From sequence record PQ488502.1: a stretch of 64,000 nucleotides of DNA, one strand, 5' to 3'. The stretch comes from Escherichia phage BUCT632. The notes under the pieces were generated by a model. It was not told the origin of the DNA. It saw only the letters and a list, made by a program, of their open reading frames with translations, and did not search any database. Both the position numbers and the translations under genes were made by a program. Numbering within the stretch: position 1 is the first letter of the stretch; each line of letters opens with the position of its first letter. Positions 1 through 64,000 of this stretch are shown piece after piece.

Positions 1-560
1 ATGCTTACTTTGCAATCTACGGTCTGGAAGCAATGCAGTTTTACGCATCCTTTGCATGTACCTTTGCATTAGCAGAGAACGATATTCTGCAAGGTATTGC
101 TAAAAACCTACAATTAATCGCTAAAGATGAAGCTCTGCACACTCAGATGTCCAAAGCAATCATCCAGATTATGTTTCAGCAATTTGACAAAGATCTGGTA
201 GATGAAGCAGTGGCTAAAGCACCAGCACAGCTCTTAAAAACTCTGAAAACTGAAATTGAATGGGGTCATTTCATTTTCAAAGGTCGTAGTCTGATTGGTT
301 TGAACGCAGAACTTCTAGAAGAGTACCTATATTTTGTGGGACGTAATGCGTTTATGCACATTGGTGTAGAATGGCCTAGTCATTTACCAGTAATCACCAA
401 AAACCCTATTCCGTGGATCATGAACTGGTTGGATACCACTTCTTTACAGCCTGCTCCACAAGAAATCCAGATTGGTGCAGCCTACCGTGTAGGTCAGGTA
501 ACTGAGACCTCTACGGATACTCTGAAAGATCTGGGCAATGAATTTGGAGATTTCTTATGA
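1..560 (+). CDS. nrdB: Ribonucleotide reductase class Ia small (beta) subunit, C-terminal part; 5' end lies outside window
   Basis: C-terminal tail NPIPWIMNWL...QPAPQEIQIG...VGQV closely resembles recalled E. coli NrdB C-terminus; ORF open to window edge. Confidence 0.8.
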   Translation, partial: AYFAIYGLEAMQFYASFACTFALAENDILQGIAKNLQLIAKDEALHTQMSKAIIQIMFQQFDKDLVDEAVAKAPAQLLKTLKTEIEWGHFIFKGRSLIGLNAELLEEYLYFVGRNAFMHIGVEWPSHLPVITKNPIPWIMNWLDTTSLQPAPQEIQIGAAYRVGQVTETSTDTLKDLGNEFGDFL

Positions 561-1090
561 TAACGGCATTATATGCAGTTGGGCCGAATGGGGAGTTCGG
601 CCTCCGAGGTAAACTCCCCTGGGGTTCCTTCAAAGAAGAACTAGATGCTTTCTACTCTCAACTGGACGTGTTGAACCCAGATAACATCATCATTGGTGCG
701 GGTACTTATTTAGCACTTCCAGAAGTTGTTCGGCAACGTATGATTGGAGAATCTGACCTCTTTATTCGTGCGGATCGTCCTCTGCCTGATGATATTAAAC
801 ATGGTATTTACACTCCAATTTCTAAGATTGGGGATACATTACCTACATTCTTAAAAGATCAACAGACAGTGGTTTTAGGTGGCGCAACATTACTGTACGA
901 AATGTATATTCATGGACATATTGAAAGTGCTTTTGTATCAACAATCTTTAGTAATCAAAAACTAGAGGCAGATGTACATCTGGATAATATGATTCTAGAT
1001 TACAACTATGAATCTACTCGTTTAGTTTACGCAACCGGCGCAAACAGTGATAACAGCCTGCGATTTGTACAGGAATTGGTTACTTATTAA
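557..1090 (+). CDS. frd: Dihydrofolate reductase
   Basis: 177 aa; N-terminal IxAxxxNGxxGxxGxLPW pattern typical of DHFR; overlaps neighbours by 1-4 nt (operon with nrdB, thyA). Confidence 0.75.
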
Positions 1091-1944
1091 TGGATCAGTA
1101 TATCGAAGTTGGAAAACGTATTCTATCAGAAGGTCAGTGGGTAACGAACCCTAGAACAGGGGTTCGTTGCCTCACTATTATTGACGCAGACTTTACTTTT
1201 AACGTGGGTGCAGGGGAATTTCCACTTATTACTACTCGTAAGGCGTTTGCAAAACAAGCAATAATGGAAATGATTGGGTATCTACGTGGGTATGACTCAG
1301 CAGCACAATTCCGCGCTATTGGTGTTAACACATGGAATGCTAATGCAAATGAAAACTTAGCTTGGCTAGACAATCAATACCGTAAAGGTGAGGATGATAT
1401 GGGACGAGTCTATGGTGTTCAAGGACGTCAGTGGACTAATTCCGATGGTCTTATGTTTGACCAACTAGCCAAGATTTATCATAACCTGAAGAAGGGCATT
1501 GATGATCGTGGGGAAATTCTAACATTCTGGAATCCGGGAGAGTTCTCAAAGGGTTGCTTACGTCCATGTATGCACACTCATCAATTCTCTATTTTGGGAG
1601 ATACATTATACCTGAACTCTTTCCAGAGATCTAATGACTTCCTGTTAGGCCAAGTATTTAACATGGTTCAGTGCTATACGCTTCTAGCATTAATGGCACA
1701 GATTACAGGTCTTAAACCAGGAATTGCACGCCAGAAGATTATCAATCTTCATATCTATGAGGATCAGTATAATGTTTTGATGGAGCATAAGCAATTCGAT
1801 CGTGAACCTTTTGCGCATCCTACTCTAGAAATCAATCCAAACATCCGAACTCTGGAGGATGTATTGACCTGGGTAAGTAAGGATGATTTTACTGTTCGTG
1901 GTTACGAACACCACCCTGCTATTGCATATCCATTCACTGTGTAA
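1090..1944 (+). CDS. thyA: Thymidylate synthase
   Basis: 284 aa; ThyA-like motifs [10 protein letters not shown], active-site [20 protein letters not shown]; followed by hairpin terminator. Confidence 0.8.
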
Positions 1945-1949
1945 TTTAA

Positions 1950-1975
1950 ATAGCCCTTCGGGGCTATTATATTTG
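1950..1975 (+). terminator. Hairpin terminator after thyA (TAGCCC-TTCG-GGGCTA plus T-rich tail)
   Basis: perfect 6-bp GC-rich stem with tetraloop followed by TTATATTT. Confidence 0.5.
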
Positions 1976-2043
1976 AAATTGTATTTGCTTATTAAGTACA
2001 ATTTCAAATATAATATACTCAATAAGTACAAAAGGATAATAAA

Positions 2044-2427
2044 ATGAGTAAAGAAATTGAATTAGAACAAGCCCTTCTGAGTTACTCCAATTACTTGCAG
2101 AGTGATAAAGAAACTATTACTAAGGAACAGGTATTATTAATACTAGACTCTATCACTTCTAAATTCAGGACTTTAGAAGACTACTACTCTGTAGGCAATG
2201 GAGATGAGAAGGTAGAGTTACGTCTAAATCTTCTAGAAGATATGGGTTGGGACGAGGAAGATCAATTAGGACATTTAGGTATATCTACAGAAATTCTAGA
2301 AAATACAGAGTATGAAAATATACTTGAAGTAAAGAGCAGAAGTGCTATTCGATATAATACTTATGGTACAGGTATTACAGGAATAAAAGCATTACTTAGT
2401 ATAGACATAGGATGGTTAGATGAATAA
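2044..2427 (+). CDS. Hypothetical acidic protein
   Basis: 127-aa ORF in co-directional gene array; no recognisable motif. Confidence 0.45.
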   Translation: MSKEIELEQALLSYSNYLQSDKETITKEQVLLILDSITSKFRTLEDYYSVGNGDEKVELRLNLLEDMGWDEEDQLGHLGISTEILENTEYENILEVKSRSAIRYNTYGTGITGIKALLSIDIGWLDE

Positions 2428-2968
2428 AAAGTTACCTAGCCAAGAAAGATTAAAAGAATTATTAATCTATGATCCAGATACCGGTATATTTACTAATAAG
2501 GTAAGTCGTGGTAGGGGAGGAAAAGCAGGTTCACCCGCTGGATACCTAAGAAAAGATGGCTATATAACTATTAAGATAGATAAAATAGATTATTTAGCAC
2601 ATAGACTAGCCTTTCTATACATGACAGGATCAATACCAGATTTAATAGACCACAAAAATAGGATTAGGTCAGATAATAGGTGGATAAACCTAAGAGAAGC
2701 TACAAGCCAGTCTAATAATAGAAACTGTACCGCATCGAGTAAATCTGGATATCTAGGTGTACACTGGAACAAACAATTGCAGAAATGGCAAGTACAGGTG
2801 ATTGATAATAATGGTAAAAATATTTACGGGGGTGTTTTTGACTACTTAGACCTAGAAAGTGCGGTCATAAAGGCTAATGAACTAAGAAAAACACTTCATG
2901 GTAGCGAAGCTGTTATAGAAGATTTCTATACCAACTATTACCCACCAATAGAGGAACTTAATAAGTGA
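2420..2968 (+). CDS. HNH homing endonuclease with AP2-like DNA-binding domain
   Basis: HNH motif DHKNRIRSDNRWINLREATSQSNNRN and AP2-like SGYLGVHWNKQLQKWQVQV. Confidence 0.7.
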   Translation: MNKKLPSQERLKELLIYDPDTGIFTNKVSRGRGGKAGSPAGYLRKDGYITIKIDKIDYLAHRLAFLYMTGSIPDLIDHKNRIRSDNRWINLREATSQSNNRNCTASSKSGYLGVHWNKQLQKWQVQVIDNNGKNIYGGVFDYLDLESAVIKANELRKTLHGSEAVIEDFYTNYYPPIEELNK

Positions 2969-3441
2969 GCGTTTTCCACATTTACACAGATGGTGCTTGT
3001 AAGTCTAACCCAGGTCCAGGTGCTTGGGGTTTTATTGTCTATGATGATAACGACGATCGTTTAGGTTCTAAATCTGGTTATAATCCTAAAACTACAAATA
3101 ATGAGATGGAACTCACAGCTATTGTAGAAGCTCTACGTTGGTCTGTTAAAAAAGATAATAGACCGATTGCTATCTATACTGACTCTGCTTATTGCAAAAA
3201 TGGTATGGAAAGTTGGATGTTTTCTTGGCAAAGGAAAGGTTGGAAGAAAGCAGATGGTGAAGTTCCTCTTAATCTAGAACTTTGGCAGGAAGCATTTAAA
3301 TTAACACAGCAGTATATCAACTTTCATAACACTAACCCTACCTTTATTAAGGTTAAAGGACATTCTGGTATTAGTGGTAATGAAGCTGTAGATGCCTTAT
3401 GTAATACAGTTATTACTGAAGCTGAAATGGCTGAGATGTGA
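2965..3441 (+). CDS. rnhA: Ribonuclease H
   Basis: RNase HI motifs IYTDGAC...GxGAWG, ELTAIVEAL, YTDSAY, GHSGISGNEAVDAL. Confidence 0.85.
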   Translation: MSVFHIYTDGACKSNPGPGAWGFIVYDDNDDRLGSKSGYNPKTTNNEMELTAIVEALRWSVKKDNRPIAIYTDSAYCKNGMESWMFSWQRKGWKKADGEVPLNLELWQEAFKLTQQYINFHNTNPTFIKVKGHSGISGNEAVDALCNTVITEAEMAEM

Positions 3442-3461
3442 TAAATAAACTAAAAATTTTC

Positions 3462-3490
3462 TTGCTTAAAACCCTCTAATTTAGTATAAT
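3462..3490 (+). promoter_or_regulatory. PN25-type sigma70 promoter (-35 TTGCTT, 17-nt spacer, -10 TATAAT)
   Basis: TTGCTT at 3462-3467, TATAAT at 3485-3490, AT-rich upstream element. Confidence 0.6.
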
Positions 3491-3517
3491 ATTCGTATTG
3501 AAAGTGAGGAGGGCTTT

Positions 3518-3796
3518 ATGCGAATTTATAACTCAAATTCATTAGGGTTTAAACCATTGAGAAAACGTGCACAATCACCTCGTAAAATAAGAAAGGCTAA
3601 TATTGGTGAGCCAGAAACACGTCTTCCACCTCCACCAGAACAACGTTTAGTTTACCTGGATGAAGAATTAGCTGAACGCGAAAGAAAAGCTCAAGAAGAG
3701 ATTGAGCGTAAGAAAATGTGTACTGCTCCAGCGTATAATAAAGGGGCGTATCAATATGTCTCAGATGCCGAACAAGCTAAGATGGTTGGTAGATAA
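3518..3796 (+). CDS. Hypothetical basic protein
   Basis: 92-aa ORF downstream of promoter with GAGGAGG RBS. Confidence 0.4.
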   Translation: MRIYNSNSLGFKPLRKRAQSPRKIRKANIGEPETRLPPPPEQRLVYLDEELAERERKAQEEIERKKMCTAPAYNKGAYQYVSDAEQAKMVGR

Positions 3797-3812
3797 TTTT
3801 TAAAAAATTCAT

Positions 3813-3841
3813 TTGCTAAACGCTTCAAATTCTCGTATAAT
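3813..3841 (+). promoter_or_regulatory. PN25-type sigma70 promoter
   Basis: AAAAATTCATTTGCTA -35 (3813-3818), 17-nt spacer, TATAAT 3836-3841, conserved ATAAATTGA leader. Confidence 0.65.
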
Positions 3842-3879
3842 ATACTTCATAAATTGATAAACAAAAAGGAAAATAAATA

Positions 3880-4395
3880 ATGGCTAAGCAGAAAACCGCA
3901 AAAACTCAAGCAGCTCCGGCAGTTAAAACTTTCCCGCAGACCGAGGCTAATCGCAAAGCTCGTCTGGAACGCCACCTGCGTAAGCATCCTACCGATGCTC
4001 AGGCTGCTCAAGCACTGAATAATCCGGCTCCGATTCGTCAGAAGCCTAAGGCTAAAAATGCCACACGTCAATTCTACAAAATGGTTATGTATGTAGAAAA
4101 TTACGGCCACAAATCTGTCCCAGTTTCCCTGAGCTTCAACGCTGGGGCTGAATTGTTCTCTCGTAATGGTATGTCTATGAAAGACTATGAAAAGGCAGTT
4201 AACCAGAAGCGTAAACCAACAGCAGATGTATTGCGTGATACTCGTGGACAGTTTGGCTCTGTTAAACCAAATATCTTTGGCGTAGAGTATAGTAAAGATA
4301 ATGTTCGTGCTCTGTGTTACGGTGTAGGCATTAAGTTCACGGGTGATTCTGCTCGTAAATCTGCTAAACCAGCTCGTAAGCGTAAAGCGAAGTAA
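3880..4395 (+). CDS. Hypothetical lysine/arginine-rich protein (possible nucleic-acid binding)
   Basis: 171-aa ORF with basic N- and C-termini; followed by hairpin AGGGGC-GAAA-GCCCCT at 4405-4420. Confidence 0.5.
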   Translation: MAKQKTAKTQAAPAVKTFPQTEANRKARLERHLRKHPTDAQAAQALNNPAPIRQKPKAKNATRQFYKMVMYVENYGHKSVPVSLSFNAGAELFSRNGMSMKDYEKAVNQKRKPTADVLRDTRGQFGSVKPNIFGVEYSKDNVRALCYGVGIKFTGDSARKSAKPARKRKAK

Positions 4396-4436
4396 TAGAT
4401 AAATAGGGGCGAAAGCCCCTCTTATTTGGAGAGACT

Positions 4437-4673
4437 ATGCGTAATTTTGTAGCAAAGAATGATTTTAACCGTGCTAGCACTCATAAGTCCGCTAGAGATT
4501 ACACGCGACTTTCTAGTCATGAGGTAATGGACACCTGTTATGAAGAGCTGGAAGGTAGCTGGAATGAATGGCCCGACTTCTCTATGGAAGAGAACTGGGA
4601 TGTCAGTGAGGATATGCTTCCTGGTTTTAAAGACCCCAAGAAGTGGGAGTCTATTAAAGAGACAGCTCTTTAA
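4437..4673 (+). CDS. Hypothetical acidic protein
   Basis: 78-aa ORF in gene array. Confidence 0.35.
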   Translation: MRNFVAKNDFNRASTHKSARDYTRLSSHEVMDTCYEELEGSWNEWPDFSMEENWDVSEDMLPGFKDPKKWESIKETAL

Positions 4674-4701
4674 TAGTTTTCTACACAATAAAGGATAAGT
4701 T

Positions 4702-5403
4702 ATGAAAGTAAAACCATTTGGTATGCTAGATATTGAATCTCTAGGAACTCCAGGAGATTGTGGTACTACTCATATCGCAATGCCTTCATTCGCTTTTGTA
4801 GCTATGCATGGAATTGATAAAGACCCTGGTCTAGTATTTGTTACTTTGGATGTACAAGATCAGCTTAATTCTGGTGCTAAAGTTACAGCGTCTACTCTAG
4901 CATTCTGGATGGATCAAGCTAAGCATAGCCCGTCTGCTATCCACATTATGGAAGCTATGAACGAGCGTAATCCAAAGCTGATTGCATTCCAAAACGGTAA
5001 ACATCATTGTACTAGTAAACTCGGCTCTAACTATGCTGCCTACTCTAAGGCCCAAAATATTATGGAGTTGGCTCTAGGCGATAATGCTTTGTATTATGGC
5101 AACGGCCCAGAGTTCGATATGACTATCTACTCTGCAAACACTTTCCATGCTGGAACCAATGAAGAAATAGTTCCGTGGAAATTCTGGAACTTGGGTAATG
5201 TTCGATCTCTTCGTAATCTCTGGATGCAAACTGGCTATAGTTATAAAGCTCTAGAAACCGAAGCTATTAGCTGGGCAATAGCTAAAATGGAGAAAATGGA
5301 CACTATTCGTTATGGGATCTATCCGGTTAAGCATGATCCAGCATTCGATGCCTTAGTTGAGAGCTATTGTGTTGCAGCTATGATCGAAAAAATGAAAATT
5401 TGA
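4702..5403 (+). CDS. Hypothetical protein
   Basis: 233-aa ORF with RBS AAAGGA upstream; N-terminal MLDIESLG could be a DEDD-like exonuclease motif (weak). Confidence 0.5.
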   Translation: MKVKPFGMLDIESLGTPGDCGTTHIAMPSFAFVAMHGIDKDPGLVFVTLDVQDQLNSGAKVTASTLAFWMDQAKHSPSAIHIMEAMNERNPKLIAFQNGKHHCTSKLGSNYAAYSKAQNIMELALGDNALYYGNGPEFDMTIYSANTFHAGTNEEIVPWKFWNLGNVRSLRNLWMQTGYSYKALETEAISWAIAKMEKMDTIRYGIYPVKHDPAFDALVESYCVAAMIEKMKI

Positions 5404-5404
5404 T

Positions 5405-5433
5405 TTGCTTTCGGCTCCAAAATTCTGTATAAT
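5405..5433 (+). promoter_or_regulatory. PN25-type sigma70 promoter
   Basis: TTGCTT 5405-5410, 17-nt spacer, TATAAT 5428-5433. Confidence 0.6.
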
Positions 5434-5473
5434 ATATTCATAAATTTGAGAAAACAATAAAAGGAAAACAAAT

Positions 5474-5656
5474 ATGCCAGTATCTAAAAATGTTCGTAAA
5501 AATGGTAAGAAAGCTACTCGTAATCTGGGTATCCGTCGTATGGCTGAACGTCAATCAGGTATCCAGAAAATCTTTGATCTGCTAAATCGTGCTAATCCTA
5601 AAATTGATAACAGTAACGATACTGTTCTGCGCACTCTGCTGGCAATTGGTCTGTAA
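5474..5656 (+). CDS. Hypothetical small basic protein
   Basis: 60-aa ORF directly downstream of promoter. Confidence 0.4.
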   Translation: MPVSKNVRKNGKKATRNLGIRRMAERQSGIQKIFDLLNRANPKIDNSNDTVLRTLLAIGL

Positions 5657-5709
5657 TAGACCAAATTTAAACAAATTCAAATCTCAAACTTCATATAAGG
5701 AAGCAAATA

Positions 5710-6348
5710 ATGACTACTCGTATTTCTAAAACTCGCGCTCTGGCAACTATCAAATCTCTGGAAGCTAAAATCCGTAAAGCTACTGAACAACAGCTTCTGA
5801 TCGCTGTTGGTGAAGGTAAGGATAAAAATAAGGTTGTAGTTGGCGCTGCAATCGAAGTAGATGACCTGTCTACCCGTATTAAGACTGATTTCCAATCTCT
5901 GCTGGATATGATGTCCCAGCGTGATCGTATCAAAGCTGCTCTGATTAAGAGCAATGCAGAAACAATCGTTGAGATTGGTTCTCGTAAAATGACTGTTGCG
6001 GAAGCAATTGAAGCTAAGCGTTCTATGGAGCTTAAAGCTCAACTGCTGGCTAACATGCGTAAGCAGTTCCATGCCGCTACGGTTAAGTTTAATACGCAGA
6101 AAGCACAGTTTGATGCTAAATATGAGCGTTTGCAGGATAGCATGGCTACCCGCGATAAGAAAACTTCCGAAGATGAAGTTAAAATGCAGCTCAACCTGCT
6201 GGAACTCAAGAATACTCCATTCTTGATTGATCCTCTGGAACTGGAGAAGCTGATTAAGCAGCATGACGAGGAATACCAGGACTTTGCAACAAATGTTGAC
6301 TTTGTTCTGTCCGAGTCTAACGCTTCTACCTTCATTGAAGTAGAGTAA
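5710..6348 (+). CDS. Hypothetical coiled-coil protein
   Basis: 212-aa ORF with RBS AAGGAAG; antisense ORF 5677..6390 judged spurious. Confidence 0.55.
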   Translation: MTTRISKTRALATIKSLEAKIRKATEQQLLIAVGEGKDKNKVVVGAAIEVDDLSTRIKTDFQSLLDMMSQRDRIKAALIKSNAETIVEIGSRKMTVAEAIEAKRSMELKAQLLANMRKQFHAATVKFNTQKAQFDAKYERLQDSMATRDKKTSEDEVKMQLNLLELKNTPFLIDPLELEKLIKQHDEEYQDFATNVDFVLSESNASTFIEVE

Positions 6349-6731
6349 TAATTTAAAAGCTAGTAAATCGGTAGACGAAAGCCCAAGCATCTTACCTCGC
6401 AGCAGCGGTTGAAATACGAGGTTAAATAAGACCGCTGACCATACTATAAAGTATAATCTATTGGAGATTATGTTTATTACACCAGCCTTTTAAGCTGACA
6501 CGTAAGAACAAAGCGTCGTTGATATTACCGACACAACTTCAAAGATAAACATTTAAGTATGAAAGCTGAAAAGTTTAAAGAACTCAAACTTCTAAACTTC
6601 TAAAGCTAAAAGATGCAAAGTATTCGTTGATGATTCAAACCCTAGATCAAAGGTACATGGCTCATAAGATATGGCCTGTGGCGCCTCTAGGCTGTTTATC
6701 GGTTTACTAGTTTCACAATTTAAAAATGTAT

Positions 6732-6760
6732 TTGCTAATTTACTAAGTTATCTGTATAAT
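6732..6760 (+). promoter_or_regulatory. PN25-type sigma70 promoter
   Basis: TTGCTA 6732-6737, 17-nt spacer, TATAAT 6755-6760. Confidence 0.6.
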
Positions 6761-6790
6761 ATATTTTTAAATTGATGAAACGAGGCTATT

Positions 6791-7108
6791 ATGACTTTTC
6801 ATATTTTGATTGATGATGTGCGTAATCTTCACGGAATGGACATTATCATTCGAACCCCAGAAGCCGCTGTAGAGTTTCTGAATAAAACTGATACCACAGG
6901 CCATTTCGTTTATATGGATAATGACTTGGCTGTAGATGGTATGGAAGGTTATCAAATTCTTCGTTTACTCTTAGAATTTGGGCAGAGACCAAAGAAAGTG
7001 GTACTAGTAACCTCGAACCCAGTAGCTAAGCAAAATATGCGTAATGATTTGCTTGACTTAGGGTATAAAGAAAATCCCAATCGTGTTGAATATGATTGGC
7101 AGGAGTAA
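6791..7108 (+). CDS. Hypothetical protein
   Basis: 105-aa ORF downstream of promoter. Confidence 0.45.
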   Translation: MTFHILIDDVRNLHGMDIIIRTPEAAVEFLNKTDTTGHFVYMDNDLAVDGMEGYQILRLLLEFGQRPKKVVLVTSNPVAKQNMRNDLLDLGYKENPNRVEYDWQE

Positions 7109-7113
7109 AAAGA

Positions 7114-7563
7114 ATGAAGGCAGCTTTGCTTTTAGTAGCTGCCCTTACCTTCAGCTTTAGTAGTCAGGCATCGCACGATGCAAAAGAAATAGATTGCATT
7201 GCTAAAAATATCTATTTCGAGAGTCGTGGTGAGGGCATAAAGGGAATGACGGCGATTGCACATGTTACTAAAAACCGTGTAAACTCCGGTAAATTCCCAG
7301 ATTCCTACTGTAAAGTAGTATATCAGTCTAACCAGTTCTCTTGGGTATCTAAGAGACCAAAAGTTGATAAAACCGATGAGGCTTGGCAAACAGCCAAGAA
7401 TTTAGCTAGAGTGATATACTACGTTGATTTACCACAAGATCCTACACATGGAGCACTATACTTCCATAGTGGTAAAGATAAACCTTATTGGACAAAGAAG
7501 TTTAAGAAAACAACTAAGATTAAGGGACATACGTTTTATAAACCTGTTGTCACTAAAACTTAA
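7114..7563 (+). CDS. SleB-like cell wall hydrolase domain protein with signal peptide
   Basis: N-terminal signal-like MKAALLLVAALTFSFSSQA; SleB-like stretch NIYFESRGEG...AIAHVTKNRV...YQSNQFSWV; ATG at 7114 with AGGAG RBS (track start 7096 is TTG). Confidence 0.6.
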   Translation: MKAALLLVAALTFSFSSQASHDAKEIDCIAKNIYFESRGEGIKGMTAIAHVTKNRVNSGKFPDSYCKVVYQSNQFSWVSKRPKVDKTDEAWQTAKNLARVIYYVDLPQDPTHGALYFHSGKDKPYWTKKFKKTTKIKGHTFYKPVVTKT

Positions 7564-7571
7564 AAATTTAC

Positions 7572-7600
7572 TTGCTTAAATACTTAAATTTCTGTATAAT
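7572..7600 (+). promoter_or_regulatory. PN25-type sigma70 promoter
   Basis: TTGCTT 7572-7577, 17-nt spacer, TATAAT 7595-7600. Confidence 0.6.
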
Positions 7601-7801
7601 ACTTCCATAAACTAATGAGAGGAAGCGAAATATGAAATCAGTTGTAATTATTGGTGTTAACACTCGCGGTATTCGTACTACGAAAACTGTTAAAACATCT
7701 AACGTGGCTGAAATTACTACTAACCCTAAAAAGTTTGATTTCGCCAAAGTCTCGGCAGTTATGACAGAACAATCTTTTAACCAAGCGTTAGGAATGAAAT
7801 A

Positions 7802-8245
7802 ATGGAAGAGAATATTTTAGATGTTTTGCGTAGAGCTTTGCAGGATTCTAAGTTTAATGGTTCTGATAAAGAAGTCGCTAAAAGCTACCAGACCATAATC
7901 GGGGATCTTCAGCGTATTGATAAAGATTTCATCACTTCTGAACAATTTGTGTCTTATCTCAAAGCTCAACTAAAAAGCATTAACCAGATGAAAGCTAAAC
8001 TTCATGGTCGAGATCTTGATAGCTATAGCTTACAGTCTGCTCAGTATGAATACATTCTAAATAAGTGGTTGCAGGAGTATCTGCCTCCTCAGTTATCTGA
8101 TACTGAGATTCGTAAATACTTTGCAGAATTAGTTAAGCTAAACCCTGGAATTACAAAGGGTATGCTGATGAAAGCGATTAAGGAAGAATTTCCTGGGCGT
8201 TATGATGGTGGTACTGCTGCTCAGATTGCTGGCGAATTTAATTAA
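7802..8245 (+). CDS. Hypothetical protein, possibly GatB/YqeY-domain like
   Basis: 147-aa ORF; weak resemblance to YqeY-type helical domain; assignment tentative. Confidence 0.4.
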   Translation: MEENILDVLRRALQDSKFNGSDKEVAKSYQTIIGDLQRIDKDFITSEQFVSYLKAQLKSINQMKAKLHGRDLDSYSLQSAQYEYILNKWLQEYLPPQLSDTEIRKYFAELVKLNPGITKGMLMKAIKEEFPGRYDGGTAAQIAGEFN

Positions 8246-8253
8246 AAATTCAT

Positions 8254-8282
8254 TTGCTAAATGCTTATAAATTCTGTATAAT
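8254..8282 (+). promoter_or_regulatory. PN25-type sigma70 promoter driving an ORF-free transcript
   Basis: TTGCTA 8254-8259, 17-nt spacer, TATAAT 8277-8282; no ORF for about 790 nt downstream. Confidence 0.6.
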
Positions 8283-8289
8283 ATATTCA

Positions 8290-9079
8290 TAAATTAGGGA
8301 ACAGCGAGCCGATTACGCTGAGTGCAGAATCCCAACCGGAGCGCATTGAATAGAGTCGGTGGGTTAGTTGTAAAACTAGTACACAGGGGGCGGCAATCCC
8401 GGTTAGTGGCTAGAACGTGTAAAATGAGGCGTCTGAAACCTCTCCCCTAAACTCTTCTCTAATTTATAAATAGTGGGGTGTGGAAATCACTTATGTAGTA
8501 ACACTGCCGTCCTAGTATAATTGGTATTATCAAGCCGTAACTGGTGGAAGATGTAGGTTCGAATCCTACGGTCGGTAAGAACTGGATAACTGATGCTTTT
8601 AACGTAAAAGCTTCCGAGGTTAGTTGCGCACTGCCTAAACCACGCGGTAGTTGGTTCCAGACTAACCAACCAGTCTGCTGAATAGTTTTATTACGATTTA
8701 ACTATGTCCAGGCTAAAGAAGAACTTTAGAAGGTATTCTAGGATAGTGAAGTTCTTTCTCCATATCGGAGTAGTTTTTCAAGCTATCCACAAAGTGGGAA
8801 ATGCTGACATGAGAGATGTCACTAATGGTGCACAATAGCACAGGTAATTCGCGATAACTCCTGTTGAGTAGCAGCAAAAGGCGGGAAGTCATGACCCCAA
8901 GCCTAACCGAGTCCTCAATATACCGCAGGATATAACCACTAAGTCACCCTGACTTAAACTGGAAAATAATAGACGTTACCGTATTTTGTCTTGAAATACT
9001 TAATGAGTGAGACTTATGACTCTCCCGGTATCGTCTGTATTTTTAAGAGTTTTTACGAGAGTTCTTAAAAATACTTAAA
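8290..9079 (+). ncRNA. Promoter-driven ORF-free region; candidate structured non-coding RNA(s) or degenerate tRNA
   Basis: no plus-strand ORF of 60 aa or more; T-arm-like hairpin GTAGG-TTCGAAT-CCTAC at 8553-8569 with acceptor-like pairing 8506-8512/8570-8576 but no anticodon arm; several local hairpins. Confidence 0.3.
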
Positions 9080-9154
9080 CGGGGTGTAGTCTAAGGGAGA
9101 GGCAGGAGTCTTCTAAATTCCTTTATGCAGGTTCGAATCCTGTCACCTCGGCCA
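9080..9154 (+). tRNA. tRNA-Arg (anticodon UCU)
   Basis: acceptor CGGGGTG/CACCTCG, D-stem GTCT/AGGC, anticodon arm GGAGT-CTTCTAA-ATTCC, T-arm GCAGG-TTCGAAT-CCTGT, encoded CCA. Confidence 0.7.
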
Positions 9155-9188
9155 ATTTTATTAACTGTAACTAAAACAAAGGAAACAT

Positions 9189-10136
9189 ATGTTTAATACT
9201 AAAAATATGAAAGAACTGACTTCTGAGCAGAAAGTAATTCGTACTATTAAACGTTGGGGTATTGGTGCTGTAGTTGGTTTAGCAGGCTTGATTCTAGCTT
9301 TTAATTCATATACTATTGTTTCTGATGGTACGGTTAAAACCCAAACATTCCTGGGTAAAGTAGATCCTAATCCAGTATTGCCTGGTTTCCATCTTGTAAA
9401 TCCGTTTGCATCTTTCGATACTTTTAGTACAAAAGATATTGCTGTAAAATTAGATAAACTTCAGGTTCCTAGCCAGGATAAGTTTAAATCCACTGTTGAC
9501 CTGACTGTTATGTTGCAGTTTGATGGTTCTAAGGCACCGATTAACCGTATTAACGCAGGTACTCAGGATCAGGCACTAGACAAGTATGTAACTGAAAAAT
9601 TATTGTCTACTATTCGTGAGTTTGGTAAGTCTGTACCTAAAGCACAAGATTTGTTTGATGCTAAAATTCAGGCTCAATTACAAACTGCAATTCAACAGGA
9701 AGTTGAAGAGTATGCACGCCCATATGGTTACACAGTTAAGCAGGTGTTCCTTCAGGATATTACTCTGCCACCAGTAATCATGGAGCAGGTACAGAATACC
9801 AAAGTTCGTGAAGAGCAAGTTAATGCTGCGAAAGCTGAACTGGCTCGTGTTGAACAGGAAGCACAGCAGAAGGTTAAACAAGCAGAAGCAGATCGTGAAG
9901 CTCGTAATAACCAAGCTATTGCTAATGAACGTGACGCAGATGCTAAACTGTATGCAGCTAAGAAAGAAGCTGAAGCTAACGCCGCACTGCAACGTACCAT
10001 TACTCCTGAGATGATTCGTTGGAAACAACTGGAAGTTGAAATGATTCGTGCTCAGAAATATCAAGGTGGTGTACCGCAGACTGTGGTTGGCACTGGCTAT
10101 GATGGCCAAATGATTATGGATATGCGTAATAAATAA
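9189..10136 (+). CDS. SPFH/band-7 (prohibitin/HflK-like) membrane protein
   Basis: N-terminal TM segment, SPFH-like core and C-terminal Ala/Glu/Gln-rich coiled coil. Confidence 0.7.
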   Translation: MFNTKNMKELTSEQKVIRTIKRWGIGAVVGLAGLILAFNSYTIVSDGTVKTQTFLGKVDPNPVLPGFHLVNPFASFDTFSTKDIAVKLDKLQVPSQDKFKSTVDLTVMLQFDGSKAPINRINAGTQDQALDKYVTEKLLSTIREFGKSVPKAQDLFDAKIQAQLQTAIQQEVEEYARPYGYTVKQVFLQDITLPPVIMEQVQNTKVREEQVNAAKAELARVEQEAQQKVKQAEADREARNNQAIANERDADAKLYAAKKEAEANAALQRTITPEMIRWKQLEVEMIRAQKYQGGVPQTVVGTGYDGQMIMDMRNK

Positions 10137-10160
10137 TACCCGCATGTAACATCTGAAGTA

Positions 10161-10195
10161 AGCCCTGCGTTCCCTGGAGAGCGCAGGGTTTTTCT
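10161..10195 (+). terminator. Rho-independent terminator
   Basis: GCCCTGCG...CGCAGGGT hairpin followed by TTTTTCTG. Confidence 0.7.
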
Positions 10196-10213
10196 GTATT
10201 TAAGATAAAAGAA

Positions 10214-10248
10214 AAGCCCCTAAGTCTTTCGACTAGGGGCTTTATTGT
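10214..10248. terminator. Bidirectional hairpin terminator between convergent genes
   Basis: AGCCCCTAAGTC / GACTAGGGGCT stem flanked by A-run upstream and T-run downstream. Confidence 0.6.
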
Positions 10249-10460
10249 TTGGTTCTTTAGAACCATATACTCTTATTACAGCAACCACCCATACGGGAGG
10301 CCAATCTTGACTGAAAATCTACTCTAGGGGGCAGGATAAGAGTAGGCTTAAAGGCAAACGGATTGAACGCCGGTATTTGCGTAAACATTGCTGGAGAGCA
10401 ACAACGTGCTACAGGCATTGGGCAGCACGAAACAGATTTTCTGCAACACATAATTCCTCC

Positions 10461-10877
10461 TTAGGAGTTATTACCACCATTTTGAGCTTTTGCAACTTGG
10501 CTTTGGCAGAAGCTATTAAACTTACCCATAAGTGATACAAGCTGTTTCCCATCCTCTGTCTTTGCGAAGTCTTCGAAAAGGGCTAGTACTGCCTGTCCTT
10601 CCGCAGAAACCTGCGATTGTTGGGTTTGTTGCTGAACTTGCTGCTGCGGCACCTGTTGCTGCATTTGTTGAGGCATTTGCGACTGCCCGCTCATTTGCTG
10701 CATCATTTGTATAGGACTCACACTTCCAGGGTTTTGCTGGAGTTGTTGCTGCATCTGTTGCGCTTCTGCTAAACGCTGTTGCAATTGTTGTAAGTAGGGG
10801 TTATCCAGACCCGGAATGGGCTGCTGGGAGCCCATACTTTGATTAAGTCCGTTATTTACAAAACCATATTTACTCAT
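10461..10877 (-). CDS. Hypothetical glutamine-rich low-complexity protein
   Basis: 138-aa minus-strand ORF, Q-rich repeats (QQMQQQLQQ, QQQVQQQTQQ); one of few minus-strand genes in the early region. Confidence 0.5.
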   Translation of the reverse strand: MSKYGFVNNGLNQSMGSQQPIPGLDNPYLQQLQQRLAEAQQMQQQLQQNPGSVSPIQMMQQMSGQSQMPQQMQQQVPQQQVQQQTQQSQVSAEGQAVLALFEDFAKTEDGKQLVSLMGKFNSFCQSQVAKAQNGGNNS

Positions 10878-10898
10878 AATGGGCTCCTCCCCTTAATA

Positions 10899-11888
10899 TT
10901 AAGCCGGCAGTTTAGCCTGCAGACCAGCCAGAGTCTGAGTGATAGCACCAAGACTTAAAGCGATTTGATTAATTACCTGACCGTTAGCACCGCTACCTGC
11001 AGCGATTGCTTCACGTAGGCGACATGCATCTAACTCATCCTGGATACGCGCAGTAGTTACACCAGCGATCGCAGTCTGAAGTTCACAGCAACATTCAGCG
11101 ATCTGACGTTCCAGAGAGTTCTGGTTAGCACACATCTGAGCCTGAACAGCGGCAAACTGGTTATTAGTTTGTAAAGTCTGCTGGAAAGCGATCTGTGCAG
11201 AATCAAACTTATCTTGTGCACGAGCTATCTGGTTAGCTGCGAAAGATTGATCAATCTGGCGAGAAAGATCGAACTGACCCTGAATAACGTTGCGAGTTTC
11301 CTGGCAGATCTGATTAGATAGATTAGCACCTGTACCATAGATCGTAGTTAGTACAGACTGAGTATCACGGCTCTGGTTTTGGGATGTCTGGCTAAAACCA
11401 TTGTTAACTGCGCTTAAAACAGCTCCAGTACCCTGGTTAGCTTCTGTACGAGTAGTGTTAATAGCTGCTAGAATACTAGCGGTATCTTGGTTCTGAAGTA
11501 CTGCATCAACTGCGGTACCTTCACCAACTACACCACGTCCACCGAATCCACCGAAACCACCGAATCCGCCTGTTAATAGAGCACCGATTAGGATAGCTCC
11601 GAATAGTCCCATACCTTCACCACCGAAAGCACCTGCGTTTGCTGGGTAACCACCCAGTAGGCCAGGGAAGCCACTAGTGAATACGTTTACTGGTTCTTGC
11701 ATTTTATGTTTTCCATATTTATGACAATGTTCATCATCATCTTCTTCATCATCTTCATCGTGTTCGCGATGTTTCTCTTCGTAGGCTCTGACCTTCTCCC
11801 ACTTTTTCTTATCTGATTCCTCGTGACGGTGCAGTTCTGCTGCAACGCTAGCGACGGTCTCAGGACTCTTAGCTACTTCTTCTGTCAT
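10899..11888 (-). CDS. Hypothetical protein with acidic His/Asp/Glu-rich segment and Gly-rich (GGFGGFGGFGG) segment
   Basis: minus-strand ORF; start taken at ATG 11888 preceded by AGGAGGTG RBS (track start 11948 is further upstream). Confidence 0.5.
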   Translation of the reverse strand: MTEEVAKSPETVASVAAELHRHEESDKKKWEKVRAYEEKHREHDEDDEEDDDEHCHKYGKHKMQEPVNVFTSGFPGLLGGYPANAGAFGGEGMGLFGAILIGALLTGGFGGFGGFGGRGVVGEGTAVDAVLQNQDTASILAAINTTRTEANQGTGAVLSAVNNGFSQTSQNQSRDTQSVLTTIYGTGANLSNQICQETRNVIQGQFDLSRQIDQSFAANQIARAQDKFDSAQIAFQQTLQTNNQFAAVQAQMCANQNSLERQIAECCCELQTAIAGVTTARIQDELDACRLREAIAAGSGANGQVINQIALSLGAITQTLAGLQAKLPA

Positions 11889-12095
11889 TTTTTGACACCT
11901 CCTAGTATATAGAAAATGTGTGTCTCTTTGATCACTCATCCATAACATATACTTTACACTACCCCAGCGAAAATGTCAAGGGGTCTTTAAAAATTGCCCC
12001 CGGATTTTTAGTGGGGTCACAAATTTTGGTCCTCACCACTTATCTGCTACCCTTAAGTGCCCTATGATTTTCCTCTAAAAAGTTAAAAAATTTGA

Positions 12096-12124
12096 TTGCT
12101 TGAATGCTAAATTCTCTGTATAAT
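12096..12124 (+). promoter_or_regulatory. PN25-type sigma70 promoter
   Basis: TTGCTT 12096-12101, 17-nt spacer, TATAAT 12119-12124, leader ATAAATTTGAGAGAGG. Confidence 0.65.
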
Positions 12125-12154
12125 ATATCTATAAATTTGAGAGAGGAACCAAAT

Positions 12155-12673
12155 ATGAATGTTGATGAGCTAACACAGCACCTCTTATCTAGAGGATTTG
12201 ATACAGATAAATATCATTGCTGGTTAAGTCCGGAAGGGTGGCTAACAGTCCCGTTGTATGATTTCTCTGGAATGTTGAGGGGCTATCAAACTTATAATCC
12301 TTCTGCTCCAAAAGGTCATGGTAAGTGCCCATTTGAAGCTAAATACTTTACTTATTCTACTACACAGTGTGTATGGGGACTAGAAACTCTCAATGGAGAT
12401 GAAAAAGTAGTATTGATCGCTGAATCTGTATTTAAGGCAGTTGCGTTACATAATGCGGGTTATCCAGCCCTGGCAATGTTGGGTTCTTCTCCAGGAAAAG
12501 CGTTATTAAAGCAACTGAAATTACTACCTTTTAAATTGGTAGCTGTTGGAGACAATGATCCCGATGGTGAAAAATTTGCTAGACAATTAAATGGATTTGT
12601 TTCTCCTGTAGATGTAGATGAGATGTCTACCGAAAACTTGAAAAATTTTCTTGCTATGAAGCTAAATTTCTAA
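12155..12673 (+). CDS. Hypothetical protein (possible Toprim-like fold)
   Basis: ORF from ATG 12155 after promoter; segment VVLIAESVF...VAVGDNDPDGEKFA loosely Toprim-like. Confidence 0.45.
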   Translation: MNVDELTQHLLSRGFDTDKYHCWLSPEGWLTVPLYDFSGMLRGYQTYNPSAPKGHGKCPFEAKYFTYSTTQCVWGLETLNGDEKVVLIAESVFKAVALHNAGYPALAMLGSSPGKALLKQLKLLPFKLVAVGDNDPDGEKFARQLNGFVSPVDVDEMSTENLKNFLAMKLNF

Positions 12674-12694
12674 TATAATATATCTTATAAATTC

Positions 12695-12783
12695 GGAAGA
12701 ATAGCATAACGGTATTGCAGCAGATTGCTAATCTGTCGGTTTGAAATATAGCCTTGTGGGTTCGATTCCCACTTCTTCCGCCA
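12695..12783 (+). tRNA. tRNA-Ser (anticodon GCU), type II
   Basis: acceptor GGAAGAA/TTCTTCC, anticodon loop TTGCTAA, long variable arm, T-arm GTGGG-TTCGATT-CCCAC, encoded CCA. Confidence 0.75.
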
Positions 12784-12789
12784 GATTTT

Positions 12790-12867
12790 GGTTCTCAAGC
12801 TCATATGGTATGAGCACCCGGCTCATAACCGGAAGGTACGTAGGTTCGAATCCTCGGGGAGCCACCA
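12790..12867 (+). tRNA. tRNA with CAU anticodon (Met or Ile2)
   Basis: acceptor GGTTCTC/GGGAGCC with G-U pairs, D-arm GCTC-ATATGGTAT-GAGC, anticodon loop CTCATAA, T-loop TTCGAAT, CCA. Confidence 0.65.
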
Positions 12868-12885
12868 ATTAAATAGAGGTCACAA

Positions 12886-13074
12886 ATGGATCTATATATA
12901 GTTTATGTTGTGTTTATTCAAGATAGAGAATACCCGGGTGAATATAAAAAAGGATATAGGTTAGCCAGAGCTACCTCTGAAGCCCAAGCTATGGATAAAG
13001 TGGCGGATTATATGATTACAGTAGAAAACGTACACTATATCGACTACCTTGAAGCCTCAAAAGTAATTGACTAA
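12886..13074 (+). CDS. Hypothetical small protein
   Basis: 62-aa ORF between tRNA genes. Confidence 0.35.
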   Translation: MDLYIVYVVFIQDREYPGEYKKGYRLARATSEAQAMDKVADYMITVENVHYIDYLEASKVID

Positions 13075-13081
13075 ACTACAC

Positions 13082-13158
13082 GGGGGTGTAATCGAATTGG
13101 CATAGGTACTGGACTTAAAATTCAGGTTTTGTGGGTTCGAATCCCACCACCCCTACCA
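13082..13158 (+). tRNA. tRNA with UAA anticodon (Leu by anticodon) and short variable arm
   Basis: acceptor GGGGGTG/CACCCCT, anticodon arm CTGGA-CTTAAAA-TTCAG, T-arm GTGGG-TTCGAAT-CCCAC, A73, CCA. Confidence 0.6.
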
Positions 13159-13333
13159 AATTAAGGAAATAAGATGTATAGACATCCACCTCCGCCAACA
13201 CGTCGTTCTAGGGAAGTCGTCCTTATGGAATTGACTAAAAACTTCAAGGCAACTCTTGAAGATAGAGATCTGGGCACGGATGAAGACATTGATTTTATTT
13301 GTAGACTATTAAAGATGAAACTGGAGAAACAAC

Positions 13334-13540
13334 ATGGCTAATCCTGAAATTACCGCACAACGTTTCATGCTTAAAGGCATGATTGCTGAGGCAGGTATAA
13401 CTCAAGAGGTTGCAGATTTTCATAAGCAATTTCTTGACATTATAACTCTAGCTAAAGAGACTGGAGAAAAAGAACATGGAGCGGCAATTATGGCTATATC
13501 TCTTATTAGTCTAGACTTGGCTGAAGAATCTGGAGTTTAG
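13334..13540 (+). CDS. Hypothetical small protein
   Basis: 68-aa ORF. Confidence 0.4.
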   Translation: MANPEITAQRFMLKGMIAEAGITQEVADFHKQFLDIITLAKETGEKEHGAAIMAISLISLDLAEESGV

Positions 13541-13570
13541 CTCCTCCAAACAGAATTTTTAAAAATGTAC

Positions 13571-13600
13571 TTGCCTTTTGCTTTAAATTTCTGATATAAT
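13571..13600 (+). promoter_or_regulatory. PN25-type sigma70 promoter
   Basis: TTGCCT 13571-13576, 18-nt spacer, TATAAT 13595-13600. Confidence 0.55.
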
Positions 13601-13630
13601 AGTTATATAAATTGATGAAGGAGTTAACGA

Positions 13631-13906
13631 ATGCAAAATCGTGTTATAGCTGCTGGTATTGAAAGTGCAATCTGTAAATCCTGGGAAGGCTGGGAAGGTG
13701 AGATTGAATGGCTTTATTTCTACGATGTAGAACTTCTGCCGGAAATTAAAGCTAAATGTATTGAAGCTGGCATGGCTCCAGATGCAAAAGCTGATATTGA
13801 TATTTCAATGTCTGAACTTAAAGGTCGTGTAATCACTGTTAGTGATGAGGGCGAAGAAGTTTTTGAACTTCCATTCTCCTTAACTGTCACTCCTAAGTTC
13901 GACTAA
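13631..13906 (+). CDS. Hypothetical acidic protein
   Basis: 91-aa ORF downstream of promoter with GAAGGAG RBS. Confidence 0.45.
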   Translation: MQNRVIAAGIESAICKSWEGWEGEIEWLYFYDVELLPEIKAKCIEAGMAPDAKADIDISMSELKGRVITVSDEGEEVFELPFSLTVTPKFD

Positions 13907-13942
13907 CTAATACAGCATTGGGCAAGTTCTTTAAAATTTGAC

Positions 13943-13971
13943 TTGCTCAGTGCCTTAAAACTTGATATAAT
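13943..13971 (+). promoter_or_regulatory. PN25-type sigma70 promoter ahead of hairpin and tRNA-Tyr
   Basis: TTGCTC 13943-13948, 17-nt spacer, TATAAT 13966-13971. Confidence 0.55.
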
Positions 13972-13990
13972 AGTTATCTAATTTGGAAAC

Positions 13991-14095
13991 ATATCTGAAT
14001 GAGAAGTAATTAGGCGAGTTGCTTTTAGGGGTAAAGTCAGGAAATCCTGAAATATTCCACCTTGAGTTTAACCGACTTACTTTTCATTCAAATAT
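13991..14095 (+). other. Long hairpin (about 19-bp closing stem) abutting the tRNA-Tyr 5' end; candidate RNase III processing site or small structured RNA
   Basis: 5' arm ATATCTGAATGAGAAGTAA (13991-14009) pairs with 3' arm TTACTTTTCATTCAAATAT (14077-14095), one mismatch and one G-U. Confidence 0.45.
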
Positions 14096-14176
14096 GGGGG
14101 ATTGGCTCAGCGGCGACGGCGCCTGGCTGTAGACCGGGTATATCACGCGGAGGTTCGAGTCCTCCATCCCCCACCA
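14096..14176 (+). tRNA. tRNA-Tyr (anticodon GUA), type II
   Basis: acceptor GGGGGAT/ATCCCCC, anticodon arm CCTGG-CTGTAGA-CCGGG, long variable arm, T-arm GGAGG-TTCGAGT-CCTCC, CCA. Confidence 0.7.
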
Positions 14177-14194
14177 AATTACTAAGGAAGTAAT

Positions 14195-14740
14195 ATGCAC
14201 AATAAGTTAATAAATGAGCTTCAAAAAAGACAGATAATAACAAAAACTAAGGAGTTTGATATAACTCCAGATTTAATAGTTGAATGCTCGAAAGTTTACT
14301 TAGAGTTAAGTAATACAAAGGCTAAGAAAGTCTCCTTAGGAGATCTTAGATATAATGTTAAACTATTGTGCTTATCCTTAATTAAATTTAAGCAAAAAAA
14401 TAAACTTCCCATAAAAGAAGGCTTCATATATTTTATAGCAAATAAGGCCTGGCCCAATTATTTTAAGATTGGTATGTCAGCTAACCCAAAGAAACGCTTA
14501 GCAAACTATCAAACATATAGCCCTTTTAGGGACTATACAATGCTACACTGGTCTTTCTGGTTTGATAGAAAGGAAGGCAAAAAGTTTGTCCATAGCCTCT
14601 ATCAAGATAGGGATCATGAATGGGTTAAGTTGCCTCGAAGAAAACTAAATAAAATATTTGAACAAATTAATAAACTTTCTGGCTTGGAACATTTAGTACA
14701 GAAAGTTAATAAAGAAATAGTTAATGCACCTATCGTCTAA
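14195..14740 (+). CDS. T5orf172-domain protein (GIY-YIG-related, MUG113-like)
   Basis: motif GFIYFIANKAWPNYFKIGMSANPKKRLANYQTYSP matches the T5orf172-type core; 3' end overlaps tRNA-Glu by 15 nt. Confidence 0.55.
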   Translation: MHNKLINELQKRQIITKTKEFDITPDLIVECSKVYLELSNTKAKKVSLGDLRYNVKLLCLSLIKFKQKNKLPIKEGFIYFIANKAWPNYFKIGMSANPKKRLANYQTYSPFRDYTMLHWSFWFDRKEGKKFVHSLYQDRDHEWVKLPRRKLNKIFEQINKLSGLEHLVQKVNKEIVNAPIV

Positions 14741-14800
14741 TGGTTAGGACATCAGGATTTCAATCTGAGAATCGGAGTTCAATTCTCCGTGGGTGTACCA
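14726..14800 (+). tRNA. tRNA-Glu (anticodon UUC)
   Basis: acceptor GCACCTA/TGGGTGT with G-U pairs, D-stem GTCT/GGAC, anticodon arm TCAGG-ATTTCAA-TCTGA, T-arm CGGAG-TTCAATT-CTCCG, CCA. Confidence 0.65.
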
Positions 14801-14808
14801 ATTTCTGC

Positions 14809-14885
14809 ATTCCTAGAGTGTTACTGGACAGCATGTCGGTCTCCAAAACCGTACGGTCTAGGTTCGAGTCCTAGTAGGTTTGCCA
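14809..14885 (+). tRNA. tRNA-Trp (anticodon CCA), with U-U mismatches in acceptor stem
   Basis: T-arm CTAGG-TTCGAGT-CCTAG, anticodon loop CTCCAAA on CGGT/ACCG stem, D-stem GTGT/GCAT, CCA; acceptor ATTCCTA/TAGGTTT has two U-U. Confidence 0.5.
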
Positions 14886-14891
14886 AAATTT

Positions 14892-14966
14892 GCACCTTTA
14901 GCTGAGATGGATTAGCGCTTGCCTGAAGAGCTTGAGAGGTTCGTTCGATACGAACAGGGTGCACCA
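14892..14966 (+). tRNA. tRNA-Phe (anticodon GAA), with U-U mismatches in anticodon stem
   Basis: acceptor GCACCTT/AGGGTGC, D-stem GCTG/TAGC, anticodon loop CTGAAGA, T-arm GTTCG-TTCGATA-CGAAC, CCA. Confidence 0.5.
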
Positions 14967-14983
14967 AATTGAAGGAGCTGCTG

Positions 14984-15256
14984 ATGCATCCTGAAAACTT
15001 CTTTATTTACTGCGCGGATAAGTCGCTGAAACGTAGAATTAACAAAGTCTATCATTATCGTGCTAGTCAACAGCCTTATGTATACGCTTTTGACGGTGAT
15101 CACATTCCACTAGAACAATTATCTTGTGATTACATGATATTGAAGAACTTTGACGAGACGAAGATCTCAAGCGTTCATAATCGACAGAATCCATTAACGT
15201 GGAAATATAAGAAGAAAAAGAAAGGCATCAAATTCTTAAAAAATGTAGTTGCTTAG
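14984..15256 (+). CDS. Hypothetical protein
   Basis: ORF from ATG 14984; lysine-rich C-terminus; low confidence. Confidence 0.3.
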   Translation: MHPENFFIYCADKSLKRRINKVYHYRASQQPYVYAFDGDHIPLEQLSCDYMILKNFDETKISSVHNRQNPLTWKYKKKKKGIKFLKNVVA

Positions 15257-15277
15257 TTTCCAAAAGTTCTGTATAAT
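15249..15277 (+). promoter_or_regulatory. PN25-type sigma70 promoter
   Basis: TTGCTT 15249-15254, 17-nt spacer, TATAAT 15272-15277. Confidence 0.6.
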
Positions 15278-15325
15278 AATTACATAAATTGAACTGGAGA
15301 AGCAACATGACAGAACAAGATAAAT

Positions 15326-15401
15326 CGACCGTTGGCTGAATGGCTTAGGCGAAGGATTGCAAATCCTTTTTATGTGAGTTCAAATCTCATGCGGTCGTCC
15401 A
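15326..15401 (+). tRNA. tRNA-Cys (anticodon GCA)
   Basis: acceptor CGACCGT/GCGGTCG, anticodon arm AAGGA-TTGCAAA-TCCTT, T-arm GTGAG-TTCAAAT-CTCAT, CCA. Confidence 0.75.
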
Positions 15402-15402
15402 A

Positions 15403-15547
15403 TTTGCTGAAAGAATTGTTAAATCAATTCAGGCACGCGTAGGAACACTGTCTCCGTAATTGAAAGATGGGGCACGGTTTGGAGAGGTATGCCGCTACAC
15501 GCTACGGTGCTAACTCCGTCTAGGTGAAAATCCTAGTCAGCAATGTA
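15403..15547 (+). other. Structured ORF-free element closed by a 7-bp long-range stem with T-arm-like hairpin; candidate ncRNA or degenerate tRNA
   Basis: TTGCTGA (15403-15409) pairs with TCAGCAA near 15540; hairpin CTAGG-TGAAAAT-CCTAG just before the 3' arm. Confidence 0.3.
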
Positions 15548-15553
15548 AATTTA

Positions 15554-15635
15554 GGGTCGTTAGCCAAGCGGTTTGGCGGCGGATTGTTAATCCGTGTCGA
15601 AAGACAACGTAGGTTCGAATCCTACACGGCCCGCC
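15554..15635 (+). tRNA. tRNA with GUU anticodon (Asn) and unusually long variable arm
   Basis: acceptor GGGTCGT/ACGGCCC, anticodon arm GCGGA-TTGTTAA-TCCGT, 13-nt variable arm GTC-GAAA-GAC, T-arm GTAGG-TTCGAAT-CCTAC, G73, CCA. Confidence 0.6.
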
Positions 15636-15738
15636 AAATTCTGTGTAGAGTTAAGTAAACCGGTAGCCAATCAGCTATCATTGCTGACATCGAATTCAGC
15701 CACAGATACCATTTTCATTAATAACTGAGGAAACAAGC

Positions 15739-15924
15739 ATGTCCAAGAATGTAATTGCACAGTTAGAAGTTCATCGTGATAGCACTATCAACAATATTGA
15801 AGTTGAGAAGAAATACATCGAAGAACTTAAACATGATATACTAGTAAGTCTTAATCGTCTTAATGTACGAAAAGAGTTTCTTAAAGAACTTAATGCAGCT
15901 ATTGAAAAACTCAAAGCTGAGTAA
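15739..15924 (+). CDS. Hypothetical small coiled-coil protein
   Basis: 61-aa ORF with GAGGAAA RBS. Confidence 0.4.
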   Translation: MSKNVIAQLEVHRDSTINNIEVEKKYIEELKHDILVSLNRLNVRKEFLKELNAAIEKLKAE

Positions 15925-15933
15925 ATGAATTAT

Positions 15934-16010
15934 GCGACCGGGGCTGGCTTGGTAATGGTACTCCCCTGTCACGGGAGGGAATGTGGGTTCAAATCCCATC
16001 GGTCGCGCCA
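15934..16010 (+). tRNA. tRNA-Asp (anticodon GUC)
   Basis: acceptor GCGACCG/CGGTCGC, anticodon arm CTCCC-CTGTCAC-GGGAG, T-arm GTGGG-TTCAAAT-CCCAT, CCA. Confidence 0.8.
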
Positions 16011-16036
16011 AACTAAACTAGCACGAGAAAAATGCT

Positions 16037-16384
16037 ATGATTAATGCTAAAGAAGAATTGTTACTTGCCCTAAAGAATACTAATTCTGAAGTTAAGTGTA
16101 TTAAGATAGAATTCGGTTATTATGGGGACAAAGAAGTTTGGGTATTACCCGTAGGTTATACAGAAAAAGATATTGAAGATTTTCTAAATAATCTAGACTT
16201 TAAATATGATTCTGGTTTCGGTGGACAATTGCTTTATGGTAACGTATGGTTTACTGATGGAACTTGGTTAGAACGTGGTGAATATGATGGTTCTGAATGG
16301 TGGGAGTATAAGACTACACCAGCAATCCCTGAGGAATGCCGAACAATTAATGGTGAGGTAGATAATACTTTACGGTTAAACTAA
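16037..16384 (+). CDS. Hypothetical protein
   Basis: 115-aa ORF between tRNA genes. Confidence 0.45.
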   Translation: MINAKEELLLALKNTNSEVKCIKIEFGYYGDKEVWVLPVGYTEKDIEDFLNNLDFKYDSGFGGQLLYGNVWFTDGTWLERGEYDGSEWWEYKTTPAIPEECRTINGEVDNTLRLN

Positions 16385-16506
16385 TAAAATTTCAGTGCAG
16401 AACACGGAGCTAGCAATTCGGAAGTGCTGACTCATGATAAGCTGCCTATGTACTTGCGAAGCGGTCGTGTCCAAGACTCGGACTCTTGCACTGAAAACAA
16501 TCAAAC

Positions 16507-16627
16507 ATTCTAGCGTGGTTGATGGGGAAACCAGCTTGGCGAGGGCAGAAGCTCGTTCGATTCGAGTGAAAGAATGGTTCTCGTAAGTCCGCACAAGTGA
16601 TAACAGGTTCGAGTCCTGTCTAGAATG
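16507..16627 (+). tRNA. Oversized tRNA-like gene (121 nt) with about 55-nt insertion in the anticodon loop; no encoded CCA
   Basis: acceptor ATTCTAG/CTAGAAT, D-arm TGGT-TGATGGGGAA-ACCA, anticodon-stem-like pairing GCTTG(16534-16538)/CAAGT(16594-16598) enclosing 55 nt, T-arm ACAGG-TTCGAGT-CCTGT. Confidence 0.4.
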
Positions 16628-16635
16628 ACACTATA

Positions 16636-16763
16636 AAGTTTACTTATTATGTAGGTTCCGGTAGATCGGCGGGTCTATTCTGGCATTTAAGAGGGGTCTC
16701 GCAAACTTCTTTGTCAGCCGTGGGGTTGGTAGCCTCCAGGCGGCCTACACAATAAGTAAATTT
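16636..16763 (+). other. Long hairpin (about 20-bp closing stem enclosing about 88 nt); candidate small structured RNA or RNase III site
   Basis: AAGTTTACTTATTATGTAGG (16636-16655) pairs with CCTACACAATAAGTAAATTT (16744-16763). Confidence 0.45.
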
Positions 16764-16776
16764 ATTAAAAATTCAT

Positions 16777-16805
16777 TTGCTATTCTGCTTAATTCTCTGT
16801 ATAAT
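16777..16805 (+). promoter_or_regulatory. PN25-type sigma70 promoter
   Basis: TTGCTA 16777-16782, 17-nt spacer, TATAAT 16800-16805. Confidence 0.6.
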
Positions 16806-17000
16806 ATATTTTATAAAGTGAAGAGAAGGAAAGCAAAATGAAACACAAGATAGCTCAAGTTTTTATGGCATTATGGTGTATGCCAATAGCTGTAACAGCT
16901 TTTAATCTAGATACTTTTACTATAGAAGAAAAATGTATCGGATTAGTTAGCGGCTTTAGTATGCTTGGCTTATCTTTGTTGTGGTTGAAGAAATAATATT

Positions 17001-17078
17001 CTCCGTGTAGCTCAGTTTGGCCAGAGCGTTTCGTTTGGGGCGATAGGGTCGGGGGTTCAAATCCTCCCACGGAGACCA
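17001..17078 (+). tRNA. tRNA-Pro (anticodon UGG)
   Basis: acceptor CTCCGTG/CACGGAG, D-stem GCTC/GAGC, anticodon loop TTTGGGG, T-arm GGGGG-TTCAAAT-CCTCC, CCA. Confidence 0.65.
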
Positions 17079-17084
17079 AACAAT

Positions 17085-17162
17085 TGCGGGTTAGATCTCT
17101 GGTAGAGATCGCTAGTCTCATAAGCTAGAAAGAGGTAGGTTCGATTCCTGCACCCGCTTCCA
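17085..17162 (+). tRNA. tRNA with CAU anticodon (Met or Ile2)
   Basis: D-arm GATC-TCTGGTAGA-GATC, anticodon arm CTAGT-CTCATAA-GCTAG, T-arm GTAGG-TTCGATT-CCTGC, CCA. Confidence 0.65.
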
Positions 17163-17351
17163 TTTTAATAGGGGATTTCGAAATGAAAGTATTTCGATTA
17201 GTAGTAAGTGACAAACGTTTAGGTAAGAATACCTCAAAATCATTACTTGCTCATTATGGTAAAAATTGGGATGAAGTAATGGTAGAGTTTAATACTAATC
17301 ACCCTTACTTGAAAGTTCACTCTATTAAAGAAGTATACAATGGTTACTAAT

Positions 17352-17430
17352 AGATCGCTAGCTCAATAGGTTTAGTAGCATCCGACTTTTAATCGGAAGG
17401 TTCTGGGTTCGAGTCCCAGGCGATCTACCA
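17352..17430 (+). tRNA. tRNA-Lys (anticodon UUU)
   Basis: acceptor AGATCGC/GCGATCT, anticodon arm TCCGA-CTTTTAA-TCGGA, T-arm CTGGG-TTCGAGT-CCCAG, CCA. Confidence 0.8.
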
Positions 17431-17448
17431 ATTTCAAGAAAAACGCAG

Positions 17449-17477
17449 TTGCTTGATGCTTAATTTCTTGTTATAAT
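17449..17477 (+). promoter_or_regulatory. PN25-type sigma70 promoter ahead of structured RNA and tRNA-Ala
   Basis: TTGCTT 17449-17454, 17-nt spacer, TATAAT 17472-17477. Confidence 0.6.
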
Positions 17478-17516
17478 ATTTATATAAATTGATGAGGAGA
17501 AATCCTCATCATAGTT

Positions 17517-17701
17517 CACTAAGGTATTAGCTCGACCTAGGACTGGCTGCCAAAAAGCACGATCCCCATGATTCGGGAGAAGTTCTAGATTGGTCCACTA
17601 GATTCAGCGGCAACTGAATAGTGTATTGGGTTTGCGAGATGACGCAGTTCCTTCCGCTCGAAGCGAAGGTGCTGTAGTTACGCCGAGCTAATAGCCTTAG
17701 T
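17517..17701 (+). other. Structured ORF-free element closed by about 17-bp long-range stem (one bulge); candidate ncRNA or RNase III processing domain
   Basis: ACTAAGGTATTAGCTCG (17517-17534) pairs with CGAGCTAATAGCCTTAGT (17684-17701); internal hairpins. Confidence 0.4.
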
Positions 17702-17715
17702 AAACTAAAGAATTT

Positions 17716-17794
17716 GGGGAATGGGTCTGCATGGAGTGGACACCTCGCTTGCACCGAGGACATCAGAACGGTTCGATTCCGTTATTCTCCACCA
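17716..17794 (+). tRNA. tRNA-Ala (anticodon UGC)
   Basis: acceptor GGGGAAT/ATTCTCC, anticodon arm CCTCG-CTTGCAC-CGAGG, T-arm AACGG-TTCGATT-CCGTT, CCA. Confidence 0.75.
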
Positions 17795-17799
17795 AATAC

Positions 17800-17876
17800 G
17801 CGTGATTGATGGAATTGGCATACATACCGTCCTTAGAAGTCGGGTTTTGAGGGTTCGAATCCCTTGTCACGCACCA
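17800..17876 (+). tRNA. tRNA with UAG anticodon (Leu by anticodon) and short variable arm
   Basis: acceptor GCGTGAT/GTCACGC, anticodon arm CCGTC-CTTAGAA-GTCGG, T-arm GAGGG-TTCGAAT-CCCTT, A73, CCA. Confidence 0.55.
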
Positions 17877-17987
17877 AATTTGATGGTCAGAGTAAATTAA
17901 ACCTACTATCTCGGTTGAGCTGTTTTAATGGGTTCGAATCCCAGCGAGGCGTAACTGCCTGGTGTGATAGAGGCATCATCTTATTAT

Positions 17988-18078
17988 TGGAAGAGCAAAT
18001 CGAATTGGCGACGAAAACCGCTTGGAAAGTGGCTGACTGGTAAAACGGCTTGAGAGTTCAAATCTCTCCTCTTCCGCC
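17988..18078 (+). tRNA. tRNA-Ser (anticodon GGA), type II
   Basis: acceptor GGAAGAG/CTCTTCC, D-stem TCG/CGA, anticodon loop TTGGAAA, long variable arm, T-arm GAGAG-TTCAAAT-CTCTC, CCA. Confidence 0.6.
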
Positions 18079-18098
18079 AAACACTTGAGGTAATAATA

Positions 18099-18446
18099 AT
18101 GCTAGCAAAAGATAAAGCTCTAGAGTTTTTAGCATCTTTAGATGAAGATAAGATTATAGATGCTGCTGAAAAAGCTGGAATGCCAGATTTAACATATCTG
18201 GAACGTGCTATTATTGCTCGTGATAAACTACAGAAAGAGTTTGCTATTGCTCAGGAGGAGTTTTATACTCGCTATAACGCTCTTACTAAGCAAATTGAAA
18301 ATGAGTGTTCTCATACTTGGGGAGTAACAGAAAACCTAGGTAATGATCACGATGGCTGGTCTAAAGTAAAAATTACCTACTACCATCGTAGGACTTGTAA
18401 AATTTGTGGAAAAGTAGAAAACTTCACTAGTACGAGTGACTATTAG
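18099..18446 (+). CDS. Hypothetical protein with C-terminal zinc-ribbon-like Cys/His cluster
   Basis: 115-aa ORF; CSHTWG...HRRTCKICGKVE. Confidence 0.45.
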   Translation: MLAKDKALEFLASLDEDKIIDAAEKAGMPDLTYLERAIIARDKLQKEFAIAQEEFYTRYNALTKQIENECSHTWGVTENLGNDHDGWSKVKITYYHRRTCKICGKVENFTSTSDY

Positions 18447-18459
18447 TATAATAAATACT

Positions 18460-18549
18460 AGAAGATAGGACGTAGTGGTATGTAACTGGTCTTGAAAACC
18501 AGCCCGCTGTAGTGATACGGTGATGGTTCGACTCCATTATCTTCTGCCA
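18460..18549 (+). tRNA. tRNA-Ser (anticodon UGA), type II
   Basis: acceptor AGAAGAT/ATCTTCT, anticodon arm CTGGT-CTTGAAA-ACCAG, long variable arm, T-arm GATGG-TTCGACT-CCATT, CCA. Confidence 0.75.
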
Positions 18550-18569
18550 ATTAACTATAAGGAAATCTT

Positions 18570-18743
18570 ATGAGCAAAACAGTTACTGTAACAATGAAGG
18601 ATGGTAAAAAATTTAAAGCATGTCTTCATGAAACAGATAAGGGATGGATGGCTTATTTGCCACACCTAGATTCCACCGGGTACGGAATGACCCAACGTGA
18701 AGCTATTGTTGATGCTTTAAATGAGGCTTCTGCTGGTTTATAA
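18570..18743 (+). CDS. Hypothetical small protein
   Basis: 57-aa ORF with AAGGAAA RBS, below the ORF-track length cutoff. Confidence 0.3.
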   Translation: MSKTVTVTMKDGKKFKACLHETDKGWMAYLPHLDSTGYGMTQREAIVDALNEASAGL

Positions 18744-18750
18744 AAATTCT

Positions 18751-18882
18751 TGAAGTATGCCGGAATTGGTAGACGGGGCTGCCTAAAAGGTTTATAGAGA
18801 ACATCCACTCTCTACAACATACCTCATAAAGCGGCTGAGATAAATGGTCTATCTCGTGAAGGTTCAAGTCCTTCTGCTTCTT
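18751..18882 (+). tRNA. Oversized tRNA-like gene (132 nt, Leu-like D-arm, type II variable arm) with 48-nt insertion in anticodon loop; no encoded CCA
   Basis: acceptor TGAAGTA/TGCTTCT, D-region CCGGAATTGGTAGACGG, anticodon-stem GCTGC(18778-18782)/GCGGC(18831-18835) enclosing 48 nt with internal hairpin, variable-arm hairpin GAGATA/TATCTC, T-arm GAAGG-TTCAAGT-CCTTC. Confidence 0.4.
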
Positions 18883-18996
18883 GATACATCTATGGCTCAA
18901 AGTGTAACGGTGCTATTTGATGCTCTTAGTAAGACTTCCCCGACATGCGTTCGGGAGTAAGCTGCTAAGGCTAGAGTAGAAGAGTTTCTGAGAGCC

Positions 18997-19116
18997 GCCA
19001 CAATTGAAAATTCGTACTCGTCTTGAGCTGCGTGCAATAGGAGATAACTTGATTAGTATTCTAGAACATGCTAATTGAGGAAGGTTTCGCTAACCCTGCG
19101 AGTTTTCAATTGTGGC
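18997..19116 (+). other. Long-range 14-bp stem whose 3' arm overlaps the tRNA-His 5' end; candidate processing hairpin
   Basis: GCCACAATTGAAAA (18997-19010) pairs perfectly with TTTTCAATTGTGGC (19103-19116). Confidence 0.4.
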
Positions 19117-19188
19117 TATATTATAATTGGTTAATGATCCTGATTGTGAATCAGGCCTATGTGGATTCGAATTCCACTAGCCACCCCA
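19112..19188 (+). tRNA. tRNA-His (anticodon GUG)
   Basis: acceptor GTGGCTA/TAGCCAC, anticodon arm CCTGA-TTGTGAA-TCAGG, T-arm GTGGA-TTCGAAT-TCCAC, CCA. Confidence 0.75.
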
Positions 19189-19213
19189 AATTAACTTAAA
19201 TAGGAAATAAAAT

Positions 19214-19414
19214 ATGGCTGATTTCTGCAAACAATGCTCTATTGATATGTGGGGTAAAGATACTGGTGATCTTTCTGGTTTGATTACAGAAGCTGAAGTT
19301 AAAGAAGGTTACGGTGCTGTTGTGCTTTGCGAGGGATGCGGAGTTATTCGTGTAGATCATGAAGGCAAACGTCTAGAAGAACCAGAACCAATAGCCACGG
19401 TTCCTGTAGAGTAA
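19214..19414 (+). CDS. Hypothetical small Cys-rich (zinc-ribbon-like) protein
   Basis: 66-aa ORF with CKQC...CEGC pairs. Confidence 0.45.
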   Translation: MADFCKQCSIDMWGKDTGDLSGLITEAEVKEGYGAVVLCEGCGVIRVDHEGKRLEEPEPIATVPVE

Positions 19415-19422
19415 AGAATTAT

Positions 19423-19498
19423 TGGAGTGTAGATCAATTGGCAGATCGTCGGCCTCTGACTCCGAAGGTTCCTGGTTCGATCCCAGGCACTCCAGCCA
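19423..19498 (+). tRNA. tRNA-Gln (anticodon CUG)
   Basis: acceptor TGGAGTG/CACTCCA, D-stem GATC/GATC, anticodon loop CTCTGAC, T-arm CCTGG-TTCGATC-CCAGG, CCA. Confidence 0.65.
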
Positions 19499-19504
19499 AA
19501 CAAT

Positions 19505-19580
19505 TGGAGAGTAGTGTAACGGTTAGCACAACGGCCTTTGACCCCGTTAATGGTAGGTTCGATTCCTCCTTCTCCAGCCA
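19505..19580 (+). tRNA. tRNA-Gln (anticodon UUG)
   Basis: acceptor TGGAGAG/TTCTCCA, D-stem GTGT/GCAC, anticodon loop CTTTGAC, T-loop TTCGATT, CCA. Confidence 0.65.
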
Positions 19581-19588
19581 AATAATAA

Positions 19589-19664
19589 GCGGTTAAGCAC
19601 ACGGGTTGTGTCGCAGGCCTTCCAAGCCTCGCTGAGTAGGGTTCGATTCCCTCTAGCCGCTCCA
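19589..19664 (+). tRNA. tRNA-Gly (anticodon UCC)
   Basis: acceptor GCGGTTA/TAGCCGC, anticodon arm AGGC-CTTCCAA-GCCT, T-loop TTCGATT, CCA. Confidence 0.65.
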
Positions 19665-19680
19665 ACTTTAAGGAAACATT

Positions 19681-19932
19681 ATGCACGTTTTTGAGTTTCG
19701 TAATAAAAGTACCGATAAACGAGTTATTGTTATTGGAGAAACATACCGAGCATACGAACAAACTGACGGCTCTGTTATCCTGAATGATGAGAAAGGAGGT
19801 TTTAGCTTTTATCCAGAAGAACCTTATGAAGAGTTTCGAAAACAATTTAACCTAGACTGGAGAAAGCATTTAAACACTGTTGCTTCATCCGTAGTATTGC
19901 CAACTACCAGTACTGTACTCTCTAATGGCTGA
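19681..19932 (+). CDS. Hypothetical protein
   Basis: 83-aa ORF with AAGGAAA RBS after the tRNA triplet. Confidence 0.45.
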   Translation: MHVFEFRNKSTDKRVIVIGETYRAYEQTDGSVILNDEKGGFSFYPEEPYEEFRKQFNLDWRKHLNTVASSVVLPTTSTVLSNG

Positions 19933-20075
19933 TAACCTAAAAGTCAAGATCGATAAACAAAAGAAACGTGTAGAAGTAGAGATTGGTGAAGAACGTGTAG
20001 CCTTCACCTTTGAATTTCTACAACAAATGGCAATGACAGTTATGACTGACAAGTCTCTTGTTATTGAAAAAGAAA

Positions 20076-20099
20076 TCCCGTTGAAATAACGGGTTTTTG
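20076..20099 (+). terminator. Rho-independent terminator
   Basis: CCCGTT-GAAATA-ACGGG hairpin followed by TTTTT. Confidence 0.7.
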
Positions 20100-20173
20100 C
20101 TCCTAAAGCATTGTTGGCGATGCAGTTGCCTTGTAAGCATCTGAACCGGGTTCGATTCCTGGTGGGAGCACCA
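20099..20173 (+). tRNA. tRNA-Thr (anticodon UGU)
   Basis: acceptor GCTCCTA/TGGGAGC, D-arm GCAT-TGTTGGCG-ATGC, anticodon loop CTTGTAA, T-arm CCGGG-TTCGATT-CCTGG, CCA. Confidence 0.7.
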
Positions 20174-20188
20174 AATTTAAAAATTCAT

Positions 20189-20217
20189 TTGCTTTCTCTC
20201 TTATTTCTTGTTATAAT
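20189..20217 (+). promoter_or_regulatory. PN25-type sigma70 promoter
   Basis: TTGCTT 20189-20194, 17-nt spacer, TATAAT 20212-20217. Confidence 0.6.
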
Positions 20218-20247
20218 ACTTGTATAAATTAACGAGAGGGAAACCAA

Positions 20248-20541
20248 ATGAAACGTTATCTTTCTGTTATGTTCCAAACTGGTGGTCAACGCTATACCTA
20301 TGAATTTCCTAGCTCTTGGAAAATCAAAGAAGGTGATCAAGTAGTTGTACTAACACCGCGTGATGGGTACAAGGTAGTAACGGTTAAGCAAGTCTTTCCA
20401 AAAGATTATACGCCATCTAAGTCTATTAATTATAAGATGATTCATGGTGTAGTTCGTCAAGTACCCCGAGTGGACATCGAGGTCAAAGTAGATAAAGATG
20501 GTAAACTTAAATATACCTCTTGCTTAGACGAGTTGCTATAA
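20248..20541 (+). CDS. Hypothetical protein
   Basis: 97-aa ORF downstream of promoter. Confidence 0.5.
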   Translation: MKRYLSVMFQTGGQRYTYEFPSSWKIKEGDQVVVLTPRDGYKVVTVKQVFPKDYTPSKSINYKMIHGVVRQVPRVDIEVKVDKDGKLKYTSCLDELL

Positions 20542-20747
20542 TGAGAATTACTTTCACAGAAAAGATTATGGGTGATGGTGTTATGATCATTACCGCATGG
20601 GATGGTAATCAGTGGTGTAGTGTTTCAGGTATTAAGCCTGAAGAACAAACACTAGAAAATATCTCAAAGATTAAGCGAAGAATGGCAGAACGTGCACGAC
20701 TTCCAGGTGCGCCTAGAAATGGTAAACGTTCTGCAATTAAATGTTAA
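20541..20747 (+). CDS. Hypothetical protein
   Basis: ORF from ATG 20541 overlapping upstream stop (ATAATG). Confidence 0.4.
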   Translation: MRITFTEKIMGDGVMIITAWDGNQWCSVSGIKPEEQTLENISKIKRRMAERARLPGAPRNGKRSAIKC

Positions 20748-20748
20748 T

Positions 20749-20825
20749 GCTTCGGTAGCTTAGCGATCTAAAGCACTCGGCTGATAACCGAGAGATCGGG
20801 GGTTTAAATCCCTCCCGGAGTACCA
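20749..20825 (+). tRNA. tRNA-Ile (anticodon GAU)
   Basis: acceptor GCTTCGG/CCGGAGT with G-U pairs, anticodon arm CTCGG-CTGATAA-CCGAG, variant T-loop TTTAAAT, CCA. Confidence 0.65.
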
Positions 20826-20931
20826 AATTTAGGAATTAAGACTATGCGTCCAGGAAAGTTTAAAAAAGCTAATTGGTCTAAAGAGTATAAAGAATACTTA
20901 CTTAGTCTAATAAAACATAATAGTTAGTTGG

Positions 20932-21007
20932 CAGAGTGGTTATGCACCTCCTTCATACGGAGCGACTACAGTGGTTCAAATCCACTACTAACTACCATTA
21001 AAATAGC
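20932..21007 (+). tRNA. tRNA with CAU anticodon (Met or Ile2)
   Basis: acceptor AGTTAGT/ACTAACT, anticodon loop TTCATAC on CTCC/GGAG stem, T-arm AGTGG-TTCAAAT-CCACT, CCA. Confidence 0.6.
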
Positions 21008-21034
21008 TAGAGATAGCTAAATTTAGGAGCAGCT

Positions 21035-21229
21035 ATGTTAACAATTAAAATAATGTCAGCCAAGAATGGGGAACAGATTCATACAGGCAAAAGTGTAAGC
21101 TTTAATCCTAGAAATAAAAGATTGGCTATAGTTGGAGTAGATCAAGCCATCTTTTTAAAAGAAGATGAAGTAGCATATGTCATGAACCAAACTGGTAAGA
21201 CAGTTTCCGTATACTATGGAAAAGTATAA
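21035..21229 (+). CDS. Hypothetical small protein
   Basis: 64-aa ORF. Confidence 0.4.
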   Translation: MLTIKIMSAKNGEQIHTGKSVSFNPRNKRLAIVGVDQAIFLKEDEVAYVMNQTGKTVSVYYGKV

Positions 21230-21271
21230 AGAATAAATAGCTGAGCCAAATTCTAACATCGGGGAGATCTA

Positions 21272-21640
21272 ATGAAAGCATATCAAAATCTTAAATCTGG
21301 CGTAATTAACCTTGTTCATGAAAATCAGATTATTCAGCTATACTCCGACAATGGTGAACTTAAACAGAAAGTTCTAGTTGAAGATCTAGAAGGTATCACA
21401 CCACAATTCGATCCCGAAGCCTTCCGTGAAGTCAAAGTGGAAGTCGCTCCTCAAATCGAAGGTGGTCAGCACCTAAATGTCAATGTATTAAGCCGTGATC
21501 AGCTTTTGGATGCGCAGAAACATCCTGAAAAATATCCTCAGCTGACAATCCGTGTCTCTGGCTATGCTGTTCGATTTAATGCATTGACGCGTGAACAACA
21601 GAACGACGTTATTAGTCGTACATTTACTCAGGCGATGTAA
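21272..21640 (+). CDS. grcA: Autonomous glycyl-radical cofactor (GrcA/YfiD-like)
   Basis: C-terminal half [11 protein letters not shown]...[36 protein letters not shown] matches recalled E. coli GrcA glycyl-radical region. Confidence 0.75.
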
Positions 21641-21721
21641 TGGGGTTTGGATACGGTTTCTCCGAACTACGCAAGGTAGTCGAGCAAACTCCATTTATCT
21701 CCCAAGTTTTAGGAGAAATGT

Positions 21722-22027
21722 GTGGATCGAGCATTAAGACGCCATCACCGGCAACGTGTGAAAAACAACCGCAAGAAGTATTGGACAGTCTTCCCACATG
21801 AAGAAAGTCCCAAGCGGTTAGGTATTGTCACTACTACTCCTTGCATCTGTTCTTGCTGGATGTGTGGGAACCCTCGCAAGTATTATAAGAATAGTAAAGC
21901 AGGCATGAAAACCTCGGAGATCCGGAAAATGGAAGCGATGATTGCGGACATCACCTATACTGGTGGTATTTCAAATGATGAATTTGATGGCTTCGTAGCG
22001 TTCGAAGATGAACGCCCCGATCTGTAA
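21722..22027 (+). CDS. Hypothetical Cys-rich protein
   Basis: 101-aa ORF, CICSCWMC cluster; followed by terminator. Confidence 0.4.
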   Translation: MDRALRRHHRQRVKNNRKKYWTVFPHEESPKRLGIVTTTPCICSCWMCGNPRKYYKNSKAGMKTSEIRKMEAMIADITYTGGISNDEFDGFVAFEDERPDL

Positions 22028-22035
22028 TTAATAAC

Positions 22036-22073
22036 AAACCCCAGCTATTGAATAAGTAGTCTGGGGTTTTTCT
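22036..22073 (+). terminator. Rho-independent terminator
   Basis: AACCCCAG...CTGGGGTT hairpin followed by TTTCTG. Confidence 0.65.
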
Positions 22074-22148
22074 GTATAAAGGTACATAATATATGTATAA
22101 TAAAATCCATCCACATTAGGTTAACTTAAAAGACTTAATGGAGGTAAT

Positions 22149-22496
22149 ATGAGCCGTACTTATCGTAGACAATCTGGGGATCAGTGGTGGAAGTCTAAAG
22201 AACAATTCTCTCAAGAATATTCTTTCCTCAAAGAAAATGGCTACTGGATTCGTGTTATTTATGCTAAATCCTGGGATGATGTAGAGCAGGAAATGAAGGA
22301 AGCAACCATTCGTAATGAGAAAAAGGATGGTTATAACTGGAATTCTATTAGTAAGAATGTTAAGTGGCATTCTAATAAAATGGTTCGTCAAGGGAATCGT
22401 CAAGAACTCCACCGCGTGATGAAAGATCCAGAAAATTATGACTATAATCGCGATCATGACATGCGTAAGCGTGGATTATGGTGGTGCTATGACTAA
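22149..22496 (+). CDS. Hypothetical protein
   Basis: 115-aa ORF with GGAGG RBS. Confidence 0.5.
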   Translation: MSRTYRRQSGDQWWKSKEQFSQEYSFLKENGYWIRVIYAKSWDDVEQEMKEATIRNEKKDGYNWNSISKNVKWHSNKMVRQGNRQELHRVMKDPENYDYNRDHDMRKRGLWWCYD

Positions 22497-22513
22497 TTTC
22501 TGAAATAATTCAT

Positions 22514-22542
22514 TTGCTAAACCTCTCTTTTCTTGCTATAAT
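22514..22542 (+). promoter_or_regulatory. PN25-type sigma70 promoter
   Basis: TTGCTA 22514-22519, 17-nt spacer, TATAAT 22537-22542. Confidence 0.6.
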
Positions 22543-22572
22543 ATGTTTATAAATTGATGAGAGAGGTTTGAA

Positions 22573-22854
22573 ATGAAAACTCGTCTAGACTGTGCTGTTC
22601 ATGTTCTTGAACATGATGTTGCAGGAACCTGTATGTCTTACCACGAAGCAGGTCGTTTAATTAAAGAACGTGTGGCAGATGTGTGCGGATTGAAGATTAC
22701 TGCTGAGGAAGCTGATGATCTTTTAGGCCAAGCACTGGAGAAAACCGAAATGTTTCTCTGCGATTCTTGTTCTTGGTGGTGTGAAGCTCACGAACGTTCT
22801 TTCAACGATTATGATGTATGTCGTGACTGTAGTGGGGAGGATGAAGATGAATAA
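22573..22854 (+). CDS. Hypothetical Cys-rich acidic protein
   Basis: 93-aa ORF; CDSCSWWC...CRDC zinc-binding-like pattern. Confidence 0.5.
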   Translation: MKTRLDCAVHVLEHDVAGTCMSYHEAGRLIKERVADVCGLKITAEEADDLLGQALEKTEMFLCDSCSWWCEAHERSFNDYDVCRDCSGEDEDE

Positions 22855-23146
22855 GTTTATTATTGCACTGGTGATCTCCGCAGTTAGTTTCGGTTCTCTG
22901 GCGTCTACCAAAGTTTCTATGAAAAATGGCAGTGTTAAAGTCCAACAGAACGGCATTATTACCGAGTATGGTAAAGTTCGTGATGTTAAGGAACGTAATG
23001 GTAAAGTAGAAATATATACTAATAAAAACTTCTCTACTCCAGCCGTTACTATTAGCAAACGCGGTGAAATAACCACTCAACGTACTAATAGCTCCAGTTC
23101 TTTTACTTGTCGTTATGATTGCGACTTTGAAGGTGAAGATGAATAA
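22847..23146 (+). CDS. Hypothetical secreted protein
   Basis: ORF from ATG 22847, signal-peptide-like MNKFIIALVISAVSFGSLAST. Confidence 0.45.
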   Translation: MNKFIIALVISAVSFGSLASTKVSMKNGSVKVQQNGIITEYGKVRDVKERNGKVEIYTNKNFSTPAVTISKRGEITTQRTNSSSSFTCRYDCDFEGEDE

Positions 23147-23534
23147 TTTAGACCCTAGAATTAAATTTGCAATTACAGAAATCCAAGATCAAATTGATGA
23201 GGATTTCACTGTTTGGTCAAGGTCTGGTAATGGAGAATATTGCCAGCTTTATAGTATGAAAATGGGTATCTCAATTGAGCTTAATATCAACTCTGAAGGT
23301 AAAGTAGAAGCCCAACCCATGTTCAGTATTCCAGGCTTCTCTGGATTTGTTGAAGGTATAAAACTATGCCTACCAAATAACCATCTTCATCGAGTTATTT
23401 GTCAGTTAGAGACTATTAAGCATTTCTTGCCAGAGGGTAACATTAATGACTACTACCATGAAGTTGTAGCAGCTCATATGATGAAAGAACGCAAACGTCG
23501 GAGAGAAGAACGTGAAAAGACTAAACATCAATAG
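23139..23534 (+). CDS. Hypothetical protein
   Basis: ORF from ATG 23139 overlapping upstream gene end. Confidence 0.45.
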   Translation: MNNLDPRIKFAITEIQDQIDEDFTVWSRSGNGEYCQLYSMKMGISIELNINSEGKVEAQPMFSIPGFSGFVEGIKLCLPNNHLHRVICQLETIKHFLPEGNINDYYHEVVAAHMMKERKRRREEREKTKHQ

Positions 23535-23808
23535 CACAGTGCAGATTCCAGCAACTAAGGATGTTTTAACATTCCTACGTAGTGAGAATACCCAGTTTTG
23601 GCATGACTATATTCAGGAAAATAAAAATAATCCAGATATAGTTGCCTTTGCAAAAAAACGTATCGAAGAATATAAAGATCCAGAGATTAAAGATGGGATG
23701 ATCACTATGCAATTGTGGGTAGCCATGAATACGTTTGGCCCTACTATGAGTCTAGGAGTTACTCCACTGTTTACTAATATTCTAATTAATGAAAAGGATC
23801 TGAAATGA
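23512..23808 (+). CDS. Hypothetical protein
   Basis: 98-aa ORF. Confidence 0.4.
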   Translation: MKRLNINSTVQIPATKDVLTFLRSENTQFWHDYIQENKNNPDIVAFAKKRIEEYKDPEIKDGMITMQLWVAMNTFGPTMSLGVTPLFTNILINEKDLK

Positions 23809-24089
23809 TTATCTCTCCATTTGCTCTTTGGTTCGTCATTGGATCTATAGTAGCTATTTACAGCTTGGTTGATGATCTGTATATTTCTAAGAATAAAGAT
23901 GTAATATTATACGTTATACATAAAACTCGACCGTTAGATCTGCCTCCTCTTGATGATAAAACATTACTCAGATGTGCTAGATCTATGATATTTATTGTAG
24001 ATATTCTTCTAGGCCCAACATCTGTGTTTTTCTTTTATAGAAAGACTCGTAATATGAAAAAATTTAAAGCTGAAATGCAGAATACCTAA
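23805..24089 (+). CDS. Hypothetical membrane protein
   Basis: 94-aa ORF with two hydrophobic segments. Confidence 0.4.
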   Translation: MIISPFALWFVIGSIVAIYSLVDDLYISKNKDVILYVIHKTRPLDLPPLDDKTLLRCARSMIFIVDILLGPTSVFFFYRKTRNMKKFKAEMQNT

Positions 24090-24199
24090 AGAACTCGCGT
24101 AGGACCGAGTTGCGTCACCTGCAACTGTTACGGATAAGGGAGTCGTGCCCCTTAGTGCGGTAAGTGGTGAGGTGGCTGCTAGCCATAACTGGAGATAAT

Positions 24200-24544
24200 A
24201 TGACTATATTACTAATTCTTGTTACAACTTGGTTTTTAATCGGTGCTGTATATGCGATAGCTATTATTAGACATTTGGACGAATATTCTGCTGAATGGTT
24301 TATTAAGTATCTACGTATTGATGATCAAGAACAGAAGTTTAAAGATGAAAAGCAGAAAAAAGCAGTAAATAATATGACAGCCAAAGAATGCTTGTTCTAC
24401 ATGCGTATTGTAGGGTTCTTTGGACTATTAGTTGCTGGCCCAATTGGTTCTACCATTGCTCCATATAAAGAAACAGTTGCTGACATCAAATTGTGGAGAA
24501 ATGCAGGGGTACTACGCAAAGCTAGAGAAACTAATATTACATAA
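24200..24544 (+). CDS. Hypothetical membrane protein
   Basis: ORF from ATG 24200; N-terminal TM segment ILLILVTTWFLIGAVYAIAII. Confidence 0.4.
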   Translation: MTILLILVTTWFLIGAVYAIAIIRHLDEYSAEWFIKYLRIDDQEQKFKDEKQKKAVNNMTAKECLFYMRIVGFFGLLVAGPIGSTIAPYKETVADIKLWRNAGVLRKARETNIT

Positions 24545-24587
24545 GATTGATGCTAAATCAACTTACTAGCAAAAGCAAATAATGACA

Positions 24588-24625
24588 AAGCCCAGCCTGC
24601 ACTTTTGCGACTGGGCTATTTTTAT
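24588..24625 (+). terminator. Rho-independent terminator
   Basis: AAGCCCAG...CTGGGCT hairpin followed by ATTTTTAT. Confidence 0.6.
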
Positions 24626-24638
24626 AATAAAATTTTAG

Positions 24639-24667
24639 TTGCTTAGATGCCCAAACTTTTGTATAAT
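24639..24667 (+). promoter_or_regulatory. PN25-type sigma70 promoter
   Basis: TTGCTT 24639-24644, 17-nt spacer, TATAAT 24662-24667. Confidence 0.6.
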
Positions 24668-24698
24668 ATGTTTATAGATTGAGGCAAGAGGATTAAAT

Positions 24699-25397
24699 AT
24701 GAGGATTATTTCTAAGTTCGCCGATGTGTATGATTTGCAGAACAGTTTGTTCGACCCAGATCGTGTGTGGGAACGTAAAACTGAGGAGTTGCTGGTTAAA
24801 GTAACTGATGATGCAGAAAAGAACATTGTGCATACTCGCCAGGTATTTCGTGATGGTTCACTATCCTTCCGTGGTGATTTCGAATATTTTGTAAACCCAC
24901 TATTTGTTGCAGGTGAAGTTTACTGGTTGCACGAGCTGTACTGCTGGCATCCGGCATTTAGCTTCAAAACGTTCAACCTAGACACTATGTTCGATAAAAT
25001 GGAAGAGATGGGATTGCATGCCCGCTCTTATTTAATGGATAAGAGTCGCGGAGATGTTCGTGAAACAATGCGTGATTTGCTCGCTGAAGCAAAACCTAAA
25101 GCAGAACGTATCTTATCCGAACTGCGTGTACCGATTGCATATGTGAAAGGTATTAAAAAGAACGATAACGATGATGTTCGTAACTTCGTGATTCAGACTA
25201 ACATTCGTTTCCATCAGTCAGGTATTCCGTGGCAGGAAATTGAAAGTAACTTATACCGTTTACACCAAGTTCTCGAACAGTATATCTTCGGTGTACTAGG
25301 AACTGGTGAGCCTGATATGATTAAAGTATCAGATAAAGACAGGTTAGCAGCGCATGGATTTGATACAAAAACTTCTTTCAGGAATATGGCACGGTAA
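24699..25397 (+). CDS. Hypothetical protein
   Basis: 232-aa ORF downstream of promoter. Confidence 0.5.
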   Translation: MRIISKFADVYDLQNSLFDPDRVWERKTEELLVKVTDDAEKNIVHTRQVFRDGSLSFRGDFEYFVNPLFVAGEVYWLHELYCWHPAFSFKTFNLDTMFDKMEEMGLHARSYLMDKSRGDVRETMRDLLAEAKPKAERILSELRVPIAYVKGIKKNDNDDVRNFVIQTNIRFHQSGIPWQEIESNLYRLHQVLEQYIFGVLGTGEPDMIKVSDKDRLAAHGFDTKTSFRNMAR

Positions 25398-25803
25398 GTG
25401 GTATATCCTGGGAGCAGGTCTAGCGATAGGCATCGGGTTCGGTGCTTATCACTTAGTAAATAAAGTGGAGACTTTGGCGGGAGATCTTGCGGTAGCTACT
25501 AAAAAGATTTCTTCTCTAGAGACTTCCCTTAACAAGGTGAAAGCTGAAAGCGAACTTCGTGAGACTAGAATGAATCAGTATTTCACGATGAATAATATTT
25601 CTCAAGCAGATCTAGATAAGAAAATTAGTCAGCTTGATAAAGCACTTAGTCGTCAAGACATTATAGCTGCAAAGCCTAGATTGGTAACATTAATTGCTAA
25701 AAAGCAGGGTAAGGAGTTCGAGGAAAGATTAGCATGTTTAACTGGAAACTTGGAATACTGCTCGCAGCCGCAATCACAATCACAGGCTGTGCACAAGAAA
25801 TAA
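25354..25803 (+). CDS. Membrane-anchored coiled-coil protein (i-spanin-like candidate)
   Basis: N-terminal TM ILGAGLAIGIGFGAY then coiled coil; 3' end overlapped by lipoprotein ORF. Confidence 0.4.
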   Translation: MDLIQKLLSGIWHGKWYILGAGLAIGIGFGAYHLVNKVETLAGDLAVATKKISSLETSLNKVKAESELRETRMNQYFTMNNISQADLDKKISQLDKALSRQDIIAAKPRLVTLIAKKQGKEFEERLACLTGNLEYCSQPQSQSQAVHKK

Positions 25804-26087
25804 AGACAGAATCTACACATGAGCTACCAACAGCTCATGTAGACTGGCCCAAAGGACTTCAACCTTGTAGCTTTGACTTTAAGTTTGAAAAGAAATTAGC
25901 TACAAATGGAGAAGATGGCGTAGTAGTTGTTGTACCATATAAAGACTGGAATATGTTGGCAAAATGCCGTGAGGCAGAATATTCCTATATTTCACGACTG
26001 ACTGGTATGGTTTGCTTCTATCGCCAAGATTTACAAGAAAAACGTTGCTTAGTTTACTATCCACCAATTAACAATAGGAAAGATTAA
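25734..26087 (+). CDS. Lipoprotein (o-spanin-like candidate)
   Basis: signal peptide with lipobox ITGC; starts inside preceding gene, as in Rz/Rz1-type pairs. Confidence 0.4.
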   Translation: MFNWKLGILLAAAITITGCAQEIKTESTHELPTAHVDWPKGLQPCSFDFKFEKKLATNGEDGVVVVVPYKDWNMLAKCREAEYSYISRLTGMVCFYRQDLQEKRCLVYYPPINNRKD

Positions 26088-26839
26088 TGTCAGTATTAGT
26101 CGGTTTACATGGTGAAGCTGGTTCGGGAAAAGATACTGTTGCAAAATTAATTATCGATTGGTGTAATGACACGTATCCAACGTGTTTACCCCGTCGTTAC
26201 AGTTTTGCTAAGCCCGTTTATGAACTTGCATCCGTAATCCTCGGTGTAACTCCAGAGTTTCTAGGAGAGCGCAGGGGAAAAGAGGTTGACCAATGGTTTA
26301 CAGTCACACAATCTCAATTGGAGCGAGCCAGAGATGTGTGGTTTAAGTACGGTATCGATAAGTTTGAAGACTTCTCGTACGTTTGGCCTATTTTTGAGGA
26401 AAAATATCTTAATCCTCAACAACTTATCTCAGAGAATAAAGAAGACGGACTTTATAGTTTATTTATTTCTCCGAGAAAAATGTTACAGCTCGTAGGGACA
26501 GAGCTAGGAAGGCAGCTGGTGCATGAACGCATTTGGCTCATAATTCTGGAGCAATCCATCGCTAAAGACGACCCAGATGTCGCCGTAATAACAGATGTTA
26601 GATTCCCCAATGAAGGAGAGCTACTCAGAGAAACAAACCATTTAGATATGGATTCTTTGATAGTAAATGTAGTACCCGCTGAGCAGAAGTTCACTATTAA
26701 ATCAGATCATCCATCTGAAAGTGGTATTCCTGCAAAATATATTACTCACGAATTAGTTAATAAATTCGATGGTATCAATAACCTTAAACTAGAAGTTTAT
26801 AACTTCTGTGACTTAGAGCTAGAACCACTAGTAGGATAA
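26087..26839 (+). CDS. Deoxynucleoside monophosphate kinase (P-loop NTPase)
   Basis: 250 aa, Walker A GLHGEAGSGKDT at N-terminus; length matches recalled T5 dNMP kinase. Confidence 0.6.
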   Translation: MSVLVGLHGEAGSGKDTVAKLIIDWCNDTYPTCLPRRYSFAKPVYELASVILGVTPEFLGERRGKEVDQWFTVTQSQLERARDVWFKYGIDKFEDFSYVWPIFEEKYLNPQQLISENKEDGLYSLFISPRKMLQLVGTELGRQLVHERIWLIILEQSIAKDDPDVAVITDVRFPNEGELLRETNHLDMDSLIVNVVPAEQKFTIKSDHPSESGIPAKYITHELVNKFDGINNLKLEVYNFCDLELEPLVG

Positions 26840-26851
26840 TCAAGGATCGCT

Positions 26852-27451
26852 ATGACTAATAAAAAAGAAGAAAAGACTAACCTGTTTCACTCCATTCGCC
26901 AATCTAACGAGTATACCTTTTTCTTTGATGAAGAATTAGGGCCGCCGGATGAATACCGTGATTTATCAATGGTACTTATGCAGGCAAATGAGGACGACGA
27001 AATTAATCTGATGATTAATGGCCCGGGTGGTTATGTTGATACTGCTGCACAGTTATCTAACTTAATTGCTAATTGCCGTGGAACAGTTATAGGACATCTG
27101 ATTGGTCCTAGTGCTTCTGCTTACTGCACAATTTTCCTATCCTGTCATGGATGGGTAGTACATCCACATGCTACGCTAATGGGACACACGTTCTCTGGCG
27201 GGTTCTGTGAGAAAGGTCAAGAAATCAAGAAAGCCTATGAATCTTACAACAAGTTTGTAGAAGATATGATGCTAGATGTCTACTATCCATTTTTCTCAAT
27301 AGATGAAATCGACGAGATGGTAAAAGACAACAAAAATATCTATCTAGATAGCAAAGAAATCCATAAGCGTATTGAAATCTTGGCAAAATATCGATCTGAG
27401 CAATATAATAAAGCCCAGTTACCTCAATCCGGGGAGCACAACGAAGAGTAA
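26852..27451 (+). CDS. ClpP-like serine protease domain protein (tentative)
   Basis: LMINGPGG and GPSASAY segments resemble ClpP INSPGG and GxAAS(M)G motifs. Confidence 0.4.
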   Translation: MTNKKEEKTNLFHSIRQSNEYTFFFDEELGPPDEYRDLSMVLMQANEDDEINLMINGPGGYVDTAAQLSNLIANCRGTVIGHLIGPSASAYCTIFLSCHGWVVHPHATLMGHTFSGGFCEKGQEIKKAYESYNKFVEDMMLDVYYPFFSIDEIDEMVKDNKNIYLDSKEIHKRIEILAKYRSEQYNKAQLPQSGEHNEE

Positions 27452-27459
27452 GTAATTTT

Positions 27460-27493
27460 AAGCCAGGGTTTAACGACCCTGGCTTTTCTTTTA
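27460..27493 (+). terminator. Rho-independent terminator
   Basis: AGCCAGGGT-TTAAC-GACCCTGGCT hairpin followed by TTTCTTTT. Confidence 0.75.
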
Positions 27494-27554
27494 TCTAAAA
27501 TTCTTCTTGACAACGACAAAATTTTATGCTCCAGAAGTGATCTTTAAAAACACA

Positions 27555-27582
27555 TTGTAATTTTCCTCCAAAATTAGTATAA
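27555..27582 (+). promoter_or_regulatory. sigma70-type promoter ahead of lysis genes
   Basis: TTGTAA 27555-27560, 16-nt spacer, TATAAT 27577-27582. Confidence 0.45.
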
Positions 27583-27607
27583 TGGTACTGGTTAGAGGAG
27601 GTTACAA

Positions 27608-28264
27608 TTGGAAAAGTTCTTACAATTATTAACGGTACTGCTCCAAGAAGCGAAAGATCCAGCATCGCTTCTTAAACGTCTGCTAACTATCTTAGTTGCT
27701 GTCATTATTTTCTTATTTGTTAGTAATACTAGCGAGGTGATGTCATTCTTAAAGACTTTCTCCACGTCTGCGGTTCTACAGGATGTTCAAACTCAAAGGA
27801 TAGATAACTTTCCTAATGTAGCTAGAGAGAAGAGCATGGTACTCTTTTCTCAAACGGGTGCGGATGCTGTTTTTGTCGTCAAGTATAAACCCGATGCCAT
27901 TAATGATTATTCTAACATTATTGCATGGGAAAGCAATGCGCAATTAGATAGGGCTGACTTGGCCGATAAAGCGGTAAATAAAACGTCTGAGCTATATAGA
28001 CGTCACTTGGAAGGCTTTAACTACGCATCGGATTTAAGTGTAAAAGTAAATAAATACATGGGGTTAAATATACCTGCGTTTAAGAACGTTACTTTTAATT
28101 ACATATACACTTGTCCGTATTTCAATCTAAACAATATCTATGCTGGATATATTGGTATTGCTTGGAAAGATAATCCTGTAGATGCAGCCGATTCTGAGAA
28201 ATTTAACGAGTATTTAACAAAGCTCTGTTCCCCACAACAGAGATCTTTAGGTAGATCAATATGA
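27608..28264 (+). CDS. Holin-like membrane protein (candidate)
   Basis: 218-aa ORF directly upstream of and overlapping endolysin; N-terminal TM LTILVAVIIFLFV; TTG start after AGGAGG RBS. Confidence 0.4.
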   Translation: MEKFLQLLTVLLQEAKDPASLLKRLLTILVAVIIFLFVSNTSEVMSFLKTFSTSAVLQDVQTQRIDNFPNVAREKSMVLFSQTGADAVFVVKYKPDAINDYSNIIAWESNAQLDRADLADKAVNKTSELYRRHLEGFNYASDLSVKVNKYMGLNIPAFKNVTFNYIYTCPYFNLNNIYAGYIGIAWKDNPVDAADSEKFNEYLTKLCSPQQRSLGRSI

Positions 28265-28674
28265 GTTTTAAATTTGGTAAAAATAGCGAAAAACAATTAG
28301 CTACCGTTAAGCCAGAGCTACAAAAAGTAGCTCGTAGAGCTTTAGAATTATCTCCGTATGATTTCACGATCGTACAGGGTATTCGTACAGTAGCACAAAG
28401 TGCCCAGAATATTGCTAATGGTACTTCATTTTTAAAAGATCCTAGTAAAAGCAAGCATATTACTGGGGATGCCCTTGATTTTGCTCCATACATTAATGGC
28501 AAAATTGATTGGAATGATTTAGAAGCATTTTGGGCAGTTAAAAAGGCTTTTGAACAAGCTGGTAAAGAACTGGGCATTAAACTTCGCTTTGGTGCTGATT
28601 GGAATGCTTCGGGAGATTATCACGATGAAATAAAACGTGGTACCTATGATGGCGGTCATGTCGAACTAGTTTAA
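28261..28674 (+). CDS. Endolysin, L-alanyl-D-glutamate peptidase (peptidase M15 / VanY-like)
   Basis: 137 aa; zinc-peptidase motifs HITGDALDF and DGGHVEL; length matches recalled T5 endolysin. Confidence 0.75.
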   Translation: MSFKFGKNSEKQLATVKPELQKVARRALELSPYDFTIVQGIRTVAQSAQNIANGTSFLKDPSKSKHITGDALDFAPYINGKIDWNDLEAFWAVKKAFEQAGKELGIKLRFGADWNASGDYHDEIKRGTYDGGHVELV

Positions 28675-28683
28675 TTAATAACT

Positions 28684-28708
28684 GAGGCGGGAATATTCCC
28701 GCCTTTTT
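28684..28708 (+). terminator. Rho-independent terminator
   Basis: GGCGGGA-ATATT-CCCGCC hairpin followed by TTTTT. Confidence 0.75.
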
Positions 28709-28751
28709 AGGCAAAGGGGGCTTTAATAATTTTTGAAGATAGGAGAAAGCC

Positions 28752-29168
28752 ATGTTTGCAGAACTATTCACTATGATGCTGCTAGGTATCTGGAAAATAA
28801 GTCTAGTAGTATTCGTTTTAATGATAGTCTTTACTATCCTTGCATTAACTACCCGAAATAGCTTATTAATAAAGGTTATTCACGGACTAGAGTATATAAT
28901 TATGGGTTCATTCGGCGTTTGTAAATGCAATTGCCATAGAGATACGAAATATTGTTGGTTATGGATGGAACTAGAGAATCCTATATCCATAGCTTTGGCT
29001 GTTTCATTCGGTATGATTCTTATGGCCCTTACTCTAGCATTAATACCTTTGATGTTAGCTGGGGGAGTTACAGCGTATTTCACCCTTTTCTCCCCGATAC
29101 TTATGTACTCAATTTACCCAATAACTATGTATCTAGTTAGGAAAAGATTTATACATGTAGTAGATTAA
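28752..29168 (+). CDS. Hypothetical multi-pass membrane protein
   Basis: 138-aa ORF with several hydrophobic segments. Confidence 0.4.
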   Translation: MFAELFTMMLLGIWKISLVVFVLMIVFTILALTTRNSLLIKVIHGLEYIIMGSFGVCKCNCHRDTKYCWLWMELENPISIALAVSFGMILMALTLALIPLMLAGGVTAYFTLFSPILMYSIYPITMYLVRKRFIHVVD

Positions 29169-29181
29169 GATAAAAAAGTAG

Positions 29182-29210
29182 TTGACTTTTAGTCCTAGTT
29201 ATTATATAAT
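29182..29210 (+). promoter_or_regulatory. PN25-type sigma70 promoter
   Basis: TTGACT 29182-29187, 17-nt spacer, TATAAT 29205-29210. Confidence 0.6.
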
Positions 29211-29243
29211 ATATACATAAATTAGTTAAGAGAGGTATATATT

Positions 29244-29675
29244 ATGTCTGATCGTTTCTATACTCAAATGGCGGAACATTTTCGTATACCACATTACGAG
29301 CTAAACATTGCACTCCGTGATCATGACTCTCCTGAGTACAAAAAGCTCGAAAAGAAAGCGGAAAAATCTATTGATACAAAGGTAGGTGCATCTATGTCTA
29401 AGGGCAAAAAGTTAACTCGTCTTGATCTTAATAAAATTTTAACTGAACTTTTGGGTACTGATATTGAAGGTGCTAAATTACCGCTTCTTGTACTAGAGAC
29501 TATGATTAAAAAGGTCAAAAATAAAGAGTATAAAAAGGTAGAAGTCCCAGAAGGCAGATTAAAAGCTCCTTATCAGGAAGCATTAACCGAGTGTTTGGGT
29601 GTAAATCTTGATCTAAGCACTGCAACCGTAAAAACTATGAGAAACTTCTTAGAGGCCATTAATAACTATGAGTAA
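29244..29675 (+). CDS. Hypothetical protein
   Basis: 143-aa ORF downstream of promoter. Confidence 0.45.
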   Translation: MSDRFYTQMAEHFRIPHYELNIALRDHDSPEYKKLEKKAEKSIDTKVGASMSKGKKLTRLDLNKILTELLGTDIEGAKLPLLVLETMIKKVKNKEYKKVEVPEGRLKAPYQEALTECLGVNLDLSTATVKTMRNFLEAINNYE

Positions 29676-29958
29676 ATTAGTATATCTATTGAAAGGTTCC
29701 ACTTGCAATCCTTGCAAAATGTTTGAGCCAGTATTTGATAAAGTAGTCAATGACTATAATTTGGAAATCCATAAAGAGACTGATAATACAGAATTAATGC
29801 AGAAATTTGGTGTGCGCCAAGTTCCTGTAGTAGTTCTGGCGGATCGCTTACCTAATGGTCGAGTAGAAGCTAATCATATTCTGATTGGACGTCAGCTTCG
29901 TAAAGAAACTATGCACGAAGCTATTAAAAATTTCCTGGATGATAATCCAGAGGACTAA
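29668..29958 (+). CDS. Thioredoxin/glutaredoxin-like protein
   Basis: 96-aa ORF with CNPC active-site-like motif (STCNPCKMFEP). Confidence 0.5.
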   Translation: MSKLVYLLKGSTCNPCKMFEPVFDKVVNDYNLEIHKETDNTELMQKFGVRQVPVVVLADRLPNGRVEANHILIGRQLRKETMHEAIKNFLDDNPED

Positions 29959-29965
29959 TAAACAA

Positions 29966-29997
29966 AGCCTGATCTTAGCTGATCAGGCTTTTATTTT
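29966..29997 (+). terminator. Rho-independent terminator
   Basis: AGCCTGATC-TTAGCT-GATCAGGCT hairpin followed by TTTATTTT. Confidence 0.75.
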
Positions 29998-29999
29998 AC

Positions 30000-30028
30000 T
30001 TGCTTTTTGCTAAAAATTTTGGTATAAT
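30000..30028 (+). promoter_or_regulatory. PN25-type sigma70 promoter
   Basis: TTGCTT 30000-30005, 17-nt spacer, TATAAT 30023-30028. Confidence 0.6.
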
Positions 30029-30137
30029 ACTTATATAAATTGATGAGAGACATTAATATGATTATGTCACATATCTTTGTATGGATTTTAGTCATATTAA
30101 TGGCTTTCTTTGTCCTTCAAGAAATAGGAGTATTACG

Positions 30138-30515
30138 ATGAACTATGCATATCTTATTATTAATAATAATGTAGTTTGTGGTACTCGCGCCGTTGAGATG
30201 GGTATTACAGAAGAAAAGTATAAGTCACTTCCAGAAAAGGAACAACAATATTATGTTGAAGAAGCTGCTTGGGAATATGCTGATGTTTATCCCGAACAAC
30301 GTGAAGATCGCGTTACTATTGTTGTTTCTTTGGGGTTGGTTGGCTGTGATACCGAAGTTGATACAGACCTAGAGACTTTAGAAGAATGGGGAGAATTAGA
30401 CATTTTAGCTAAAAACTCTTTAATCCGTGAGGCTTTTTGGGAAGCAGTTGACTGCCATGTTGTCTTTGAGCCTAACGATGAGGAAGCTGAGAAGCATACT
30501 AATCACTGGAGATAA
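30138..30515 (+). CDS. Hypothetical acidic protein
   Basis: ORF from ATG 30138 with GGAG RBS. Confidence 0.4.
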   Translation: MNYAYLIINNNVVCGTRAVEMGITEEKYKSLPEKEQQYYVEEAAWEYADVYPEQREDRVTIVVSLGLVGCDTEVDTDLETLEEWGELDILAKNSLIREAFWEAVDCHVVFEPNDEEAEKHTNHWR

Positions 30516-30519
30516 TTAA

Positions 30520-30765
30520 ATGTTAGCAGAACAAGCAAAACGTTTAACCAGAATAAATAGAGCTGCACTTCTTAAGAGCAGAAAGAAATCATATAAGTAT
30601 GTTAAAAAGAGAATAGTTTCTTCTGTGGAGATTGGGGGTTCTTTTGTACAGTTTAATCGTGATGAAATTAGTTATGAAGCTATAAAAGCCCTCTATAAAG
30701 AGGGTTATACTCTCCAACTATCTAATGATTATGGCACAACTATTTTAACTGTTATTTGGGAATAA
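30520..30765 (+). CDS. Hypothetical small basic protein
   Basis: 81-aa ORF. Confidence 0.4.
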   Translation: MLAEQAKRLTRINRAALLKSRKKSYKYVKKRIVSSVEIGGSFVQFNRDEISYEAIKALYKEGYTLQLSNDYGTTILTVIWE

Positions 30766-30767
30766 TT

Positions 30768-31631
30768 ATGAAAAAAGAATTTAATGTACATAAAACTCTA
30801 GTAGTGCCTGATGACGCCAACTTATTTTTCGTTGGTGATATTCATGGATGCAATGATTTGCTAGAAGATGCGTTGAAATTAGCAGGGTATAATGGCAAAA
30901 AAGATTGCTTAGTATGTGTTGGTGACTTAATTGACCGAGGCACACAAAACCTACAAGTTTTAGCCAAATTCCTGTATAATCCACATTTTATCAGTGTCCG
31001 TGGTAATCATGACCAATTTATGATTGCAGGAGATTGGGCTAATTGGATGTATAACGGTGGTATGTGGGCTATGGATGAGCTGGATGCAGACACCATTAAA
31101 AATATTGCCGAAGATATGGCTGAAAAAATGCCAGTATTCCTAACTGTTAGACATCGTGGTAAGAAGTATGGTGTTGTTCACGGTGGCGTACCTTTTACGT
31201 ACAAAGAATGTGGTAATGAAGTAGAAACCCCAATATGGGATAATCTTATTGCACAAGTAGAAGCAGCTAAGGAAGACCCACATGACCATCCTGGATACCA
31301 TATTGAACCATATTTATGGGATCGAGATGTAATCCAAGAAATAGGCTTCTACTTGTCCAAAAATGGTGAAGAACACCCGTATTTCCAGCGTTATGCAGGA
31401 TTTAAAGAAAAATATATGGTAGAAGTGCCAGAGGTTAAAGGGGTAGATTTCGTATTTCACGGACATACTGGGGTTCCTTACCCACTTCTTTATAAAAACC
31501 GTGTTTATCTTGATACTGGCGGTGTTTTCAACGGGCAGTTGACGATTGCGCAAGTTAATGATGAAACGGGTAAAATCACCACATTTACTACACTCCGGGA
31601 AGATAGCTGTGGTGTACAGAGGGTTCTTTAA
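30768..31631 (+). CDS. Serine/threonine protein phosphatase (PPP-family metallophosphatase)
   Basis: motifs GDIHG, GDLIDRG, GNHD in canonical order. Confidence 0.75.
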   Translation: MKKEFNVHKTLVVPDDANLFFVGDIHGCNDLLEDALKLAGYNGKKDCLVCVGDLIDRGTQNLQVLAKFLYNPHFISVRGNHDQFMIAGDWANWMYNGGMWAMDELDADTIKNIAEDMAEKMPVFLTVRHRGKKYGVVHGGVPFTYKECGNEVETPIWDNLIAQVEAAKEDPHDHPGYHIEPYLWDRDVIQEIGFYLSKNGEEHPYFQRYAGFKEKYMVEVPEVKGVDFVFHGHTGVPYPLLYKNRVYLDTGGVFNGQLTIAQVNDETGKITTFTTLREDSCGVQRVL

Positions 31632-32152
31632 TGAAAGTTCGCTTTTGGAGTGATCTCCACTTGTGGCATGCAAATATTACTAAATTCAGACCAATCTTCT
31701 CTACTATGGAAGAGCATGACGAATTTATTATGGATACTATTACATCCGTGAAAGATAAGCGTACAGTATTCTATATTTTAGGAGACGCATTTGTATCTAG
31801 AAATGGTTTGGAGAAGTTCGAAAAACTCTTTGGCAATGTTAGAACTACGTTAGTTTTGGGAAACCACGACTTAGAACGAGAAGGATTATCTTTCAAAGAC
31901 TTAATAGGGATTGTAGATAATGTACAATCACTAGTTAAGTATAAAAACTTCTGGCTTTCCCATGCTCCAATACACCATGGGGAGCTGAGAGGTAAGAAGA
32001 ACTTACATGGGCATACTCACTTTGAGCTAATGGGGGATCCTCGTTATATTAACGTTTGTGTCGAGTATGCAAAATCACCAGTACGTCTGGAAGACATCAT
32101 GAGTGGTAAGTATACCTCACATGATAAAACTAGCTGGATGTTAAATGTCTGA
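31631..32152 (+). CDS. Calcineurin-like metallophosphoesterase
   Basis: 173 aa; SDLHLWH, GDAF, GNHDLE, HGHTHFE motifs. Confidence 0.6.
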   Translation: MKVRFWSDLHLWHANITKFRPIFSTMEEHDEFIMDTITSVKDKRTVFYILGDAFVSRNGLEKFEKLFGNVRTTLVLGNHDLEREGLSFKDLIGIVDNVQSLVKYKNFWLSHAPIHHGELRGKKNLHGHTHFELMGDPRYINVCVEYAKSPVRLEDIMSGKYTSHDKTSWMLNV

Positions 32153-32260
32153 GTATATAGCTGAGGCTATTATTAAACGAATCATACAAGCGATAGCAAT
32201 ACTTATAATCATTTATATTGCTATTGGCACAGGATTAGGCATTTTAATTAAAAGTTTTAT

Positions 32261-32289
32261 TTGCTAAAATGCTTAAGTTTCTGTATAAT
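32261..32289 (+). promoter_or_regulatory. PN25-type sigma70 promoter
   Basis: TTGCTA 32261-32266, 17-nt spacer, TATAAT 32284-32289. Confidence 0.6.
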
Positions 32290-32319
32290 TACTTTATAAA
32301 TTGATGAGAGGGAATCAAA

Positions 32320-32751
32320 ATGAACAAAGTTGATAAAGCTCTAGTTTTCGCAGCAGCAGATAAGTTTGAACAAGTTAAGGCAACTTTCCGAACCTTATTC
32401 CAGTCTTACGTTCAGGATAAGTCTAACCCTATCTCTGAACGTTTGATGGTCTGGGAATGTCATGCTTGCAATGCCCTATTAATTGCTGATTATCGTAGCG
32501 ATATAGATAAAGATCTGTGCGAAATTCTTATCCCTGAGGAGGCAGAACGTTATCAGTTAATCTCTTTCCAAGATTTGGCGGAGCATATCATTCCTGATGA
32601 TCTTTGGGATAAATACTATGGTGATCCTGAAGATGAAGGAATGACTCCAGAAGCCTGTATTGAGCTGATCTGCAAAGATCATCCTGAAATTGCAGAGAAA
32701 TTTGAAAAAGTTTTTGCTTCTGAGTTCTCCGGCGTTGTTAACGATTGGTAA
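32320..32751 (+). CDS. Hypothetical acidic protein
   Basis: 143-aa ORF downstream of promoter. Confidence 0.45.
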   Translation: MNKVDKALVFAAADKFEQVKATFRTLFQSYVQDKSNPISERLMVWECHACNALLIADYRSDIDKDLCEILIPEEAERYQLISFQDLAEHIIPDDLWDKYYGDPEDEGMTPEACIELICKDHPEIAEKFEKVFASEFSGVVNDW

Positions 32752-32768
32752 GTAATTAAAAAATTCAG

Positions 32769-32797
32769 TTGCTTTAAGCCTTAAAATTCTGTATAAT
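32769..32797 (+). promoter_or_regulatory. PN25-type sigma70 promoter
   Basis: TTGCTT 32769-32774, 17-nt spacer, TATAAT 32792-32797. Confidence 0.6.
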
Positions 32798-32829
32798 AAG
32801 TTCATAAATTAATGAGAGAGGAAATTCTA

Positions 32830-33081
32830 ATGGAAAACATGACTAAAAACGAAATGGCTAACGTTCTGGCAATTCTCCTCGACATGCAGGGTTTTGAGGG
32901 TCAGCTCATGAAGATGTCTATTCCAGCAATGAAAAAGATGTATGATTCTCTGAATAAGAATGCTATGGCATTCAACCTTGCAAAACAGGAAGCACGTTTT
33001 GCTAAAGAGCATCAGGCGACTGCCGAACGCCGTGCAGCATCTTTTGAGCGTGAAGTTAAGCAACTGAAAGGTAAGAAATAA
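32830..33081 (+). CDS. Hypothetical protein
   Basis: ORF from ATG 32830 downstream of promoter. Confidence 0.45.
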   Translation: MENMTKNEMANVLAILLDMQGFEGQLMKMSIPAMKKMYDSLNKNAMAFNLAKQEARFAKEHQATAERRAASFEREVKQLKGKK

Positions 33082-33247
33082 TAATGGAAAGAGTATCAAT
33101 TTCAATACTGTCATTCCTTATAGGAATACTAATATATAATATGGTTTCTCTTAACATACGCTTAACTGAAGTAGACAAGTCTCTTCATGAGCTAAACGTA
33201 GAGATTTGCAAAGTAACTCCAAATAACGAAAAATGTAGGGGTATTTA

Positions 33248-33529
33248 ATGTTAATTGAAATTCTCATTGGATTGCTAGTGCTTATGACACTAGCAGCGAT
33301 TGGTGGAGTTATTGGTATTGTAAGCATACGAAAAAATATGGAGAGTATGCTTATTACTAATAGTGGACTCCACTGTCGCTTAATAGAACAAGAACAAGAT
33401 ATTGAACTAGCACAAAGACGCTCAGATATTCTAAAAGAAAAACTAAACAATATTGAAGCAATAGCTGGGGATACAAAATTACCTAATAAAGTAATGCGTG
33501 CACAGATAATTACGGAGATTAAAAAATGA
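33248..33529 (+). CDS. Hypothetical membrane protein
   Basis: 93-aa ORF, N-terminal TM segment. Confidence 0.4.
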   Translation: MLIEILIGLLVLMTLAAIGGVIGIVSIRKNMESMLITNSGLHCRLIEQEQDIELAQRRSDILKEKLNNIEAIAGDTKLPNKVMRAQIITEIKK

Positions 33530-33771
33530 TGATGTTTATTCTAGCGTTTTATCTAATTGTGGTTGGTGTACTGGTTACTAAATACCACACATGGACGCCA
33601 AAGAATGTTGTTAAGGTAGCCTTATTTGTTATTCCAGTTCCACTTATTATCTTTTCTATGTTACTGGTGATGTTAGTTGGTAAAGTAACAAAAACCGATA
33701 TTAAACGTATTGCTGATGAATTGCAACAGTCTTGTGATATGGTAGAGGATATTCTTAAAGATGAAGCTTAA
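33526..33771 (+). CDS. Hypothetical membrane protein
   Basis: 81-aa ORF with two TM segments. Confidence 0.4.
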   Translation: MMMFILAFYLIVVGVLVTKYHTWTPKNVVKVALFVIPVPLIIFSMLLVMLVGKVTKTDIKRIADELQQSCDMVEDILKDEA

Positions 33772-34087
33772 TTTTAATGAATTAAATACCTTACATGAGA
33801 TACTACAGTTTGTGAATAATAATATTAGTATTCCAGATGATACATTAGAAGTTCTCACGTTAATCGAGAAAAAGGTAGGAATTGAGATTGAGGACTCTTG
33901 GAAACCACTTTCTGTATTAACACCACTTAATATGAAAGTGATAGTTAAAAATATTGATACTGGTGAAGAGTGTGAAATGATTCGTAAAGAACTAGCTGAT
34001 AGCTATTCACCAAAGTCTGTAGTAATGTACCATGATGATACCGCTAAGACTCTACAGACAGCTAATTACGTATGGCGTCTCCCATGA
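33761..34087 (+). CDS. Hypothetical protein
   Basis: 108-aa ORF. Confidence 0.45.
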   Translation: MKLNFNELNTLHEILQFVNNNISIPDDTLEVLTLIEKKVGIEIEDSWKPLSVLTPLNMKVIVKNIDTGEECEMIRKELADSYSPKSVVMYHDDTAKTLQTANYVWRLP

Positions 34088-34383
34088 TTGATTTAGTACC
34101 AATTACTGCGGGGCTAATAGCACTATTAGTGCTTGCAGTTTTTATTATTGTGGAGCAGGCCAAAGTAATAAGGAGACTTAAAAACAATGATAAAACGTCT
34201 TGTTTATCAGGCACCAAAGATTGTAACTGAGTATTTTGTATTACTTCCTCAGATTGTATTTCTAACAGCATTATTTAATATACTTTTTCGACATCTAGGA
34301 ATAACGGAAAATATCTTCTACACTTCTGGACTACTTCCTTTTATGTACGAAGGCATCATCGTGGCAATTAACGGAGTTCGTAA

Positions 34384-34845
34384 ATGACAGCACTACAACA
34401 ACTACAGAATTACTGGTTTGATAATCAATTTAACGATCTCTTTATCCAGTTATTTGTCGAAACGAACGGACGCTTCAACTACCGATTCTTTAATAAGTTT
34501 CATGAAACAAAATTCTCCCATACAGAAATTAATGCAGCGATCCAAGACCTAACTGGTTCTAAAGTAGTTCAATATCGTGAAGTAGACTTTACACCAGATT
34601 GTTTTGGGTTTGAATTGTTTAAGAAAGCATATAAATTTGGTAAGTTTGAAGATGCTCGTCAATGGGTTCATGATTTCTGGTACAACACTGATATTGTTCC
34701 TAGTCGTGTACTGATTCTTAACTGGATTGCTAAACAACATCCACCTAAAACTCAATCGTCCTTCTTACCAACTGACACAGGAAACCTCTACCATGACAGA
34801 AAAGAAAAATCCATTGCTGGAGCAGATGAAGGAATGGGAGAGTAA
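34384..34845 (+). CDS. Hypothetical protein
   Basis: 153-aa ORF. Confidence 0.45.
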   Translation: MTALQQLQNYWFDNQFNDLFIQLFVETNGRFNYRFFNKFHETKFSHTEINAAIQDLTGSKVVQYREVDFTPDCFGFELFKKAYKFGKFEDARQWVHDFWYNTDIVPSRVLILNWIAKQHPPKTQSSFLPTDTGNLYHDRKEKSIAGADEGMGE

Positions 34846-35164
34846 TATTGAATCTGGTCTAGTAGACGGTGAAGATATTGTTAACTCCATGTTAGAAGTA
34901 ACAATAGATAATATTAATCCTATTTTGGCGGGGGAAGCTTCTGATCTTATAGGACTTTCTAGTACTTTCGATTCTTTGGCTAAATTAGCTTTAGATGATG
35001 AAGAGATAACCAAAGAAGATCTCGCCTCAGCTATGAATATGGCTATTAACGCTTACATTGGCAAACGTACCGATGAACTCGACAAACAAATCAAAAAGCG
35101 TGATACAACGTTAAATCTTATGGAAACGGCCACTATGTTAAGAAGTGGTAAACAACTTCATTAA
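34793..35164 (+). CDS. Hypothetical acidic protein
   Basis: ORF from ATG 34793; followed by hairpin AGGCCAG...CTGGCCT at 35171-35196. Confidence 0.4.
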   Translation: MTEKKNPLLEQMKEWESNIESGLVDGEDIVNSMLEVTIDNINPILAGEASDLIGLSSTFDSLAKLALDDEEITKEDLASAMNMAINAYIGKRTDELDKQIKKRDTTLNLMETATMLRSGKQLH

Positions 35165-35218
35165 TTCTAGAGGCCAGGACTTAATTGTTCTGGCCTTTTG
35201 TGTTTCAAGGAATTTCAA

Positions 35219-35422
35219 ATGCAAGTATACGTCCTTACTAGAGATATAAATGAGTATAATCAGGATGGTGAATATTTTGTAAAGGTATTCGCTGAAAAGC
35301 CAAGTAAACAACAATTATTAGATGCTGGAGTACCAGAAGACCAGGCTAAGTGTATATTACAAGATAAAGAGTTTACTGGTGATGCTTACGAATGTTTCTA
35401 CCTTAGCTGTGAGAATATCTAA
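35219..35422 (+). CDS. Hypothetical small protein
   Basis: ORF from ATG 35219. Confidence 0.4.
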   Translation: MQVYVLTRDINEYNQDGEYFVKVFAEKPSKQQLLDAGVPEDQAKCILQDKEFTGDAYECFYLSCENI

Positions 35423-35423
35423 T

Positions 35424-35870
35424 ATGAGAGAAAAAGTAAATGAATTACTAATCGAGGAAGCTAACAACTTCCCAATAAATAGGTTTATCAAATCGGATGG
35501 ATCTATTAATAGAACCAAGATTAAGCAGCTACATCCCGACTTTCAGCAAGAAGCACTAAATCTTATATTTATCAAGAAAGCTGTTGCAGTTCATGGAGCT
35601 TTCTTTGGGTATGAGCGTGTAAATTACAAAACAATGCAACAGCAAGTCGAGATCTATTGTCCGGACCATGAAGGGTATTACTGGCAAACTGCTAGATCTC
35701 ATTTAGAAGGGCATGGTTGTCGACTGTGTGCACACAAGGTTGTGCAGCGTGTCACAGATTATGGAACCTACACCGTGCCAGCATGTTACCATAAATTTGT
35801 AATTGACGATAATCATATAGTTTGGTATAATAAGTTTTCAAAGTTAAGAATGGAGATAAATAGTGAGTAA
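35424..35870 (+). CDS. Hypothetical protein with Cys/His cluster
   Basis: ORF from ATG 35424; CPDHEGYYW...HGCRLCAHK. Confidence 0.4.
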   Translation: MREKVNELLIEEANNFPINRFIKSDGSINRTKIKQLHPDFQQEALNLIFIKKAVAVHGAFFGYERVNYKTMQQQVEIYCPDHEGYYWQTARSHLEGHGCRLCAHKVVQRVTDYGTYTVPACYHKFVIDDNHIVWYNKFSKLRMEINSE

Positions 35871-36153
35871 CTATATTATATGGTCAAATCCATTAGCAGC
35901 ACTTAGTAACAAACTATTTAAAACAACGTGGGGCTATAATGAAATAGACTTAAGCAGTCGCCCAATACCAAATACATGCTCACTAGTCCCAGATCTGTAT
36001 AAAGTAGTAATAAATAACGTAGAATATTTGGTTGACGAATTTGATAGAAGGCATATACTAGAGAGTATTTATGATGCCAATATATCAATGAATGAATTAA
36101 TAGATCATGCCCAAATGTGTGATAAAAGCTGGATGTTAATATGGAAATCATAG
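35863..36153 (+). CDS. Hypothetical protein
   Basis: 96-aa ORF. Confidence 0.4.
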   Translation: MSNYIIWSNPLAALSNKLFKTTWGYNEIDLSSRPIPNTCSLVPDLYKVVINNVEYLVDEFDRRHILESIYDANISMNELIDHAQMCDKSWMLIWKS

Positions 36154-36374
36154 CAATTATTTTAGTAGTTATGTTATTCATCGTAGTACTTGTATCTTTT
36201 GCTATTATGCGTAGAGCTAGAGAACTAGCAGAAGATCTAGTAAAATTACGTGGTGAGTTAGCTGCTCTTAAATTACAACGAGAGGCCTTAAAAGTATTTG
36301 TAGCTCAAGGTAGCGCAGCGCATACAGCAGAAGACTTCATCGTATATCTCAAACGTTACGTGGGAATCAAATAA
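36141..36374 (+). CDS. Hypothetical membrane protein
   Basis: 77-aa ORF with N-terminal TM segment. Confidence 0.4.
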   Translation: MEIIAIILVVMLFIVVLVSFAIMRRARELAEDLVKLRGELAALKLQREALKVFVAQGSAAHTAEDFIVYLKRYVGIK

Positions 36375-36559
36375 TGGAAACATTACTTCTTGTATTATTA
36401 GGAGGCTCACTCCTAATAATCCTGGGACTGATACTGATTTGCAGTCGCCTCAATACTAAGAATCTAGAGTTAACCTGTGAGAATGAAATTCTCAATAATG
36501 AACTCTTTCAATATAACATCGCAGCCCATAAACTGTTAGACAAACTGGAGAATAAATAA
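36374..36559 (+). CDS. Hypothetical small membrane protein
   Basis: 61-aa ORF, hydrophobic N-terminus. Confidence 0.35.
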   Translation: METLLLVLLGGSLLIILGLILICSRLNTKNLELTCENEILNNELFQYNIAAHKLLDKLENK

Positions 36560-37179
36560 TGACTTTTAATGCACAACAACCTATTCAAGTAGTACCGGAT
36601 CATGAACTGAACACATGGGATTATAGCTTTAAAGATTTAACTGCTACTGTACAATTTAAATCTATGAAGCTAACATTTGCACATAATGACCTTAGAGCAT
36701 GTAAAGATCTTGAGGATAAGCTCGAAGATGCTCGTAAGATTTTTGGCAAGGCTCGCATCCCAGCTGATAATCTAATTAACGCATTAATCGATGCAGGGTA
36801 CAAACTTGTGAAGACTGAGGTGAACCGCCCTAGTACTCCAGTGACTATTAGAGATCCGTGGCAGTCAGGGACAATCTCAATGCTGAATAACTCCGATAAA
36901 AGATTAATGTCGGATATGCACAATGTTCCTTGTGGGGGTGTGGTAAGTAGTACGCAGTCATATAAGTTTGTGGAAGATTACGGCCCTTCTGTACAGTTGA
37001 AACATACTCAAGAAGCTTTTGAATCTGATATGCGAAGCGTAGCACCTGCGGATGTTGGAGTTTCTAGGAGTTCTGTTTGTACTATTCATTTTAATAATCC
37101 TGGTCAACATGGAAGTTTAGAAGATGCTATTATGGAGGCGTTGGGAGCTGCCATTAATGAAGATAATAGGGGTAGCTAA
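36559..37179 (+). CDS. Hypothetical protein
   Basis: 206-aa ORF; followed by hairpin GAGCCTC-TACG-GAGGCTC. Confidence 0.5.
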   Translation: MTFNAQQPIQVVPDHELNTWDYSFKDLTATVQFKSMKLTFAHNDLRACKDLEDKLEDARKIFGKARIPADNLINALIDAGYKLVKTEVNRPSTPVTIRDPWQSGTISMLNNSDKRLMSDMHNVPCGGVVSSTQSYKFVEDYGPSVQLKHTQEAFESDMRSVAPADVGVSRSSVCTIHFNNPGQHGSLEDAIMEALGAAINEDNRGS

Positions 37180-37257
37180 TCCTCTAATACATGAGCCTCT
37201 ACGGAGGCTCTAAAATAAAAAGAAGGTCATCCAGACCTTAAAAATGAGAGATAAATA

Positions 37258-38142
37258 ATGTATAACTTTAAAGATAAACTAAGACAAAATGCTGGCAAAG
37301 GAAAGGCAAAGGAGAATAATAGTGTTCCTAATGCTAAAGTACTTCCGTTTCCTGAACTAACTCAAGAAGAAAAAGATAAACTAGCATTTATGTTCGATGC
37401 ACTTATAGGATTAAGTGGACGACTGTACTCCACCCTTAGTCTTAATGAGAAACGTCTAGTAGAGATGTTTTGTAAACGTTACCCAGTTACTTCAAAGGGC
37501 AATGCCCATAAAGAAGGTGAAAAAGCATTCACAGTCTTAAAAATCAGTGCATATGCACATCGTTTCTTAGTTTATGGGTTACAGATGGAATACTTCACCA
37601 TTCCACCATTTAAGTCATTTCACATTTTTGAAGATGAACGAATGAATATTGATGATCTCTATGGAGATACGTACAAATATTCAGGGAGTCCATTCCATGA
37701 TGCATTAAGAAGCTATCCTACTAGTTATTTACCAGTTAGGGCATCACAAGGTAAAGCTAGCATCTTTGCGGTATACTCAGGATCTAAAGCATCTGATCTA
37801 GAAACTTATATATTTAAAGAGCGTAAATCTGTGCTTCCAGATGAAGCATTATATAATAATCCATTGCTTCCAGAAAAAGAACCAGAGAAAATTGATGTAA
37901 CCCCACCAACCCCATCTGATTCTCCTTATCTGAAGTTTGAAAATCAAGTTGGATGGGTTCTAGAAATGGGTGTAGCCTCACCGCTTGCTGCAGCATTCAT
38001 CAATAGGTATCTAGAAATTCCTGACGAGTTCCACTCACGTTATAATACGAATATTCAGATTACAGATGAATTAATAGCCATTGCAAAAGGTACACCTACT
38101 GACACTGAGGCGTATCAAAAAGCATACCAAGAGTTACTATAA
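37258..38142 (+). CDS. Hypothetical protein
   Basis: 294-aa ORF with RBS GAGAGA; last plus-strand early gene before the repeat locus. Confidence 0.5.
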   Translation: MYNFKDKLRQNAGKGKAKENNSVPNAKVLPFPELTQEEKDKLAFMFDALIGLSGRLYSTLSLNEKRLVEMFCKRYPVTSKGNAHKEGEKAFTVLKISAYAHRFLVYGLQMEYFTIPPFKSFHIFEDERMNIDDLYGDTYKYSGSPFHDALRSYPTSYLPVRASQGKASIFAVYSGSKASDLETYIFKERKSVLPDEALYNNPLLPEKEPEKIDVTPPTPSDSPYLKFENQVGWVLEMGVASPLAAAFINRYLEIPDEFHSRYNTNIQITDELIAIAKGTPTDTEAYQKAYQELL

Positions 38143-38562
38143 GATCCTGCATGTCTCGGTGCACAATACCTGTACCGAGACTCAAATACAAACTCTCGTT
38201 GACAGATAGCTAAATGTATGTTATCATAACTCTATGAGTTAATAGAATTAACCATTTAGAGTTGCCACACAGAAGGTGTGGTGGTTCAGTAATTTAAAAT
38301 TACTAACTTGTAGCGGAGGATACGGAGCGACAGGACAAGTTAATAAGTAATTTAATATAAATTGCTAGAAACATCACGAGACCTTCTGGCGGGGCAAAGC
38401 TCTATATGAGAACCCTGGGGGGATCTTATATTTAAAATAAAAGTAAAACTTTTGACCACATAATTTACATTCAAGATGATACACCGGTTGCCGCTCATCT
38501 GCTAGGATGGCACAACACTTTCCTAAAAACTCCAGAGTTCTCACGAAATATCACACTTCTAG

Positions 38563-38640
38563 TGGGCGGTTCTCCTAAGTTTCTAGGAACATATACTAGG
38601 CGGTTTAATACAGGGCGGTTATTGGGAGGGCGGTTATTTC
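38563..38640. repeat. Four direct copies of GGGCGGTT spaced about 20-25 bp
   Basis: GTGGGCGGTT, TAGGCGGTT, AGGGCGGTT, AGGGCGGTT within 80 bp. Confidence 0.6.
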
Positions 38641-38679
38641 TAGAAGGCATTTTTCCAAAACACATTTCCAGAAATTACT

Positions 38680-39279
38680 GTCGGATTTGCACACTGACAT
38701 AAGTTTAAAAACTGGTCGGATTTGCACAATTGCCTAAGTTTTTAGGAACATATAATCTCCTGAAAATGGCAGCATTATTTCGGGCCGAAGGCCCATGATT
38801 GCCTGAGTTTTTAGAGCCACAGAAATTTTCACTTGTCAAGCTATTTTGCCCCATTTTGCTAATAAAATTTTACTTTATCTCACCCCAAGCCCAATTAACC
38901 CAAATCTTCTCAACTCTTCCCCAAAAACGCAGCAAATCAGGCGTTGCACGCCACCAATGCTGCTCCTCTCGCAGTTCCCCCTATTTTCTCTCGCTCTCTC
39001 ATCTTATCCCCAAACCCACACAATCACACACCCTCTCATCGAAGTCACAAAAATCTTGTCGGATTCGCACATCTTAATCCTAGAAAAACCGTGTCGGATT
39101 TGCACATACCCCACAGGATTCGAACGCAGTTCGAGATTGCTGGAGTTTTTGGGAGACAGATTCGTCACTCTCACGAATTTATAAATTTTTCGGGTCGGAT
39201 TTGCACACTACCAAAAATTGTCGGATTTGCACATACACGCCCGCACGTAACACCCGTGGAGCAATGTCGGATTTGCACA
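38680..39279. repeat. Seven direct copies of 14-bp iteron-like motif GTCGGATTTGCACA
   Basis: copies at 38680, 38715, 39058 (variant GTCGGATTCGCACA), 39093, 39193, 39219, 39266; irregular spacing. Confidence 0.8.
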
Positions 39280-39282
39280 AAA

Positions 39283-39306
39283 GCGCAGGGCAATTGCCCT
39301 GCGCTA
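39283..39306. repeat. Perfect 24-bp palindrome AGCGCAGGGCAATTGCCCTGCGCT
   Basis: 10-bp GC-rich arms around AATT centre. Confidence 0.75.
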
Positions 39307-39530
39307 AATGAGAATAAAAATAAGAATCATTCTCATTTAAAAAGCGGAATGAGAATGATAATAATTCGCATTTAGAAAGTGAAACGATTCTCACTTAGAA
39401 AGTGGAATGATTCTCATTTAAAAAACGGAATGAAAATTATTCAGGAAGTGAAACGATTCTCATTTAGAAAGTGGAATGCGAATGATAATGATTCGCATTT
39501 AAGAATGGAAGTGAGAAACACTGCTATTTA
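39307..39530. repeat. AT-rich degenerate tandem repeat array (units like GAATGATTCTCATTTAAAAA)
   Basis: at least 8 related units of about 20-25 bp with GAATGA/TCTCATTT cores. Confidence 0.65.
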
Positions 39531-39615
39531 AGTTATCCACAGACTTATCAACAGCACGATTTGACTTGACAAAATCCTAGCCATTTTGAAGCGTTATTAA
39601 CAGACTTATCCACAG
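39523..39615. promoter_or_regulatory. Two DnaA-box consensus sites (TTATCCACA)
   Basis: TTATCCACA at 39523-39531 and 39607-39615, exact matches to E. coli DnaA box consensus. Confidence 0.6.
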
Positions 39616-39960
39616 CTTATCCTACTGTATAAATATACAGTATTCCTATGCAGTGAATAATTCTAATATACCGCTAAAACGCTCTCAAAGATTGGAGGAG
39701 GCTTGAAAATTAGTTAGCCCGCTAACGATCACACAAGGCGACACGTAACACCCTAATCATTAGCAGGCTAACCATCGCGGGCGCTGTCAAATAAGAATGA
39801 TTCTTATTTGAGAATTGGGGGCACTTCCTGATAGTTGCGCCCCGTGATTATTATAGTAGTGGGCAATCGTTACGCTTTGCCCACTCCCGCCACTCATCTT
39901 GATGCCTAGACTTGCGACGGCGTACTAAAAACCGTTTGTACCAGTGATTAAACCATCGTT

Positions 39961-40164
39961 TCATAAATCTTCCTCCGGTAGTCGATGCGTGATTTTTTCC
40001 TCTTCCCCGTAGGAATCCACTAAATACTGATAATAACCATCGTGATCATAAATCACTTTATCATACTCGCCACGCTCGACCGCTTGTCTATTTTCCGGCG
40101 TATCGGGCACGTAAAAAACATCAACCATTGTGCTAGTTTTGGTCACAACAATTTTATTGCTCAT
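39961..40164 (-). CDS. Hypothetical protein
   Basis: 67-aa minus-strand ORF, first of a minus-strand block. Confidence 0.4.
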   Translation of the reverse strand: MSNKIVVTKTSTMVDVFYVPDTPENRQAVERGEYDKVIYDHDGYYQYLVDSYGEEEKITHRLPEEDL

Positions 40165-40216
40165 AATAACGCTCCGTTACTATATAATCTCGTTGCAATA
40201 CACCAAAATTATATAG

Positions 40217-40432
40217 TTACTCATATTCTAGCTCGAAAATATCCTCACCATATAATTTGATTAAATCAACTAAATAAAACGCTGTGCCAGTATTATTATT
40301 TCTCCTTATAAATCTATGATTCGCGTCTTTAAATACAGTGAATACATCACCTGTTTTACCTACTCCCCATAAATCCTGTGTTAATTTTACCCGTTTAACC
40401 TTTAGCAACATATTCCAAGTAATTTCATTCAT
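40217..40432 (-). CDS. Hypothetical protein
   Basis: 71-aa minus-strand ORF. Confidence 0.4.
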   Translation of the reverse strand: MNEITWNMLLKVKRVKLTQDLWGVGKTGDVFTVFKDANHRFIRRNNNTGTAFYLVDLIKLYGEDIFELEYE

Positions 40433-40788
40433 TGCGCCACCTTTCGAAACGCTGTTTCAATACTATCCGCAGTGGATTGAATATATGCGCCTTTCATTAT
40501 CAGGCGCTCGGTGCATACTTTGCGGAAAATATTAATAAAATCATCTTCATTTTCTGCAATTAATGCTTCCCCCATAACTTGAACGTCACAAGATGCAAAG
40601 GTCAAAAATTGAAACGCTAGTTCACGGGCAACGACCGCATTGATTTTATAATGCGCCTTGCCCTCATAAATATTAATAACGCCCTTATAAGCTGGGGAAA
40701 GCTGATTTAAGTAGTTTGCTAGTAATGCCGGACGGCAATTAGCAACAAAACGATTACCTTCATAAATAACCATTTGACAACCTCCCAA
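40429..40788 (-). CDS. Hypothetical protein
   Basis: 119-aa minus-strand ORF overlapping downstream gene by 4 nt. Confidence 0.4.
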   Translation of the reverse strand: MGGCQMVIYEGNRFVANCRPALLANYLNQLSPAYKGVINIYEGKAHYKINAVVARELAFQFLTFASCDVQVMGEALIAENEDDFINIFRKVCTERLIMKGAYIQSTADSIETAFRKVAQ

Positions 40789-40896
40789 TTATATAGCCGG
40801 ATAATAACATAAAGATCCCCAATGAAAGGGGATCATTCTTAAATAGGGTGGCTGTAAAACCGCCAACCATTGCAAGGATAATAACAATAACGCTTT

Positions 40897-41109
40897 TCAT
40901 AGCACCCCACGAAACGCAGCGTAAAAGGTGGCAAAATGTTTAACCGTTTCAGCGATCACGTTGCCGCGCTTATCAAATTTCTTTTCTGTAACACGAAAAG
41001 CGTTTTTATTACGTGCTACATATTCGATTTTACAATCTTCCCGCTCGAACGTGTTAACATCCACCAGCTTAAATCCTTTCGAACGTGCAAGAGAAACGTT
41101 ACGGATCAT
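40897..41109 (-). CDS. Hypothetical protein
   Basis: 70-aa minus-strand ORF. Confidence 0.4.
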   Translation of the reverse strand: MIRNVSLARSKGFKLVDVNTFEREDCKIEYVARNKNAFRVTEKKFDKRGNVIAETVKHFATFYAAFRGVL

Positions 41110-41307
41110 TTTTATTCTCCTTTACTAGTCATGCAGCCCAGCAGATAAGAAAACGCAGCAATGCCAGCGCCAATAATAACGGCGTGAACGCCAAAAGCTA
41201 TTGCAAATAACGATAAAATAGCGCCCAAGATACCCGCCAGAATAGCTCGAAAAATAATCATTTTTATTCTCCTAGTCAGTGGGGGATATAATATCCCCCG
41301 TTACTAA

Positions 41308-41538
41308 TTACATTAAAACAATTTTTGCGGCTTGTTTTTTAGTGCAATGTTCAGCTTTCAGGGTATCCAGCAAAAAGCCCGCCGTTTGCTGATCGATTTT
41401 ATCGGCGTTGTATAGTTCTTGGATGGTGTTATAAGTTTTAGCAATGCCGAACTCCTGCACCATTTCATGAATAACAACGCGATTGGACACCCAACCTTGA
41501 GCGGTAAACAGATGAGTAGCAGAAGAGTAAGCAACCAT
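41308..41538 (-). CDS. Hypothetical protein
   Basis: 76-aa minus-strand ORF. Confidence 0.4.
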   Translation of the reverse strand: MVAYSSATHLFTAQGWVSNRVVIHEMVQEFGIAKTYNTIQELYNADKIDQQTAGFLLDTLKAEHCTKKQAAKIVLM

Positions 41539-41642
41539 TTTAAGCCTCCAAATTTTTGGGAAATTTTCAATCCACCGTTTTGGTGTAAAGGCATTATAAC
41601 AAAAAAGGCCACCATAAAAGGCGACCTTTACAAAACTTTACA

Positions 41643-42137
41643 TTAGACTACTTGTAAGGATTCAACATTGAAACATCGTTTCAATTCGTCATGCAAAACA
41701 GCGTATTCCTCCCATCGGGTACTATCAGGAATATAAACAAGCTGTTTTAATCGATTTGCGTATATTACCGCTTTGTTATCGACTATCTCGACGCCGCCAT
41801 ATTTAATAATTAATTTCATGACGGAATTAATAGGATCGCCGCCGTTTACATATGTGCCGGATTTACTTAGCTGATAATGATAAAGGCTTGCATATACGTT
41901 TTCATTTTCATACCATTCGCCAGTTTCTTCGTCTTCATAGCCATCACTACCAAAACGAGAAGCATTATCAACAGCCATTTCCTGAGCAAAAGCGTCCAGA
42001 TCCGTACCAGCAGGAACAAAGTATTCCTCGGTGTTCCCTTCCCCGCAATAGCCAGTATGACAATCGACTAAAATGATCATATCATGTTTAGCCGTGCTTA
42101 CTTCCCCTAGCGAGAAGCCGTATTTTTCCTCAGCCAT
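41643..42137 (-). CDS. Hypothetical acidic protein
   Basis: 164-aa minus-strand ORF. Confidence 0.5.
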   Translation of the reverse strand: MAEEKYGFSLGEVSTAKHDMIILVDCHTGYCGEGNTEEYFVPAGTDLDAFAQEMAVDNASRFGSDGYEDEETGEWYENENVYASLYHYQLSKSGTYVNGGDPINSVMKLIIKYGGVEIVDNKAVIYANRLKQLVYIPDSTRWEEYAVLHDELKRCFNVESLQVV

Positions 42138-42202
42138 TTATTAGCCTCCTATTAATTAACAAGGGAATAGTAAAGTGGGGAAATAATCCCCACTAAATAT
42201 TA

Positions 42203-43213
42203 TTACTCGATTTCGGTGCTAGTGGTAAAAGTAGAAATATCAATACCTTTCACCATTTCATCAATCATTTCAGCGATGTTAAAACTTTGCACCATTTCCA
42301 GCATTGCCGCTTCCATAGCCGCCCCCGCTACCGCTTTCGCCTTTTGGTTACTCGGTGCGTACTGGTCAACCGCCACACTCAGCAGGTTAGCAATCACTAC
42401 TCGACCGATCGGCGTATCAATATAACCTTTAATCATAAACGGTGCTTTTTTAGCCGCTACTTTCGTAATTTGAGTCAGTGCAATTTTACCCGCTTCCAGT
42501 TTTGCAGCATTTACAACAGCGGATTTATTAGCGGCAACGATGTTAGCAATCTTGGTCATGGTGTTTTTTCCTTTGTTTTCAGTAGTTTGAGTATTAACGC
42601 TTTGAGTGTTAGAATTTACAGCATGGTTTTCTACGCTGTCAATAATCTGATCTTCATCTTTCCAGAAAGAAAAACCAGCGCTTTCTATATCCCCATCATA
42701 AATATACGGGTATAACTCCCGTGGTAACAAAAAATTACCATCGCCATCAAAAGCCATTATACCAGTATATTGAGATCCGTCGTTATCCGGCTTATGCCAT
42801 CCAGCGGGTAAATACTTCCAGATAACATCTAAAAATCCCTCAATGCTAGAAAGTCCATTTATCAGATCAAGCCCAATAAGCTCGAAACCATTTATATTAA
42901 ATGATTGACGGCCTGAATTGCTATGATACGCAACAATATTATTACCCTGCGTAATAATAAAATCGGCATCCGGCCCCGCTCCCCTGCCTGTAAAGATATG
43001 GCAATCCCGATTATATAAAACTAGCGTTGCCCCTTGTTTATATAACGGCAAAAAACCATCCATATCATAAGCGTCATAATCATCAAAAAAGTTTTGATGA
43101 ATAGTCTCAATCTTGTTAATAAAATGTTTAATGCTGGTTGACTTGCTACCGTCCAGCAGGTTGCGCAATGCACCCTTTAATACGGTGGCATTATCAGGTT
43201 TATACAGCCTCAT
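42203..43213 (-). CDS. Hypothetical protein
   Basis: 336-aa minus-strand ORF; start preceded (on minus strand) by AGGAGGCCGAACAA RBS. Confidence 0.55.
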   Translation of the reverse strand: MRLYKPDNATVLKGALRNLLDGSKSTSIKHFINKIETIHQNFFDDYDAYDMDGFLPLYKQGATLVLYNRDCHIFTGRGAGPDADFIITQGNNIVAYHSNSGRQSFNINGFELIGLDLINGLSSIEGFLDVIWKYLPAGWHKPDNDGSQYTGIMAFDGDGNFLLPRELYPYIYDGDIESAGFSFWKDEDQIIDSVENHAVNSNTQSVNTQTTENKGKNTMTKIANIVAANKSAVVNAAKLEAGKIALTQITKVAAKKAPFMIKGYIDTPIGRVVIANLLSVAVDQYAPSNQKAKAVAGAAMEAAMLEMVQSFNIAEMIDEMVKGIDISTFTTSTEIE

Positions 43214-43505
43214 TTGTTCGGCCTCCTCGTTAATCGGTGAGTGAATGATATAGATATTTGTTCACTAGGGGCAAGAAAAAAGAAAATGTTTTTTATTCCT
43301 TGCCTAGCGCCTATTTTTATGCTAACCGCGCAGCGGTGTAATAAAGAGCAAAAAACGGCGAAGCCACCAGGCCGCAGCATTGAGGCTTTACTTTACTATT
43401 ACCTTGCAGCGTTTAGCTCGTTAGAATGCGATTTAGGCCGCTTAAAATTGATTGCAGTTGTTAACACTACCTTTTTACCCTGTATATTTATACAGTGGAA
43501 TAACC

Positions 43506-43872
43506 TGTGGATAAGTCTGTGCAAAAGTCCTTATATCGCCGCCTATCGTGTCAAGTTATTTCGTGCTGTGGATAACGTTGTGGATAACTTAAATGATAGT
43601 GGTTCTCACTTAGGCCGATAGTTTCTTATAGTTATTATTTCTCATTAATTTATAAGTATATTATATATTATGAAATAGTTAGTTGGCTAATGAGATTTTT
43701 CGTGATTAATAGTCTGCTAATAGTTTACTCTGTTACAGTCCACCAGCATGATTATCATCCTAGCAATTATTATCCTGCTATCTTTCCGATACATACTAGC
43801 AAACAAAAGTCAATTAATTTATTTCATAAAATAAGTAGTTATCCACTGGAAAATAAAAGTCAAGTGGATAAC
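43506..43872. promoter_or_regulatory. Cluster of five DnaA-box matches in divergent intergenic region
   Basis: TGTGGATAA at 43506-43514, 43567-43575, 43579-43587; TTATCCAC at 43839-43846; GTGGATAAC at 43864-43872. Confidence 0.55.
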
Positions 43873-44751
43873 TAGGAAAATTTCATTTTTGCTTTTGGGG
43901 ATAAGTTATCAACAAGGCTAGAATGCGCCTAAAACGCCCTAGAACGCGATGAAGTTTTTAGCCATCCCATCATAAGGGGATAGGCCGTTTATCGCTGCCA
44001 CGAGCTTTTTGGATTTTGTCAAGTAGGGCAAAGCAAATATAAATGAAAAAATTACTTGCCTATCTGCTTTATTTTGTGGTATTCGCGCGCCCGTTTCTTT
44101 TAATTTTAGGCCATCGCCGCACGGTGTCCGGTGAGTTTTGTCTTTACGTTTCTTTACAAAAATAAGGTTGCGCCATTTTCGGGAATCCCCTATTATTTAT
44201 CACGTAGGGCGGCAATGACGAACTACACGGCGGGAAGTTTACCGCCACGCTCTTTAAAAATTGGGTACATCTTAAAGCCTATCGGCGGTAAACTTATACA
44301 TTATAAGGAATCGACGATATGAAACAAACGCTTTTGATCACTGGCAAGCCTATTAAGGCACTAGATAGCAAAACAAAAAATTTGTTGACAGTAGCTCAAA
44401 GATCAGTAAAATATAGATTCACGCAGTACAAGAAAGGCCGCCAGCAAGGTTTAGAAATGATCTGGCGCAATATTATGATTGACCTGAAGGAAAATCATAA
44501 AAAATTGCAAAAAATTGTTTGACACCCTAGCCGATAGGCTTTAAGATGTACTCAGTTCGATAAGAGCGATAACTTGATAAAATTTGACGGTCGGTGCTTA
44601 CCATAATGCATCCCGCCCCCTAACGGGATATAGCGGCCTACGTGGAGTTCTTTAAATTGATTATAGCGGCGGGAGGATTGTTACTTATTACCTGCTAGTA
44701 TTTTCTAGTAGGTAATGCGGAACAATCCCCAAATAACTAGGAGTTTATACT

Positions 44752-45003
44752 ATGCAAAACGTTATTACCGCGCCGAAAGTTGGTCAATCCGTCTTCATTC
44801 CTTTCGTTACTAAAACGGATGAATTAACCGGAAAAGCCGAACGTATTAAAGGTGCGGCGCTTATGCCGTTCGATACAATCGACGCGGTATATGCTGAAAA
44901 TGAACGCAGTAACAACGGCAAGCCGATTTATAACGTTCGCGTTAAATCCGGCGACGTTGTAAAGGTTGTTCAACGCAACGAAAAATGGGAAGCTGTATTG
45001 TAA
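44752..45003 (+). CDS. Hypothetical protein
   Basis: 83-aa ORF with AGGAGTTTATACT-ATG initiation context shared by neighbouring genes. Confidence 0.45.
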   Translation: MQNVITAPKVGQSVFIPFVTKTDELTGKAERIKGAALMPFDTIDAVYAENERSNNGKPIYNVRVKSGDVVKVVQRNEKWEAVL

Positions 45004-45104
45004 TGTAGTGTTAACTTTATATTCCCCTGAAATATGGGGAATATATGGATTAACATTTAGTTAATCATTAAATCCCTTAAATTAAACTAATAGGAGTTTT
45101 TACC

Positions 45105-45512
45105 ATGACTAACGCAAAAACCGCAAAATTCGCATGGAACGAAGAAAACACTCAGAAAGCTGTTTCTATGTATCAGCAGTTAATCAACGAAAACGGTTTA
45201 GATTTCGCAAATAGCGACGGTTTAAAAGAGATTGCAAAAGCAGTAGGCGCGGCTTCTCCCGTATCCGTTCGGTCAAAATTGACCAGTGCAAAAGCCTATC
45301 AAAAAAGCGATAAGCCGCGTAAAGTTGGCGGCGGTAGCTCTGTGCGTAAAGCTCACTATGTGCGCGTTATCGCTAAACATGCTATCGATTCCGGCATTAT
45401 CAAAGACGCCGATGATCTGGCAAGTCTGGAAAGTGCAAAACTTGAAACGCTGGACGCAGTAGCGCAATTGTTAGGCGTTGCTGATGAAGTAAAACAAGCC
45501 GCAGGCGAATAA
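45105..45512 (+). CDS. Hypothetical protein
   Basis: 135-aa ORF with shared AGGAGTTTTTACC-ATG context. Confidence 0.5.
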   Translation: MTNAKTAKFAWNEENTQKAVSMYQQLINENGLDFANSDGLKEIAKAVGAASPVSVRSKLTSAKAYQKSDKPRKVGGGSSVRKAHYVRVIAKHAIDSGIIKDADDLASLESAKLETLDAVAQLLGVADEVKQAAGE

Positions 45513-45513
45513 T

Positions 45514-45557
45514 AGTTATACCTTGCCCCCTTCTAGTGAGGGGGCAATAATATAACT
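45514..45557. other. Long palindromic hairpin (no U-tract) after gene
   Basis: AGTTATACCTTGCCCCC...GGGGGCAATAATATAACT. Confidence 0.5.
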
Positions 45558-45602
45558 GTTTAGCGATAGTTATTTTCTTCCCTTAAATCAGGAGTTTTAA
45601 AA

Positions 45603-45800
45603 ATGATTTTCTTCCCTACTGAATCTTTGATTCTAGGCTTGTTTATTATGGCGGCCTCATTATTGTTCGCTTATTTTCAAAATGATTTAGATTCGTATTA
45701 TTTTAAACGTAAATCTAAGTTAGCAAAACGTTTAGGTCTGCTTTGTTTTATCGCTGCCGTTGCTTGTGGTGTTAGTTCTAGCCTAGTGCCTTTAAATTAA
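45603..45800 (+). CDS. Hypothetical small membrane protein
   Basis: 65-aa ORF, two hydrophobic segments. Confidence 0.35.
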   Translation: MIFFPTESLILGLFIMAASLLFAYFQNDLDSYYFKRKSKLAKRLGLLCFIAAVACGVSSSLVPLN

Positions 45801-45890
45801 TGTTGCAAATTATAACGCCTATTATTTGAGGCGTTATATTTGGCAATATTGCCATTATTAATCTAATCCCTTTAATGGAGTTTTATTACT

Positions 45891-47561
45891 ATGATTATTT
45901 CCGCAGAAAAACAAACCGTTATCCTGAAAATGGCCGCTGACTTTAATTTCTATGGTAAACGTCTGCGCGCTACTAAACTGGAGGTCTGCGACGATATATC
46001 AAAAGCAGTCTACGATACAACGAAACATTCTACCGCCATTTGTGATTGGCTGGAAGCAAACAAACCAGCTAAACCGAAAGCGGCAAAAGTAGCAAAAGCC
46101 ATTAAAAACGACGAGCGCCCCGAAGCGGCTGGGATTGTTTCTAGTACGGTTGAGCAATGGGAAGTAAAACAGGGTAAACGTTTTATTATTACGTCGATTC
46201 AGAATAATACTTTCCCGCATAAAAACTTTTTAGCAAGTCTGGAAAAATTCGCTGAATATATCGGTGCCGATTTGCTTGTTTCTAAGTATATTTATAATAA
46301 AAACGGCTTCCAAAATGGAGAAGGTGCAGACGGAATCAAATATGATTCTGCGTTTGATAAATATATTTGCAGCAAAAACGTGTTTTTAAATAACCGCCGT
46401 TTTGCTTTCATGGCTGAAATTAATGTTTTGCCTACCGCAGATTATCCGCTTTCTGGATTCGCAGAAACTGCAACGGCTTTAAATATTGAAGGTCTGGCAA
46501 TTGGTCACGCTAAAATTACCGCTGAAAGCGTACCAGCTTTAAAAGGTGAAGTAGTGCGCCGTATGTACTCAACCGGAACGGCAACCCTCAAAAACTACAT
46601 TCAGCAGAAAGCAGGACAAAAGGCCGAGGCGCTGCATAACTTCGGTGCGCTGATTGTTGAGTTCGACGAGGACGGGGAATTTTTTGTTCGCCAGCTTGAA
46701 ACGATGGACGAAAGCGGGGTATTTTATGATCTGAATGTGTGCGCTACTCCTGCCGGATGCTATGAGACATCGGGGCATGTTTTAGGCTTGCAGTATGGTG
46801 ATATTCATGCAGAAAAACTAGATGAGGCTTGCGCTCAAGCGTCTTGGGGTCATGGTGATACTTATGGGCTTGTGGATATTCTCAAACCGAAATATCAGTT
46901 TGTACATGATGTGCATGATTTTACATCCCGCAATCATCATAACCGCGCTTCTGGTGTATTCCTAGCGAAACAGTACGCCGCCGGACGTGATAAGGTTATT
47001 GATGATCTTATCGATACGGGGCGCGTGCTGGAATCAATGGAGCGTGATTTTTCTCAAACAATCATTGTTGAATCAAATCACGATTTGGCGTTATCCCGTT
47101 GGCTGGATGATCGAAATGCTAACATCAAAGACGATCCAGCAAACGCCGAACTATATCACAGCCTAAACGCTGCAATCTATGCGGCTATTGCAAAGCAGGA
47201 CGATACTTTCAACGTGCTAGATTATGCCTTGCGTAAGGTAGCAGGTTGTGAATTTAACGCCATTTTCCTGACCACTGACCAATCATTTAAAATTGCAGGC
47301 ATTGAATGCGGCGTACACGGTCACAACGGCATTAACGGCAGCCGTGGCAACCCGAAACAATTTAAGAAATTGGGCAAGTTAAACACGGGGCATACGCATA
47401 CCGCCAGCATTTACGGTGGCGTTTATACCGCTGGCGTTGCTGGTAGTCTGGATATGGGTTACAACGTTGGCGCGTCAAGCTGGACGCAAACGCATTTAAT
47501 TACATACGCCAACGGCCAGCGCACTTTGATTGACTTTAAAAACGGCAAGTTTTTCGCATAA
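45891..47561 (+). CDS. A1: A1-like pre-early protein with calcineurin-like metallophosphoesterase motifs
   Basis: 556 aa (length matches recalled T5 A1); motifs GDIHAEKLD, HDVHDF, GHTHTASIY. Confidence 0.6.
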   Translation: MIISAEKQTVILKMAADFNFYGKRLRATKLEVCDDISKAVYDTTKHSTAICDWLEANKPAKPKAAKVAKAIKNDERPEAAGIVSSTVEQWEVKQGKRFIITSIQNNTFPHKNFLASLEKFAEYIGADLLVSKYIYNKNGFQNGEGADGIKYDSAFDKYICSKNVFLNNRRFAFMAEINVLPTADYPLSGFAETATALNIEGLAIGHAKITAESVPALKGEVVRRMYSTGTATLKNYIQQKAGQKAEALHNFGALIVEFDEDGEFFVRQLETMDESGVFYDLNVCATPAGCYETSGHVLGLQYGDIHAEKLDEACAQASWGHGDTYGLVDILKPKYQFVHDVHDFTSRNHHNRASGVFLAKQYAAGRDKVIDDLIDTGRVLESMERDFSQTIIVESNHDLALSRWLDDRNANIKDDPANAELYHSLNAAIYAAIAKQDDTFNVLDYALRKVAGCEFNAIFLTTDQSFKIAGIECGVHGHNGINGSRGNPKQFKKLGKLNTGHTHTASIYGGVYTAGVAGSLDMGYNVGASSWTQTHLITYANGQRTLIDFKNGKFFA

Positions 47562-47568
47562 TTAAATT

Positions 47569-47594
47569 TATAAGCTGGAAATATTTCCAGCTTA
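47569..47594. other. Perfect palindromic hairpin after A1-like gene
   Basis: ATAAGCTGGAAATATTTCCAGCTTAT. Confidence 0.5.
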
Positions 47595-47626
47595 TACCCT
47601 TATTAAATTAATTGGAGTTTATAACT

Positions 47627-48019
47627 ATGAAAAAGCAAAATATCCCATTCGATCGCGCTCAATCCTCAATCGTTCTGGTTTATTCTAATGGTGAACGTTA
47701 CCACGTCGAGGCGGGGCACGTTGTTGATGATTTAATCGAGTTTAACGAGGCGTTACAGATCACGACTTTCGCCTATACGCAAGGCCGCGCAAGTAGTCAC
47801 ATCAAGGCCGCTGGCGTTTATGTTGACACGGTGAAACAAGAAACGATTATCATCGACGCCGTAAAATCCGGCCTAGCCTTTGCAGTTGTCGCGCCTTGCC
47901 CCGCTTGCCTAGATGATCAGCTAACGAGTGCAAAGGTATATACCTGCGCGGGTATTCGTTCCAGTGTATCAGGTGAGGATGTTAGTTTTATCGCTGATGC
48001 GTTGGCTTATGGTCTTTAA
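47627..48019 (+). CDS. A2: A2-like pre-early protein (by position and size)
   Basis: 130-aa ORF immediately downstream of A1-like gene; ATG 47627 after GGAG. Confidence 0.45.
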   Translation: MKKQNIPFDRAQSSIVLVYSNGERYHVEAGHVVDDLIEFNEALQITTFAYTQGRASSHIKAAGVYVDTVKQETIIIDAVKSGLAFAVVAPCPACLDDQLTSAKVYTCAGIRSSVSGEDVSFIADALAYGL

Positions 48020-48098
48020 TAGTTAATTTATTATTACCCGCTTATAAATAGCGGGTAATGCTGAATTAATCTAATCCCTTAAATGGAGAACGTAACAA

Positions 48099-48833
48099 AT
48101 GAATAAAGCTATTATGAATATTTCCCGCAGCTTCCCGCATATTTCCCGCGTCATGATTTGGGATTTAGACGGCACTATCATTAATTCTTTCCATCGTGTA
48201 GCGCCTTGCTTTGATAGTGAGGGCAATTTAGATTTAAATAAGTATAAAAATGAAGCGTGTAAACATCATTTAATAATGCAGGATTCTTTATTGCCATTGG
48301 TTGAATACATGCGCCAATGTATGAATGACGCAAATACTTTAAATATTATTTGTACCGCTCGACTAATGAGCAAGTCGGACTATTATTATTTGCGTAAACA
48401 AGGTCTGCGCGGTCGTGGTAATAGTAATATCCGCGTGTTTTCCCGCGATACACTGCATAAATATTTTAAAGCTGATAAGGTTAGCGAGATATACCACAGC
48501 AAAGACGCAGTTTATAAATCTTATTATTTTGAATTATTTAAACAGCTATATCCGAACGCTGATTTTACGATGATTGATGATCATAAAGGCGTATTATCAG
48601 CGGCGGCATCATACGGATTTAAAACGCTGGACGCGCAAGCCGTTAACGATATTCTATCAATCGGGGTGGCATTGATAGGTGAAACCTTTATCGATGAATC
48701 GCTCGATGATGATAATGATTATCAGTTCCTAGCCGATCGTTTGAAATTATGTTGGGAAGGTATGACCGAGGAAGAACGCGCAGAATATAGTTGCAGCCCG
48801 CAACAATACATGGAGAAATTAAAAGTTGCATAA
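48099..48833 (+). CDS. dmp: HAD-family 5'-deoxynucleotidase (dmp-like)
   Basis: 244 aa; HAD motif I MIWDLDGTII near N-terminus; size and position consistent with recalled T5 dmp. Confidence 0.5.
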   Translation: MNKAIMNISRSFPHISRVMIWDLDGTIINSFHRVAPCFDSEGNLDLNKYKNEACKHHLIMQDSLLPLVEYMRQCMNDANTLNIICTARLMSKSDYYYLRKQGLRGRGNSNIRVFSRDTLHKYFKADKVSEIYHSKDAVYKSYYFELFKQLYPNADFTMIDDHKGVLSAAASYGFKTLDAQAVNDILSIGVALIGETFIDESLDDDNDYQFLADRLKLCWEGMTEEERAEYSCSPQQYMEKLKVA

Positions 48834-48847
48834 TAATTAAAGTTGAA

Positions 48848-48884
48848 ATAGTCACGGTGTGTAACGATAACATGCCGTGACTAT
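48848..48884. other. Hairpin with 10-bp perfect stem after dmp-like gene
   Basis: ATAGTCACGG...CCGTGACTAT. Confidence 0.5.
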
Positions 48885-48984
48885 TAGCTTGCTAAGTACC
48901 GGGCGGTAATGAGACTTATTCTCATCTCGGGGGGCACTGGACACACCTCCATGTGTAATCTTATGAAATTTGGCAAAAGTCAAA

Positions 48985-49230
48985 TTAGCGCATAGAAGGG
49001 TCATCAAACCTGTGTTCTGGTCTGAACTCACGGAATCTCTTCCGCGACGCCCGAGATCCATCCGACCACTCCCGATCAAACTCCGCACGTTTCTCGTCAA
49101 ACTTCCGCTCCCTTTCCGCAATCTCCCGCGCCACTTCCGCAATATATTTACGATGCTTGTTGATTGCCGCAGTCGTCCCGAAAACTCCCGCGAGTACCCC
49201 TATAATAAAAGCAATTACAATACTAAACAT
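48985..49230 (-). CDS. Hypothetical membrane-anchored protein
   Basis: 81-aa minus-strand ORF, N-terminal TM then Arg/Glu-rich tail; two shorter membrane ORFs follow upstream on the same strand. Confidence 0.35.
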   Translation of the reverse strand: MFSIVIAFIIGVLAGVFGTTAAINKHRKYIAEVAREIAERERKFDEKRAEFDREWSDGSRASRKRFREFRPEHRFDDPSMR

Positions 49231-49639
49231 TATTTATATTCCCGTAGCTTACGTTCAATACGAGCTAAGTGGTTATCCAAGACACATTGCCCTAGAATTA
49301 CCACAACTAATAAAACAATAATTATTACCTCCATTAAAGCCACCCCGCCATAGCTGCTAACCAAAAGCCTACGAAGATTAGGAATAATACAAAACCAAAT
49401 CCGTAAATATTAATCCACGCTTCATACACTTCTCCGCGTCTGCTCTTTCTTTTGTTTGGCATATCTTTCACTCTCCAATAAATATGGTATTTTAAAGTAT
49501 TTTATAGTTTGTACATAACCAACCATGCTCGTGACTTCCTAGAAGGACTTCTACTTTTCTCACATAGTGGTTTCTGCTAGTACACCATCCAAGAAATAAA
49601 AAATTTAGTTTACTTGGATGTCTTTTTGCTTTATACTAA

Positions 49640-49906
49640 TTACAGGTAGTTAGATTGCTCTAGTTTAAATTTACAATCACCATATTTAAGGTCAAACTGA
49701 CTGAGATCCCACCACCCAAACTTAGTACGGAGCTGTACTACTGGGAATCGATCTCCCTTAATACGAACTTTTTGAACCTTGAGGCCGTAATGTTCTTCTC
49801 CCGCACCACCAAAAGATTTTACAAATCCAGTACAAAATGGTTTGGGAGCAGGTGCACAACCAGATAACATAACTGCGGCAACTAGTGCAATCACAAACTT
49901 TTTCAT
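49640..49906 (-). CDS. llp: Lipoprotein, Llp-like (candidate receptor-blocking superinfection exclusion protein)
   Basis: signal peptide with lipobox LSGC; small; divergent from adjacent receptor-binding protein gene as recalled for T5 llp-oad. Confidence 0.5.
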   Translation of the reverse strand: MKKFVIALVAAVMLSGCAPAPKPFCTGFVKSFGGAGEEHYGLKVQKVRIKGDRFPVVQLRTKFGWWDLSQFDLKYGDCKFKLEQSNYL

Positions 49907-49991
49907 ATTTATCTCTCCATTTCTAATTTATGAGTATATTATAGCAAAATAGAGAGATGAAAGCAAATACATTTTTATAATAGGAGATTAT

Positions 49992-51749
49992 ATGGGTTTT
50001 TTCGCTGGAAAATATAGCGATGGTAAGACCGTACTATCTTTAAATACTGAATCTGGTGGTGACATTAATCGTCACTATAGTCCAAATGCCAATAGTATTT
50101 TTCATAGTGATATGCCATTTGTCCTAGTTGATGGTACTTATGAGTCTGGGTTAGGTGATGCCGGTAATGGGTTTTTTGTATGTCAGATGCCCTCTGACAT
50201 AATAAATATTAAATCCAATGACCCCGGTAGAGTTATATTAACTGCTATTGAGATTAATGGTACTCACAGAGCTTTTCTTAATGGTACTCAGAGTAAGGTG
50301 GGTCAAACTATAGTTGCCACTCAAGCAGATCCTTTTAGATCTTTTGCTAGTGTTTCCCAGACTAGTGGATTTGCATTTGGTAATAGCCTGGCATCTGGTA
50401 CATATAACTATAATCCATCTATAGGACATGAAGAATCTATTTCTAGGAATGGTACAGGGGGTACTACCTTACATAGTACGTATCATGGTATAGTTAGGCC
50501 AGGTGCAGGAGCTCCAGTAGGTATTACTGTTGCAGAAGCTTTTGCACAGTTAGGATTCCCTACTAATAGTAGTACAGTACCTATAGATAGTAATAACCAA
50601 TATTACTGGGACCCAGGATGGATGTCTCCTTTAGGATCAGCACACAGAGGGCACGATTGGTTTTATGTTTGTAACTCTAACATACGTGGGTATGGTGGGG
50701 TAAGACAAGGTCTTCCTGGTAATGTAAATACTATGTATCATGATGGGGGTAATAGATTTGTTTGTAGAGGTTCTACAACTAATTTAGCTAATCAATCTGG
50801 TAACGCTACAATATTACAGGATTGGTATAACATAACCCCTACTAAAGTTATTTGGTACGTTTTGAATTTAAGATACTCAAATGGTAATATGGGTATTTCT
50901 GGTAATCCTTTTACTGGCTCAGATATTCTTATCTCTCCCTCTAATTTTACTATAAAAGGGGTTAGTTTACCGAATACTGGGTATAAGTTTATCAACCAAA
51001 ATGCTTTTGGTAACTTAGGTTATAGACCAGATATGGAATATATTGGAAATAACGCAGCGTACACCGGGGCCTTTGGGGATACCACTGCAAGATGTGAACT
51101 TGTAGGTTCTAGTAACGGGAGTTTATGGTCTCCTGTAGACTATGGAGGGGCTAAGTCTCAAATTAGTATTTACAAATTCGGAGCTGGTAAGCAATGGTAT
51201 GTAAATTCTAATGATAATACTATCGGTAATGAACACGGGGTTGTTTGGGGGCCTTCAGCAGTTCCACTACGACTTTTTAGCGGAAATGTTGGTAGTTCTT
51301 ACATGGGGGATGATATTACTCCCAGCTATCCAGGAACTGGAGATAGATACGTTGGTTTATCAACTATTGGGCTAGGTATACCGGGTGGCAATGCTACTGT
51401 AATTCTTACCACTGAAGTTATATCAGGTAATCTTAACTGTGCAGGTGTTCCTGCTAATACATGGAATAACGGTGTGTTTCAAGTGCAGGGAAGAAGAGCA
51501 TATAGTTATAGTAATGGAGACGCGATATTCCACCAGATTTTAACACTACCAGTAGGGTATTTAGTACCTTTTCATACTACATCTGCTTTTAGATACACAC
51601 CTAACAATGCCCTAAGTAGAAATAGTTTTATATACACTGCTAAAAATCTGGGGAACGGAAATGTAGAGTTAGGGGTAGTTATGCACGTAAGTTTAGGTAG
51701 TGCAGTTTTTCTACCTAGATTAAGAGTAACAGTTCAACGCCTTACCTAA
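49992..51749 (+). CDS. Receptor-binding tail protein (pb5/Oad-like candidate)
   Basis: 585-aa Gly/Asn/Ser/Thr-rich ORF between Llp-like gene and terminase genes. Confidence 0.45.
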
Positions 51750-51759
51750 AGGAGGAAAT

Positions 51760-52242
51760 ATGGCAAATGATGTATTAGTACCAGATCTTATGTCCCCTGA
51801 AGGGATGGATGTGATTGAAGCTTATTTACAGTGCGGTAGCGATGTGCCTTCTGCCGCACGTAGTCTTGGAATGTCCGAAATTGCTTTCCGAGATATTATG
51901 AATCGTAGTGAAGTTAAGAATTACTTAAACGATATTTTTATGGAAAGTGGTTTCCGTAACAGGGATCGTTTATTTGGTGTTCTGGATGAAGTTATTAAGC
52001 GTAAGCTGGAGGAACTGGAAGAAACTGGCATGGGTTCTGACCAAGATATTATGGATATTCTCTGGAAAGCACATAAAATGAAAATGGAAGAAATGAAAAT
52101 GATGGTAGAATTGGAGAAAGTGAAGGCAGCAGCCCGTACTCCAGCTAACCAGACCAATATCCAGAATAATATTATTGCTGGAGCTGGGGATCAAAACTAC
52201 ATGGACTTAATTACTTCCCTAGCTACTGGAGGTAAGAAGTAA
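51760..52242 (+). CDS. Terminase small subunit (candidate)
   Basis: 160-aa ORF immediately upstream of and abutting large terminase; GGAGG RBS. Confidence 0.45.
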
Positions 52243-53558
52243 TGGAAGTATCAAGACCCTACGTTAATACGGTAGATGTTATTGATTTCGGGATAGATAA
52301 ACGTTTCTTTCGTCTACCTGTTTCAGGAATACTAGCACAAGAAGGTATTACACCTAATGGTCCTCAAATAGCGATTATCAATGCGCTAGAAGACCCTAGA
52401 CATCGTTTTGTAACGGCGTGTGTATCACGCCGTGTGGGCAAGTCCTTCATCGCGTATACTCTTGGGTTCCTAAAATTGCTGGAACCTAATGTGAAGGTGT
52501 TGGTAGTTGCTCCTAACTACTCACTGGCCAACATCGGGTGGTCTCAGATTCGTGGTCTTATTAAAAAGTACGGCCTACAAACCGAACGTGAGAACGCTAA
52601 AGATAAAGAGATTGAGCTAGCAAACGGCTCACTGTTTAAACTAGCTTCTGCGGCGCAGGCTGACTCCGCAGTTGGACGTTCATATGACTTTATCATCTTC
52701 GATGAGGCGGCAATTTCCGACGTTGGTGGTGATGCCTTTAGAGTTCAGTTGCGTCCTACTCTAGATAAGCCTAATTCTAAGGCTCTATTTATCTCTACTC
52801 CTCGTGGGGGTAACTGGTTTAAAGAGTTTTATGCCTATGGATTTGATGATACATTACCTAACTGGGTATCTATTCATGGTACATATCGTGATAACCCACG
52901 TGCTGATCTGAATGACATCGAAGAAGCACGTCGTACAGTTAGTAAAAACTACTTCCGTCAGGAATATGAGGCTGACTTCTCTGTATTCGAAGGTCAGATC
53001 TTTGATACCTTTAATGCTATCGATCATGTTAAAGATCTCAAAGGTATGCGTCACTTCTTTAAAGATGATGACGCATTCGAAACGTTGCTTGGTATTGACG
53101 TTGGTTATCGTGATCCTACAGCAGTTCTTACTATTAAGTACCACTATGATACAGATACCTACTATGTATTAGAAGAGTACCAGCAGGCAGAGAAAACTAC
53201 AGCGCAACATGCTGCGTATATTCAGCACTGTATAGATCGTTATAAAGTTGATCGTATTTTTGTTGACTCTGCAGCAGCTCAGTTCCGTCAGGACTTAGCT
53301 TATGAACATGAAATTGCATCAGCTCCAGCTAAAAAATCTGTCCTAGATGGTCTAGCATGTTTACAGGCACTATTCCAACAGGGAAAGATTATTGTAGACG
53401 CTTCATGCTCTTCATTAATCCATGCATTGCAGAACTACAAGTGGGATTTCCAAGAAGGTGAAGAGAAATTATCACGTGAAAAACCACGTCATGATGCTAA
53501 CTCTCACCTCTGTGATGCGCTGCGCTATGGAATTTACTCTATTTCCCGTGGTAAATAA
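52242..53558 (+). CDS. Terminase large subunit
   Basis: 438 aa; Walker A-like VSRRVGKSF and DE motif FIIFDEAA; position before portal/capsid genes. Confidence 0.7.
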   Translation: MEVSRPYVNTVDVIDFGIDKRFFRLPVSGILAQEGITPNGPQIAIINALEDPRHRFVTACVSRRVGKSFIAYTLGFLKLLEPNVKVLVVAPNYSLANIGWSQIRGLIKKYGLQTERENAKDKEIELANGSLFKLASAAQADSAVGRSYDFIIFDEAAISDVGGDAFRVQLRPTLDKPNSKALFISTPRGGNWFKEFYAYGFDDTLPNWVSIHGTYRDNPRADLNDIEEARRTVSKNYFRQEYEADFSVFEGQIFDTFNAIDHVKDLKGMRHFFKDDDAFETLLGIDVGYRDPTAVLTIKYHYDTDTYYVLEEYQQAEKTTAQHAAYIQHCIDRYKVDRIFVDSAAAQFRQDLAYEHEIASAPAKKSVLDGLACLQALFQQGKIIVDASCSSLIHALQNYKWDFQEGEEKLSREKPRHDANSHLCDALRYGIYSISRGK

Positions 53559-53672
53559 ATAAGTATAGGATGGGATACTACTCAGTTGGTATCCCATTCC
53601 TGCATTTTAAAATCCCCTTTACAAATTCGATACGATTATGTATACTATATTCATACAGTTGAGGAGAACACT

Positions 53673-54026
53673 ATGGCAAGCAATATAAAATATAAACGCG
53701 ATGCTATATCCCTTATGAGAGACGGAATAAAAAGTCAATATAAAAAAGACTCTCAATGTGCTATCTGCGGTTGTGCTGAAGAATTAGAGCTTCATCATTA
53801 CCATACGGTGTCTCTACTAGTTAAGGCATGAGCTAGTAGAAGACACTGTTACCCTTTGTGTACACCATCACCAATTATTACATAAGGTTTACACAAAAGA
53901 ACCTCCTTTATTTTCTGCTAATAAGCAAAAAGTGTGGGTTCAAAAGCAGAAAGACAAATTACAGAATCCTCAAGAAAAGACACAAGTCAAGACTGAAACA
54001 AAATCAGGATTCGCAAGGTTCTTATA
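53673..54026 (+). pseudogene. HNH endonuclease-like gene split by a frameshift near 53820-53833
   Basis: frame 0 gives ...CAICGCAEELELHHYH then stop at 53831; frame +1 continues ...TLCVHHHQLLH... to stop at 54026. Confidence 0.4.
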
Positions 54027-55039
54027 ATGGGTTTTAAAAGCTGGATTACTGAAAAGCTAAATCCGGGTCAACGTATTATAAGAGACATGGAACCAGTTAG
54101 TCATCGCACTAACCGTAAGCCTTTTACCACTGGACAAGCCTACAGTAAAATTGAGATTCTCAATAGAACTGCTAATATGGTTATAGATAGTGCGGCGGAG
54201 TGTTCTTATACTCATGTACGACCTAATCCGTAGACTTGTAGTCACTGACCTACTTTTTGAAGGTTGTGCATACATCTATTGGGATGGCACAGCACTTTAT
54301 CATGTCCCTGCTGCACTAATGCAAGTAGAGGCAGATGCCAATAAGTTTATCAAAAAATTTATATTTAATAATCAGATAGACTATCGCGTAGATGAGATTA
54401 TCTTTATAAAGGATAACAGTTACGTGTGTGGCACAAATTCTCAAATTTCTGGACAATCTCGTGTTGCTACTGTTATTGACTCTCTTGAGAAGCGTTCTAA
54501 GATGCTTAACTTTAAAGAGAAGTTCCTCGATAACGGAACCGTGATTGGTCTTATTCTTGAGACGGATGAAATCCTGAACAAGAAATTGCGTGAGCGTAAA
54601 CAAGAAGAATTACAACTAGATTATAATCCTAGTACAGGTCAGTCCTCTGTCCTGATTAGACTAAGTACTGCTTGATGGTGGTAATAATGCGAACATTCGA
54701 CCAAACATCGAATTGTTCTACTATATGACTATCATCCCTATGCTGAACAAGCTGACTAGTTCTCTTACTTTCTTTTTTGGTTATAAGATTACTCCTAATA
54801 CTAAGGAAGTAGCTGCATTAACACCAGATAAAGAATCTGAGGCTAAACATTTAACCTCATTGGTTAATAATGGTATTATAACTGGTAATGAAGCTCGTTT
54901 AGAGCTGAACCTTGAACCTTTAGATGATGAGCAGATGAATAAGATTCGTATTCCTGCTAACGTTGCTGGTTCTGCAACAGGTGTATCCGGTCAAGAAGGT
55001 GGTAGACCTCAAGGTTCCACCGAGGGAGATAAAGAATGA
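54027..55039 (+). pseudogene. Portal protein gene region, coding potential split across three reading frames
   Basis: ORFs 54027..54233, 54190..54675, 54713..55039 in three frames sit where portal is expected; an ATG at 53828 would give a 403-aa portal if frames were continuous. Confidence 0.4.
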
Positions 55040-55527
55040 TTGATTATAGTGGTCTAAAGACCATTTTTGGTGAAAAACTGCCAGAATCTCATATCTTCTT
55101 TGCTACGGTTGCTGCGCATAAATATGTTCCTAGCTATGCTTTTCTGCGTAGAGAACTAGGACTTTCATCTGCGCATACTAACCGTAAAGTATGGAAGAAA
55201 TTTGTAGAGGCTTATGGTGCAGCAGTTCCTCCTGCTCCGCCTGCTCCGCCCTTAACTCTTTCTAAAGATTTAACTGCTAGCATGTCTGTTGAAGAGGGAG
55301 CAGCGTTAACACTTTCTGTTACTGCAACCGGTGGCACTGGTCCGTATACTTATGCTTGGACTAAAGATGGTGCTCCTATTCCAGATGCTACAGATGCTAC
55401 CTATACTAAGCCTGCAGCAGCTACTGAGGATTCTGGAGTCTATAAAGTAACGGTAACAGATAGCAAGAAAGTTAGTAAGGATTCTACTGCATGCACAGTA
55501 ACGGTTAATCCCGGTGTTGGAGGCTAA
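55036..55527 (+). CDS. Capsid decoration protein with C-terminal Ig-like domain (pb10-like)
   Basis: 163 aa; Pro-rich linker then Ig-like segment LTLSVTATGGTGPYTYAWTKDG...VYKVTVTD. Confidence 0.55.
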   Translation: MIDYSGLKTIFGEKLPESHIFFATVAAHKYVPSYAFLRRELGLSSAHTNRKVWKKFVEAYGAAVPPAPPAPPLTLSKDLTASMSVEEGAALTLSVTATGGTGPYTYAWTKDGAPIPDATDATYTKPAAATEDSGVYKVTVTDSKKVSKDSTACTVTVNPGVGG

Positions 55528-55530
55528 TAA

Positions 55531-56163
55531 ATGACACAAGCTGCTATTGACTATAACAAGTTAAAATCAGCACCGGTTCATTTAGATGCTTATATTAAAT
55601 CTATTGATAGCGAATCTAAAGAGGGTGTTGTAAAAATCCGGGGATTCGCTAATACAATTAGTAAAGATCGCGCTGGCGATGTAATCCCTGCTTCCGCATG
55701 GAAAACATCTAATGCACTTGCTAACTATATGAAAAACCCGATTATTCTTTTCGGACACGACCATCGTCGTCCAATCGGCAAGTGTATTGATCTTAATCCT
55801 ACTGAAATGGGTCTCGAAATTGAGTGCGAGATTTATGAAAGTTCTGATCCGGCTATCTTTTCACTAATTAAAAACGGTGTGCTGAAAACTTTTAGTATCG
55901 GATTCCGCTGCTTAGATGCAGAGTGGGATGAAGCTACTGATATATTTATTATTAAAGATTTAGAACTATACGAAGTTTCGGTAGTTTCTGTACCTTGTAA
56001 TCAGGACTCAACATTCAATCTCGCTAAGAGCATGAATGGTCATGATTATACTGAATGGCGCAAATCTTTTACTGCAATAAGTTCTAAAGCTGTCCCAGCT
56101 CAAGAACGTAATCTTTCTGAACTAGAAAAACTTGCGATAGCTTTAGGCTACGTTAAAGAATAA
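55531..56163 (+). CDS. Prohead maturation protease (HK97-family S78-like)
   Basis: 210 aa, located between decoration and major capsid genes; segment FGHDHRRPIG. Confidence 0.6.
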   Translation: MTQAAIDYNKLKSAPVHLDAYIKSIDSESKEGVVKIRGFANTISKDRAGDVIPASAWKTSNALANYMKNPIILFGHDHRRPIGKCIDLNPTEMGLEIECEIYESSDPAIFSLIKNGVLKTFSIGFRCLDAEWDEATDIFIIKDLELYEVSVVSVPCNQDSTFNLAKSMNGHDYTEWRKSFTAISSKAVPAQERNLSELEKLAIALGYVKE

Positions 56164-56180
56164 CGGAGAATTATTTAAAA

Positions 56181-57557
56181 ATGACTATTGATATTAATAA
56201 GCTGAAAGAAGAACTTGGTCTGGGTGATCTGGCTAAATCTCTGGAAGGTCTGACCGCTGCTCAGAAAGCTGCTGAAGCTGAACGTATGCGTAAAGAGCAG
56301 GAAGAAAAAGAACTGGCTCGTATGAACGACCTGGTTTCTAAAGCAGTTGGCGAAGATCGTCAGAAGCTAGAAGAAGCTCTGGAACTGGTTAAATCCCTGG
56401 ATGAAAAATCCAAGAAGAGCGCAGAACTGTTTGCACAGACTGTAGAAAAACAGCAGGAAACTATTGTTGGTCTTCAGGACGAAATCAAATCTCTGCTGGC
56501 AGCTCGTGAAGGACGTTCCTTCGTCGGTGATAGCGTAGCTAAAGCACTGTATGGTACTCAGGAAAACTTTGAAGACGAAGTAGAGAAACTGGTTCTTCTG
56601 TCCTACGTGATGGAAAAAGGTGTATTTGATACCGAACATGGCCAGAGACACCTGAAAGCAGTAAACAACTCCTCTTCTGTAGAAGTTTCTAGTGAAAGTT
56701 ACGAAACTATTTTCTCCCAGCGTATTATTCGTGATCTGCAGAAAGAACTAGTGGTTGGTGCTCTGTTCGAAGAACTGCCAATGTCCAGCAAATTGCTGAC
56801 CATGCTGGTTGAGCCAGAAGCTGGTAAAGCTACCTGGGTAGATGCTTCCACTTATGGTACTGATGCTACTACGGGTAACGAAGTTAAAGGTGCTCTGACT
56901 GAAATTCAGTTCAAGACCTATAAACTGGCTGCTAAATCCTTCATTACTGATGAAACTGAAGAAGATGCAATCTTCTCCTTGCTGCCACTGCTTCGTAAGC
57001 GTCTGATTGAAGCACACGCTGTTTCTATTGAAGAAGCCTTTATGACTGGTGATGGTTCTGGCAAGCCAAAAGGTCTGCTGACTCTTGCTAGTGAAGATAG
57101 TGCTAAGGTTGTTACCGAAGCTAAAGCTGACGGTTCTGTACTGGTAACTGCTAAAACTATCTCTAAACTGCGTCGTAAACTGGGCCGTCATGGTCTGAAA
57201 CTGAGCAAACTGGTACTGATCGTATCTATGGATGCTTACTACGATCTGCTGGAAGATGAAGAATGGCAGGATGTTGCACAGGTTGGTAATGATGCTGTTA
57301 AACTGCAGGGCCAGGTTGGTCGTATTTATGGTCTGCCGGTTGTAGTTTCTGAGTACTTCCCGGCTAAAGCTAACTCTGCAGAATTCGCAGTTATTGTTTA
57401 TAAAGATAACTTCGTAATGCCGCGTCAGCGCGCTGTTACTGTTGAACGTGAGCGCCAGGCTGGTAAACAGCGTGATGCATACTACGTTACTCAGCGTGTT
57501 AACCTGCAACGTTACTTTGCAAATGGCGTTGTGTCCGGTACTTACGCTGCATCTTAA
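56181..57557 (+). CDS. Major capsid protein (pb8-like)
   Basis: 458 aa with N-terminal coiled-coil scaffold-like region; strongly biased codon usage; followed by strong terminator. Confidence 0.75.
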   Translation: MTIDINKLKEELGLGDLAKSLEGLTAAQKAAEAERMRKEQEEKELARMNDLVSKAVGEDRQKLEEALELVKSLDEKSKKSAELFAQTVEKQQETIVGLQDEIKSLLAAREGRSFVGDSVAKALYGTQENFEDEVEKLVLLSYVMEKGVFDTEHGQRHLKAVNNSSSVEVSSESYETIFSQRIIRDLQKELVVGALFEELPMSSKLLTMLVEPEAGKATWVDASTYGTDATTGNEVKGALTEIQFKTYKLAAKSFITDETEEDAIFSLLPLLRKRLIEAHAVSIEEAFMTGDGSGKPKGLLTLASEDSAKVVTEAKADGSVLVTAKTISKLRRKLGRHGLKLSKLVLIVSMDAYYDLLEDEEWQDVAQVGNDAVKLQGQVGRIYGLPVVVSEYFPAKANSAEFAVIVYKDNFVMPRQRAVTVERERQAGKQRDAYYVTQRVNLQRYFANGVVSGTYAAS

Positions 57558-57575
57558 TACAGGCTTTTCAGCCGA

Positions 57576-57603
57576 TAAGGAGAGCTTCGGCTCTCCTTTT
57601 TTA
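57576..57603 (+). terminator. Rho-independent terminator after capsid gene
   Basis: AAGGAGAGC-TTCG-GCTCTCCTT hairpin followed by TTTTTTATT. Confidence 0.8.
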
Positions 57604-57616
57604 TTGGGAAAAATAA

Positions 57617-58129
57617 ATGCAAATCATCACAGCCGAAGATTATAGATTATACGGTAGTTTAAAACGACCTGAATTAGAGTCTGGTGTAGAAATGATGATT
57701 ACTGCTGCCAATGCGCTGATTACGAGCCTTCTAGGCATGGATGATGCTGATGCGGTAGACCAGTTAATCAATACAAAACCTACACGTAGGAAATATTTTC
57801 TGAGCTCACCCTCTGCTACCTCCGTAACTAAAGTGACGATTAACGATAATGAGATTGATCCAGAGCAGTATAAGCTATACTCTGATGGTGTTATCCTCCT
57901 AAAGTTTAATCCTCCAGAAGGTTATATGGATGTAGCATATACACAAGGTGGCTTCAATCCAATGCCTGAAGATCTTAAGTTAGCAGCATGTATGCTAGTA
58001 GATCATTGGCATAAACAAGATTACCGCCAAGCTAAAACAATTGGTGGTGAAACAGTAACCTTCAATAATACTAAATCTGGTATTCCAGAGCATATTCGTA
58101 CTATTATTGAAGTATACAGGAGAGTATAA
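57617..58129 (+). CDS. Hypothetical head-tail joining/completion protein
   Basis: 170-aa ORF immediately after capsid gene. Confidence 0.45.
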   Translation: MQIITAEDYRLYGSLKRPELESGVEMMITAANALITSLLGMDDADAVDQLINTKPTRRKYFLSSPSATSVTKVTINDNEIDPEQYKLYSDGVILLKFNPPEGYMDVAYTQGGFNPMPEDLKLAACMLVDHWHKQDYRQAKTIGGETVTFNNTKSGIPEHIRTIIEVYRRV

Positions 58130-58896
58130 TGTCTCTTTCCGATCTAGCTAAACAAATTATTAAAGAGCAGCTAGATACTGCAGGACGATCTGAAAATAAT
58201 AAGAATACTGTTGTATACTCTGTTGAAACAGGGTTAAAAGATCCTACCAGAGATGGTACTGTTGCTCAAGTATCTTTTAAGTTTTCAAAACCCGTATCAC
58301 AAGATCTTCTTGATGTTAGAACAGCCTCTATACTAAAAGCGGTATCCTCTAGTTTAGATCTTTCTGGGGATTTAGGTGCTCTAGAAAATCTTATACAGGC
58401 AACTGCTGGTAAAAAATCCGCTGTAGGTAAAAAACGTTCTACAGGCAGAGTACAGGTAAACTTTGGGGATCCTAGAGACGTAGAGGATGGATACTCAGGT
58501 GCAATAACAGGTGCTTCTGGACGCTTCGTGTCTAATAGCAATATGAAGGTTATACTAGAGATAGTTGCTAAAGAATACTTAATAAAGGATATGAAGAAGA
58601 CAGGAGCACCACTAAAATTTAGAACCGGTCGCTTTGCAAACTCTTTAAAAATTAAAGATGTTATGCTTAGAGATGCAGAGACTAGTAAAGGTGCCCCAGA
58701 ACTAAACGTAACATATAACTATATGACTCGTCCATATTCTGTATTCAACCCCGTAGTATCTACATACAGGAGATTATCTCTACGACCTTATCCTGGCGCT
58801 AGAAACCCACAAAAACTTATTGGTGAGGCTATAGCAAAAGCTGCAAGAGACCTGATTCACTCCAGATATAAAATTAAGGTTAATCAAGGAACCTAA
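58129..58896 (+). CDS. Hypothetical structural protein
   Basis: 255-aa ORF, translationally coupled (ATAATG overlap). Confidence 0.45.
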   Translation: MSLSDLAKQIIKEQLDTAGRSENNKNTVVYSVETGLKDPTRDGTVAQVSFKFSKPVSQDLLDVRTASILKAVSSSLDLSGDLGALENLIQATAGKKSAVGKKRSTGRVQVNFGDPRDVEDGYSGAITGASGRFVSNSNMKVILEIVAKEYLIKDMKKTGAPLKFRTGRFANSLKIKDVMLRDAETSKGAPELNVTYNYMTRPYSVFNPVVSTYRRLSLRPYPGARNPQKLIGEAIAKAARDLIHSRYKIKVNQGT

Positions 58897-58899
58897 TAA

Positions 58900-59385
58900 A
58901 TGGATCATAGAACAAGTATTGCACAAGCTATGGTTGACCGAATCTCTAAACAAATGGATGGTTCTCAACCTGACGAATATTTTAATAACCTATACGGAAA
59001 CGTTTCTCGTCAAACTTATAAATTTGAGGAAATACGAGAGTTTCCTTATGTGGCAGTTCATATCGGAACTGAAACTGGGCAGTATCTTCCTTCGGGCCAA
59101 CAGTGGATGTTTTTAGAACTTCCAATCCTGGTGTACGATAAAGAGAAAACAGACATTCAAGAGCAACTTGAAAAACTCGTAGCGGATATAAAAACCGTTA
59201 TTGACACAGGTGGAAATTTAGAATATACTGTTAGTAAACCTAATGGATCGACCTTCCCATGTGAGGCAACTGATATGATCATTACATCAGTTAGTACAGA
59301 TGAGGGTCTACTGGCCCCATATGGTTTAGCAGAAATAAATGTAACAGTGAGGTATCAGCCTCCACGTAGGTCACTTCGCAGATAA
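58900..59385 (+). CDS. Hypothetical structural protein
   Basis: 161-aa ORF. Confidence 0.45.
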   Translation: MDHRTSIAQAMVDRISKQMDGSQPDEYFNNLYGNVSRQTYKFEEIREFPYVAVHIGTETGQYLPSGQQWMFLELPILVYDKEKTDIQEQLEKLVADIKTVIDTGGNLEYTVSKPNGSTFPCEATDMIITSVSTDEGLLAPYGLAEINVTVRYQPPRRSLRR

Positions 59386-59411
59386 GTTACAGATTAGGAG
59401 AAAATAATTAA

Positions 59412-60806
59412 ATGTCTTTACAACTATTACGTAATACTCGAATCTTCGTGTCTACGGTTAAGACTGGTCATGATAAGACCAACACGCAAGAGATTCTAGT
59501 TCAGGATGATATTTCTTGGGGTCAGGACAGTAACTCAACAGATATTACTGTTAATGAAGCTGGTCCACGTCCAACTCGTGGTTCTAAACGTTTTAATGAC
59601 TCTTTAAACGCGGCTGAGTGGAGTTTCTCTACTTATATCCTGCCGTATAAAGATAAAACTACTAGCAAACAAATTGTTCCTGACTATATGTTATGGCATG
59701 CACTTTCTAGTGGTAAAGCTCTTAACCTAGAAGGTGATACAGGGGCACACAATAACGAAGCTAACTTTATGGTTAACTTCAAAGATAACTCCTACCATGA
59801 GTTAGCAATGTTACACATTTATATTCTGACTGATAAAGCATGGAGTTATATCGATTCCTGTCAGATTAATCAGGCAGAAGTTAACGTTGATATCGAAGAT
59901 ATTGGCCGTGTAACTTGGTCTGGTAATGGTAATCAGCTTATTCCTCTGGATGAGCAACCATTTGACCCAGATGAATTAGGTATTGATGATGAAACTTATA
60001 TGACTATCCAGAGTTCTTATATTAAGAACAAACTTACTATCCTGAAAATTAAGGATATGGATTCTGGTAAAGCATATGATATTCCTATTACTGGTGGTAC
60101 TTTCACTATTAATAACAACATCACGTACCTAACCCCGAATATTATGTCCCGTGTAAATATTCCGATCGGTTCATTTACTGGCGCATTTGAACTGACTGGT
60201 TCATTAACTGCTTATCTGAATGATAAATCTCTTGGTTCTATGGAGCTGTACAAAGATCTTATCAAAACTCTGAAGGTAGTTAACCGCTTCGAAATTGCTC
60301 TAGTACTTGGTGGTGAATACGATGAAGAACGTCCTGCGGCTATTCTAGTAGCTAAACAAGCACACGTTAATATCCCTACTATTGAAACTGATGATGTACT
60401 TGGTACTTCAGTAGAGTTTAAAGCTATTCCATCTGATCTGGATGCTGGTGATGAAGGTTACTTAGGCTTCTCTAGTAAATATACCAAAACAACTATTAAT
60501 AACTTGATTGTTAATGGTGATGGTGCTACTAATGCTGTAACCGCAATTACTGTTAAATCTGCTGGTGATGCTACTACAGTAAACAACTCGGCTACTCTTC
60601 AAATGAGTGTTGAAGTTACTCCTTCTTCCGCAAAGAATAAGGAAGTTACTTGGGCTATCACTGCCGGTGATGCAGCTACTATCAGTGCAACCGGACTGTT
60701 AACAGCAGATGCTACTAAAACTGGTGCAGTTACTGTAGAAGCTACTGCTAAAGATGGTTCTGGAGTTAAAGGTACTAAACAGATTACTGTAACAGCAGGT
60801 GGCTAA
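59412..60806 (+). CDS. Major tail tube protein with C-terminal Ig-like domain (pb6-like)
   Basis: 464 aa (length matches recalled T5 pb6); C-terminal Ig-like/BIG2-like segment. Confidence 0.6.
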   Translation: MSLQLLRNTRIFVSTVKTGHDKTNTQEILVQDDISWGQDSNSTDITVNEAGPRPTRGSKRFNDSLNAAEWSFSTYILPYKDKTTSKQIVPDYMLWHALSSGKALNLEGDTGAHNNEANFMVNFKDNSYHELAMLHIYILTDKAWSYIDSCQINQAEVNVDIEDIGRVTWSGNGNQLIPLDEQPFDPDELGIDDETYMTIQSSYIKNKLTILKIKDMDSGKAYDIPITGGTFTINNNITYLTPNIMSRVNIPIGSFTGAFELTGSLTAYLNDKSLGSMELYKDLIKTLKVVNRFEIALVLGGEYDEERPAAILVAKQAHVNIPTIETDDVLGTSVEFKAIPSDLDAGDEGYLGFSSKYTKTTINNLIVNGDGATNAVTAITVKSAGDATTVNNSATLQMSVEVTPSSAKNKEVTWAITAGDAATISATGLLTADATKTGAVTVEATAKDGSGVKGTKQITVTAGG

Positions 60807-60810
60807 TTAA

Positions 60811-61710
60811 ATGTACTACTCTCTAATGAGAGAGTCAAAAGTTATAGTTGAGTATGATGGTAGGGCATTTCATTTTGATGCCCTATCAAACTATGATATA
60901 CAGACTTCCTACGAGGAATTCAAGACTCTTCGTAGGACTGTTCATCGTAGAACTAACTATGCAGACTCTATTATAAATGCTCAAACCCCCTCTTCTATCT
61001 CTCTAGCAGTAAATTTCAGCAATACTCTTACGGAGGCTAACTTCTTTGAATGGTTAGGTTTTGATAGAAAAGGTAATACTTTCTTACTCCCACTATATAG
61101 TAATAATATTGAACCTATTATGTTCAATATCTATATGGTAAACAAAGATAATAACTGTGTATATTTTGAAAACTGCTATGTATCTACGGTAGATTTTTCT
61201 TTAGATAAGAATATACCAATTCTTAATGTTGGTATTGAATCGGGGAAATTTTCCGAAGTATCTACGTATAGAGAAGCAGCTTCTATTATACAGGGTGAAG
61301 TAATGTCTTATAGCCCAGTAGTAGCTTCTACTAATGGTAGCATCTTACCTGGTCTTATTTCCGCCTCTTTATCTTTCCAACAGCAGTGCTCCTGGAGAGA
61401 GGATAAGAGTGTTTTTGATATAAATAAAATTTATAATAATAAAAGAGCCTATGTAACTGAAATGAATGCTTCGGCAACCATTTCTCTATACTACTTAAAA
61501 CGTTTTGCAGGAGATATGGTTTATAATATAGAACCGGAGACAGATGTACCTTTAACGATAAGAAATAATAATATTTCTATAGATTTTCCTTCAGCACGTA
61601 TTACAAAACGCCTAGATTTCTCAGATGTGTATAGAGTTGAGTGGGATATTATACCTACTGCTTCTTCAGACCCAGTGAGAATAGATTTCTTTGGAGAAAT
61701 TAAAAAATGA
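60811..61710 (+). CDS. Hypothetical tail protein
   Basis: 299-aa ORF between tail tube and tape measure genes. Confidence 0.45.
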   Translation: MYYSLMRESKVIVEYDGRAFHFDALSNYDIQTSYEEFKTLRRTVHRRTNYADSIINAQTPSSISLAVNFSNTLTEANFFEWLGFDRKGNTFLLPLYSNNIEPIMFNIYMVNKDNNCVYFENCYVSTVDFSLDKNIPILNVGIESGKFSEVSTYREAASIIQGEVMSYSPVVASTNGSILPGLISASLSFQQQCSWREDKSVFDINKIYNNKRAYVTEMNASATISLYYLKRFAGDMVYNIEPETDVPLTIRNNNISIDFPSARITKRLDFSDVYRVEWDIIPTASSDPVRIDFFGEIKK

Positions 61711-62111
61711 TTAATTTAAAAGATATTACTCTTGATACTCGTACTATTACTCTTTCCTACCCAGGTATGCCGAACTTTAAACTAGAACTTAACTATATGT
61801 CTCGTGCTACCTCTAAACGTGTTATTTCTTCTGCTAAACGCGATGAATGGGTTAACGGTACTTTGGTTCAGATACAGGATGATGATAAGTTTATTGAAGC
61901 TTTCGTTGATGCTGCGATTAAAGGTTGGACTGGTTTGACTGTAGGTGACGTTGAAAAACTGATGCTGATTGAAACTGATGCTGATCCTGAGACTGAAGTT
62001 CCTTTTAGCCGCGATAATGCTGTAATGCTCATGCAGAACTCTGCTGCGTTTGATTCTTGGATCAACCAGACAGTGTTCCACTTAGACACTTTTCGTAGCC
62101 CAAAAGCGTAA
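61707..62111 (+). CDS. Hypothetical protein (possible tail assembly chaperone)
   Basis: 134-aa acidic ORF upstream of tape measure gene. Confidence 0.4.
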   Translation: MINLKDITLDTRTITLSYPGMPNFKLELNYMSRATSKRVISSAKRDEWVNGTLVQIQDDDKFIEAFVDAAIKGWTGLTVGDVEKLMLIETDADPETEVPFSRDNAVMLMQNSAAFDSWINQTVFHLDTFRSPKA

Positions 62112-62172
62112 AGAGTTACTAAATGCTGTTGCTGACTTTGCTGATAAGTGTATTAAAAGCTCAGCATCTAAA

Positions 62173-62541
62173 ATGACTAAACAACAATATTTAATACTTT
62201 GCGAGTCAATGGGTATAGAACCTGATCCTAAGGCTATGCCTGTTGAACTTGAAGATTTTCCACCGATTGTAGCTATTAGTATGAATATTTATAACAGTCT
62301 AATTGACTGTTTCATACCGGGTGACTTTCCTATTTTTATAGGTAAGGATAAGGCTGCATTAGGTGTTTTATTTGATATTTATGGGATTACTGATCCCATA
62401 GAAAAAGAATTTGTTCTACACATTATCAATATATTTGATGCTAAAGCTGTAGATGCTGCACGTAAACGTGCTGAGAAGCATAAACCGCAAAACGGAAGGA
62501 TTCCTAACGTTAAGCCACATGCTAGATCTCGTGCACGGTAA
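62173..62541 (+). CDS. Hypothetical protein
   Basis: 122-aa ORF; followed by terminator. Confidence 0.4.
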   Translation: MTKQQYLILCESMGIEPDPKAMPVELEDFPPIVAISMNIYNSLIDCFIPGDFPIFIGKDKAALGVLFDIYGITDPIEKEFVLHIINIFDAKAVDAARKRAEKHKPQNGRIPNVKPHARSRAR

Positions 62542-62574
62542 AAGTTTCCTCCAATGGGCGTTCCACGATGAGGC

Positions 62575-62607
62575 TTGGCTCTGGGTGATTTGCCCAGAGC
62601 CTTTTTT
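62575..62607 (+). terminator. Rho-independent terminator
   Basis: GGCTCTGGG-TGATTTG-CCCAGAGCC hairpin followed by TTTTTTATT. Confidence 0.8.
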
Positions 62608-62624
62608 ATTGGGAAAAATAAAAC

Positions 62625-64000
62625 ATGACTGATAAGCTAATACGAGAATTACTAATAGACGTTAAACAGAAGGGGGCAACTCGTACTGCAAAGTCTATTG
62701 AAAACGTATCTGATGCGTTGGAAAATGCTGCTGCTGCTTCCGAACTGACAAATGAGCAGTTAGGTAAAATGCCCAGAACTCTTTATTCCATTGAGAGGGC
62801 AGCAGACAGAGCAGCGAAAAGTCTTACTAAAATGCAAGCTAGTAGGGGTATGGCTGGTATCACTAAATCCATTGATGGTATTGGTGATAAGCTAGATTAC
62901 CTGGCTATCCAACTTATTGAAGTAACAGATAAACTAGAAATTGGGTTTGATGGAGTTTCTAGATCTGTTAAAGCAATGGGTAATGATGTTGCAGCTGCAA
63001 CAGAGAAAGTTCAAGATAGATTGTATGATACTAATAGAGCATTAGGTGGCACAGCTAGGGGTTTTAATGACACTGCTGGTGCCGCTGGTAGAGCTTCTAG
63101 AGCTATTGGTAATACTTCTGGTTCAGCACGTGGTGCAACTCGTGATTTTGCGGCAATGGCTAAGATAGGTGGTAGTTTACCTATTATGTATGCAGCTCTT
63201 GCTTCCAACATCTTCGTTTTGCAATCTGCATTCGAACAACTTAAACTAGGTGATCAGTTAAATCGTCTAGAAAAATTTGGTGTTATAGTAGGTACTCAGA
63301 CAGGTACTCCTGTTCAGACCCTTGCTAGATCACTACAAGAAGCTGCTGGATATGCTATTTCTTTTGAGGAAGCAATGAGACAGGCATCTTCAGCATCTGC
63401 TTATGGATTTGATGCTGAACAGCTTAATAAATTTGGTTTAGTAGCTCGTCGTGCTGCTGCTGTTCTTGGCGTTGATATGACTGATGCACTTAACCGTGTA
63501 ATTAAGGGTGTATCTAAACAAGAAATCGAACTTCTGGATGAACTTGGTGTCACCATTCGTCTTAATGACGCATACGCTGATTATGTTAAACAGTTAAATG
63601 CTGCAAACACAGGTATAACATATAATGTTAATAGTCTTACTACCTTCCAGAAACAACAAGCGTACGCTAACGCGGTAATTGCTGAATCTACTAAACGGTT
63701 TGGCTACCTAGATGAAGTACTACGTGCAACTCCATGGGAGCAATTTGCTGCTAATGCAGATGCTGCACTAAGAAAAATACAACAAGCTGCTGCTAAGTAT
63801 TTAGGGCCAGTAATTGATGCTATCAACACAGTATTTTATACATCTCAGGCTTCTATATCCGCTGAGGCAGCTAGAGCTCAAGAAAAAACTAATAGACAGA
63901 TAGACCCTACCAACGTTGGTGCTGTTGCTTTAAGTTTAGCTGCTTCTGAAGAAGGCTATAATAAAGCTCTAGATATGTATAAGGAATCTCTTGATAAGCG
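62625..64000 (+). CDS. Tail tape measure protein (pb2-like), 5' part; continues beyond window
   Basis: open frame from ATG 62625 to window end (not in ORF track because no stop); Ala/Gly-rich helical repeats. Confidence 0.6.
   Translation, partial: MTDKLIRELLIDVKQKGATRTAKSIENVSDALENAAAASELTNEQLGKMPRTLYSIERAADRAAKSLTKMQASRGMAGITKSIDGIGDKLDYLAIQLIEVTDKLEIGFDGVSRSVKAMGNDVAAATEKVQDRLYDTNRALGGTARGFNDTAGAAGRASRAIGNTSGSARGATRDFAAMAKIGGSLPIMYAALASNIFVLQSAFEQLKLGDQLNRLEKFGVIVGTQTGTPVQTLARSLQEAAGYAISFEEAMRQASSASAYGFDAEQLNKFGLVARRAAAVLGVDMTDALNRVIKGVSKQEIELLDELGVTIRLNDAYADYVKQLNAANTGITYNVNSLTTFQKQQAYANAVIAESTKRFGYLDEVLRATPWEQFAANADAALRKIQQAAAKYLGPVIDAINTVFYTSQASISAEAARAQEKTNRQIDPTNVGAVALSLAASEEGYNKALDMYKESLDK

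Follow-up and report, generated by a model that had tools for sequence, protein, structure and literature searches.

A tRNA-Asn(GUU) gene whose product has a class II architecture, with an extra hairpin in the variable region, was found in a stretch of 64,000 nucleotides from Escherichia phage BUCT632 (sequence record PQ488502.1), which was analysed as a whole and is referred to below as the window. It very probably encodes a functional Asn-decoding tRNA and belongs to an old, phage-enriched family in which the extra helix is under selection. Long variable arms are limited to Leu, Ser, bacterial Tyr and Sec tRNAs, and a conserved and covarying arm on a tRNA-Asn with an unaltered anticodon arm breaks this textbook rule.

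The gene is a genuine tRNA gene with an unambiguous register (Table 1). ARAGORN, which predicts 22 tRNAs in the window between about 9 and 21 kb, and the Rfam model RF00005 agree on it; the latter spans 15554-15633 and all of its model positions (1-71 of 71) with 58.4 bits, for a gathering score of 29 and an E value of about 1e-10 to 1e-12, reads the anticodon loop as UUGUUAA and accommodates 10 inserted nt in the variable region. The MFE structure adds a fifth hairpin, GUC-GAAA-GAC, to the cloverleaf and has -33.9 kcal/mol (z = -3.1 against shuffles). The features expected of a tRNA are all present, namely a 7-bp acceptor stem, a D arm, a 5-bp anticodon stem with a 7-nt loop, U33, a purine at position 37 and a T arm with GTTCRA. 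Class II tRNAs are defined by a variable region of at least 10 nt with its own stem-loop, and the 13-nt hairpin arm seen here, together with G1-C72, departs from the class I shape typical of bacterial tRNA-Asn, in which a variable loop of 4 to 5 nt is accompanied by a 4-bp D stem and U1-A72. The isotype, however, lies outside the Leu/Ser/Tyr/Sec set of class II, the anticodon being GUU. As to the core, class II tRNAs combine G9 and an enlarged D loop with a D stem of 3 bp; the window tRNA has A9, a D stem GCC(A)/(U)GGC, which may be read as 3 or 4 bp, and a D loop of 7 nt.

Table 1. Positions in the window of the tRNA-Asn(GUU) gene, its structural parts and two other tRNA genes
Feature	Positions	Strand	Description	Basis
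tRNA-Asn(GUU) gene, complete	15554..15636	+	83 nt including encoded CCA	ARAGORN Asn(gtt); Rfam RF00005 58.4 bits; cloverleaf MFE
Acceptor stem, 5' strand GGGUCGU	15554..15560	+	pairs with 15626-15632; G1-C72, G2-C71, G3-C70, U4-G69 and following	ARAGORN brackets
D arm GCCA-AGCGGUU-UGGC	15563..15577	+	stem 3 to 4 bp, loop 7 nt, C16, position 17 absent	
Anticodon arm GCGGA-UUGUUAA-UCCGU	15579..15595	+	contains U36-A-A-U-C40/C41	
Anticodon GTT	15586..15588	+	Asn, for AAC and AAU	ARAGORN and RF00005 concur
Variable region GUCGAAAGACAAC	15596..15608	+	13 nt; hairpin GUC-GAAA-GAC 15596-15605 with GNRA tetraloop 15599-15602, then unpaired AAC 15606-15608	
T arm GUAGG-UUCGAAU-CCUAC	15609..15625	+		Rfam model and ARAGORN brackets
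Discriminator G73	15633..15633	+		ARAGORN brackets
tRNA-Tyr(GUA)	14096..14176		separate gene, A73	ARAGORN
tRNA-Thr(UGU)	20099..20173		short form	

An earlier, sequence-only reading of this DNA had described a type-II-shaped tRNA with an Asn (GUU) anticodon in the loop TTGTTAA, and a 13-nt variable arm folding into its own hairpin, GTC-GAAA-GAC. The first description is borne out by ARAGORN, RF00005 and the MFE fold, and the second by the MFE fold and by compensatory changes in relatives. The gene had been placed at 15554-15635, of which the start is correct and the end is one base short, as the encoded CCA runs to 15636. Covariance-model folding had been suggested as the check that might overturn the claim by giving GUA or a short variable arm; it returned the same register, and no alternative register with GUA or a short variable loop was found with either ARAGORN or the covariance model, so that the claim stands. 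A different anticodon register was rejected on the agreement of these two programs, an intron or mobile insertion on the grounds that no more than 10 nt are added and that these covary as a helix, and a pseudogene because the cloverleaf is perfect, the CCA is encoded and the gene is conserved. A promoter and terminator scan and an ORF listing around the gene yielded nothing informative.

The arm is shared with a wide range of phages. The window comes from a T5-like phage: over the 800 bp that surround the gene, identity to T5-like Demerecviridae of Salmonella and Escherichia, such as GSP044, Stokescottia and T5_ev212, is 97 to 100%, and records of this type annotate the gene as tRNA-Asn. The arm is present in every Demerecviridae relative examined, and the long-arm form occurs within this family in Tequintavirus, Epseptimavirus, Novosibvirus and Priunavirus. 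The tRNA-Asn of T5 differs from the window copy at 3 positions, comprising the compensatory change of C28-G42 to U28-A42 in the anticodon stem and U32C, and its variable arm is identical. When the 83-nt gene was searched with blastn, 637 of 50,697 phage records were matched, and representatives were fetched and refolded to check the arm. Carriers include Proteus phage PM135 (Novosibvirus), Providencia phage PR1 (Priunavirus), Salmonella phage bobsandoy (Epseptimavirus), Klebsiella phages KPV15 (Jiaodavirus, T4-like) and Potts1 (Marfavirus), Escherichia phage KKP3954 (Phapecoctavirus) and Pseudomonas phages phiHQ and U5 (Phikzvirus). Every refolded representative is a tRNA-Asn(GUU), 83 to 87 nt long, that has G73 and folds a variable-region hairpin; the helix of this hairpin is found in the compensatory variants GUC/GAC, GUUC/GAAC, GUUC/GGAC, AUCC/GGAU, GUCA/UGAC and GGC/GCC. 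Since the hairpin is conserved with such compensatory changes, it is not a chance feature.

Additionally, at least 120 IMG/VR contigs were matched by a long-arm pattern, which calls for a spacing of 16 to 24 nt from the Asn anticodon arm to the T loop, and the pooled set amounts to 111 distinct sequences. The hairpin folds in 107 of these, usually with a stem of 3 to 4 bp, and GNRA loops account for 68% (GAAA in 56); the mean arm energy is -3.58 kcal/mol, compared with -0.62 for shuffled sequences. When 15 diverse members were aligned with MAFFT, each of the four pairs of the variable stem varied on both sides and 96.7% of cells were paired, a fraction that is partly circular since the members were picked for 4-bp stems, which does not apply to the diversity of pair types. 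Similarly, all seven acceptor pairs covary in relatives. A family covariance model (R1) run over 100 loci gave 249 matches to all kinds of tRNA; it was used as a structural aligner from which the GUU rows were then kept, and over 67 distinct model-aligned rows the three inner pairs of the variable stem each show four to six pair types. As the hairpin is near-universal, stable relative to shuffles and covarying, the arm is considered to be under selection.

On comparison of the other arms, identical D and T arms were found to be common to distant phages, and the T arm of the window tRNA recurs in PR1, in phiKZ-like phages and in several metagenomic members. The D arm has a 3-bp stem with a loop of 9 to 11 nt in 52 of 92 sequences, and G9 is common. 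Taken from these sequence comparisons, the long-arm tRNA-Asn appears to form an old family, spread by horizontal transfer among phages and mobile tRNA arrays, and not to be a recent mutant.

To place the long form among tRNA-Asn genes in general, the Asn anticodon arm was also scanned without any condition on arm length, which returned 120 viral contigs, 12 of them already in the long-arm set; among the 98 new Asn genes two were long. The long form makes up about 12% of the sampled viral tRNA-Asn (about 14 of 120), and about 25% where a locus holds at least four tRNAs. Among 185,579 species of bacteria and archaea (one genome each, 596 Gb), the long-arm pattern gave 33 matches, where rough arithmetic puts the chance expectation at about 40; about half of the 33 are not tRNA-Asn or are short, and about 16 are real. 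Most of the real ones are found where 10 to 36 tRNA genes stand in an array (Micromonospora, Verrucosispora and several MAG contigs); some of these arrays hold a normal short tRNA-Asn as well, and dense arrays of this kind have a mobile or phage-type organisation. A few long-arm genes are located in ordinary chromosomal neighbourhoods (L255 beside dgt-dnaG, and also L256 and L248), and the arm can therefore exist without a phage setting. In 5,426 E. coli genomes no similar copy was detected by blastn, the phage tRNA-Asn matching only 29-nt T-arm stretches, and a recent host-derived copy was rejected since the similarity is confined to the T arm. The long-arm tRNA-Asn is thus strongly phage-enriched, yet not phage-exclusive, and the premise that long arms are normally found only on Leu, Ser and Tyr tRNAs holds for cellular genomes and fails for phages.

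The identity of the tRNA can be considered from its determinants. Bacterial Asn identity consists of the anticodon and G73 and is transplantable into another tRNA; Tyr identity needs A73 and U35; Ser identity lies in the long arm, helped by G73 and G1-C72/G2-C71, and is read by a SerRS that ignores the anticodon, serylation depending on the length and orientation of the arm (PMC9976931). Both Asn determinants are found in the window tRNA (Table 1), and over the family 102 of 111 sequences have G73 and 77 of 111 have U1, which matches the short Asn tRNAs of the same data, Tyr and Leu tRNAs having A73. Because GUU and G73, the two bacterial Asn determinants, are kept, we infer that the window tRNA would be charged with Asn by the host AsnRS and would read AAC and AAU. 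Class IIb synthetases reach the tRNA from the variable-loop side, as known from AspRS-tRNA complexes, and the compatibility of AsnRS with a variable arm is assumed here.

The geometry of the arm does not point to Ser. Although G73, G1-C72 and G2-C71 are present, the arm has a 3-bp stem followed by 3 unpaired 3' nucleotides, and 3 to 4 such nucleotides are found in 82 of 107 long-arm Asn arms, which is a Tyr-like geometry. Phage tRNA-Ser arms, on the other hand, have stems of 4 to 8 bp and, in 120 of 126 cases, 0 to 2 unpaired 3' nucleotides, and phage Leu arms mostly have 2; the tRNA-Ser arms of the window itself are 19 nt long. The work of Himeno in 1990 is said to have found that arm length and orientation govern serylation.

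The isotype was further assessed using home-made HMMs built from 2,400 ARAGORN tRNAs. With the anticodon masked, 61 of 109 long-arm sequences scored best as Asn, a figure that is biased since both search patterns fixed the anticodon arm. On removal of the whole anticodon arm, the best isotypes of 108 sequences included Cys (24), Asn (24), Leu (14), Ser (13) and Tyr (4), at a cross-validation accuracy of 63%, and the scaffold was not assignable to any one isotype by these body HMMs. An origin of the scaffold from Tyr was rejected on this result, read at the same accuracy. The sequence-only reading had offered two explanations, a recently altered tRNA one base away from Tyr (GUA) or an atypical Asn tRNA. 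The former does not hold, as the discriminator is G73 and not the A73 essential for Tyr, the combination of arm, GUU and G73 is conserved over at least five phage lineages and 111 distinct sequences, just 4 of 108 bodies with the anticodon and variable arms removed are best as Tyr, and the window already has its own tRNA-Tyr(GUA).

Comparison with known tRNAs helps to delimit what is unusual. The E. coli tRNA-Asn (asnT/U/V/W, 76 nt, sequence verified in 5,425 of 5,426 genomes) shares with the window tRNA the GUU anticodon, G73, the anticodon stem GCGGA/UCCGU, the UUCGA T loop, the encoded CCA and, presumably, the synthetase and codons. It has, however, a 5-nt variable loop (AUGUC), U1-A72, a 4-bp D stem and the D loop AGUCGGUA with U16 and C17, whereas the window tRNA has the 13-nt hairpin arm, G1-C72, C16, no position 17 and U32. 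In all, 48 of 84 aligned positions are identical; the anticodon arm differs solely by C32U, and the remainder of the two molecules shows no relationship. Bacterial tRNA-Tyr resembles the window tRNA in G34 and U35 and in its variable arm, which is about 13 nt long and consists of a 3-bp stem followed by 3 unpaired 3' nucleotides, but it has A36 and the essential A73; moreover, tRNA-Tyr arms of the same phages favour UUCG-type loops, while the long-arm Asn arms favour GNRA. Nematode nev-tRNAs combine a long arm with an anticodon other than those of Leu, Ser or Tyr, have a Leu or Ser body identity and mistranslate. The allo-tRNAs (Mukai 2017, PMC5389517) likewise have a long arm with the anticodon of a class I amino acid and also occur in phage tRNA clusters, but they have a Leu or Ser body identity, mistranslate and show an 8/4 or 9/3 acceptor/T geometry. 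The window tRNA differs from both groups in its normal 7/5 geometry, its Asn determinants and an arm that is too short and wrongly oriented for SerRS.

As regards the role of the arm, we give about an even chance to the reading that this is a functional phage tRNA-Asn on a class-II-like scaffold, in which the arm alters the shape and blocks host tRNA nucleases; we infer that the arm itself would confer the resistance. In such a mechanism the tRNA would be charged with Asn by AsnRS and decode Asn codons as above, the short, stable, GNRA-capped variable hairpin would change the shape of the molecule and hinder a nuclease that reads shape, and the armed tRNA-Asn would remain acceptable to the synthetase, EF-Tu and the ribosome. 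Among candidate nucleases the best documented is AriB, the effector of the PARIS system, which cuts E. coli tRNA-Asn at the 40/41 bond, its second subunit being placed on the D loop.

Published work on AriB provides the setting for this proposal. The E. coli tRNA-Asn is a secondary AriB target, cut between positions 40 and 41 (U36AAUC/C41, the slash marking the cut; Belukhina 2025, PMC12409363). According to the predicted complex, nucleotides 16-17 of the D loop lie opposite the second subunit of the dimer, and U16C impairs cleavage (PMC12409363). Near-complete rescue from PARIS toxicity needs co-expression of the T5 tRNAs for Lys, Thr(UGU) and Asn (PMC12409363); the description as an atypical Asn tRNA is thus well founded, with GUU and G73 present and the T5 orthologue working in vivo within this three-tRNA rescue set. 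When the E. coli anticodon stem-loop was put into T5 tRNA-Lys, cleavage was not restored (PMC12409363), which argues that elements outside the stem-loop matter for AriB. The window tRNA keeps the AriB context UAAUC/C, and its anticodon stem is that of the host, so any resistance must lie in C16 or in the variable arm.

The T5 tRNA-Lys(UUU), the anti-PARIS tRNA, is a close parallel. It is, like tRNA-Asn, a phage copy of an AriB-targeted host tRNA, belongs to the same rescue set and has C16; its resistance, however, is shown experimentally, maps to U39A, A41C and U16C and operates on a class I shape (PMC11464382, PMC12409363). The tRNA-Asn, in contrast, keeps the host anticodon stem and bears an extra arm of putative effect.

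The T5 tRNA-Thr(UGU) was found to bear an added arm as tRNA-Asn does, in its case A-GGA-GUAA-UCC-CGUU; its D stem has 3 bp and its D loop 11 nt, and U36AAUC/A41 is kept. An 87-nt long-arm tRNA-Thr(UGU) is present in 107 phage records by blastn, including T5_ev212, where it takes the place of the Thr gene, flanked by the Gln-Gln-Gly genes on one side and the Ile and Met genes on the other. In the arm-length table of the fetched loci, 10 of 71 distinct phage Thr(UGU) sequences have long arms, two of these from T5-like contigs. The two tRNAs of T5 with out-of-class arms, Asn and Thr(UGU), therefore correspond to the two non-Lys AriB targets and belong to the rescue set; for about 18 class I tRNAs and three targets this coincidence has a chance of about 3 in 153, which, being rough and post hoc, makes it a lead and not a test. 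Evasion of AriB is favoured because the anticodon arm is undiverged, AriB reads beyond the stem-loop and the two armed tRNAs of T5 coincide with its targets. If true, it would explain how T5 tRNA-Asn and tRNA-Thr(UGU) might neutralise PARIS despite an intact AriB site, a point left open in published work, and evasion by the overall shape of the tRNA would be a second route beside point mutations in the anticodon loop.

A broader version, which we hold only tentatively and regard as doubtful, is that phages and mobile tRNA arrays systematically remodel class I tRNAs to a class II shape as a general anti-defence route. Asn(GUU) would be the most frequent case, Thr(UGU), Cys, Trp, Glu and Ile(UAU) would be further ones, and tRNA-Leu losing its arm would be the converse. 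With an arm gained or lost, the silhouette would be changed such that AriB-like nucleases could not dock, the identity given by anticodon and discriminator remaining intact.

Several observations count against evasion. Long arms are also found on phage Ile(UAU), Cys, Trp and Glu tRNAs, and rarely on Lys(UUU), and we know of no evidence that the first four isotypes are AriB targets; since other isotypes are armed too, evasion, if it is the reason for the arm, is not specific to PARIS. The Thr(UGU) gene of the window phage is different from that of T5 in being short (Table 1), and hence the pairing of Thr with Asn is not universal. The rare chromosomal copies of the long-arm Asn tRNA are a further point of this kind. 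A T5-like phage tRNA-Asn does not rescue infection from PrrC170 (PMC11555353), and the rescue on overexpression may be mere replenishment of the tRNA pool, or competition, as its authors note (PMC12409363).

Amongst the alternatives to nuclease evasion, a possible though less than probable one is that the arm is a neutral or structural legacy. The class-II core would go back to a single event, either an insertion or a recombination with a class II tRNA in a phage array, and the hairpin would be kept without any role in evasion, since without it the co-adapted core, which combines a 3-bp D stem and an enlarged D loop with G9, would misfold; alternatively, the hairpin may stabilise an under-modified tRNA that is produced in bulk during infection. 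About half of the long-arm Asn tRNAs indeed have class-II-type D arms and G9, that is, a co-adapted core, and the identical D and T arms of distant phages are consistent with a single origin followed by transfer. The long arms of several other phage isotypes and the rare chromosomal copies fit as well, and the covariation indicates selection for a helix and not for a particular function. A legacy would, however, leave unexplained the contrast between the frequency of the form in phages and tRNA arrays and its near-absence from the housekeeping tRNA sets of 185,579 species, and also why the two abnormally armed tRNAs of T5 are exactly the two non-Lys AriB targets.

It is unlikely that the arm serves as a handle for a partner other than a nuclease, such as a modifying, repair or processing enzyme of the phage or the host, or as a mark that tells phage from host tRNA, for example while the host tRNA undergoes degradation. 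Variable arms are classic handles for protein recognition, as in SerRS and bacterial TyrRS (PMC9976931), and one metagenomic long-arm Asn gene (L243) adjoins a phage-type RNA ligase. The family, however, spans unrelated siphoviruses and T4-like and phiKZ-like myoviruses, for which no common phage partner was found; the stem shows no fixed sequence, and GNRA is a generic loop, which phage Ser and Leu arms typically have as well.

An identity switch, in which the body dictates charging and Ser or Tyr is inserted at Asn codons in the manner of nev-tRNAs and allo-tRNAs, is highly improbable: G73, G1-C72, G2-C71 and C11-G24 of the window tRNA are all among the E. coli Ser determinants and SerRS ignores the anticodon (PMC9976931), and a few metagenomic GUU tRNAs (L238, L239, L244 and L209) have Ser-like arms of 6 to 7 bp with 1 nt on the 3' side, but Ser is opposed by the short, differently oriented arm described above, Tyr by its requirement for A73, and either by the U1 that most family members share with normal tRNA-Asn and by the growth benefit of T5 tRNA-Asn when host tRNA-Asn is depleted (PMC12409363), which is hard to square with systematic Asn-to-Ser mistranslation.

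The gene as such is already known, being annotated in hundreds of records, and the T5 tRNA-Asn has been used experimentally. In the full-text literature searched no description of the long-arm tRNA-Asn was found, an early remark in the T5 tRNA sequencing papers of the 1980s being possible, and the word 'variable' is absent from PMC12409363, PMC11464382 (Burman 2024) and PMC10264068 (van den Berg 2023). The class II architecture of tRNA-Asn, the conserved, covarying phage family of many lineages and the similar build of T5 tRNA-Thr(UGU) appear unreported in that literature. Presumably a class IIb substrate can bear a variable arm and still be accepted by AsnRS, EF-Tu and the ribosome, which may be helpful in engineering orthogonal or nuclease-resistant tRNAs. 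For the annotation of phage genomes, the family serves as a warning that the isotype is not to be inferred from the length or shape of a tRNA.

A class-II-shaped tRNA-Thr(UGU) of 87 nt, found in a locus of the T5-like phage T5_ev212 and in further fetched loci, is present in T5 and 107 related phage records. Its D stem has 3 bp, its D loop 11 nt and the variable arm reads A-GGA-GUAA-UCC-CGUU, and the site cleaved by AriB, the PARIS nuclease effector, is retained as U36AAUC|A41. The two non-Lys targets of PARIS are this armed tRNA-Thr(UGU) along with tRNA-Asn(GUU). The window carries its tRNA-Thr(UGU) in the same genomic slot, but as a different allele with a short variable loop and an irregular anticodon stem.

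Variable arms were also observed on other phage isotypes. Hairpins of the 3-bp GNRA type, like that of the long-arm tRNA-Asn, occur on tRNA-Cys (7/65), tRNA-Trp (5/73) and tRNA-Glu(UUC) (5/75), and rarely on tRNA-Lys(UUU) (2/72). These armed tRNAs frequently share contigs with long-arm tRNA-Asn, and one example, contig L048, bears armed Thr, Cys, Ile(GAU) and Asn tRNAs. For tRNA-Ile(UAU), 17 of 28 distinct phage sequences are 91 to 99 nt long with a variable region of 21 to 27 nt, in which the hairpin loop holds either CAGAUUAG or CAGAUAA as a conserved motif. These arms look like a family of their own that is specific in sequence.

Coordinates of the tRNAs and loci considered (window positions, or positions local to each fetched locus)
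Feature	Location	Length or remark
Class-II-shaped tRNA-Thr(UGU)	L271 1501-1587 (T5_ev212 30133-30219); L019 4406-4492; L082 8998-9084	87 nt
tRNA-Thr(UGU)	window 20099-20173	75 nt
tRNA-Leu, anticodons UAA and UAG	window 13082-13158; 17800-17876	77 nt each; A73
tRNA-Tyr(GUA)	window 14096-14176	81 nt
Rfam-only tRNAs	window 8506-8577; 12790-12864	35.5 bits; 40.3 bits
ARAGORN-only tRNA-Ala(UGC)	window 17716-17794	
ARAGORN-only tRNA-Ser(UGA)	window 18460-18549	
Long tRNA-Ile(UAU)	L026 1697-1792; L050 7444-7538; L116 12394-12488; L236 9324-9417; L247 5454-5546	examples
Armed tRNA-Cys	L046 345-428; L047 13818-13901; L048 1324-1407	examples
Armed tRNA-Trp	L051 4387-4473; L113 8187-8273	examples
Armed tRNA-Lys(UUU)	L247 4198-4287; L128 9623-9710	examples
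Long-arm tRNA-Asn, chromosomal	L255 about 4050-4132; L256 about 2414-2497; L248 about 6272-6358	rare
'Uncultured archaeon' contig	L243 1744-2787 and 4626-4710	
GUU tRNAs, Ser-like arm	L238 1207-1296; L239 1920-2009; L244 7704-7793	Micromonospora and Verrucosispora chromosomes
GUU tRNA, Ser-like arm	L209 6795-6883	
tRNA-Asn, Azoarcus	L268 114-200	87 nt; contig end

Both tRNA-Leu genes of the window lack the long variable arm, which is the reverse class switch to arm gain; in the phage loci that were fetched, the distinct tRNA-Leu sequences comprise 79 with a short arm and 105 with a long one. The variable region of the window tRNA-Tyr(GUA), 9 to 10 nt in length (UAUAUCACGC), does not form a convincing hairpin. 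Retron-Eco7 PtuAB is reported to have tRNA-Tyr of the T5 type as its antidote (PMC11555353).

Long-arm tRNA-Asn is rarely found in ordinary chromosomal contexts, namely beside dnaG and an HD phosphohydrolase in a Solirubrobacteraceae MAG (L255), near ChaC and an ABC ATPase in a Devosia MAG (L256), where its 5' half is similar to tRNA-Leu, and near an M24 peptidase in a Caulobacteraceae MAG (L248). The contig labelled 'uncultured archaeon' is probably phage. Near its long-arm tRNA-Asn it encodes a dCMP deaminase as well as an RNA ligase of phage type (PF09414 and PF21189), which places a predicted tRNA-repair capacity beside this tRNA.

The GUU tRNAs with Ser-like arms (L238, L239, L244 and L209) sit within arrays of 32 to 36 tRNAs, have G73 and an arm stem of 6 to 7 bp with one unpaired 3' nucleotide, and are candidates for ambiguous Asn/Ser charging; in L209 the D arm (GGCCGAGUGGUUUAAGGC) is also tRNA-Ser-like. 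The Azoarcus tRNA-Asn owes its length to an 11-nt tandem duplication (CCGUAGGUCAU-CCGUAGGUCCC) within the variable region, and probably reflects an artefact of assembly or mutation rather than membership of the long-arm family.

The two tRNA detectors disagreed at four places in the window: two tRNAs recognised by Rfam were missed by ARAGORN, and an Ala(UGC) and a Ser(UGA) tRNA reported by ARAGORN are both absent from the Rfam gathering list.

What the first reader, a model, noticed from the sequence alone, without database searches (positions are those of the whole stretch)
16507..18882. Two oversized tRNA-like genes with 48-55 nt insertions in the anticodon loop
Elements at 16507-16627 (121 nt) and 18751-18882 (132 nt) have a well-paired acceptor stem, canonical D-arm and canonical T-arm (TTCGAGT / TTCAAGT loops), but the 5-bp anticodon stem encloses 55 or 48 nt instead of 7. 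Both lack an encoded CCA although the 26 flanking tRNAs all encode it. The insertions are far too short for group I introns and each contains its own hairpin. They could be tRNAs with small introns, tRNA-derived regulatory RNAs or decaying tRNA genes; none of these is established for this gene cluster.
Basis: seen in the sequence. Interest (0 to 1): 0.75.

Follow-up and report, generated by a model that had tools for sequence, protein, structure and literature searches.

The report
Phage T5 tRNA-like RNAs RNA2, RNA1
The two oversized tRNA look-alikes are real, conserved RNA genes of T5-like phages, already recorded in the T5 and BF23 GenBank entries as "tRNA-like stable RNAs of unknown function" (RNA2 and RNA1); they are neither intron-containing tRNAs nor decaying genes, and what they do is still unknown.

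Summary
The window is a T5-like phage (99.8% to Escherichia phage Stokescottia). 16507-16627 and 18751-18882 are cloverleaf RNAs whose 5-bp anticodon stem encloses 55 and 48 nt. They are not new: they are 97% and about 88% identical to T5 misc_RNA features RNA2 and RNA1, annotated "tRNA-like stable RNA with unknown functions" in NC_005859 and in BF23 record AJ604530.

Both occur once per genome in about 480-490 phage records (Tequintavirus, Epseptimavirus, Sugarlandvirus, Erwinia/Enterobacter phages). Covariation is strong: 14 of 22 and 11 of 35 pairs show compensatory changes, and 97-99% of cells are paired against 27-51% in slid controls. The inserts are at least as conserved as the tRNA bodies. 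The acceptor stems change completely between lineages.

Element 1 carries a second T-arm-like hairpin and an invariant CUCGUAAnUCCGCACA stretch. Element 2 is a tRNA-Leu-like type II body whose anticodon arm is lengthened into a rod capped by an invariant 8-nt loop.

The intron reading fails because the "spliced" anticodon and intron position differ between lineages. Decay is refuted.

Best reading: non-decoding tRNA-scaffold RNAs whose functional part is the inserted module, with an unknown target. T5 deletion mutants show both are dispensable in laboratory hosts.

The parts
16507..16627 (+). Element 1, the homologue of T5 RNA2 (T5s06): tRNA-like RNA with a 55-nt module in place of the anticodon loop. 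The T5-style annotation would span 16506-16630.
   Evidence: 96.8-98% identical to T5 RNA2. Covariance model R1 scores 155.6 bits at 16507-16630. 14 of 22 cloverleaf pairs show compensatory changes.
16507..16513 (+). Element 1 acceptor stem, 5' strand (AUUCUAG). It pairs with 16620-16626 (CUAGAAU). G16627 is the discriminator, followed by ACA rather than CCA.
   Evidence: All 7 pairs covary: AUUCUAG/CUAGAAU in the T5 group, UACGGGG/UCCCGUA in Sugarland-like phages, AGACAAU/AUUGUCU in KEY.
16516..16533 (+). Element 1 D-arm: 5-bp stem (16516-16520 with 16529-16533) and 8-nt loop GAUGGGGA. Non-canonical, with C8 and no A14.
   Evidence: 4 of 5 pairs covary, including the fifth pair UA to GC. The minimum-free-energy fold gives the same arm.
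16534..16598 (+). Element 1 anticodon-type stem (GCUUG 16534-16538 with CAAGU 16594-16598) enclosing the 55-nt module 16539-16593.
   Evidence: 100% of cells paired. The pair UA changes to CG in both Sugarland-like phages and KEY. The competing minimum-free-energy helix and an alternative anticodon arm show no compensatory change and break where they vary.
16551..16567 (+). T-arm look-alike hairpin inside the element 1 module: stem GCUCG/CGAGU, loop UUCGAUU, closed by a G-C pair as in a real T-arm.
   Evidence: Two stem versions exist, GCUCG/CGAGU and UACGG/CCGUA. Both pair 5 of 5, and four pairs differ on both sides; the loop is the same apart from single-base variants (UUCAAUU, UUCGACU) in three genomes.
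16580..16595 (+). The longest conserved block of element 1: CUCGUAAnUCCGCACA. It is mostly unpaired in the supported fold.
   Evidence: Invariant columns in 20 distinct sequences. No significant complementary site elsewhere in the window.
16603..16619 (+). Element 1 canonical T-arm (ACAGG UUCGAGU CCUGU).
   Evidence: 99% of cells paired; 2 pairs with compensatory change.
18751..18882 (+). Element 2, the homologue of T5 RNA1 (T5s03): type II, tRNA-Leu-like RNA with a 48-nt extension of the anticodon arm. The T5-style annotation would span 18749-18893.
   Evidence: About 86-91% identical to T5 RNA1. Rfam tRNA model 25.0 bits over the whole model. Covariance model R2 scores 169.9 bits. 11 of 35 pairs show compensatory changes.
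18751..18757 (+). Element 2 acceptor stem, 5' strand (UGAAGUA). It pairs with 18875-18881 (UGCUUCU), with U1:U72 unpaired. U18882 is the discriminator. No CCA follows.
   Evidence: 4 of 6 pairs covary. CCA is absent in all 20 homologues.
18760..18776 (+). Element 2 D-arm (CCG GAAUUGGUAGA CGG), of tRNA-Leu type.
   Evidence: Aligns with T5 tRNA-Leu(UAG) and E. coli tRNA-Leu D-arms. The best non-self hits of R2 are type II tRNAs, with an annotated tRNA-Leu(tag) highest.
18778..18835 (+). Element 2 extended anticodon arm, from the outside in:
- 5-bp stem GCUGC/GCGGC (18778-18782 with 18831-18835)
- A-rich internal loop
- AGGU/ACCU (18788-18791 with 18821-18824)
- internal loop
- 6-bp hairpin (18795-18800 with 18809-18814)
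   Evidence: Compensatory changes are seen in the stem (GC to AU; GC to UA or AU), in AGG/CCU (AU to GC) and in three hairpin pairs. The minimum-free-energy fold is the same.
18801..18808 (+). Terminal 8-nt loop ACAUCCAC of the element 2 rod.
   Evidence: GAACAUCC(A/G)CUC is invariant but for one A/G position across all lineages.
18837..18855 (+). Element 2 long variable arm (GAGAUA AAUGGUC UAUCUC).
   Evidence: 100% of cells paired and the loop is invariant apart from one A-to-C change in phage S113. Rfam places it as an insertion in the variable region.
18858..18874 (+). Element 2 canonical T-arm (GAAGG UUCAAGU CCUUC).
   Evidence: 100% of cells paired.

Best explanation
Both loci are genes for non-decoding, tRNA-derived structured RNAs: T5 RNA2 and RNA1.

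Shown:
- They are conserved single-copy genes of T5-like phages, read from the + strand inside the early tRNA operons.
- The tRNA body (acceptor stem, D-arm, T-arm, a 5-bp anticodon-type stem and, in element 2, a long variable arm) is kept as a shape. Its helices change sequence freely.
- The module that replaces the anticodon loop is kept in sequence.

Inferred:
- The body serves as a scaffold. It lets host tRNA enzymes (RNase P, 3' trimming nucleases, the CCA-adding enzyme) cut the RNA out of the polycistronic transcript, and it makes the RNA stable.
- The working part is the inserted module. In element 1 this is a second T-loop hairpin plus the invariant CUCGUAAnUCCGCACA stretch. In element 2 it is a rod of about 15 bp with A-rich internal loops and the invariant ACAUCCAC loop. 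The module would bind a specific partner.
- The partner is unknown. My preferred guess is a host or phage protein that recognises tRNA shape, with the RNA acting as a decoy or inhibitor. This fits an accessory, counter-defence type of role.
- They do not read codons, and they are probably not charged with a conserved amino acid.
For: Identity with annotated T5 and BF23 RNAs:
-.

Distribution:
- One copy per genome in about 480-490 phage records across several genera.

Structure under selection:
- Element 1: 98.6% of cells paired against 32-48% in slid controls; 14 of 22 pairs with compensatory change.
- Element 2: 97.3% against 41-51%; 11 of 35 pairs.
- G:U pairs are conserved on the + strand, which fixes the transcribed strand.

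Sequence under selection in the insert rather than the acceptor stem:
- Invariant columns in element 1: insert 54%, acceptor strands 0%.
- Invariant columns in element 2: insert 58%, acceptor strands 0-14%.
- The inner hairpin of element 1 keeps its T-loop sequence while its stem is fully exchanged.

No conserved charging identity:
- All seven acceptor pairs of element 1 differ between lineages, and the discriminator is G, U or A.
- Element 2 has U73 and U1:U72 in the T5 group. E. coli LeuRS needs A73 (established knowledge of LeuRS identity rules).

Body still tRNA-like enough for tRNA enzymes:
- ARAGORN accepts the element 1 body once the insert is removed.
- Rfam aligns element 2 over the whole tRNA model.
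- CCA is encoded in three lineages of element 1.

Operon context:
- Both lie among tRNAs and other annotated stable RNAs.

Dispensable in the laboratory:
- T5-123 (deletion 29191-32442) lacks RNA1 and T5Mos (deletion 30661-38625) lacks RNA2. Both are viable phages (PMC11464382; coordinates matched).
Against: - No partner, target or phenotype is known.
- No significant complementary site for either conserved loop was found in the window.
- I could not check directly that the RNAs accumulate. The word "stable" comes from the T5 GenBank annotation, and the BF23 record says only "tRNA-like RNA".
- Element 2 and the T5-group copies of element 1 lack CCA, so tRNA-like 3' maturation is assumed, not shown.
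- The plasmid fragments of the T5-123 deletion that lay outside the tRNA-Lys fragment did not rescue T5-123 from PARIS (PMC11464382). I did not see their coordinates, but RNA1 (30501-30644) lies within that deleted interval and outside the rescuing fragment (31885-32870), so a decoy role against PARIS is unlikely for RNA1.
- The fold of the element 1 insert outside the T-like hairpin is not resolved by covariation.
Confidence: 0.6

Rival explanations
1. They are processing signals only. The tRNA-like fold recruits RNase P and 3' nucleases to cut the long early transcripts and release the neighbouring stable RNAs (RNAIV; RNAI and RNAIII), tRNAs and small mRNAs. The excised RNA itself has no role.
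For: Both sit directly upstream of other annotated stable RNAs or tRNAs: RNA2 then RNAIV or tRNA-Gly, and RNA1 then RNAI, RNAIII and tRNA-His. The acceptor stems are free to vary, as expected if only the shape matters.
Against: A pure processing signal does not need a 48-55-nt module with invariant loops, yet the inserts are as conserved as the bodies, or more so. The neighbours differ between genera (Sugarland has a different gene order) while the elements themselves stay intact.
Confidence: 0.15
2. They are special-purpose chargeable tRNA-like RNAs. They receive CCA, are aminoacylated, and act on the ribosome or as amino-acid donors, in the manner of tmRNA or of tRNAs used outside translation.
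For: Element 1 encodes NCCA in three lineages. Element 2 has a tRNA-Leu-type core, and LeuRS does not read the anticodon (established LeuRS identity rules). There is a short resemblance between the element 1 insert and pseudoknot 1 of E. coli tmRNA: UGCCGAGGG, CUCGUAA, CCGCA, in that order.
Against: The discriminator and all acceptor pairs of element 1 vary between lineages, and there is no G3:U70. Element 2 has U73, a U1:U72 mismatch and no CCA. The tmRNA resemblance is not above shuffled controls, and the pseudoknot's second stem has no counterpart. ARAGORN finds no tmRNA in the window.
Confidence: 0.1
3. They are tRNA genes with small introns in the anticodon loop, spliced into working tRNAs. 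Element 2 would give Phe-AAA or Leu-UAA.
For: ARAGORN in intron mode calls element 2 a 91-nt tRNA with a 41-nt intron. One GenBank record annotates it as tRNA-Phe(aaa) of 135 nt. In the T5, BF23 and KKP_3711 lineage, removing 40 nt leaves the loop CUUAAAA, which gives anticodon UAA and suits the Leu-like body.
Against: - The anticodon and intron position are not conserved: aaa with the intron at 35-37, against taa at 33-34.
- U33 is G in the T5 group on the 5' reading.
- A Leu-type body carrying anticodon AAA would misread Phe codons.
- The insert has invariant loops and covarying helices, the reverse of what is expected for an intron.
- 41-55 nt is far too short for a group I intron.
- The arm shows internal loops, not the two 3-nt bulges of a bulge-helix-bulge site.
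- E. coli has no tRNA-splicing endonuclease (established knowledge).
- Element 1 gives no intron call in 17 of 20 sequences.
Confidence: 0.05
4. They are decaying tRNA pseudogenes that picked up junk insertions.
For: No CCA in this window. Element 1 is invisible to Rfam and ARAGORN, and element 2 falls below the Rfam gathering score.
Against: Both are conserved in about 480-490 genomes across genera, with compensatory changes in every helix, including helices inside the inserts, and with invariant insert loops.
Confidence: 0.02

Closest known systems
T5 RNA2 (T5s06) and RNA1 (T5s03), and BF23 rna2 and rna1: misc_RNA features in NC_005859 and AJ604530, annotated "tRNA-like (stable) RNA with unknown functions"
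   Same: They are the same genes. Identity is 97% for element 1 and about 88% for element 2. The neighbours match: RNAIV after RNA2, and RNAI, RNAIII and tRNA-His after RNA1. The cloverleaf is the same.
   Different: Only strain-level substitutions, several of them compensatory. The T5 annotation extends RNA1 by 2 nt at the 5' end and about 11 nt at the 3' end beyond the cloverleaf.
Canonical bacterial and phage tRNAs (Rfam RF00005), in particular type II tRNA-Leu
   Same: Acceptor stem, D-arm, T-arm with a UUCRAGU loop, a 5-bp anticodon stem, and for element 2 a Leu-type D-arm and a long variable arm.
   Different: There is no 7-nt anticodon loop; 48-55 nt of conserved structure take its place. 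Scores fall below the Rfam gathering score. There is no conserved discriminator or acceptor identity. Element 1 has C8 and a 5-bp D-stem. No CCA is encoded in this window.
Phage T4 RNA species I and II, small stable RNAs of unknown function encoded in the T4 tRNA gene cluster (shown on the map in PMC2330249; other details from my own knowledge)
   Same: Small stable RNAs of unknown function, co-transcribed and co-processed with phage tRNAs, and dispensable in the laboratory.
   Different: No sequence comparison was made here. This is a parallel in kind, not a shown relationship.
Engineered tRNA scaffolds for expressing recombinant RNA in E. coli, in which the anticodon arm is replaced by the RNA of interest (from my own knowledge)
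   Same: The design is the same: a tRNA body gives processing and stability, and the cargo sits in place of the anticodon loop.
   Different: Those are man-made. Here the arrangement is natural and conserved.
tmRNA (SsrA)
   Same: A tRNA-like acceptor and T-arm module joined to a non-tRNA domain. There is also a short ordered resemblance between the element 1 insert and pseudoknot 1.
   Different: No G3:U70, no coding segment and no pseudoknots. The resemblance is not significant, and ARAGORN's tmRNA search is negative.

Membership tests
T5-type tRNA-like RNAs RNA2 and RNA1 (GenBank misc_RNA features of T5 and BF23) | Sequence homology to the annotated T5 and BF23 features | tested here: met
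   Element 1 is 96.8-98% identical to T5 RNA2 and element 2 is 86-91% identical to T5 RNA1. The covariance models score 150-170 bits on the T5 and BF23 features themselves.
T5-type tRNA-like RNAs RNA2 and RNA1 (GenBank misc_RNA features of T5 and BF23) | Same position in the tRNA gene region | tested here: met
   Order in the window is tRNA-Asp, ORF, RNA2, RNAIV, promoter, small ORF, tRNA-Pro; and tRNA-Ser(UGA), small ORF, RNA1, RNAI, RNAIII, tRNA-His. T5 has the same order.
T5-type tRNA-like RNAs RNA2 and RNA1 (GenBank misc_RNA features of T5 and BF23) | Accumulates as a stable RNA in infected cells | not testable with these tools
   This rests on the wording of the T5 annotation. No expression data were available.
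Canonical tRNA (Rfam RF00005) | Score at or above the curated gathering score (29 bits) | tested here: not met
   Element 2 scores 25.0 bits. Element 1 has no match at E up to 10.
Canonical tRNA (Rfam RF00005) | Cloverleaf with acceptor, D, anticodon and T helices | tested here: met
   All four helices are supported by covariation in both elements.
Canonical tRNA (Rfam RF00005) | 7-nt anticodon loop with U33 and a conserved anticodon | tested here: not met
   The loops are 55 and 48 nt. No conserved anticodon can be read in the homologues.
Canonical tRNA (Rfam RF00005) | Conserved amino-acid identity elements (discriminator, acceptor pairs) | tested here: not met
   Element 1 has discriminator G, U or A, and all seven acceptor pairs vary. 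Element 2 has U73 with U1:U72 in the T5 group.
tRNA gene with a protein-spliced (bulge-helix-bulge) intron | The same mature anticodon loop after intron removal in all homologues | tested here: not met
   ARAGORN gives Phe(aaa) or Leu(taa), with the intron at positions 33-37, depending on lineage.
tRNA gene with a protein-spliced (bulge-helix-bulge) intron | Two 3-nt bulges separated by a 4-bp helix at the exon-intron junctions | tested here: not met
   The supported fold has a 4-bp helix flanked by asymmetric internal loops (5 and 6 nt; 3 and 6 nt), not 3-nt bulges.
tRNA gene with a protein-spliced (bulge-helix-bulge) intron | A splicing endonuclease and a ligase available in phage or host | not tested
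   I did not scan the phage proteome. That E. coli has no tRNA-splicing endonuclease is established knowledge.
Group I intron in a tRNA anticodon loop | A self-splicing core of paired regions, typically 200 nt or more | tested here: not met
   The inserts are 41-55 nt. No Rfam intron family matched.
tmRNA | Detection as tmRNA, G3:U70, and a tag reading frame | tested here: not met
   ARAGORN finds no tmRNA. Position 3:70 is U-A, C-G or A-U. The resemblance to pseudoknot 1 is not above shuffles.

The most novel reading that the evidence does not exclude
The two RNAs are natural tRNA-scaffold decoys. The tRNA body gets them processed and stabilised like tRNAs, and the conserved module in place of the anticodon loop traps or blocks a host factor that recognises tRNA shape. 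That factor could be a tRNA-cleaving immune nuclease that measures from the elbow, or a translation or tRNA-maturation factor. This would be a counter-defence mode distinct from the nuclease-resistant phage tRNAs already described for T5.
Probability: 0.25. Interest if true: 0.7.

Novelty: already known. Interest (0 to 1): 0.3.

Why it matters
As a discovery it does not matter much, because the loci are a rediscovery of T5 RNA2 and RNA1, annotated in GenBank for about twenty years.

It matters in three smaller ways:
1. These RNAs have no known function, and I found no mention of them in the recent T5 and phage-tRNA papers I searched.
2. They are mis-annotated or missed in most T5-like genomes. 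Records show "hypothetical protein", tRNA-Phe(aaa), tRNA-Arg(ccg) or nothing at these loci.
3. The comparative analysis here says where to look. Selection acts on the sequence of the inserted modules and only on the shape of the tRNA body.

T5 tRNAs have recently been shown to neutralise tRNA-cleaving defences such as PARIS and retron Eco7 (PMC11464382, PMC11555353). That makes a test of these tRNA look-alikes against defence systems timely.

Tried and rejected
1. **tmRNA relationship.** The element 1 insert shares UGCCGAGGG, CUCGUAA and CCGCA, in order, with pseudoknot 1 of E. coli SsrA. I confirmed the SsrA sequence against 5,426 genomes. Local alignment and a chained-block statistic were no better than shuffles, and the second pseudoknot stem has no counterpart. 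Rejected as evidence.

2. **Alternative folds of the element 1 centre.** The minimum-free-energy helix (GCUUG with UAAGU, plus CGAGGGC with GUUCUCG) and an alternative anticodon arm (CAGCU/GGCAG, which underlies the tRNA-Arg(ccg) call in KKP_3711) both show no compensatory pairs and break where they vary. The inner part of the first helix may still form on top of the supported stem, but this is unproven.

3. **Antisense targets.** Complements of the invariant loops have no significant match elsewhere in the window. The host genome could not be searched with such short queries.

4. **Literature.** Full-text searches for T5 tRNA-like or stable RNAs found no paper on them. The Glukhov 2018 paper on the deletion mutants is not held.

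5. **Wider distribution.** A scan of 241 million metagenome records for the most conserved 17 specified bases of element 1 returned 25 loci. Eleven are genuine: nine score 150-156 bits like the T5-type copies and two (113 and 103 bits) are Sugarland-like variants. The other fourteen are chance matches with no tRNA-like context. Element 2 was not found in the 14 kb fetched from Erwinia phage KEY, and I did not search the rest of that genome.

6. **Rfam.** No family other than tRNA matched either element.

Full report
**What the window is.** The 2.8 kb around the finding is 99.8% identical to Escherichia phage Stokescottia, and it matches 592 records of T5-like phages. ARAGORN finds 22 tRNA genes on the + strand between 9 and 21 kb, and Rfam adds three more tRNA-type hits. 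This is the early tRNA gene region of a Tequintavirus.

**Check of the observation.** Both elements exist at the stated coordinates.
- *Element 2.* The Rfam tRNA model aligns over its full length to exactly 18751-18882. The alignment has a 45-nt insertion in the anticodon loop and a long variable arm. The score is 25.0 bits, just under the 29-bit gathering score. ARAGORN in intron-permissive mode calls the same interval.
- *Element 1.* Rfam does not detect it even at E = 10, and ARAGORN misses it in either mode. When its 55-nt insert is replaced in silico by a 7-nt loop, ARAGORN accepts the body as a tRNA in four separate lineages.
- *Loop sizes and CCA.* The loop sizes of 55 and 48 nt are correct. 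Of the 25 flanking tRNA-type genes I checked, 24 encode CCA; the two elements are followed by ACA and GAU.

Three details need correcting.
1. The D-arm of element 1 is not canonical. It has a 5-bp stem, an 8-nt GAUGGGGA loop, C8, and no A14.
2. Element 2 has a conserved U1:U72 mismatch and is a type II, tRNA-Leu-like molecule with a long variable arm.
3. Lack of CCA is not a family trait of element 1. Its homologues in INF11 and KKP_3711, in Sugarland-like phages and in Erwinia phage KEY end in GCCA, UCCA and ACCA.

**They are already annotated.** The T5 RefSeq record carries two matching misc_RNA features. One is "RNA2, tRNA-like stable RNA with unknown functions" (32959-33083). The other is "RNA1, tRNA-like stable RNA with unknown functions" (30501-30644). 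Element 1 is 97-98% identical to RNA2, and element 2 is 86-91% identical to RNA1. The BF23 tRNA-region record AJ604530 annotates the same features, and a Salmonella phage record does so for RNA2. The neighbours also match T5: RNAIV follows RNA2, and RNAI, RNAIII and tRNA-His follow RNA1.

Most other T5-like records leave the loci blank or mis-annotate them:
- hypothetical proteins;
- a 135-nt tRNA-Phe(aaa) in JLBYU43;
- a 70-nt tRNA-Arg(ccg) covering the 5' part of element 1 in KKP_3711.

**Conservation and structure.** BLAST finds element 1 in 479 phage records and element 2 in 492. These cover Tequintavirus, Epseptimavirus, Sugarlandvirus and unclassified Markadamsvirinae of Erwinia, Pantoea and Enterobacter. 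I built covariance models from 18 and 20 distinct sequences. They find one copy per genome at 103-172 bits, while ordinary tRNAs reach at most 39 bits.

*Element 1.* In the cloverleaf, 98.6% of cells are paired, against 32-48% when partners are slid. Compensatory change is seen in 14 of 22 pairs. All seven acceptor pairs covary: AUUCUAG/CUAGAAU, UACGGGG/UCCCGUA and AGACAAU/AUUGUCU. The competing minimum-free-energy helix and an alternative anticodon arm show no compensatory change and break where they vary.

Inside the insert there is a hairpin that looks like a T-arm: a 5-bp stem closed by G-C, with loop UUCGAUU. It exists in two fully exchanged stem versions with essentially the same loop; three genomes carry a single-base loop variant.

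*Element 2.* 97.3% of cells are paired, against 41-51% in slid controls. Compensatory change is seen in 11 of 35 pairs. These include the acceptor stem, the anticodon stem and the helices of the extension.

The extension turns the anticodon arm into a rod. From the outside in it has a 5-bp stem, an A-rich internal loop, AGGU/ACCU, a second internal loop, and a 6-bp hairpin with an 8-nt loop ACAUCCAC.

Conserved G:U pairs show that the + strand is the RNA strand.

**Where selection acts.**

| Region | Element 1, invariant columns | Element 2, invariant columns |
|---|---|---|
| Acceptor strands | 0% | 0% and 14% |
| D-arm | 26% | 72% |
| Insert | 54% | 58% |
| Variable arm | – | 73% |

- The longest conserved block of element 1 is CUCGUAAnUCCGCACA (16580-16595), which is invariant apart from the single variable position n.
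- In element 2, the terminal loop and the variable-arm loop are each invariant apart from one position.
- So the body is selected for shape, and the inserted module is selected for sequence. That is the reverse of what is expected for an intron.

**Intron reading.** ARAGORN's intron call for element 2 is not stable across homologues. It gives Phe(aaa) with the intron at positions 35-37 in most lineages, and Leu(taa) with the intron at 33-34 in T5, BF23 and KKP_3711. The Leu(UAA) reading in the T5 group fits the Leu-like body. It suggests descent from a tRNA-Leu gene, but not a conserved spliced product. The other arguments against an intron are listed under the intron rival above. I put this reading at about 5%.

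**Decay.** This is refuted by the comparative data above.

**Charging.** In element 1 the discriminator is G, U or A, and every acceptor pair changes between lineages. With no anticodon, no common identity set is left. Element 2 in the T5 group has U73 and U1:U72, whereas E. coli LeuRS requires A73 (established identity rules). A conserved aminoacylation therefore seems unlikely. This is inference, not measurement.

**tmRNA lead.** The element 1 insert shares three short blocks in order with pseudoknot 1 of E. coli SsrA. I recalled the SsrA sequence from memory and confirmed it at 100% identity in 5,426 of 5,426 genomes. Neither a local alignment nor a chained-block statistic beat shuffled controls. 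There is no G3:U70, no second pseudoknot stem and no tag frame. I dropped it.

**Genetic evidence from the literature.** Burman et al. (PMC11464382) used T5-123 (deletion 29191-32442) and T5Mos (deletion 30661-38625). Their coordinates agree with NC_005859, because their fragment 31885-32870 holds tRNA-Pro, fMet, Lys and Val as. T5-123 therefore lacks RNA1, and T5Mos lacks RNA2 but keeps RNA1. Both are viable, so each RNA is dispensable on laboratory E. coli. The plasmid fragments of the T5-123 deletion other than the tRNA-Lys fragment did not rescue T5-123 from PARIS. I did not see their exact boundaries, but RNA1 lies in that interval and outside the rescuing fragment. I found no paper in the searchable library that addresses the function of these RNAs.

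**Most likely mechanism.**
- *Shown:* these are conserved, structured, single-copy RNA genes embedded in tRNA operons. They have a tRNA-shaped body and a sequence-conserved module in place of the anticodon loop.
- *Inferred:* the body recruits the host tRNA maturation enzymes and makes the RNA stable. The module is the functional surface and binds a specific partner. The RNAs neither decode nor carry a conserved amino acid. This is the design used in engineered tRNA scaffolds (my own knowledge).
- *Speculation:* the partner is a factor that recognises tRNA shape, and the RNAs act as decoys. That would fit their accessory, dispensable nature and the known use of T5 tRNAs against tRNA-cleaving defences.

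I give the general scaffold reading 0.6 and the specific decoy version about 0.25.

**Distribution outside T5-like phages.** I scanned metagenome contigs for the most conserved core of element 1. The scan gave 11 genuine elements: nine score like the T5-type copies and two are Sugarland-like variants, one of them new. The other 14 hits were chance matches. IMG/VR gave about 25 loci, nearly all from isolate genomes.

**Verdict.** The thing observed is already known as T5 RNA2 and RNA1. Their function remains open.

Noticed in passing
window 18894-19000 and 19005-19110: These are homologues of T5 RNAI and RNAIII ("stable RNA with unknown functions"), packed between element 2 and tRNA-His. RNAI begins GGCUC and ends GAGCC-GCCA, which is a tRNA-like acceptor end with encoded CCA. 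RNAIII is closed by a long terminal stem (CAAUUGAAAA...UUUUCAAUUG).
   Followed up: partly
window 16649-16751: Homologue of T5 RNAIV, 19 nt after element 1. It lies within a long imperfect hairpin of about 130 nt, just upstream of a strong promoter-like site (TTGCTA-17-TATAAT at 16777-16805, which is T5 P13a).
   Followed up: partly
window 17525-17696: Homologue of T5 RNA2H (172 nt, stable RNA of unknown function, 96.5% identity). No Rfam family matches it.
   Followed up: no
window 8296-9079 (tRNA-like hit at 8506-8577): Homologue of BF23 RNAX, a 784-nt "stable RNA with unknown functions" directly upstream of tRNA-Arg(UCU). Inside it, Rfam finds a tRNA-like segment at 35.5 bits, above the gathering score. 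That segment is the only tRNA-type hit in the cluster without an encoded CCA, and ARAGORN does not call it.
   Followed up: no
window 15639-15711: Homologue of T5 RNA3 ("putative tRNA-like RNA", 98.6% identity), next to tRNA-Asn. Neither ARAGORN nor Rfam detects it.
   Followed up: no
window 17989-18079: A 91-nt type II tRNA-like gene with the loop UUGGAAA (anticodon GGA, Ser) and encoded CCA. ARAGORN and Rfam both miss it (E up to 1). It sits where T5 and BF23 annotate tRNA-Ser2(GGA), but it gave no BLAST match to the T5 copy.
   Followed up: partly
window 17877-17988: The stretch between tRNA-Leu(UAG) and the Ser(GGA)-like gene contains an isolated T-arm-like motif (GGGTTCGAATCCC). T5 carries the homing endonuclease gene hegC at this position, so the motif may be a remnant of a tRNA gene disrupted by endonuclease traffic.
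   Followed up: no
window 17800-17876 compared with L001 5625-5709: tRNA-Leu(UAG) is 77 nt with a short variable region in this phage and in BF23, but 85 nt with a long variable arm in T5. The same tRNA gene therefore exists in type I-like and type II forms among close relatives.
   Followed up: no
element 1 (16575-16579, 16589-16593) and element 2 (18843-18847, 18804-18808): Both RNAs display the short motifs AAUGG and UCC(G/A)C in regions predicted to be unpaired. In element 1 they lie in the insert. In element 2 they lie in the variable-arm loop and the terminal loop. This may be chance or may point to a shared partner.
   Followed up: no
L038 1549-1618; L040 407-541; Stokescottia record under 18735-18900: Public annotations of these loci disagree: tRNA-Arg(ccg), tRNA-Phe(aaa), "hypothetical protein", "HicB family protein", or nothing. 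These are annotation errors that a dedicated RNA family model would fix.
   Followed up: partly

Follow-up and report, generated by a model that had tools for sequence, protein, structure and literature searches.

The window analysed here, a 64,000-nt stretch of Escherichia phage BUCT632 (PQ488502.1), contains an intact 122-aa open reading frame (ORF) that runs from ATG to TAA on the plus strand and encodes a GrcA-like protein (Table 1). The window carries a cluster of 22 tRNA genes with the GrcA-like gene at its downstream edge, in the same place that T5.056 occupies in phage T5, after tRNA-Met. The surrounding 3 kb is 95–97% identical to many T5-group Salmonella and Escherichia phages (Demerecviridae; Tequintavirus and Epseptimavirus), which bears out the statement of the preliminary description, made from the sequence letters and a list of ORFs, that the gene is phage-encoded.

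Table 1 Coordinates of the GrcA-like gene, its parts and other features of the window
Feature	Position	Strand	Basis
GrcA-like autonomous glycyl-radical protein, complete CDS	21272..21640	+	ORF list; PF01228; PHROG 1209; orthologue of T5.056
Shine–Dalgarno sequence GGGGAG, 5 nt before the ATG	21261..21266	+	Sequence
N-terminal half, residues 1–60, T5-type variant of the GrcA N-terminal region	21272..21451	+	Identity; hhalign; dN/dS; AF2
C-terminal glycyl-radical domain, residues 61–122, copy of PflB 698–759	21452..21637	+	phmmer against 6owr and 1cm5
RVSGYAV heptamer, residues 94–100	21551..21571	+	Read from sequence
Codon of the predicted radical site, Gly97	21560-21562	+	Counterpart of PflB G734 and GrcA G102
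Probable promoter, TTGCTT, 17-nt spacer, TATAAT	20189..20217	+	Homology to annotated T5 promoter P11
64-aa ORF between tRNA-Met and the GrcA-like gene	21035-21229	+	PHROG 3909, function-unknown family
53-aa ORF, ATG overlapping the stop codon of the GrcA-like gene (TAATG)	21640..21801	+	PHROG 31464, E 8.5e-37; annotated in DT57C and LVR16A
101-aa basic Cys-rich ORF (CICSCWMC), T5.055 homologue	21722-22027	+	PHROG 4499; no Pfam match
Probable rho-independent terminator, CCCCAG...CTGGGG + TTTTT	22036..22071	+	Near-identical to the annotated T5 terminator after T5.055
tRNA-Tyr	14096-14176		
181-aa ORF with T5orf172/MUG113 domain	14195-14740	+	E 3e-8
tRNA-Glu	14726-14800		
349-aa ORF	10899-11948	-	No Pfam match
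336-aa ORF, full-length DUF7566	42203-43213	-	E 2e-114

By homology to annotated T5 features, the transcription unit that includes the gene would consist, in order, of the promoter, ORF 20248, tRNA-Ile, tRNA-Met, the 64-aa ORF, the GrcA-like gene, the 53-aa ORF, the T5.055 homologue and the terminator. The promoter assignment draws on the P11-bearing stretch of NC_005859, which is 94% identical to window positions 20160-20260, and a consensus scan of positions 20700-22600 found no convincing promoter dedicated to the GrcA-like gene. A simple scan missed the terminator, probably on account of its 16-nt loop, the limit of the scan being 8. The 53-aa ORF may be translationally coupled to the GrcA-like gene. 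It overlaps the 101-aa ORF in a different frame, and phage records vary between annotating either ORF and annotating both, DT57C marking one of them '????'. The 64-aa ORF is also present in S131 and is absent from T5 and DT57C, in which the gene nearly abuts tRNA-Met.

Comparison of seven neighbouring ORFs with Pfam and PHROGs gave no link to anaerobic metabolism, all of them falling into families of unknown function, and comparison of ten other large ORFs in the window with Pfam returned nothing relevant. A six-frame search of the window for the CxxxCxxC motif, covering stop-to-stop frames of at least 60 aa, revealed no activase; its sole match was the Cys-rich stretch of the T5.055 homologue, which was rejected as an activase, being too small and without a Pfam match.

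Several other features of the window stand out. The 3′ end of the 181-aa ORF, which lies between tRNA-Tyr and tRNA-Glu, overlaps the start of the latter; it looks like an inserted mobile-type gene, because in S131 just 10 nt separate the two tRNA genes. Two ORFs, of 349 and 336 aa, lie on the minus strand in regions otherwise coded on the plus strand. From about 45000 to 64000, past the early region and on the same strand as it, long ORFs (438, 458 and 464 aa, among others) are putatively structural, judging by their look only. Linear T5 records leave only about 25 kb between the early region around T5.056 and the end of the genome; because the window continues past this distance, its source is probably a circularly permuted assembly or one with a collapsed terminal repeat, like the 'circular' S131 record.

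A stand-alone protein with a glycyl-radical domain

The preliminary description had read the ORF as a GrcA-like glycyl-radical cofactor, and profile and structure searches confirmed this identity. The Pfam model Gly_radical (PF01228) matched with 66.4 bits against a cut-off of 22.2 (E 3.7e-18), and the top NCBIfam matches were three GrcA models (TIGR04365, GrcA3 and GrcA2), with the C-terminal ends of PFL-type enzymes ranking after them. Among PDB sequences, phmmer ranked best 6owr, the NMR structure of E. coli GrcA/YfiD (E 1.4e-30), and residues 698–759 of PflB (E 5e-27). PHROG 1209 was matched end to end, residues 1–122 aligning with positions 1–121 of the 121-position profile (E 8e-48). The GrcA equivalog model TIGR04365 reached 121 bits against a cut-off of 170 and aligned to residues 50–122 only; the cut-off was missed because the N-terminal half is unmatched, and the GrcA2 and GrcA3 scores likewise remained under their own cut-offs.

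The protein, of about 14 kDa, stands alone, in that the NCBIfam PFL models matched it over their last ~60 positions only. It has neither a catalytic barrel nor a single cysteine, and hence no equivalent of Cys418/Cys419. Because both are missing, it can act only through a partner enzyme and not as a PFL catalyst by itself.

The last 62 residues share 48/62 identities with GrcA and 49/62 each with PflB and T4 Y06I. The preliminary description had called the C-terminal match to bacterial GrcA nearly residue for residue, which is slightly generous at 77–79% identity; a 20-residue core is nevertheless identical, and residues 94–103 match as it stated. Within the domain, the predicted radical site Gly97 is the counterpart of PflB G734 and GrcA G102, and its column is invariant in two alignments. 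Among 65 homologues there are 36 invariant columns, all in the C-terminal half, including the whole block P89–N103 that carries the radical loop; this alignment, which was also the AF2 input, leaves out the T4 row. The AF2 model has a mean pLDDT of 72, and its C-terminal half superposes on both YfiD (6owr) and the C-terminus of PFL (2pfl), in the latter case with an rmsd of 2.9 Å over 50 columns. The RVSGYAV heptamer alone is a competent substrate mimic for the PFL-activating enzyme (PMC10665898).

The N-terminal half is a different matter. Residues 1–60 are only 19–38% identical to the N-termini of other phage and bacterial GrcA proteins, although Q5 and R52 are near-invariant in all groups (T5-type, other phage and bacterial). 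In hhalign comparisons, to be read with the small profiles and short regions in mind, the T5-type N-terminus aligned with the bacterial one with a probability of 4% over 10 columns and with other phage N-termini with a probability of 84% over residues 37–59 only; T4-type and jumbo-phage N-termini aligned with bacterial ones with a probability of 97.9% (E 3.4e-13). With the same small profiles, no similarity to the bacterial GrcA N-terminus was detected by hhalign over the short region from residue 1 to ~36. AF2 predicts beta strands in this half (pLDDT ~80), a weak indication of moderate confidence. In YfiD, the N-terminal region matters for binding of cleaved PFL and for efficient installation of the radical (PMC8683613). 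By analogy, residues 1–60 of the phage protein are presumed to serve in docking to PFL and in activation; docking may differ from that of YfiD, because residues 1 to ~36 are unlike the bacterial GrcA N-terminus.

Selection, distribution and database labels

Selection was analysed on the window gene and seven orthologues from T5-like phages; all relatives examined have kept an intact reading frame. Six of the seven differ in protein sequence, and against these whole-gene dN/dS was 0.05–0.2, with dS of up to 0.65; against the seventh, S131, there were 18 synonymous and no non-synonymous differences. The C-terminal domain showed 16–21 synonymous and no non-synonymous differences from DT57C, S131 and SHSML-45, and the N-terminal half is constrained as well (dN/dS 0.13–0.22). 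This strong purifying selection indicates a functional gene and not a captured fragment.

Synonymous divergence is distributed unevenly along the gene. Relative to S131, dS rises from 0.05 in the N-terminal half to 0.55 in the C-terminal half; poul149, fuchur and LVR16A give the opposite picture, with 0.5–0.67 in the N-terminal and 0.16 in the C-terminal half. That the contrast between the two halves depends on the relative chosen suggests intragenic recombination among T5-like phages.

Homologues were found by tblastn in 1,584/50,697 phage records. At identities of at least 90% there were 429 records, from T5-like phages, and at ~50–56% there were more than 1,000, including T4-like phages (T4 itself among them) and Klebsiella, Yersinia, Aeromonas and Vibrio phages. 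A large protein search gave the same picture, with bacterial GrcA (Vibrio, Aeromonas and enterobacteria) ranking next. The position of the gene is conserved over hundreds of T5-like genomes.

Database labels for this protein vary widely. In GenBank, proteins 100% identical to it from Salmonella phages Th1 and S131 are labelled 'pyruvate formate-lyase'. T5.056 is called 'putative acetyltransferase-related protein, match to IPR001150' in the T5 record, IPR001150 being the glycine-radical domain of InterPro, and the DT57C orthologue 'putative autonomous glycyl radical cofactor GrcA'; 2-ketobutyrate formate-lyase, ribonucleotide reductase subunit and hypothetical protein also occur. Of these labels, 'glycyl radical cofactor' alone suits a protein of 122 aa that lacks cysteine. 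As a 'pyruvate formate-lyase' (TIGR01255) the protein was rejected: it reached 85.9 bits against a cut-off of 994.2, covered only profile positions 683–744 and has no cysteine. The label 'ribonucleotide reductase subunit' was rejected too, neither NrdD nor NrdG being among the Pfam, NCBIfam or structure matches. The gene thus documents widespread wrong labelling as pyruvate formate-lyase, acetyltransferase or ribonucleotide reductase subunit. In the record of Citrobacter phage YZU-L1, only a 67-aa C-terminal fragment (P0033) is called.

Proposed function and rival readings

Two spare-part proteins have been validated biochemically, E. coli YfiD and T4 Y06I. Both take up a glycyl radical from the PFL-activating enzyme, bind oxygen-cleaved PFL and restore its activity (PMC8683613, PMC13450708), and in the restored enzyme the radical passes from the glycine of the spare part to PflB Cys419 (PMC8683613; PMC12338860; PMC13450708). 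The original work on Y06I and YfiD is that of Wagner et al. (2001, BBRC 285:456), to which we refer through its citation in PMC8683613, PMC12338860 and PMC13450708. By analogy with these two proteins, the window protein is probably a GrcA-type spare part for host PflB, and its gene an auxiliary metabolic gene. The preliminary description had likewise suggested that a phage copy could repair or substitute oxygen-damaged pyruvate formate-lyase during anaerobic infection, a reading supported by the full-length match to PHROG 1209, the 52.7% identity to T4 Y06I and the function established for such genes. The presence of the RVSGYAV heptamer and of a near-copy of the PFL radical domain makes the same mechanism by far the most likely one.

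We suggest that, in a low-oxygen infection of Salmonella or E. coli, the protein would be expressed early, from a transcription unit that also carries phage tRNAs. PflA, the radical-SAM enzyme of the host, would recognize the RVSGYAV loop and take a hydrogen atom from Gly97. [quoted passage not shown] The phage would benefit by keeping up the ATP supply for its own production under micro-aerobic or fluctuating oxygen, for example in the gut. No radical-SAM-like or activase ORF was found in the window, and we infer from this that host PflA must be used.

The close relative S131 encodes an NrdD-like anaerobic ribonucleotide reductase (11477-13351 of the stretch examined), which fits a phage adapted to oxygen-free infection. 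The annotation of the 19 kb of S131 examined lists no activase, whether of the NrdG or of the PflA type; should this be so for the whole genome, both phage glycyl-radical proteins would need activases from the host.

Instead of repairing PFL, the protein might be a modulator or hijacker that competes with host PflB or GrcA for PflA, or that docks on intact PflB or TdcE, a reading that we consider unlikely; pyruvate flux and formate output would then be redirected or throttled to suit the phage, the divergent N-terminus providing another docking specificity. Such a role would make sense of N-terminal ~36 residues that are specific to the T5 type and yet under purifying selection (dN/dS 0.13–0.22), with predicted beta strands, in a region that in YfiD governs PFL binding (PMC8683613). 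It would also accord with the ability of GrcA to act in vivo on inactive full-length PflB and not only on the cleaved enzyme, as reported in the title of Kammel & Sawers (2022), a reference cited in PMC13450708 and PMC12338860. A pure decoy, however, would need no residues beyond the loop recognized by PflA, whereas here the radical loop and the entire C-terminal domain are conserved as for a productive radical donor, and the T4 homologue restores activity and does not inhibit (PMC8683613). In a narrower form of the idea, the T5-type module (residues 1 to ~45), which is conserved within Demerecviridae and predicted to fold into a small beta sheet, could bring a docking logic other than that of YfiD and Y06I, directed to intact PflB or TdcE or to holding PflA, which we rate as quite unlikely. 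If true, the phage would actively control the pyruvate node rather than merely repair oxygen damage.

Alternatively, the protein might be a spare radical domain for a glycyl-radical enzyme other than PFL, and spare parts for such enzymes have been raised as a possibility (PMC8683613). T5-like genomes encode NrdD, and some records label the ORF as a subunit of ribonucleotide reductase, so that phage NrdD would be a candidate partner. That the protein serves this or another glycyl-radical enzyme is very unlikely, however: the domain shares 79% of its residues with the PflB C-terminus, all other families of glycyl-radical enzymes give far lower scores, the matches include no NrdD family or structure, and the heptamer is that of PFL. 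We give almost no weight to the remaining reading, that the ORF is a piece of host pflB or grcA captured by the phage, without function and carried along as a passenger. Its C-terminal half does resemble a piece of a host gene, and the adjacent ORFs belong to families of unknown function, but an intact frame in all relatives at dN/dS of 0.05–0.2 and dS of up to 0.65, a conserved position in hundreds of T5-like genomes, a ribosome-binding site and a transcription unit with a conserved promoter and terminator at its ends are not what such a remnant would show. A pseudogene was rejected on dN/dS. The spare-part reading remains the one that we favour.

As a spare part for PflB, the gene would be a clear-cut case of an auxiliary metabolic gene that serves infection under anaerobic or micro-aerobic conditions. 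Phage GrcA-type genes have been known since the work on T4 Y06I in 2001, and an identical protein has already been deposited. What is mildly new is the distinct T5-type N-terminal region, the differing affinities of the C-terminal domains of the T4 and T5 types, and the widespread mis-annotation. In the literature on phage GrcA and anaerobiosis, and on T5 and formate-lyase, we found no study of the T5-type protein, and in that on these proteins no report of a fitness effect of phage GrcA on phage yield. The T5-type N-terminal region offers a natural variant for studying how PFL is recognized by the poorly understood N-terminus of spare-part proteins.

Comparison with known glycyl-radical proteins

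From T5.056 and its Demerecviridae orthologues, the protein differs in nothing of substance: position and length are the same, and identity is 90–100%. The C-terminal domain of PflB (698–759; 1h16, 2pfl) is identical to that of the phage protein at 49/62 positions, has the same loop around G734 and superimposes on the predicted fold, but PflB carries a catalytic barrel of ~700 residues that the phage protein does without.

E. coli GrcA/YfiD (6owr; TIGR04365; IPR011140) resembles the T5-type protein in size, in its two-part layout, in the radical domain and motif and in the matching predicted C-terminal fold. It differs in being bacterial, and the T5-type protein, which is phage-encoded, has an unmatched N-terminal half and does not reach the equivalog cut-off. 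Disorder in solution is reported for the YfiD N-terminus (PMC8683613), whereas the T5-type protein is predicted, with moderate confidence, to have strands there.

T4 Y06I (vs.6) is likewise a stand-alone protein of ~120 aa from a virulent enterobacterial phage, and is placed in PHROG 1209 by the tag of the T4 record itself. The two phage proteins are 52.7% identical over all 122 residues, both begin with MKAYQ, and they share the RVSGYAV loop and 49/62 residues of the C-terminal domain. They differ in gene context, the T5-type gene following the tRNA cluster and the T4 gene lying in the vs/regB region. The N-terminal region of the T4 protein is clearly homologous to the bacterial one, whereas residues 1 to ~36 of the T5 type are not detectably so. 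Its C-terminal domain is nearly a copy of E. coli GrcA (60/62), whereas that of the T5 type is equidistant from GrcA and PflB (48–49/62) and ends in TQAM, like PflB (TQSM). The T4 and T5 lineages thus seemingly have different histories of gene exchange with the host.
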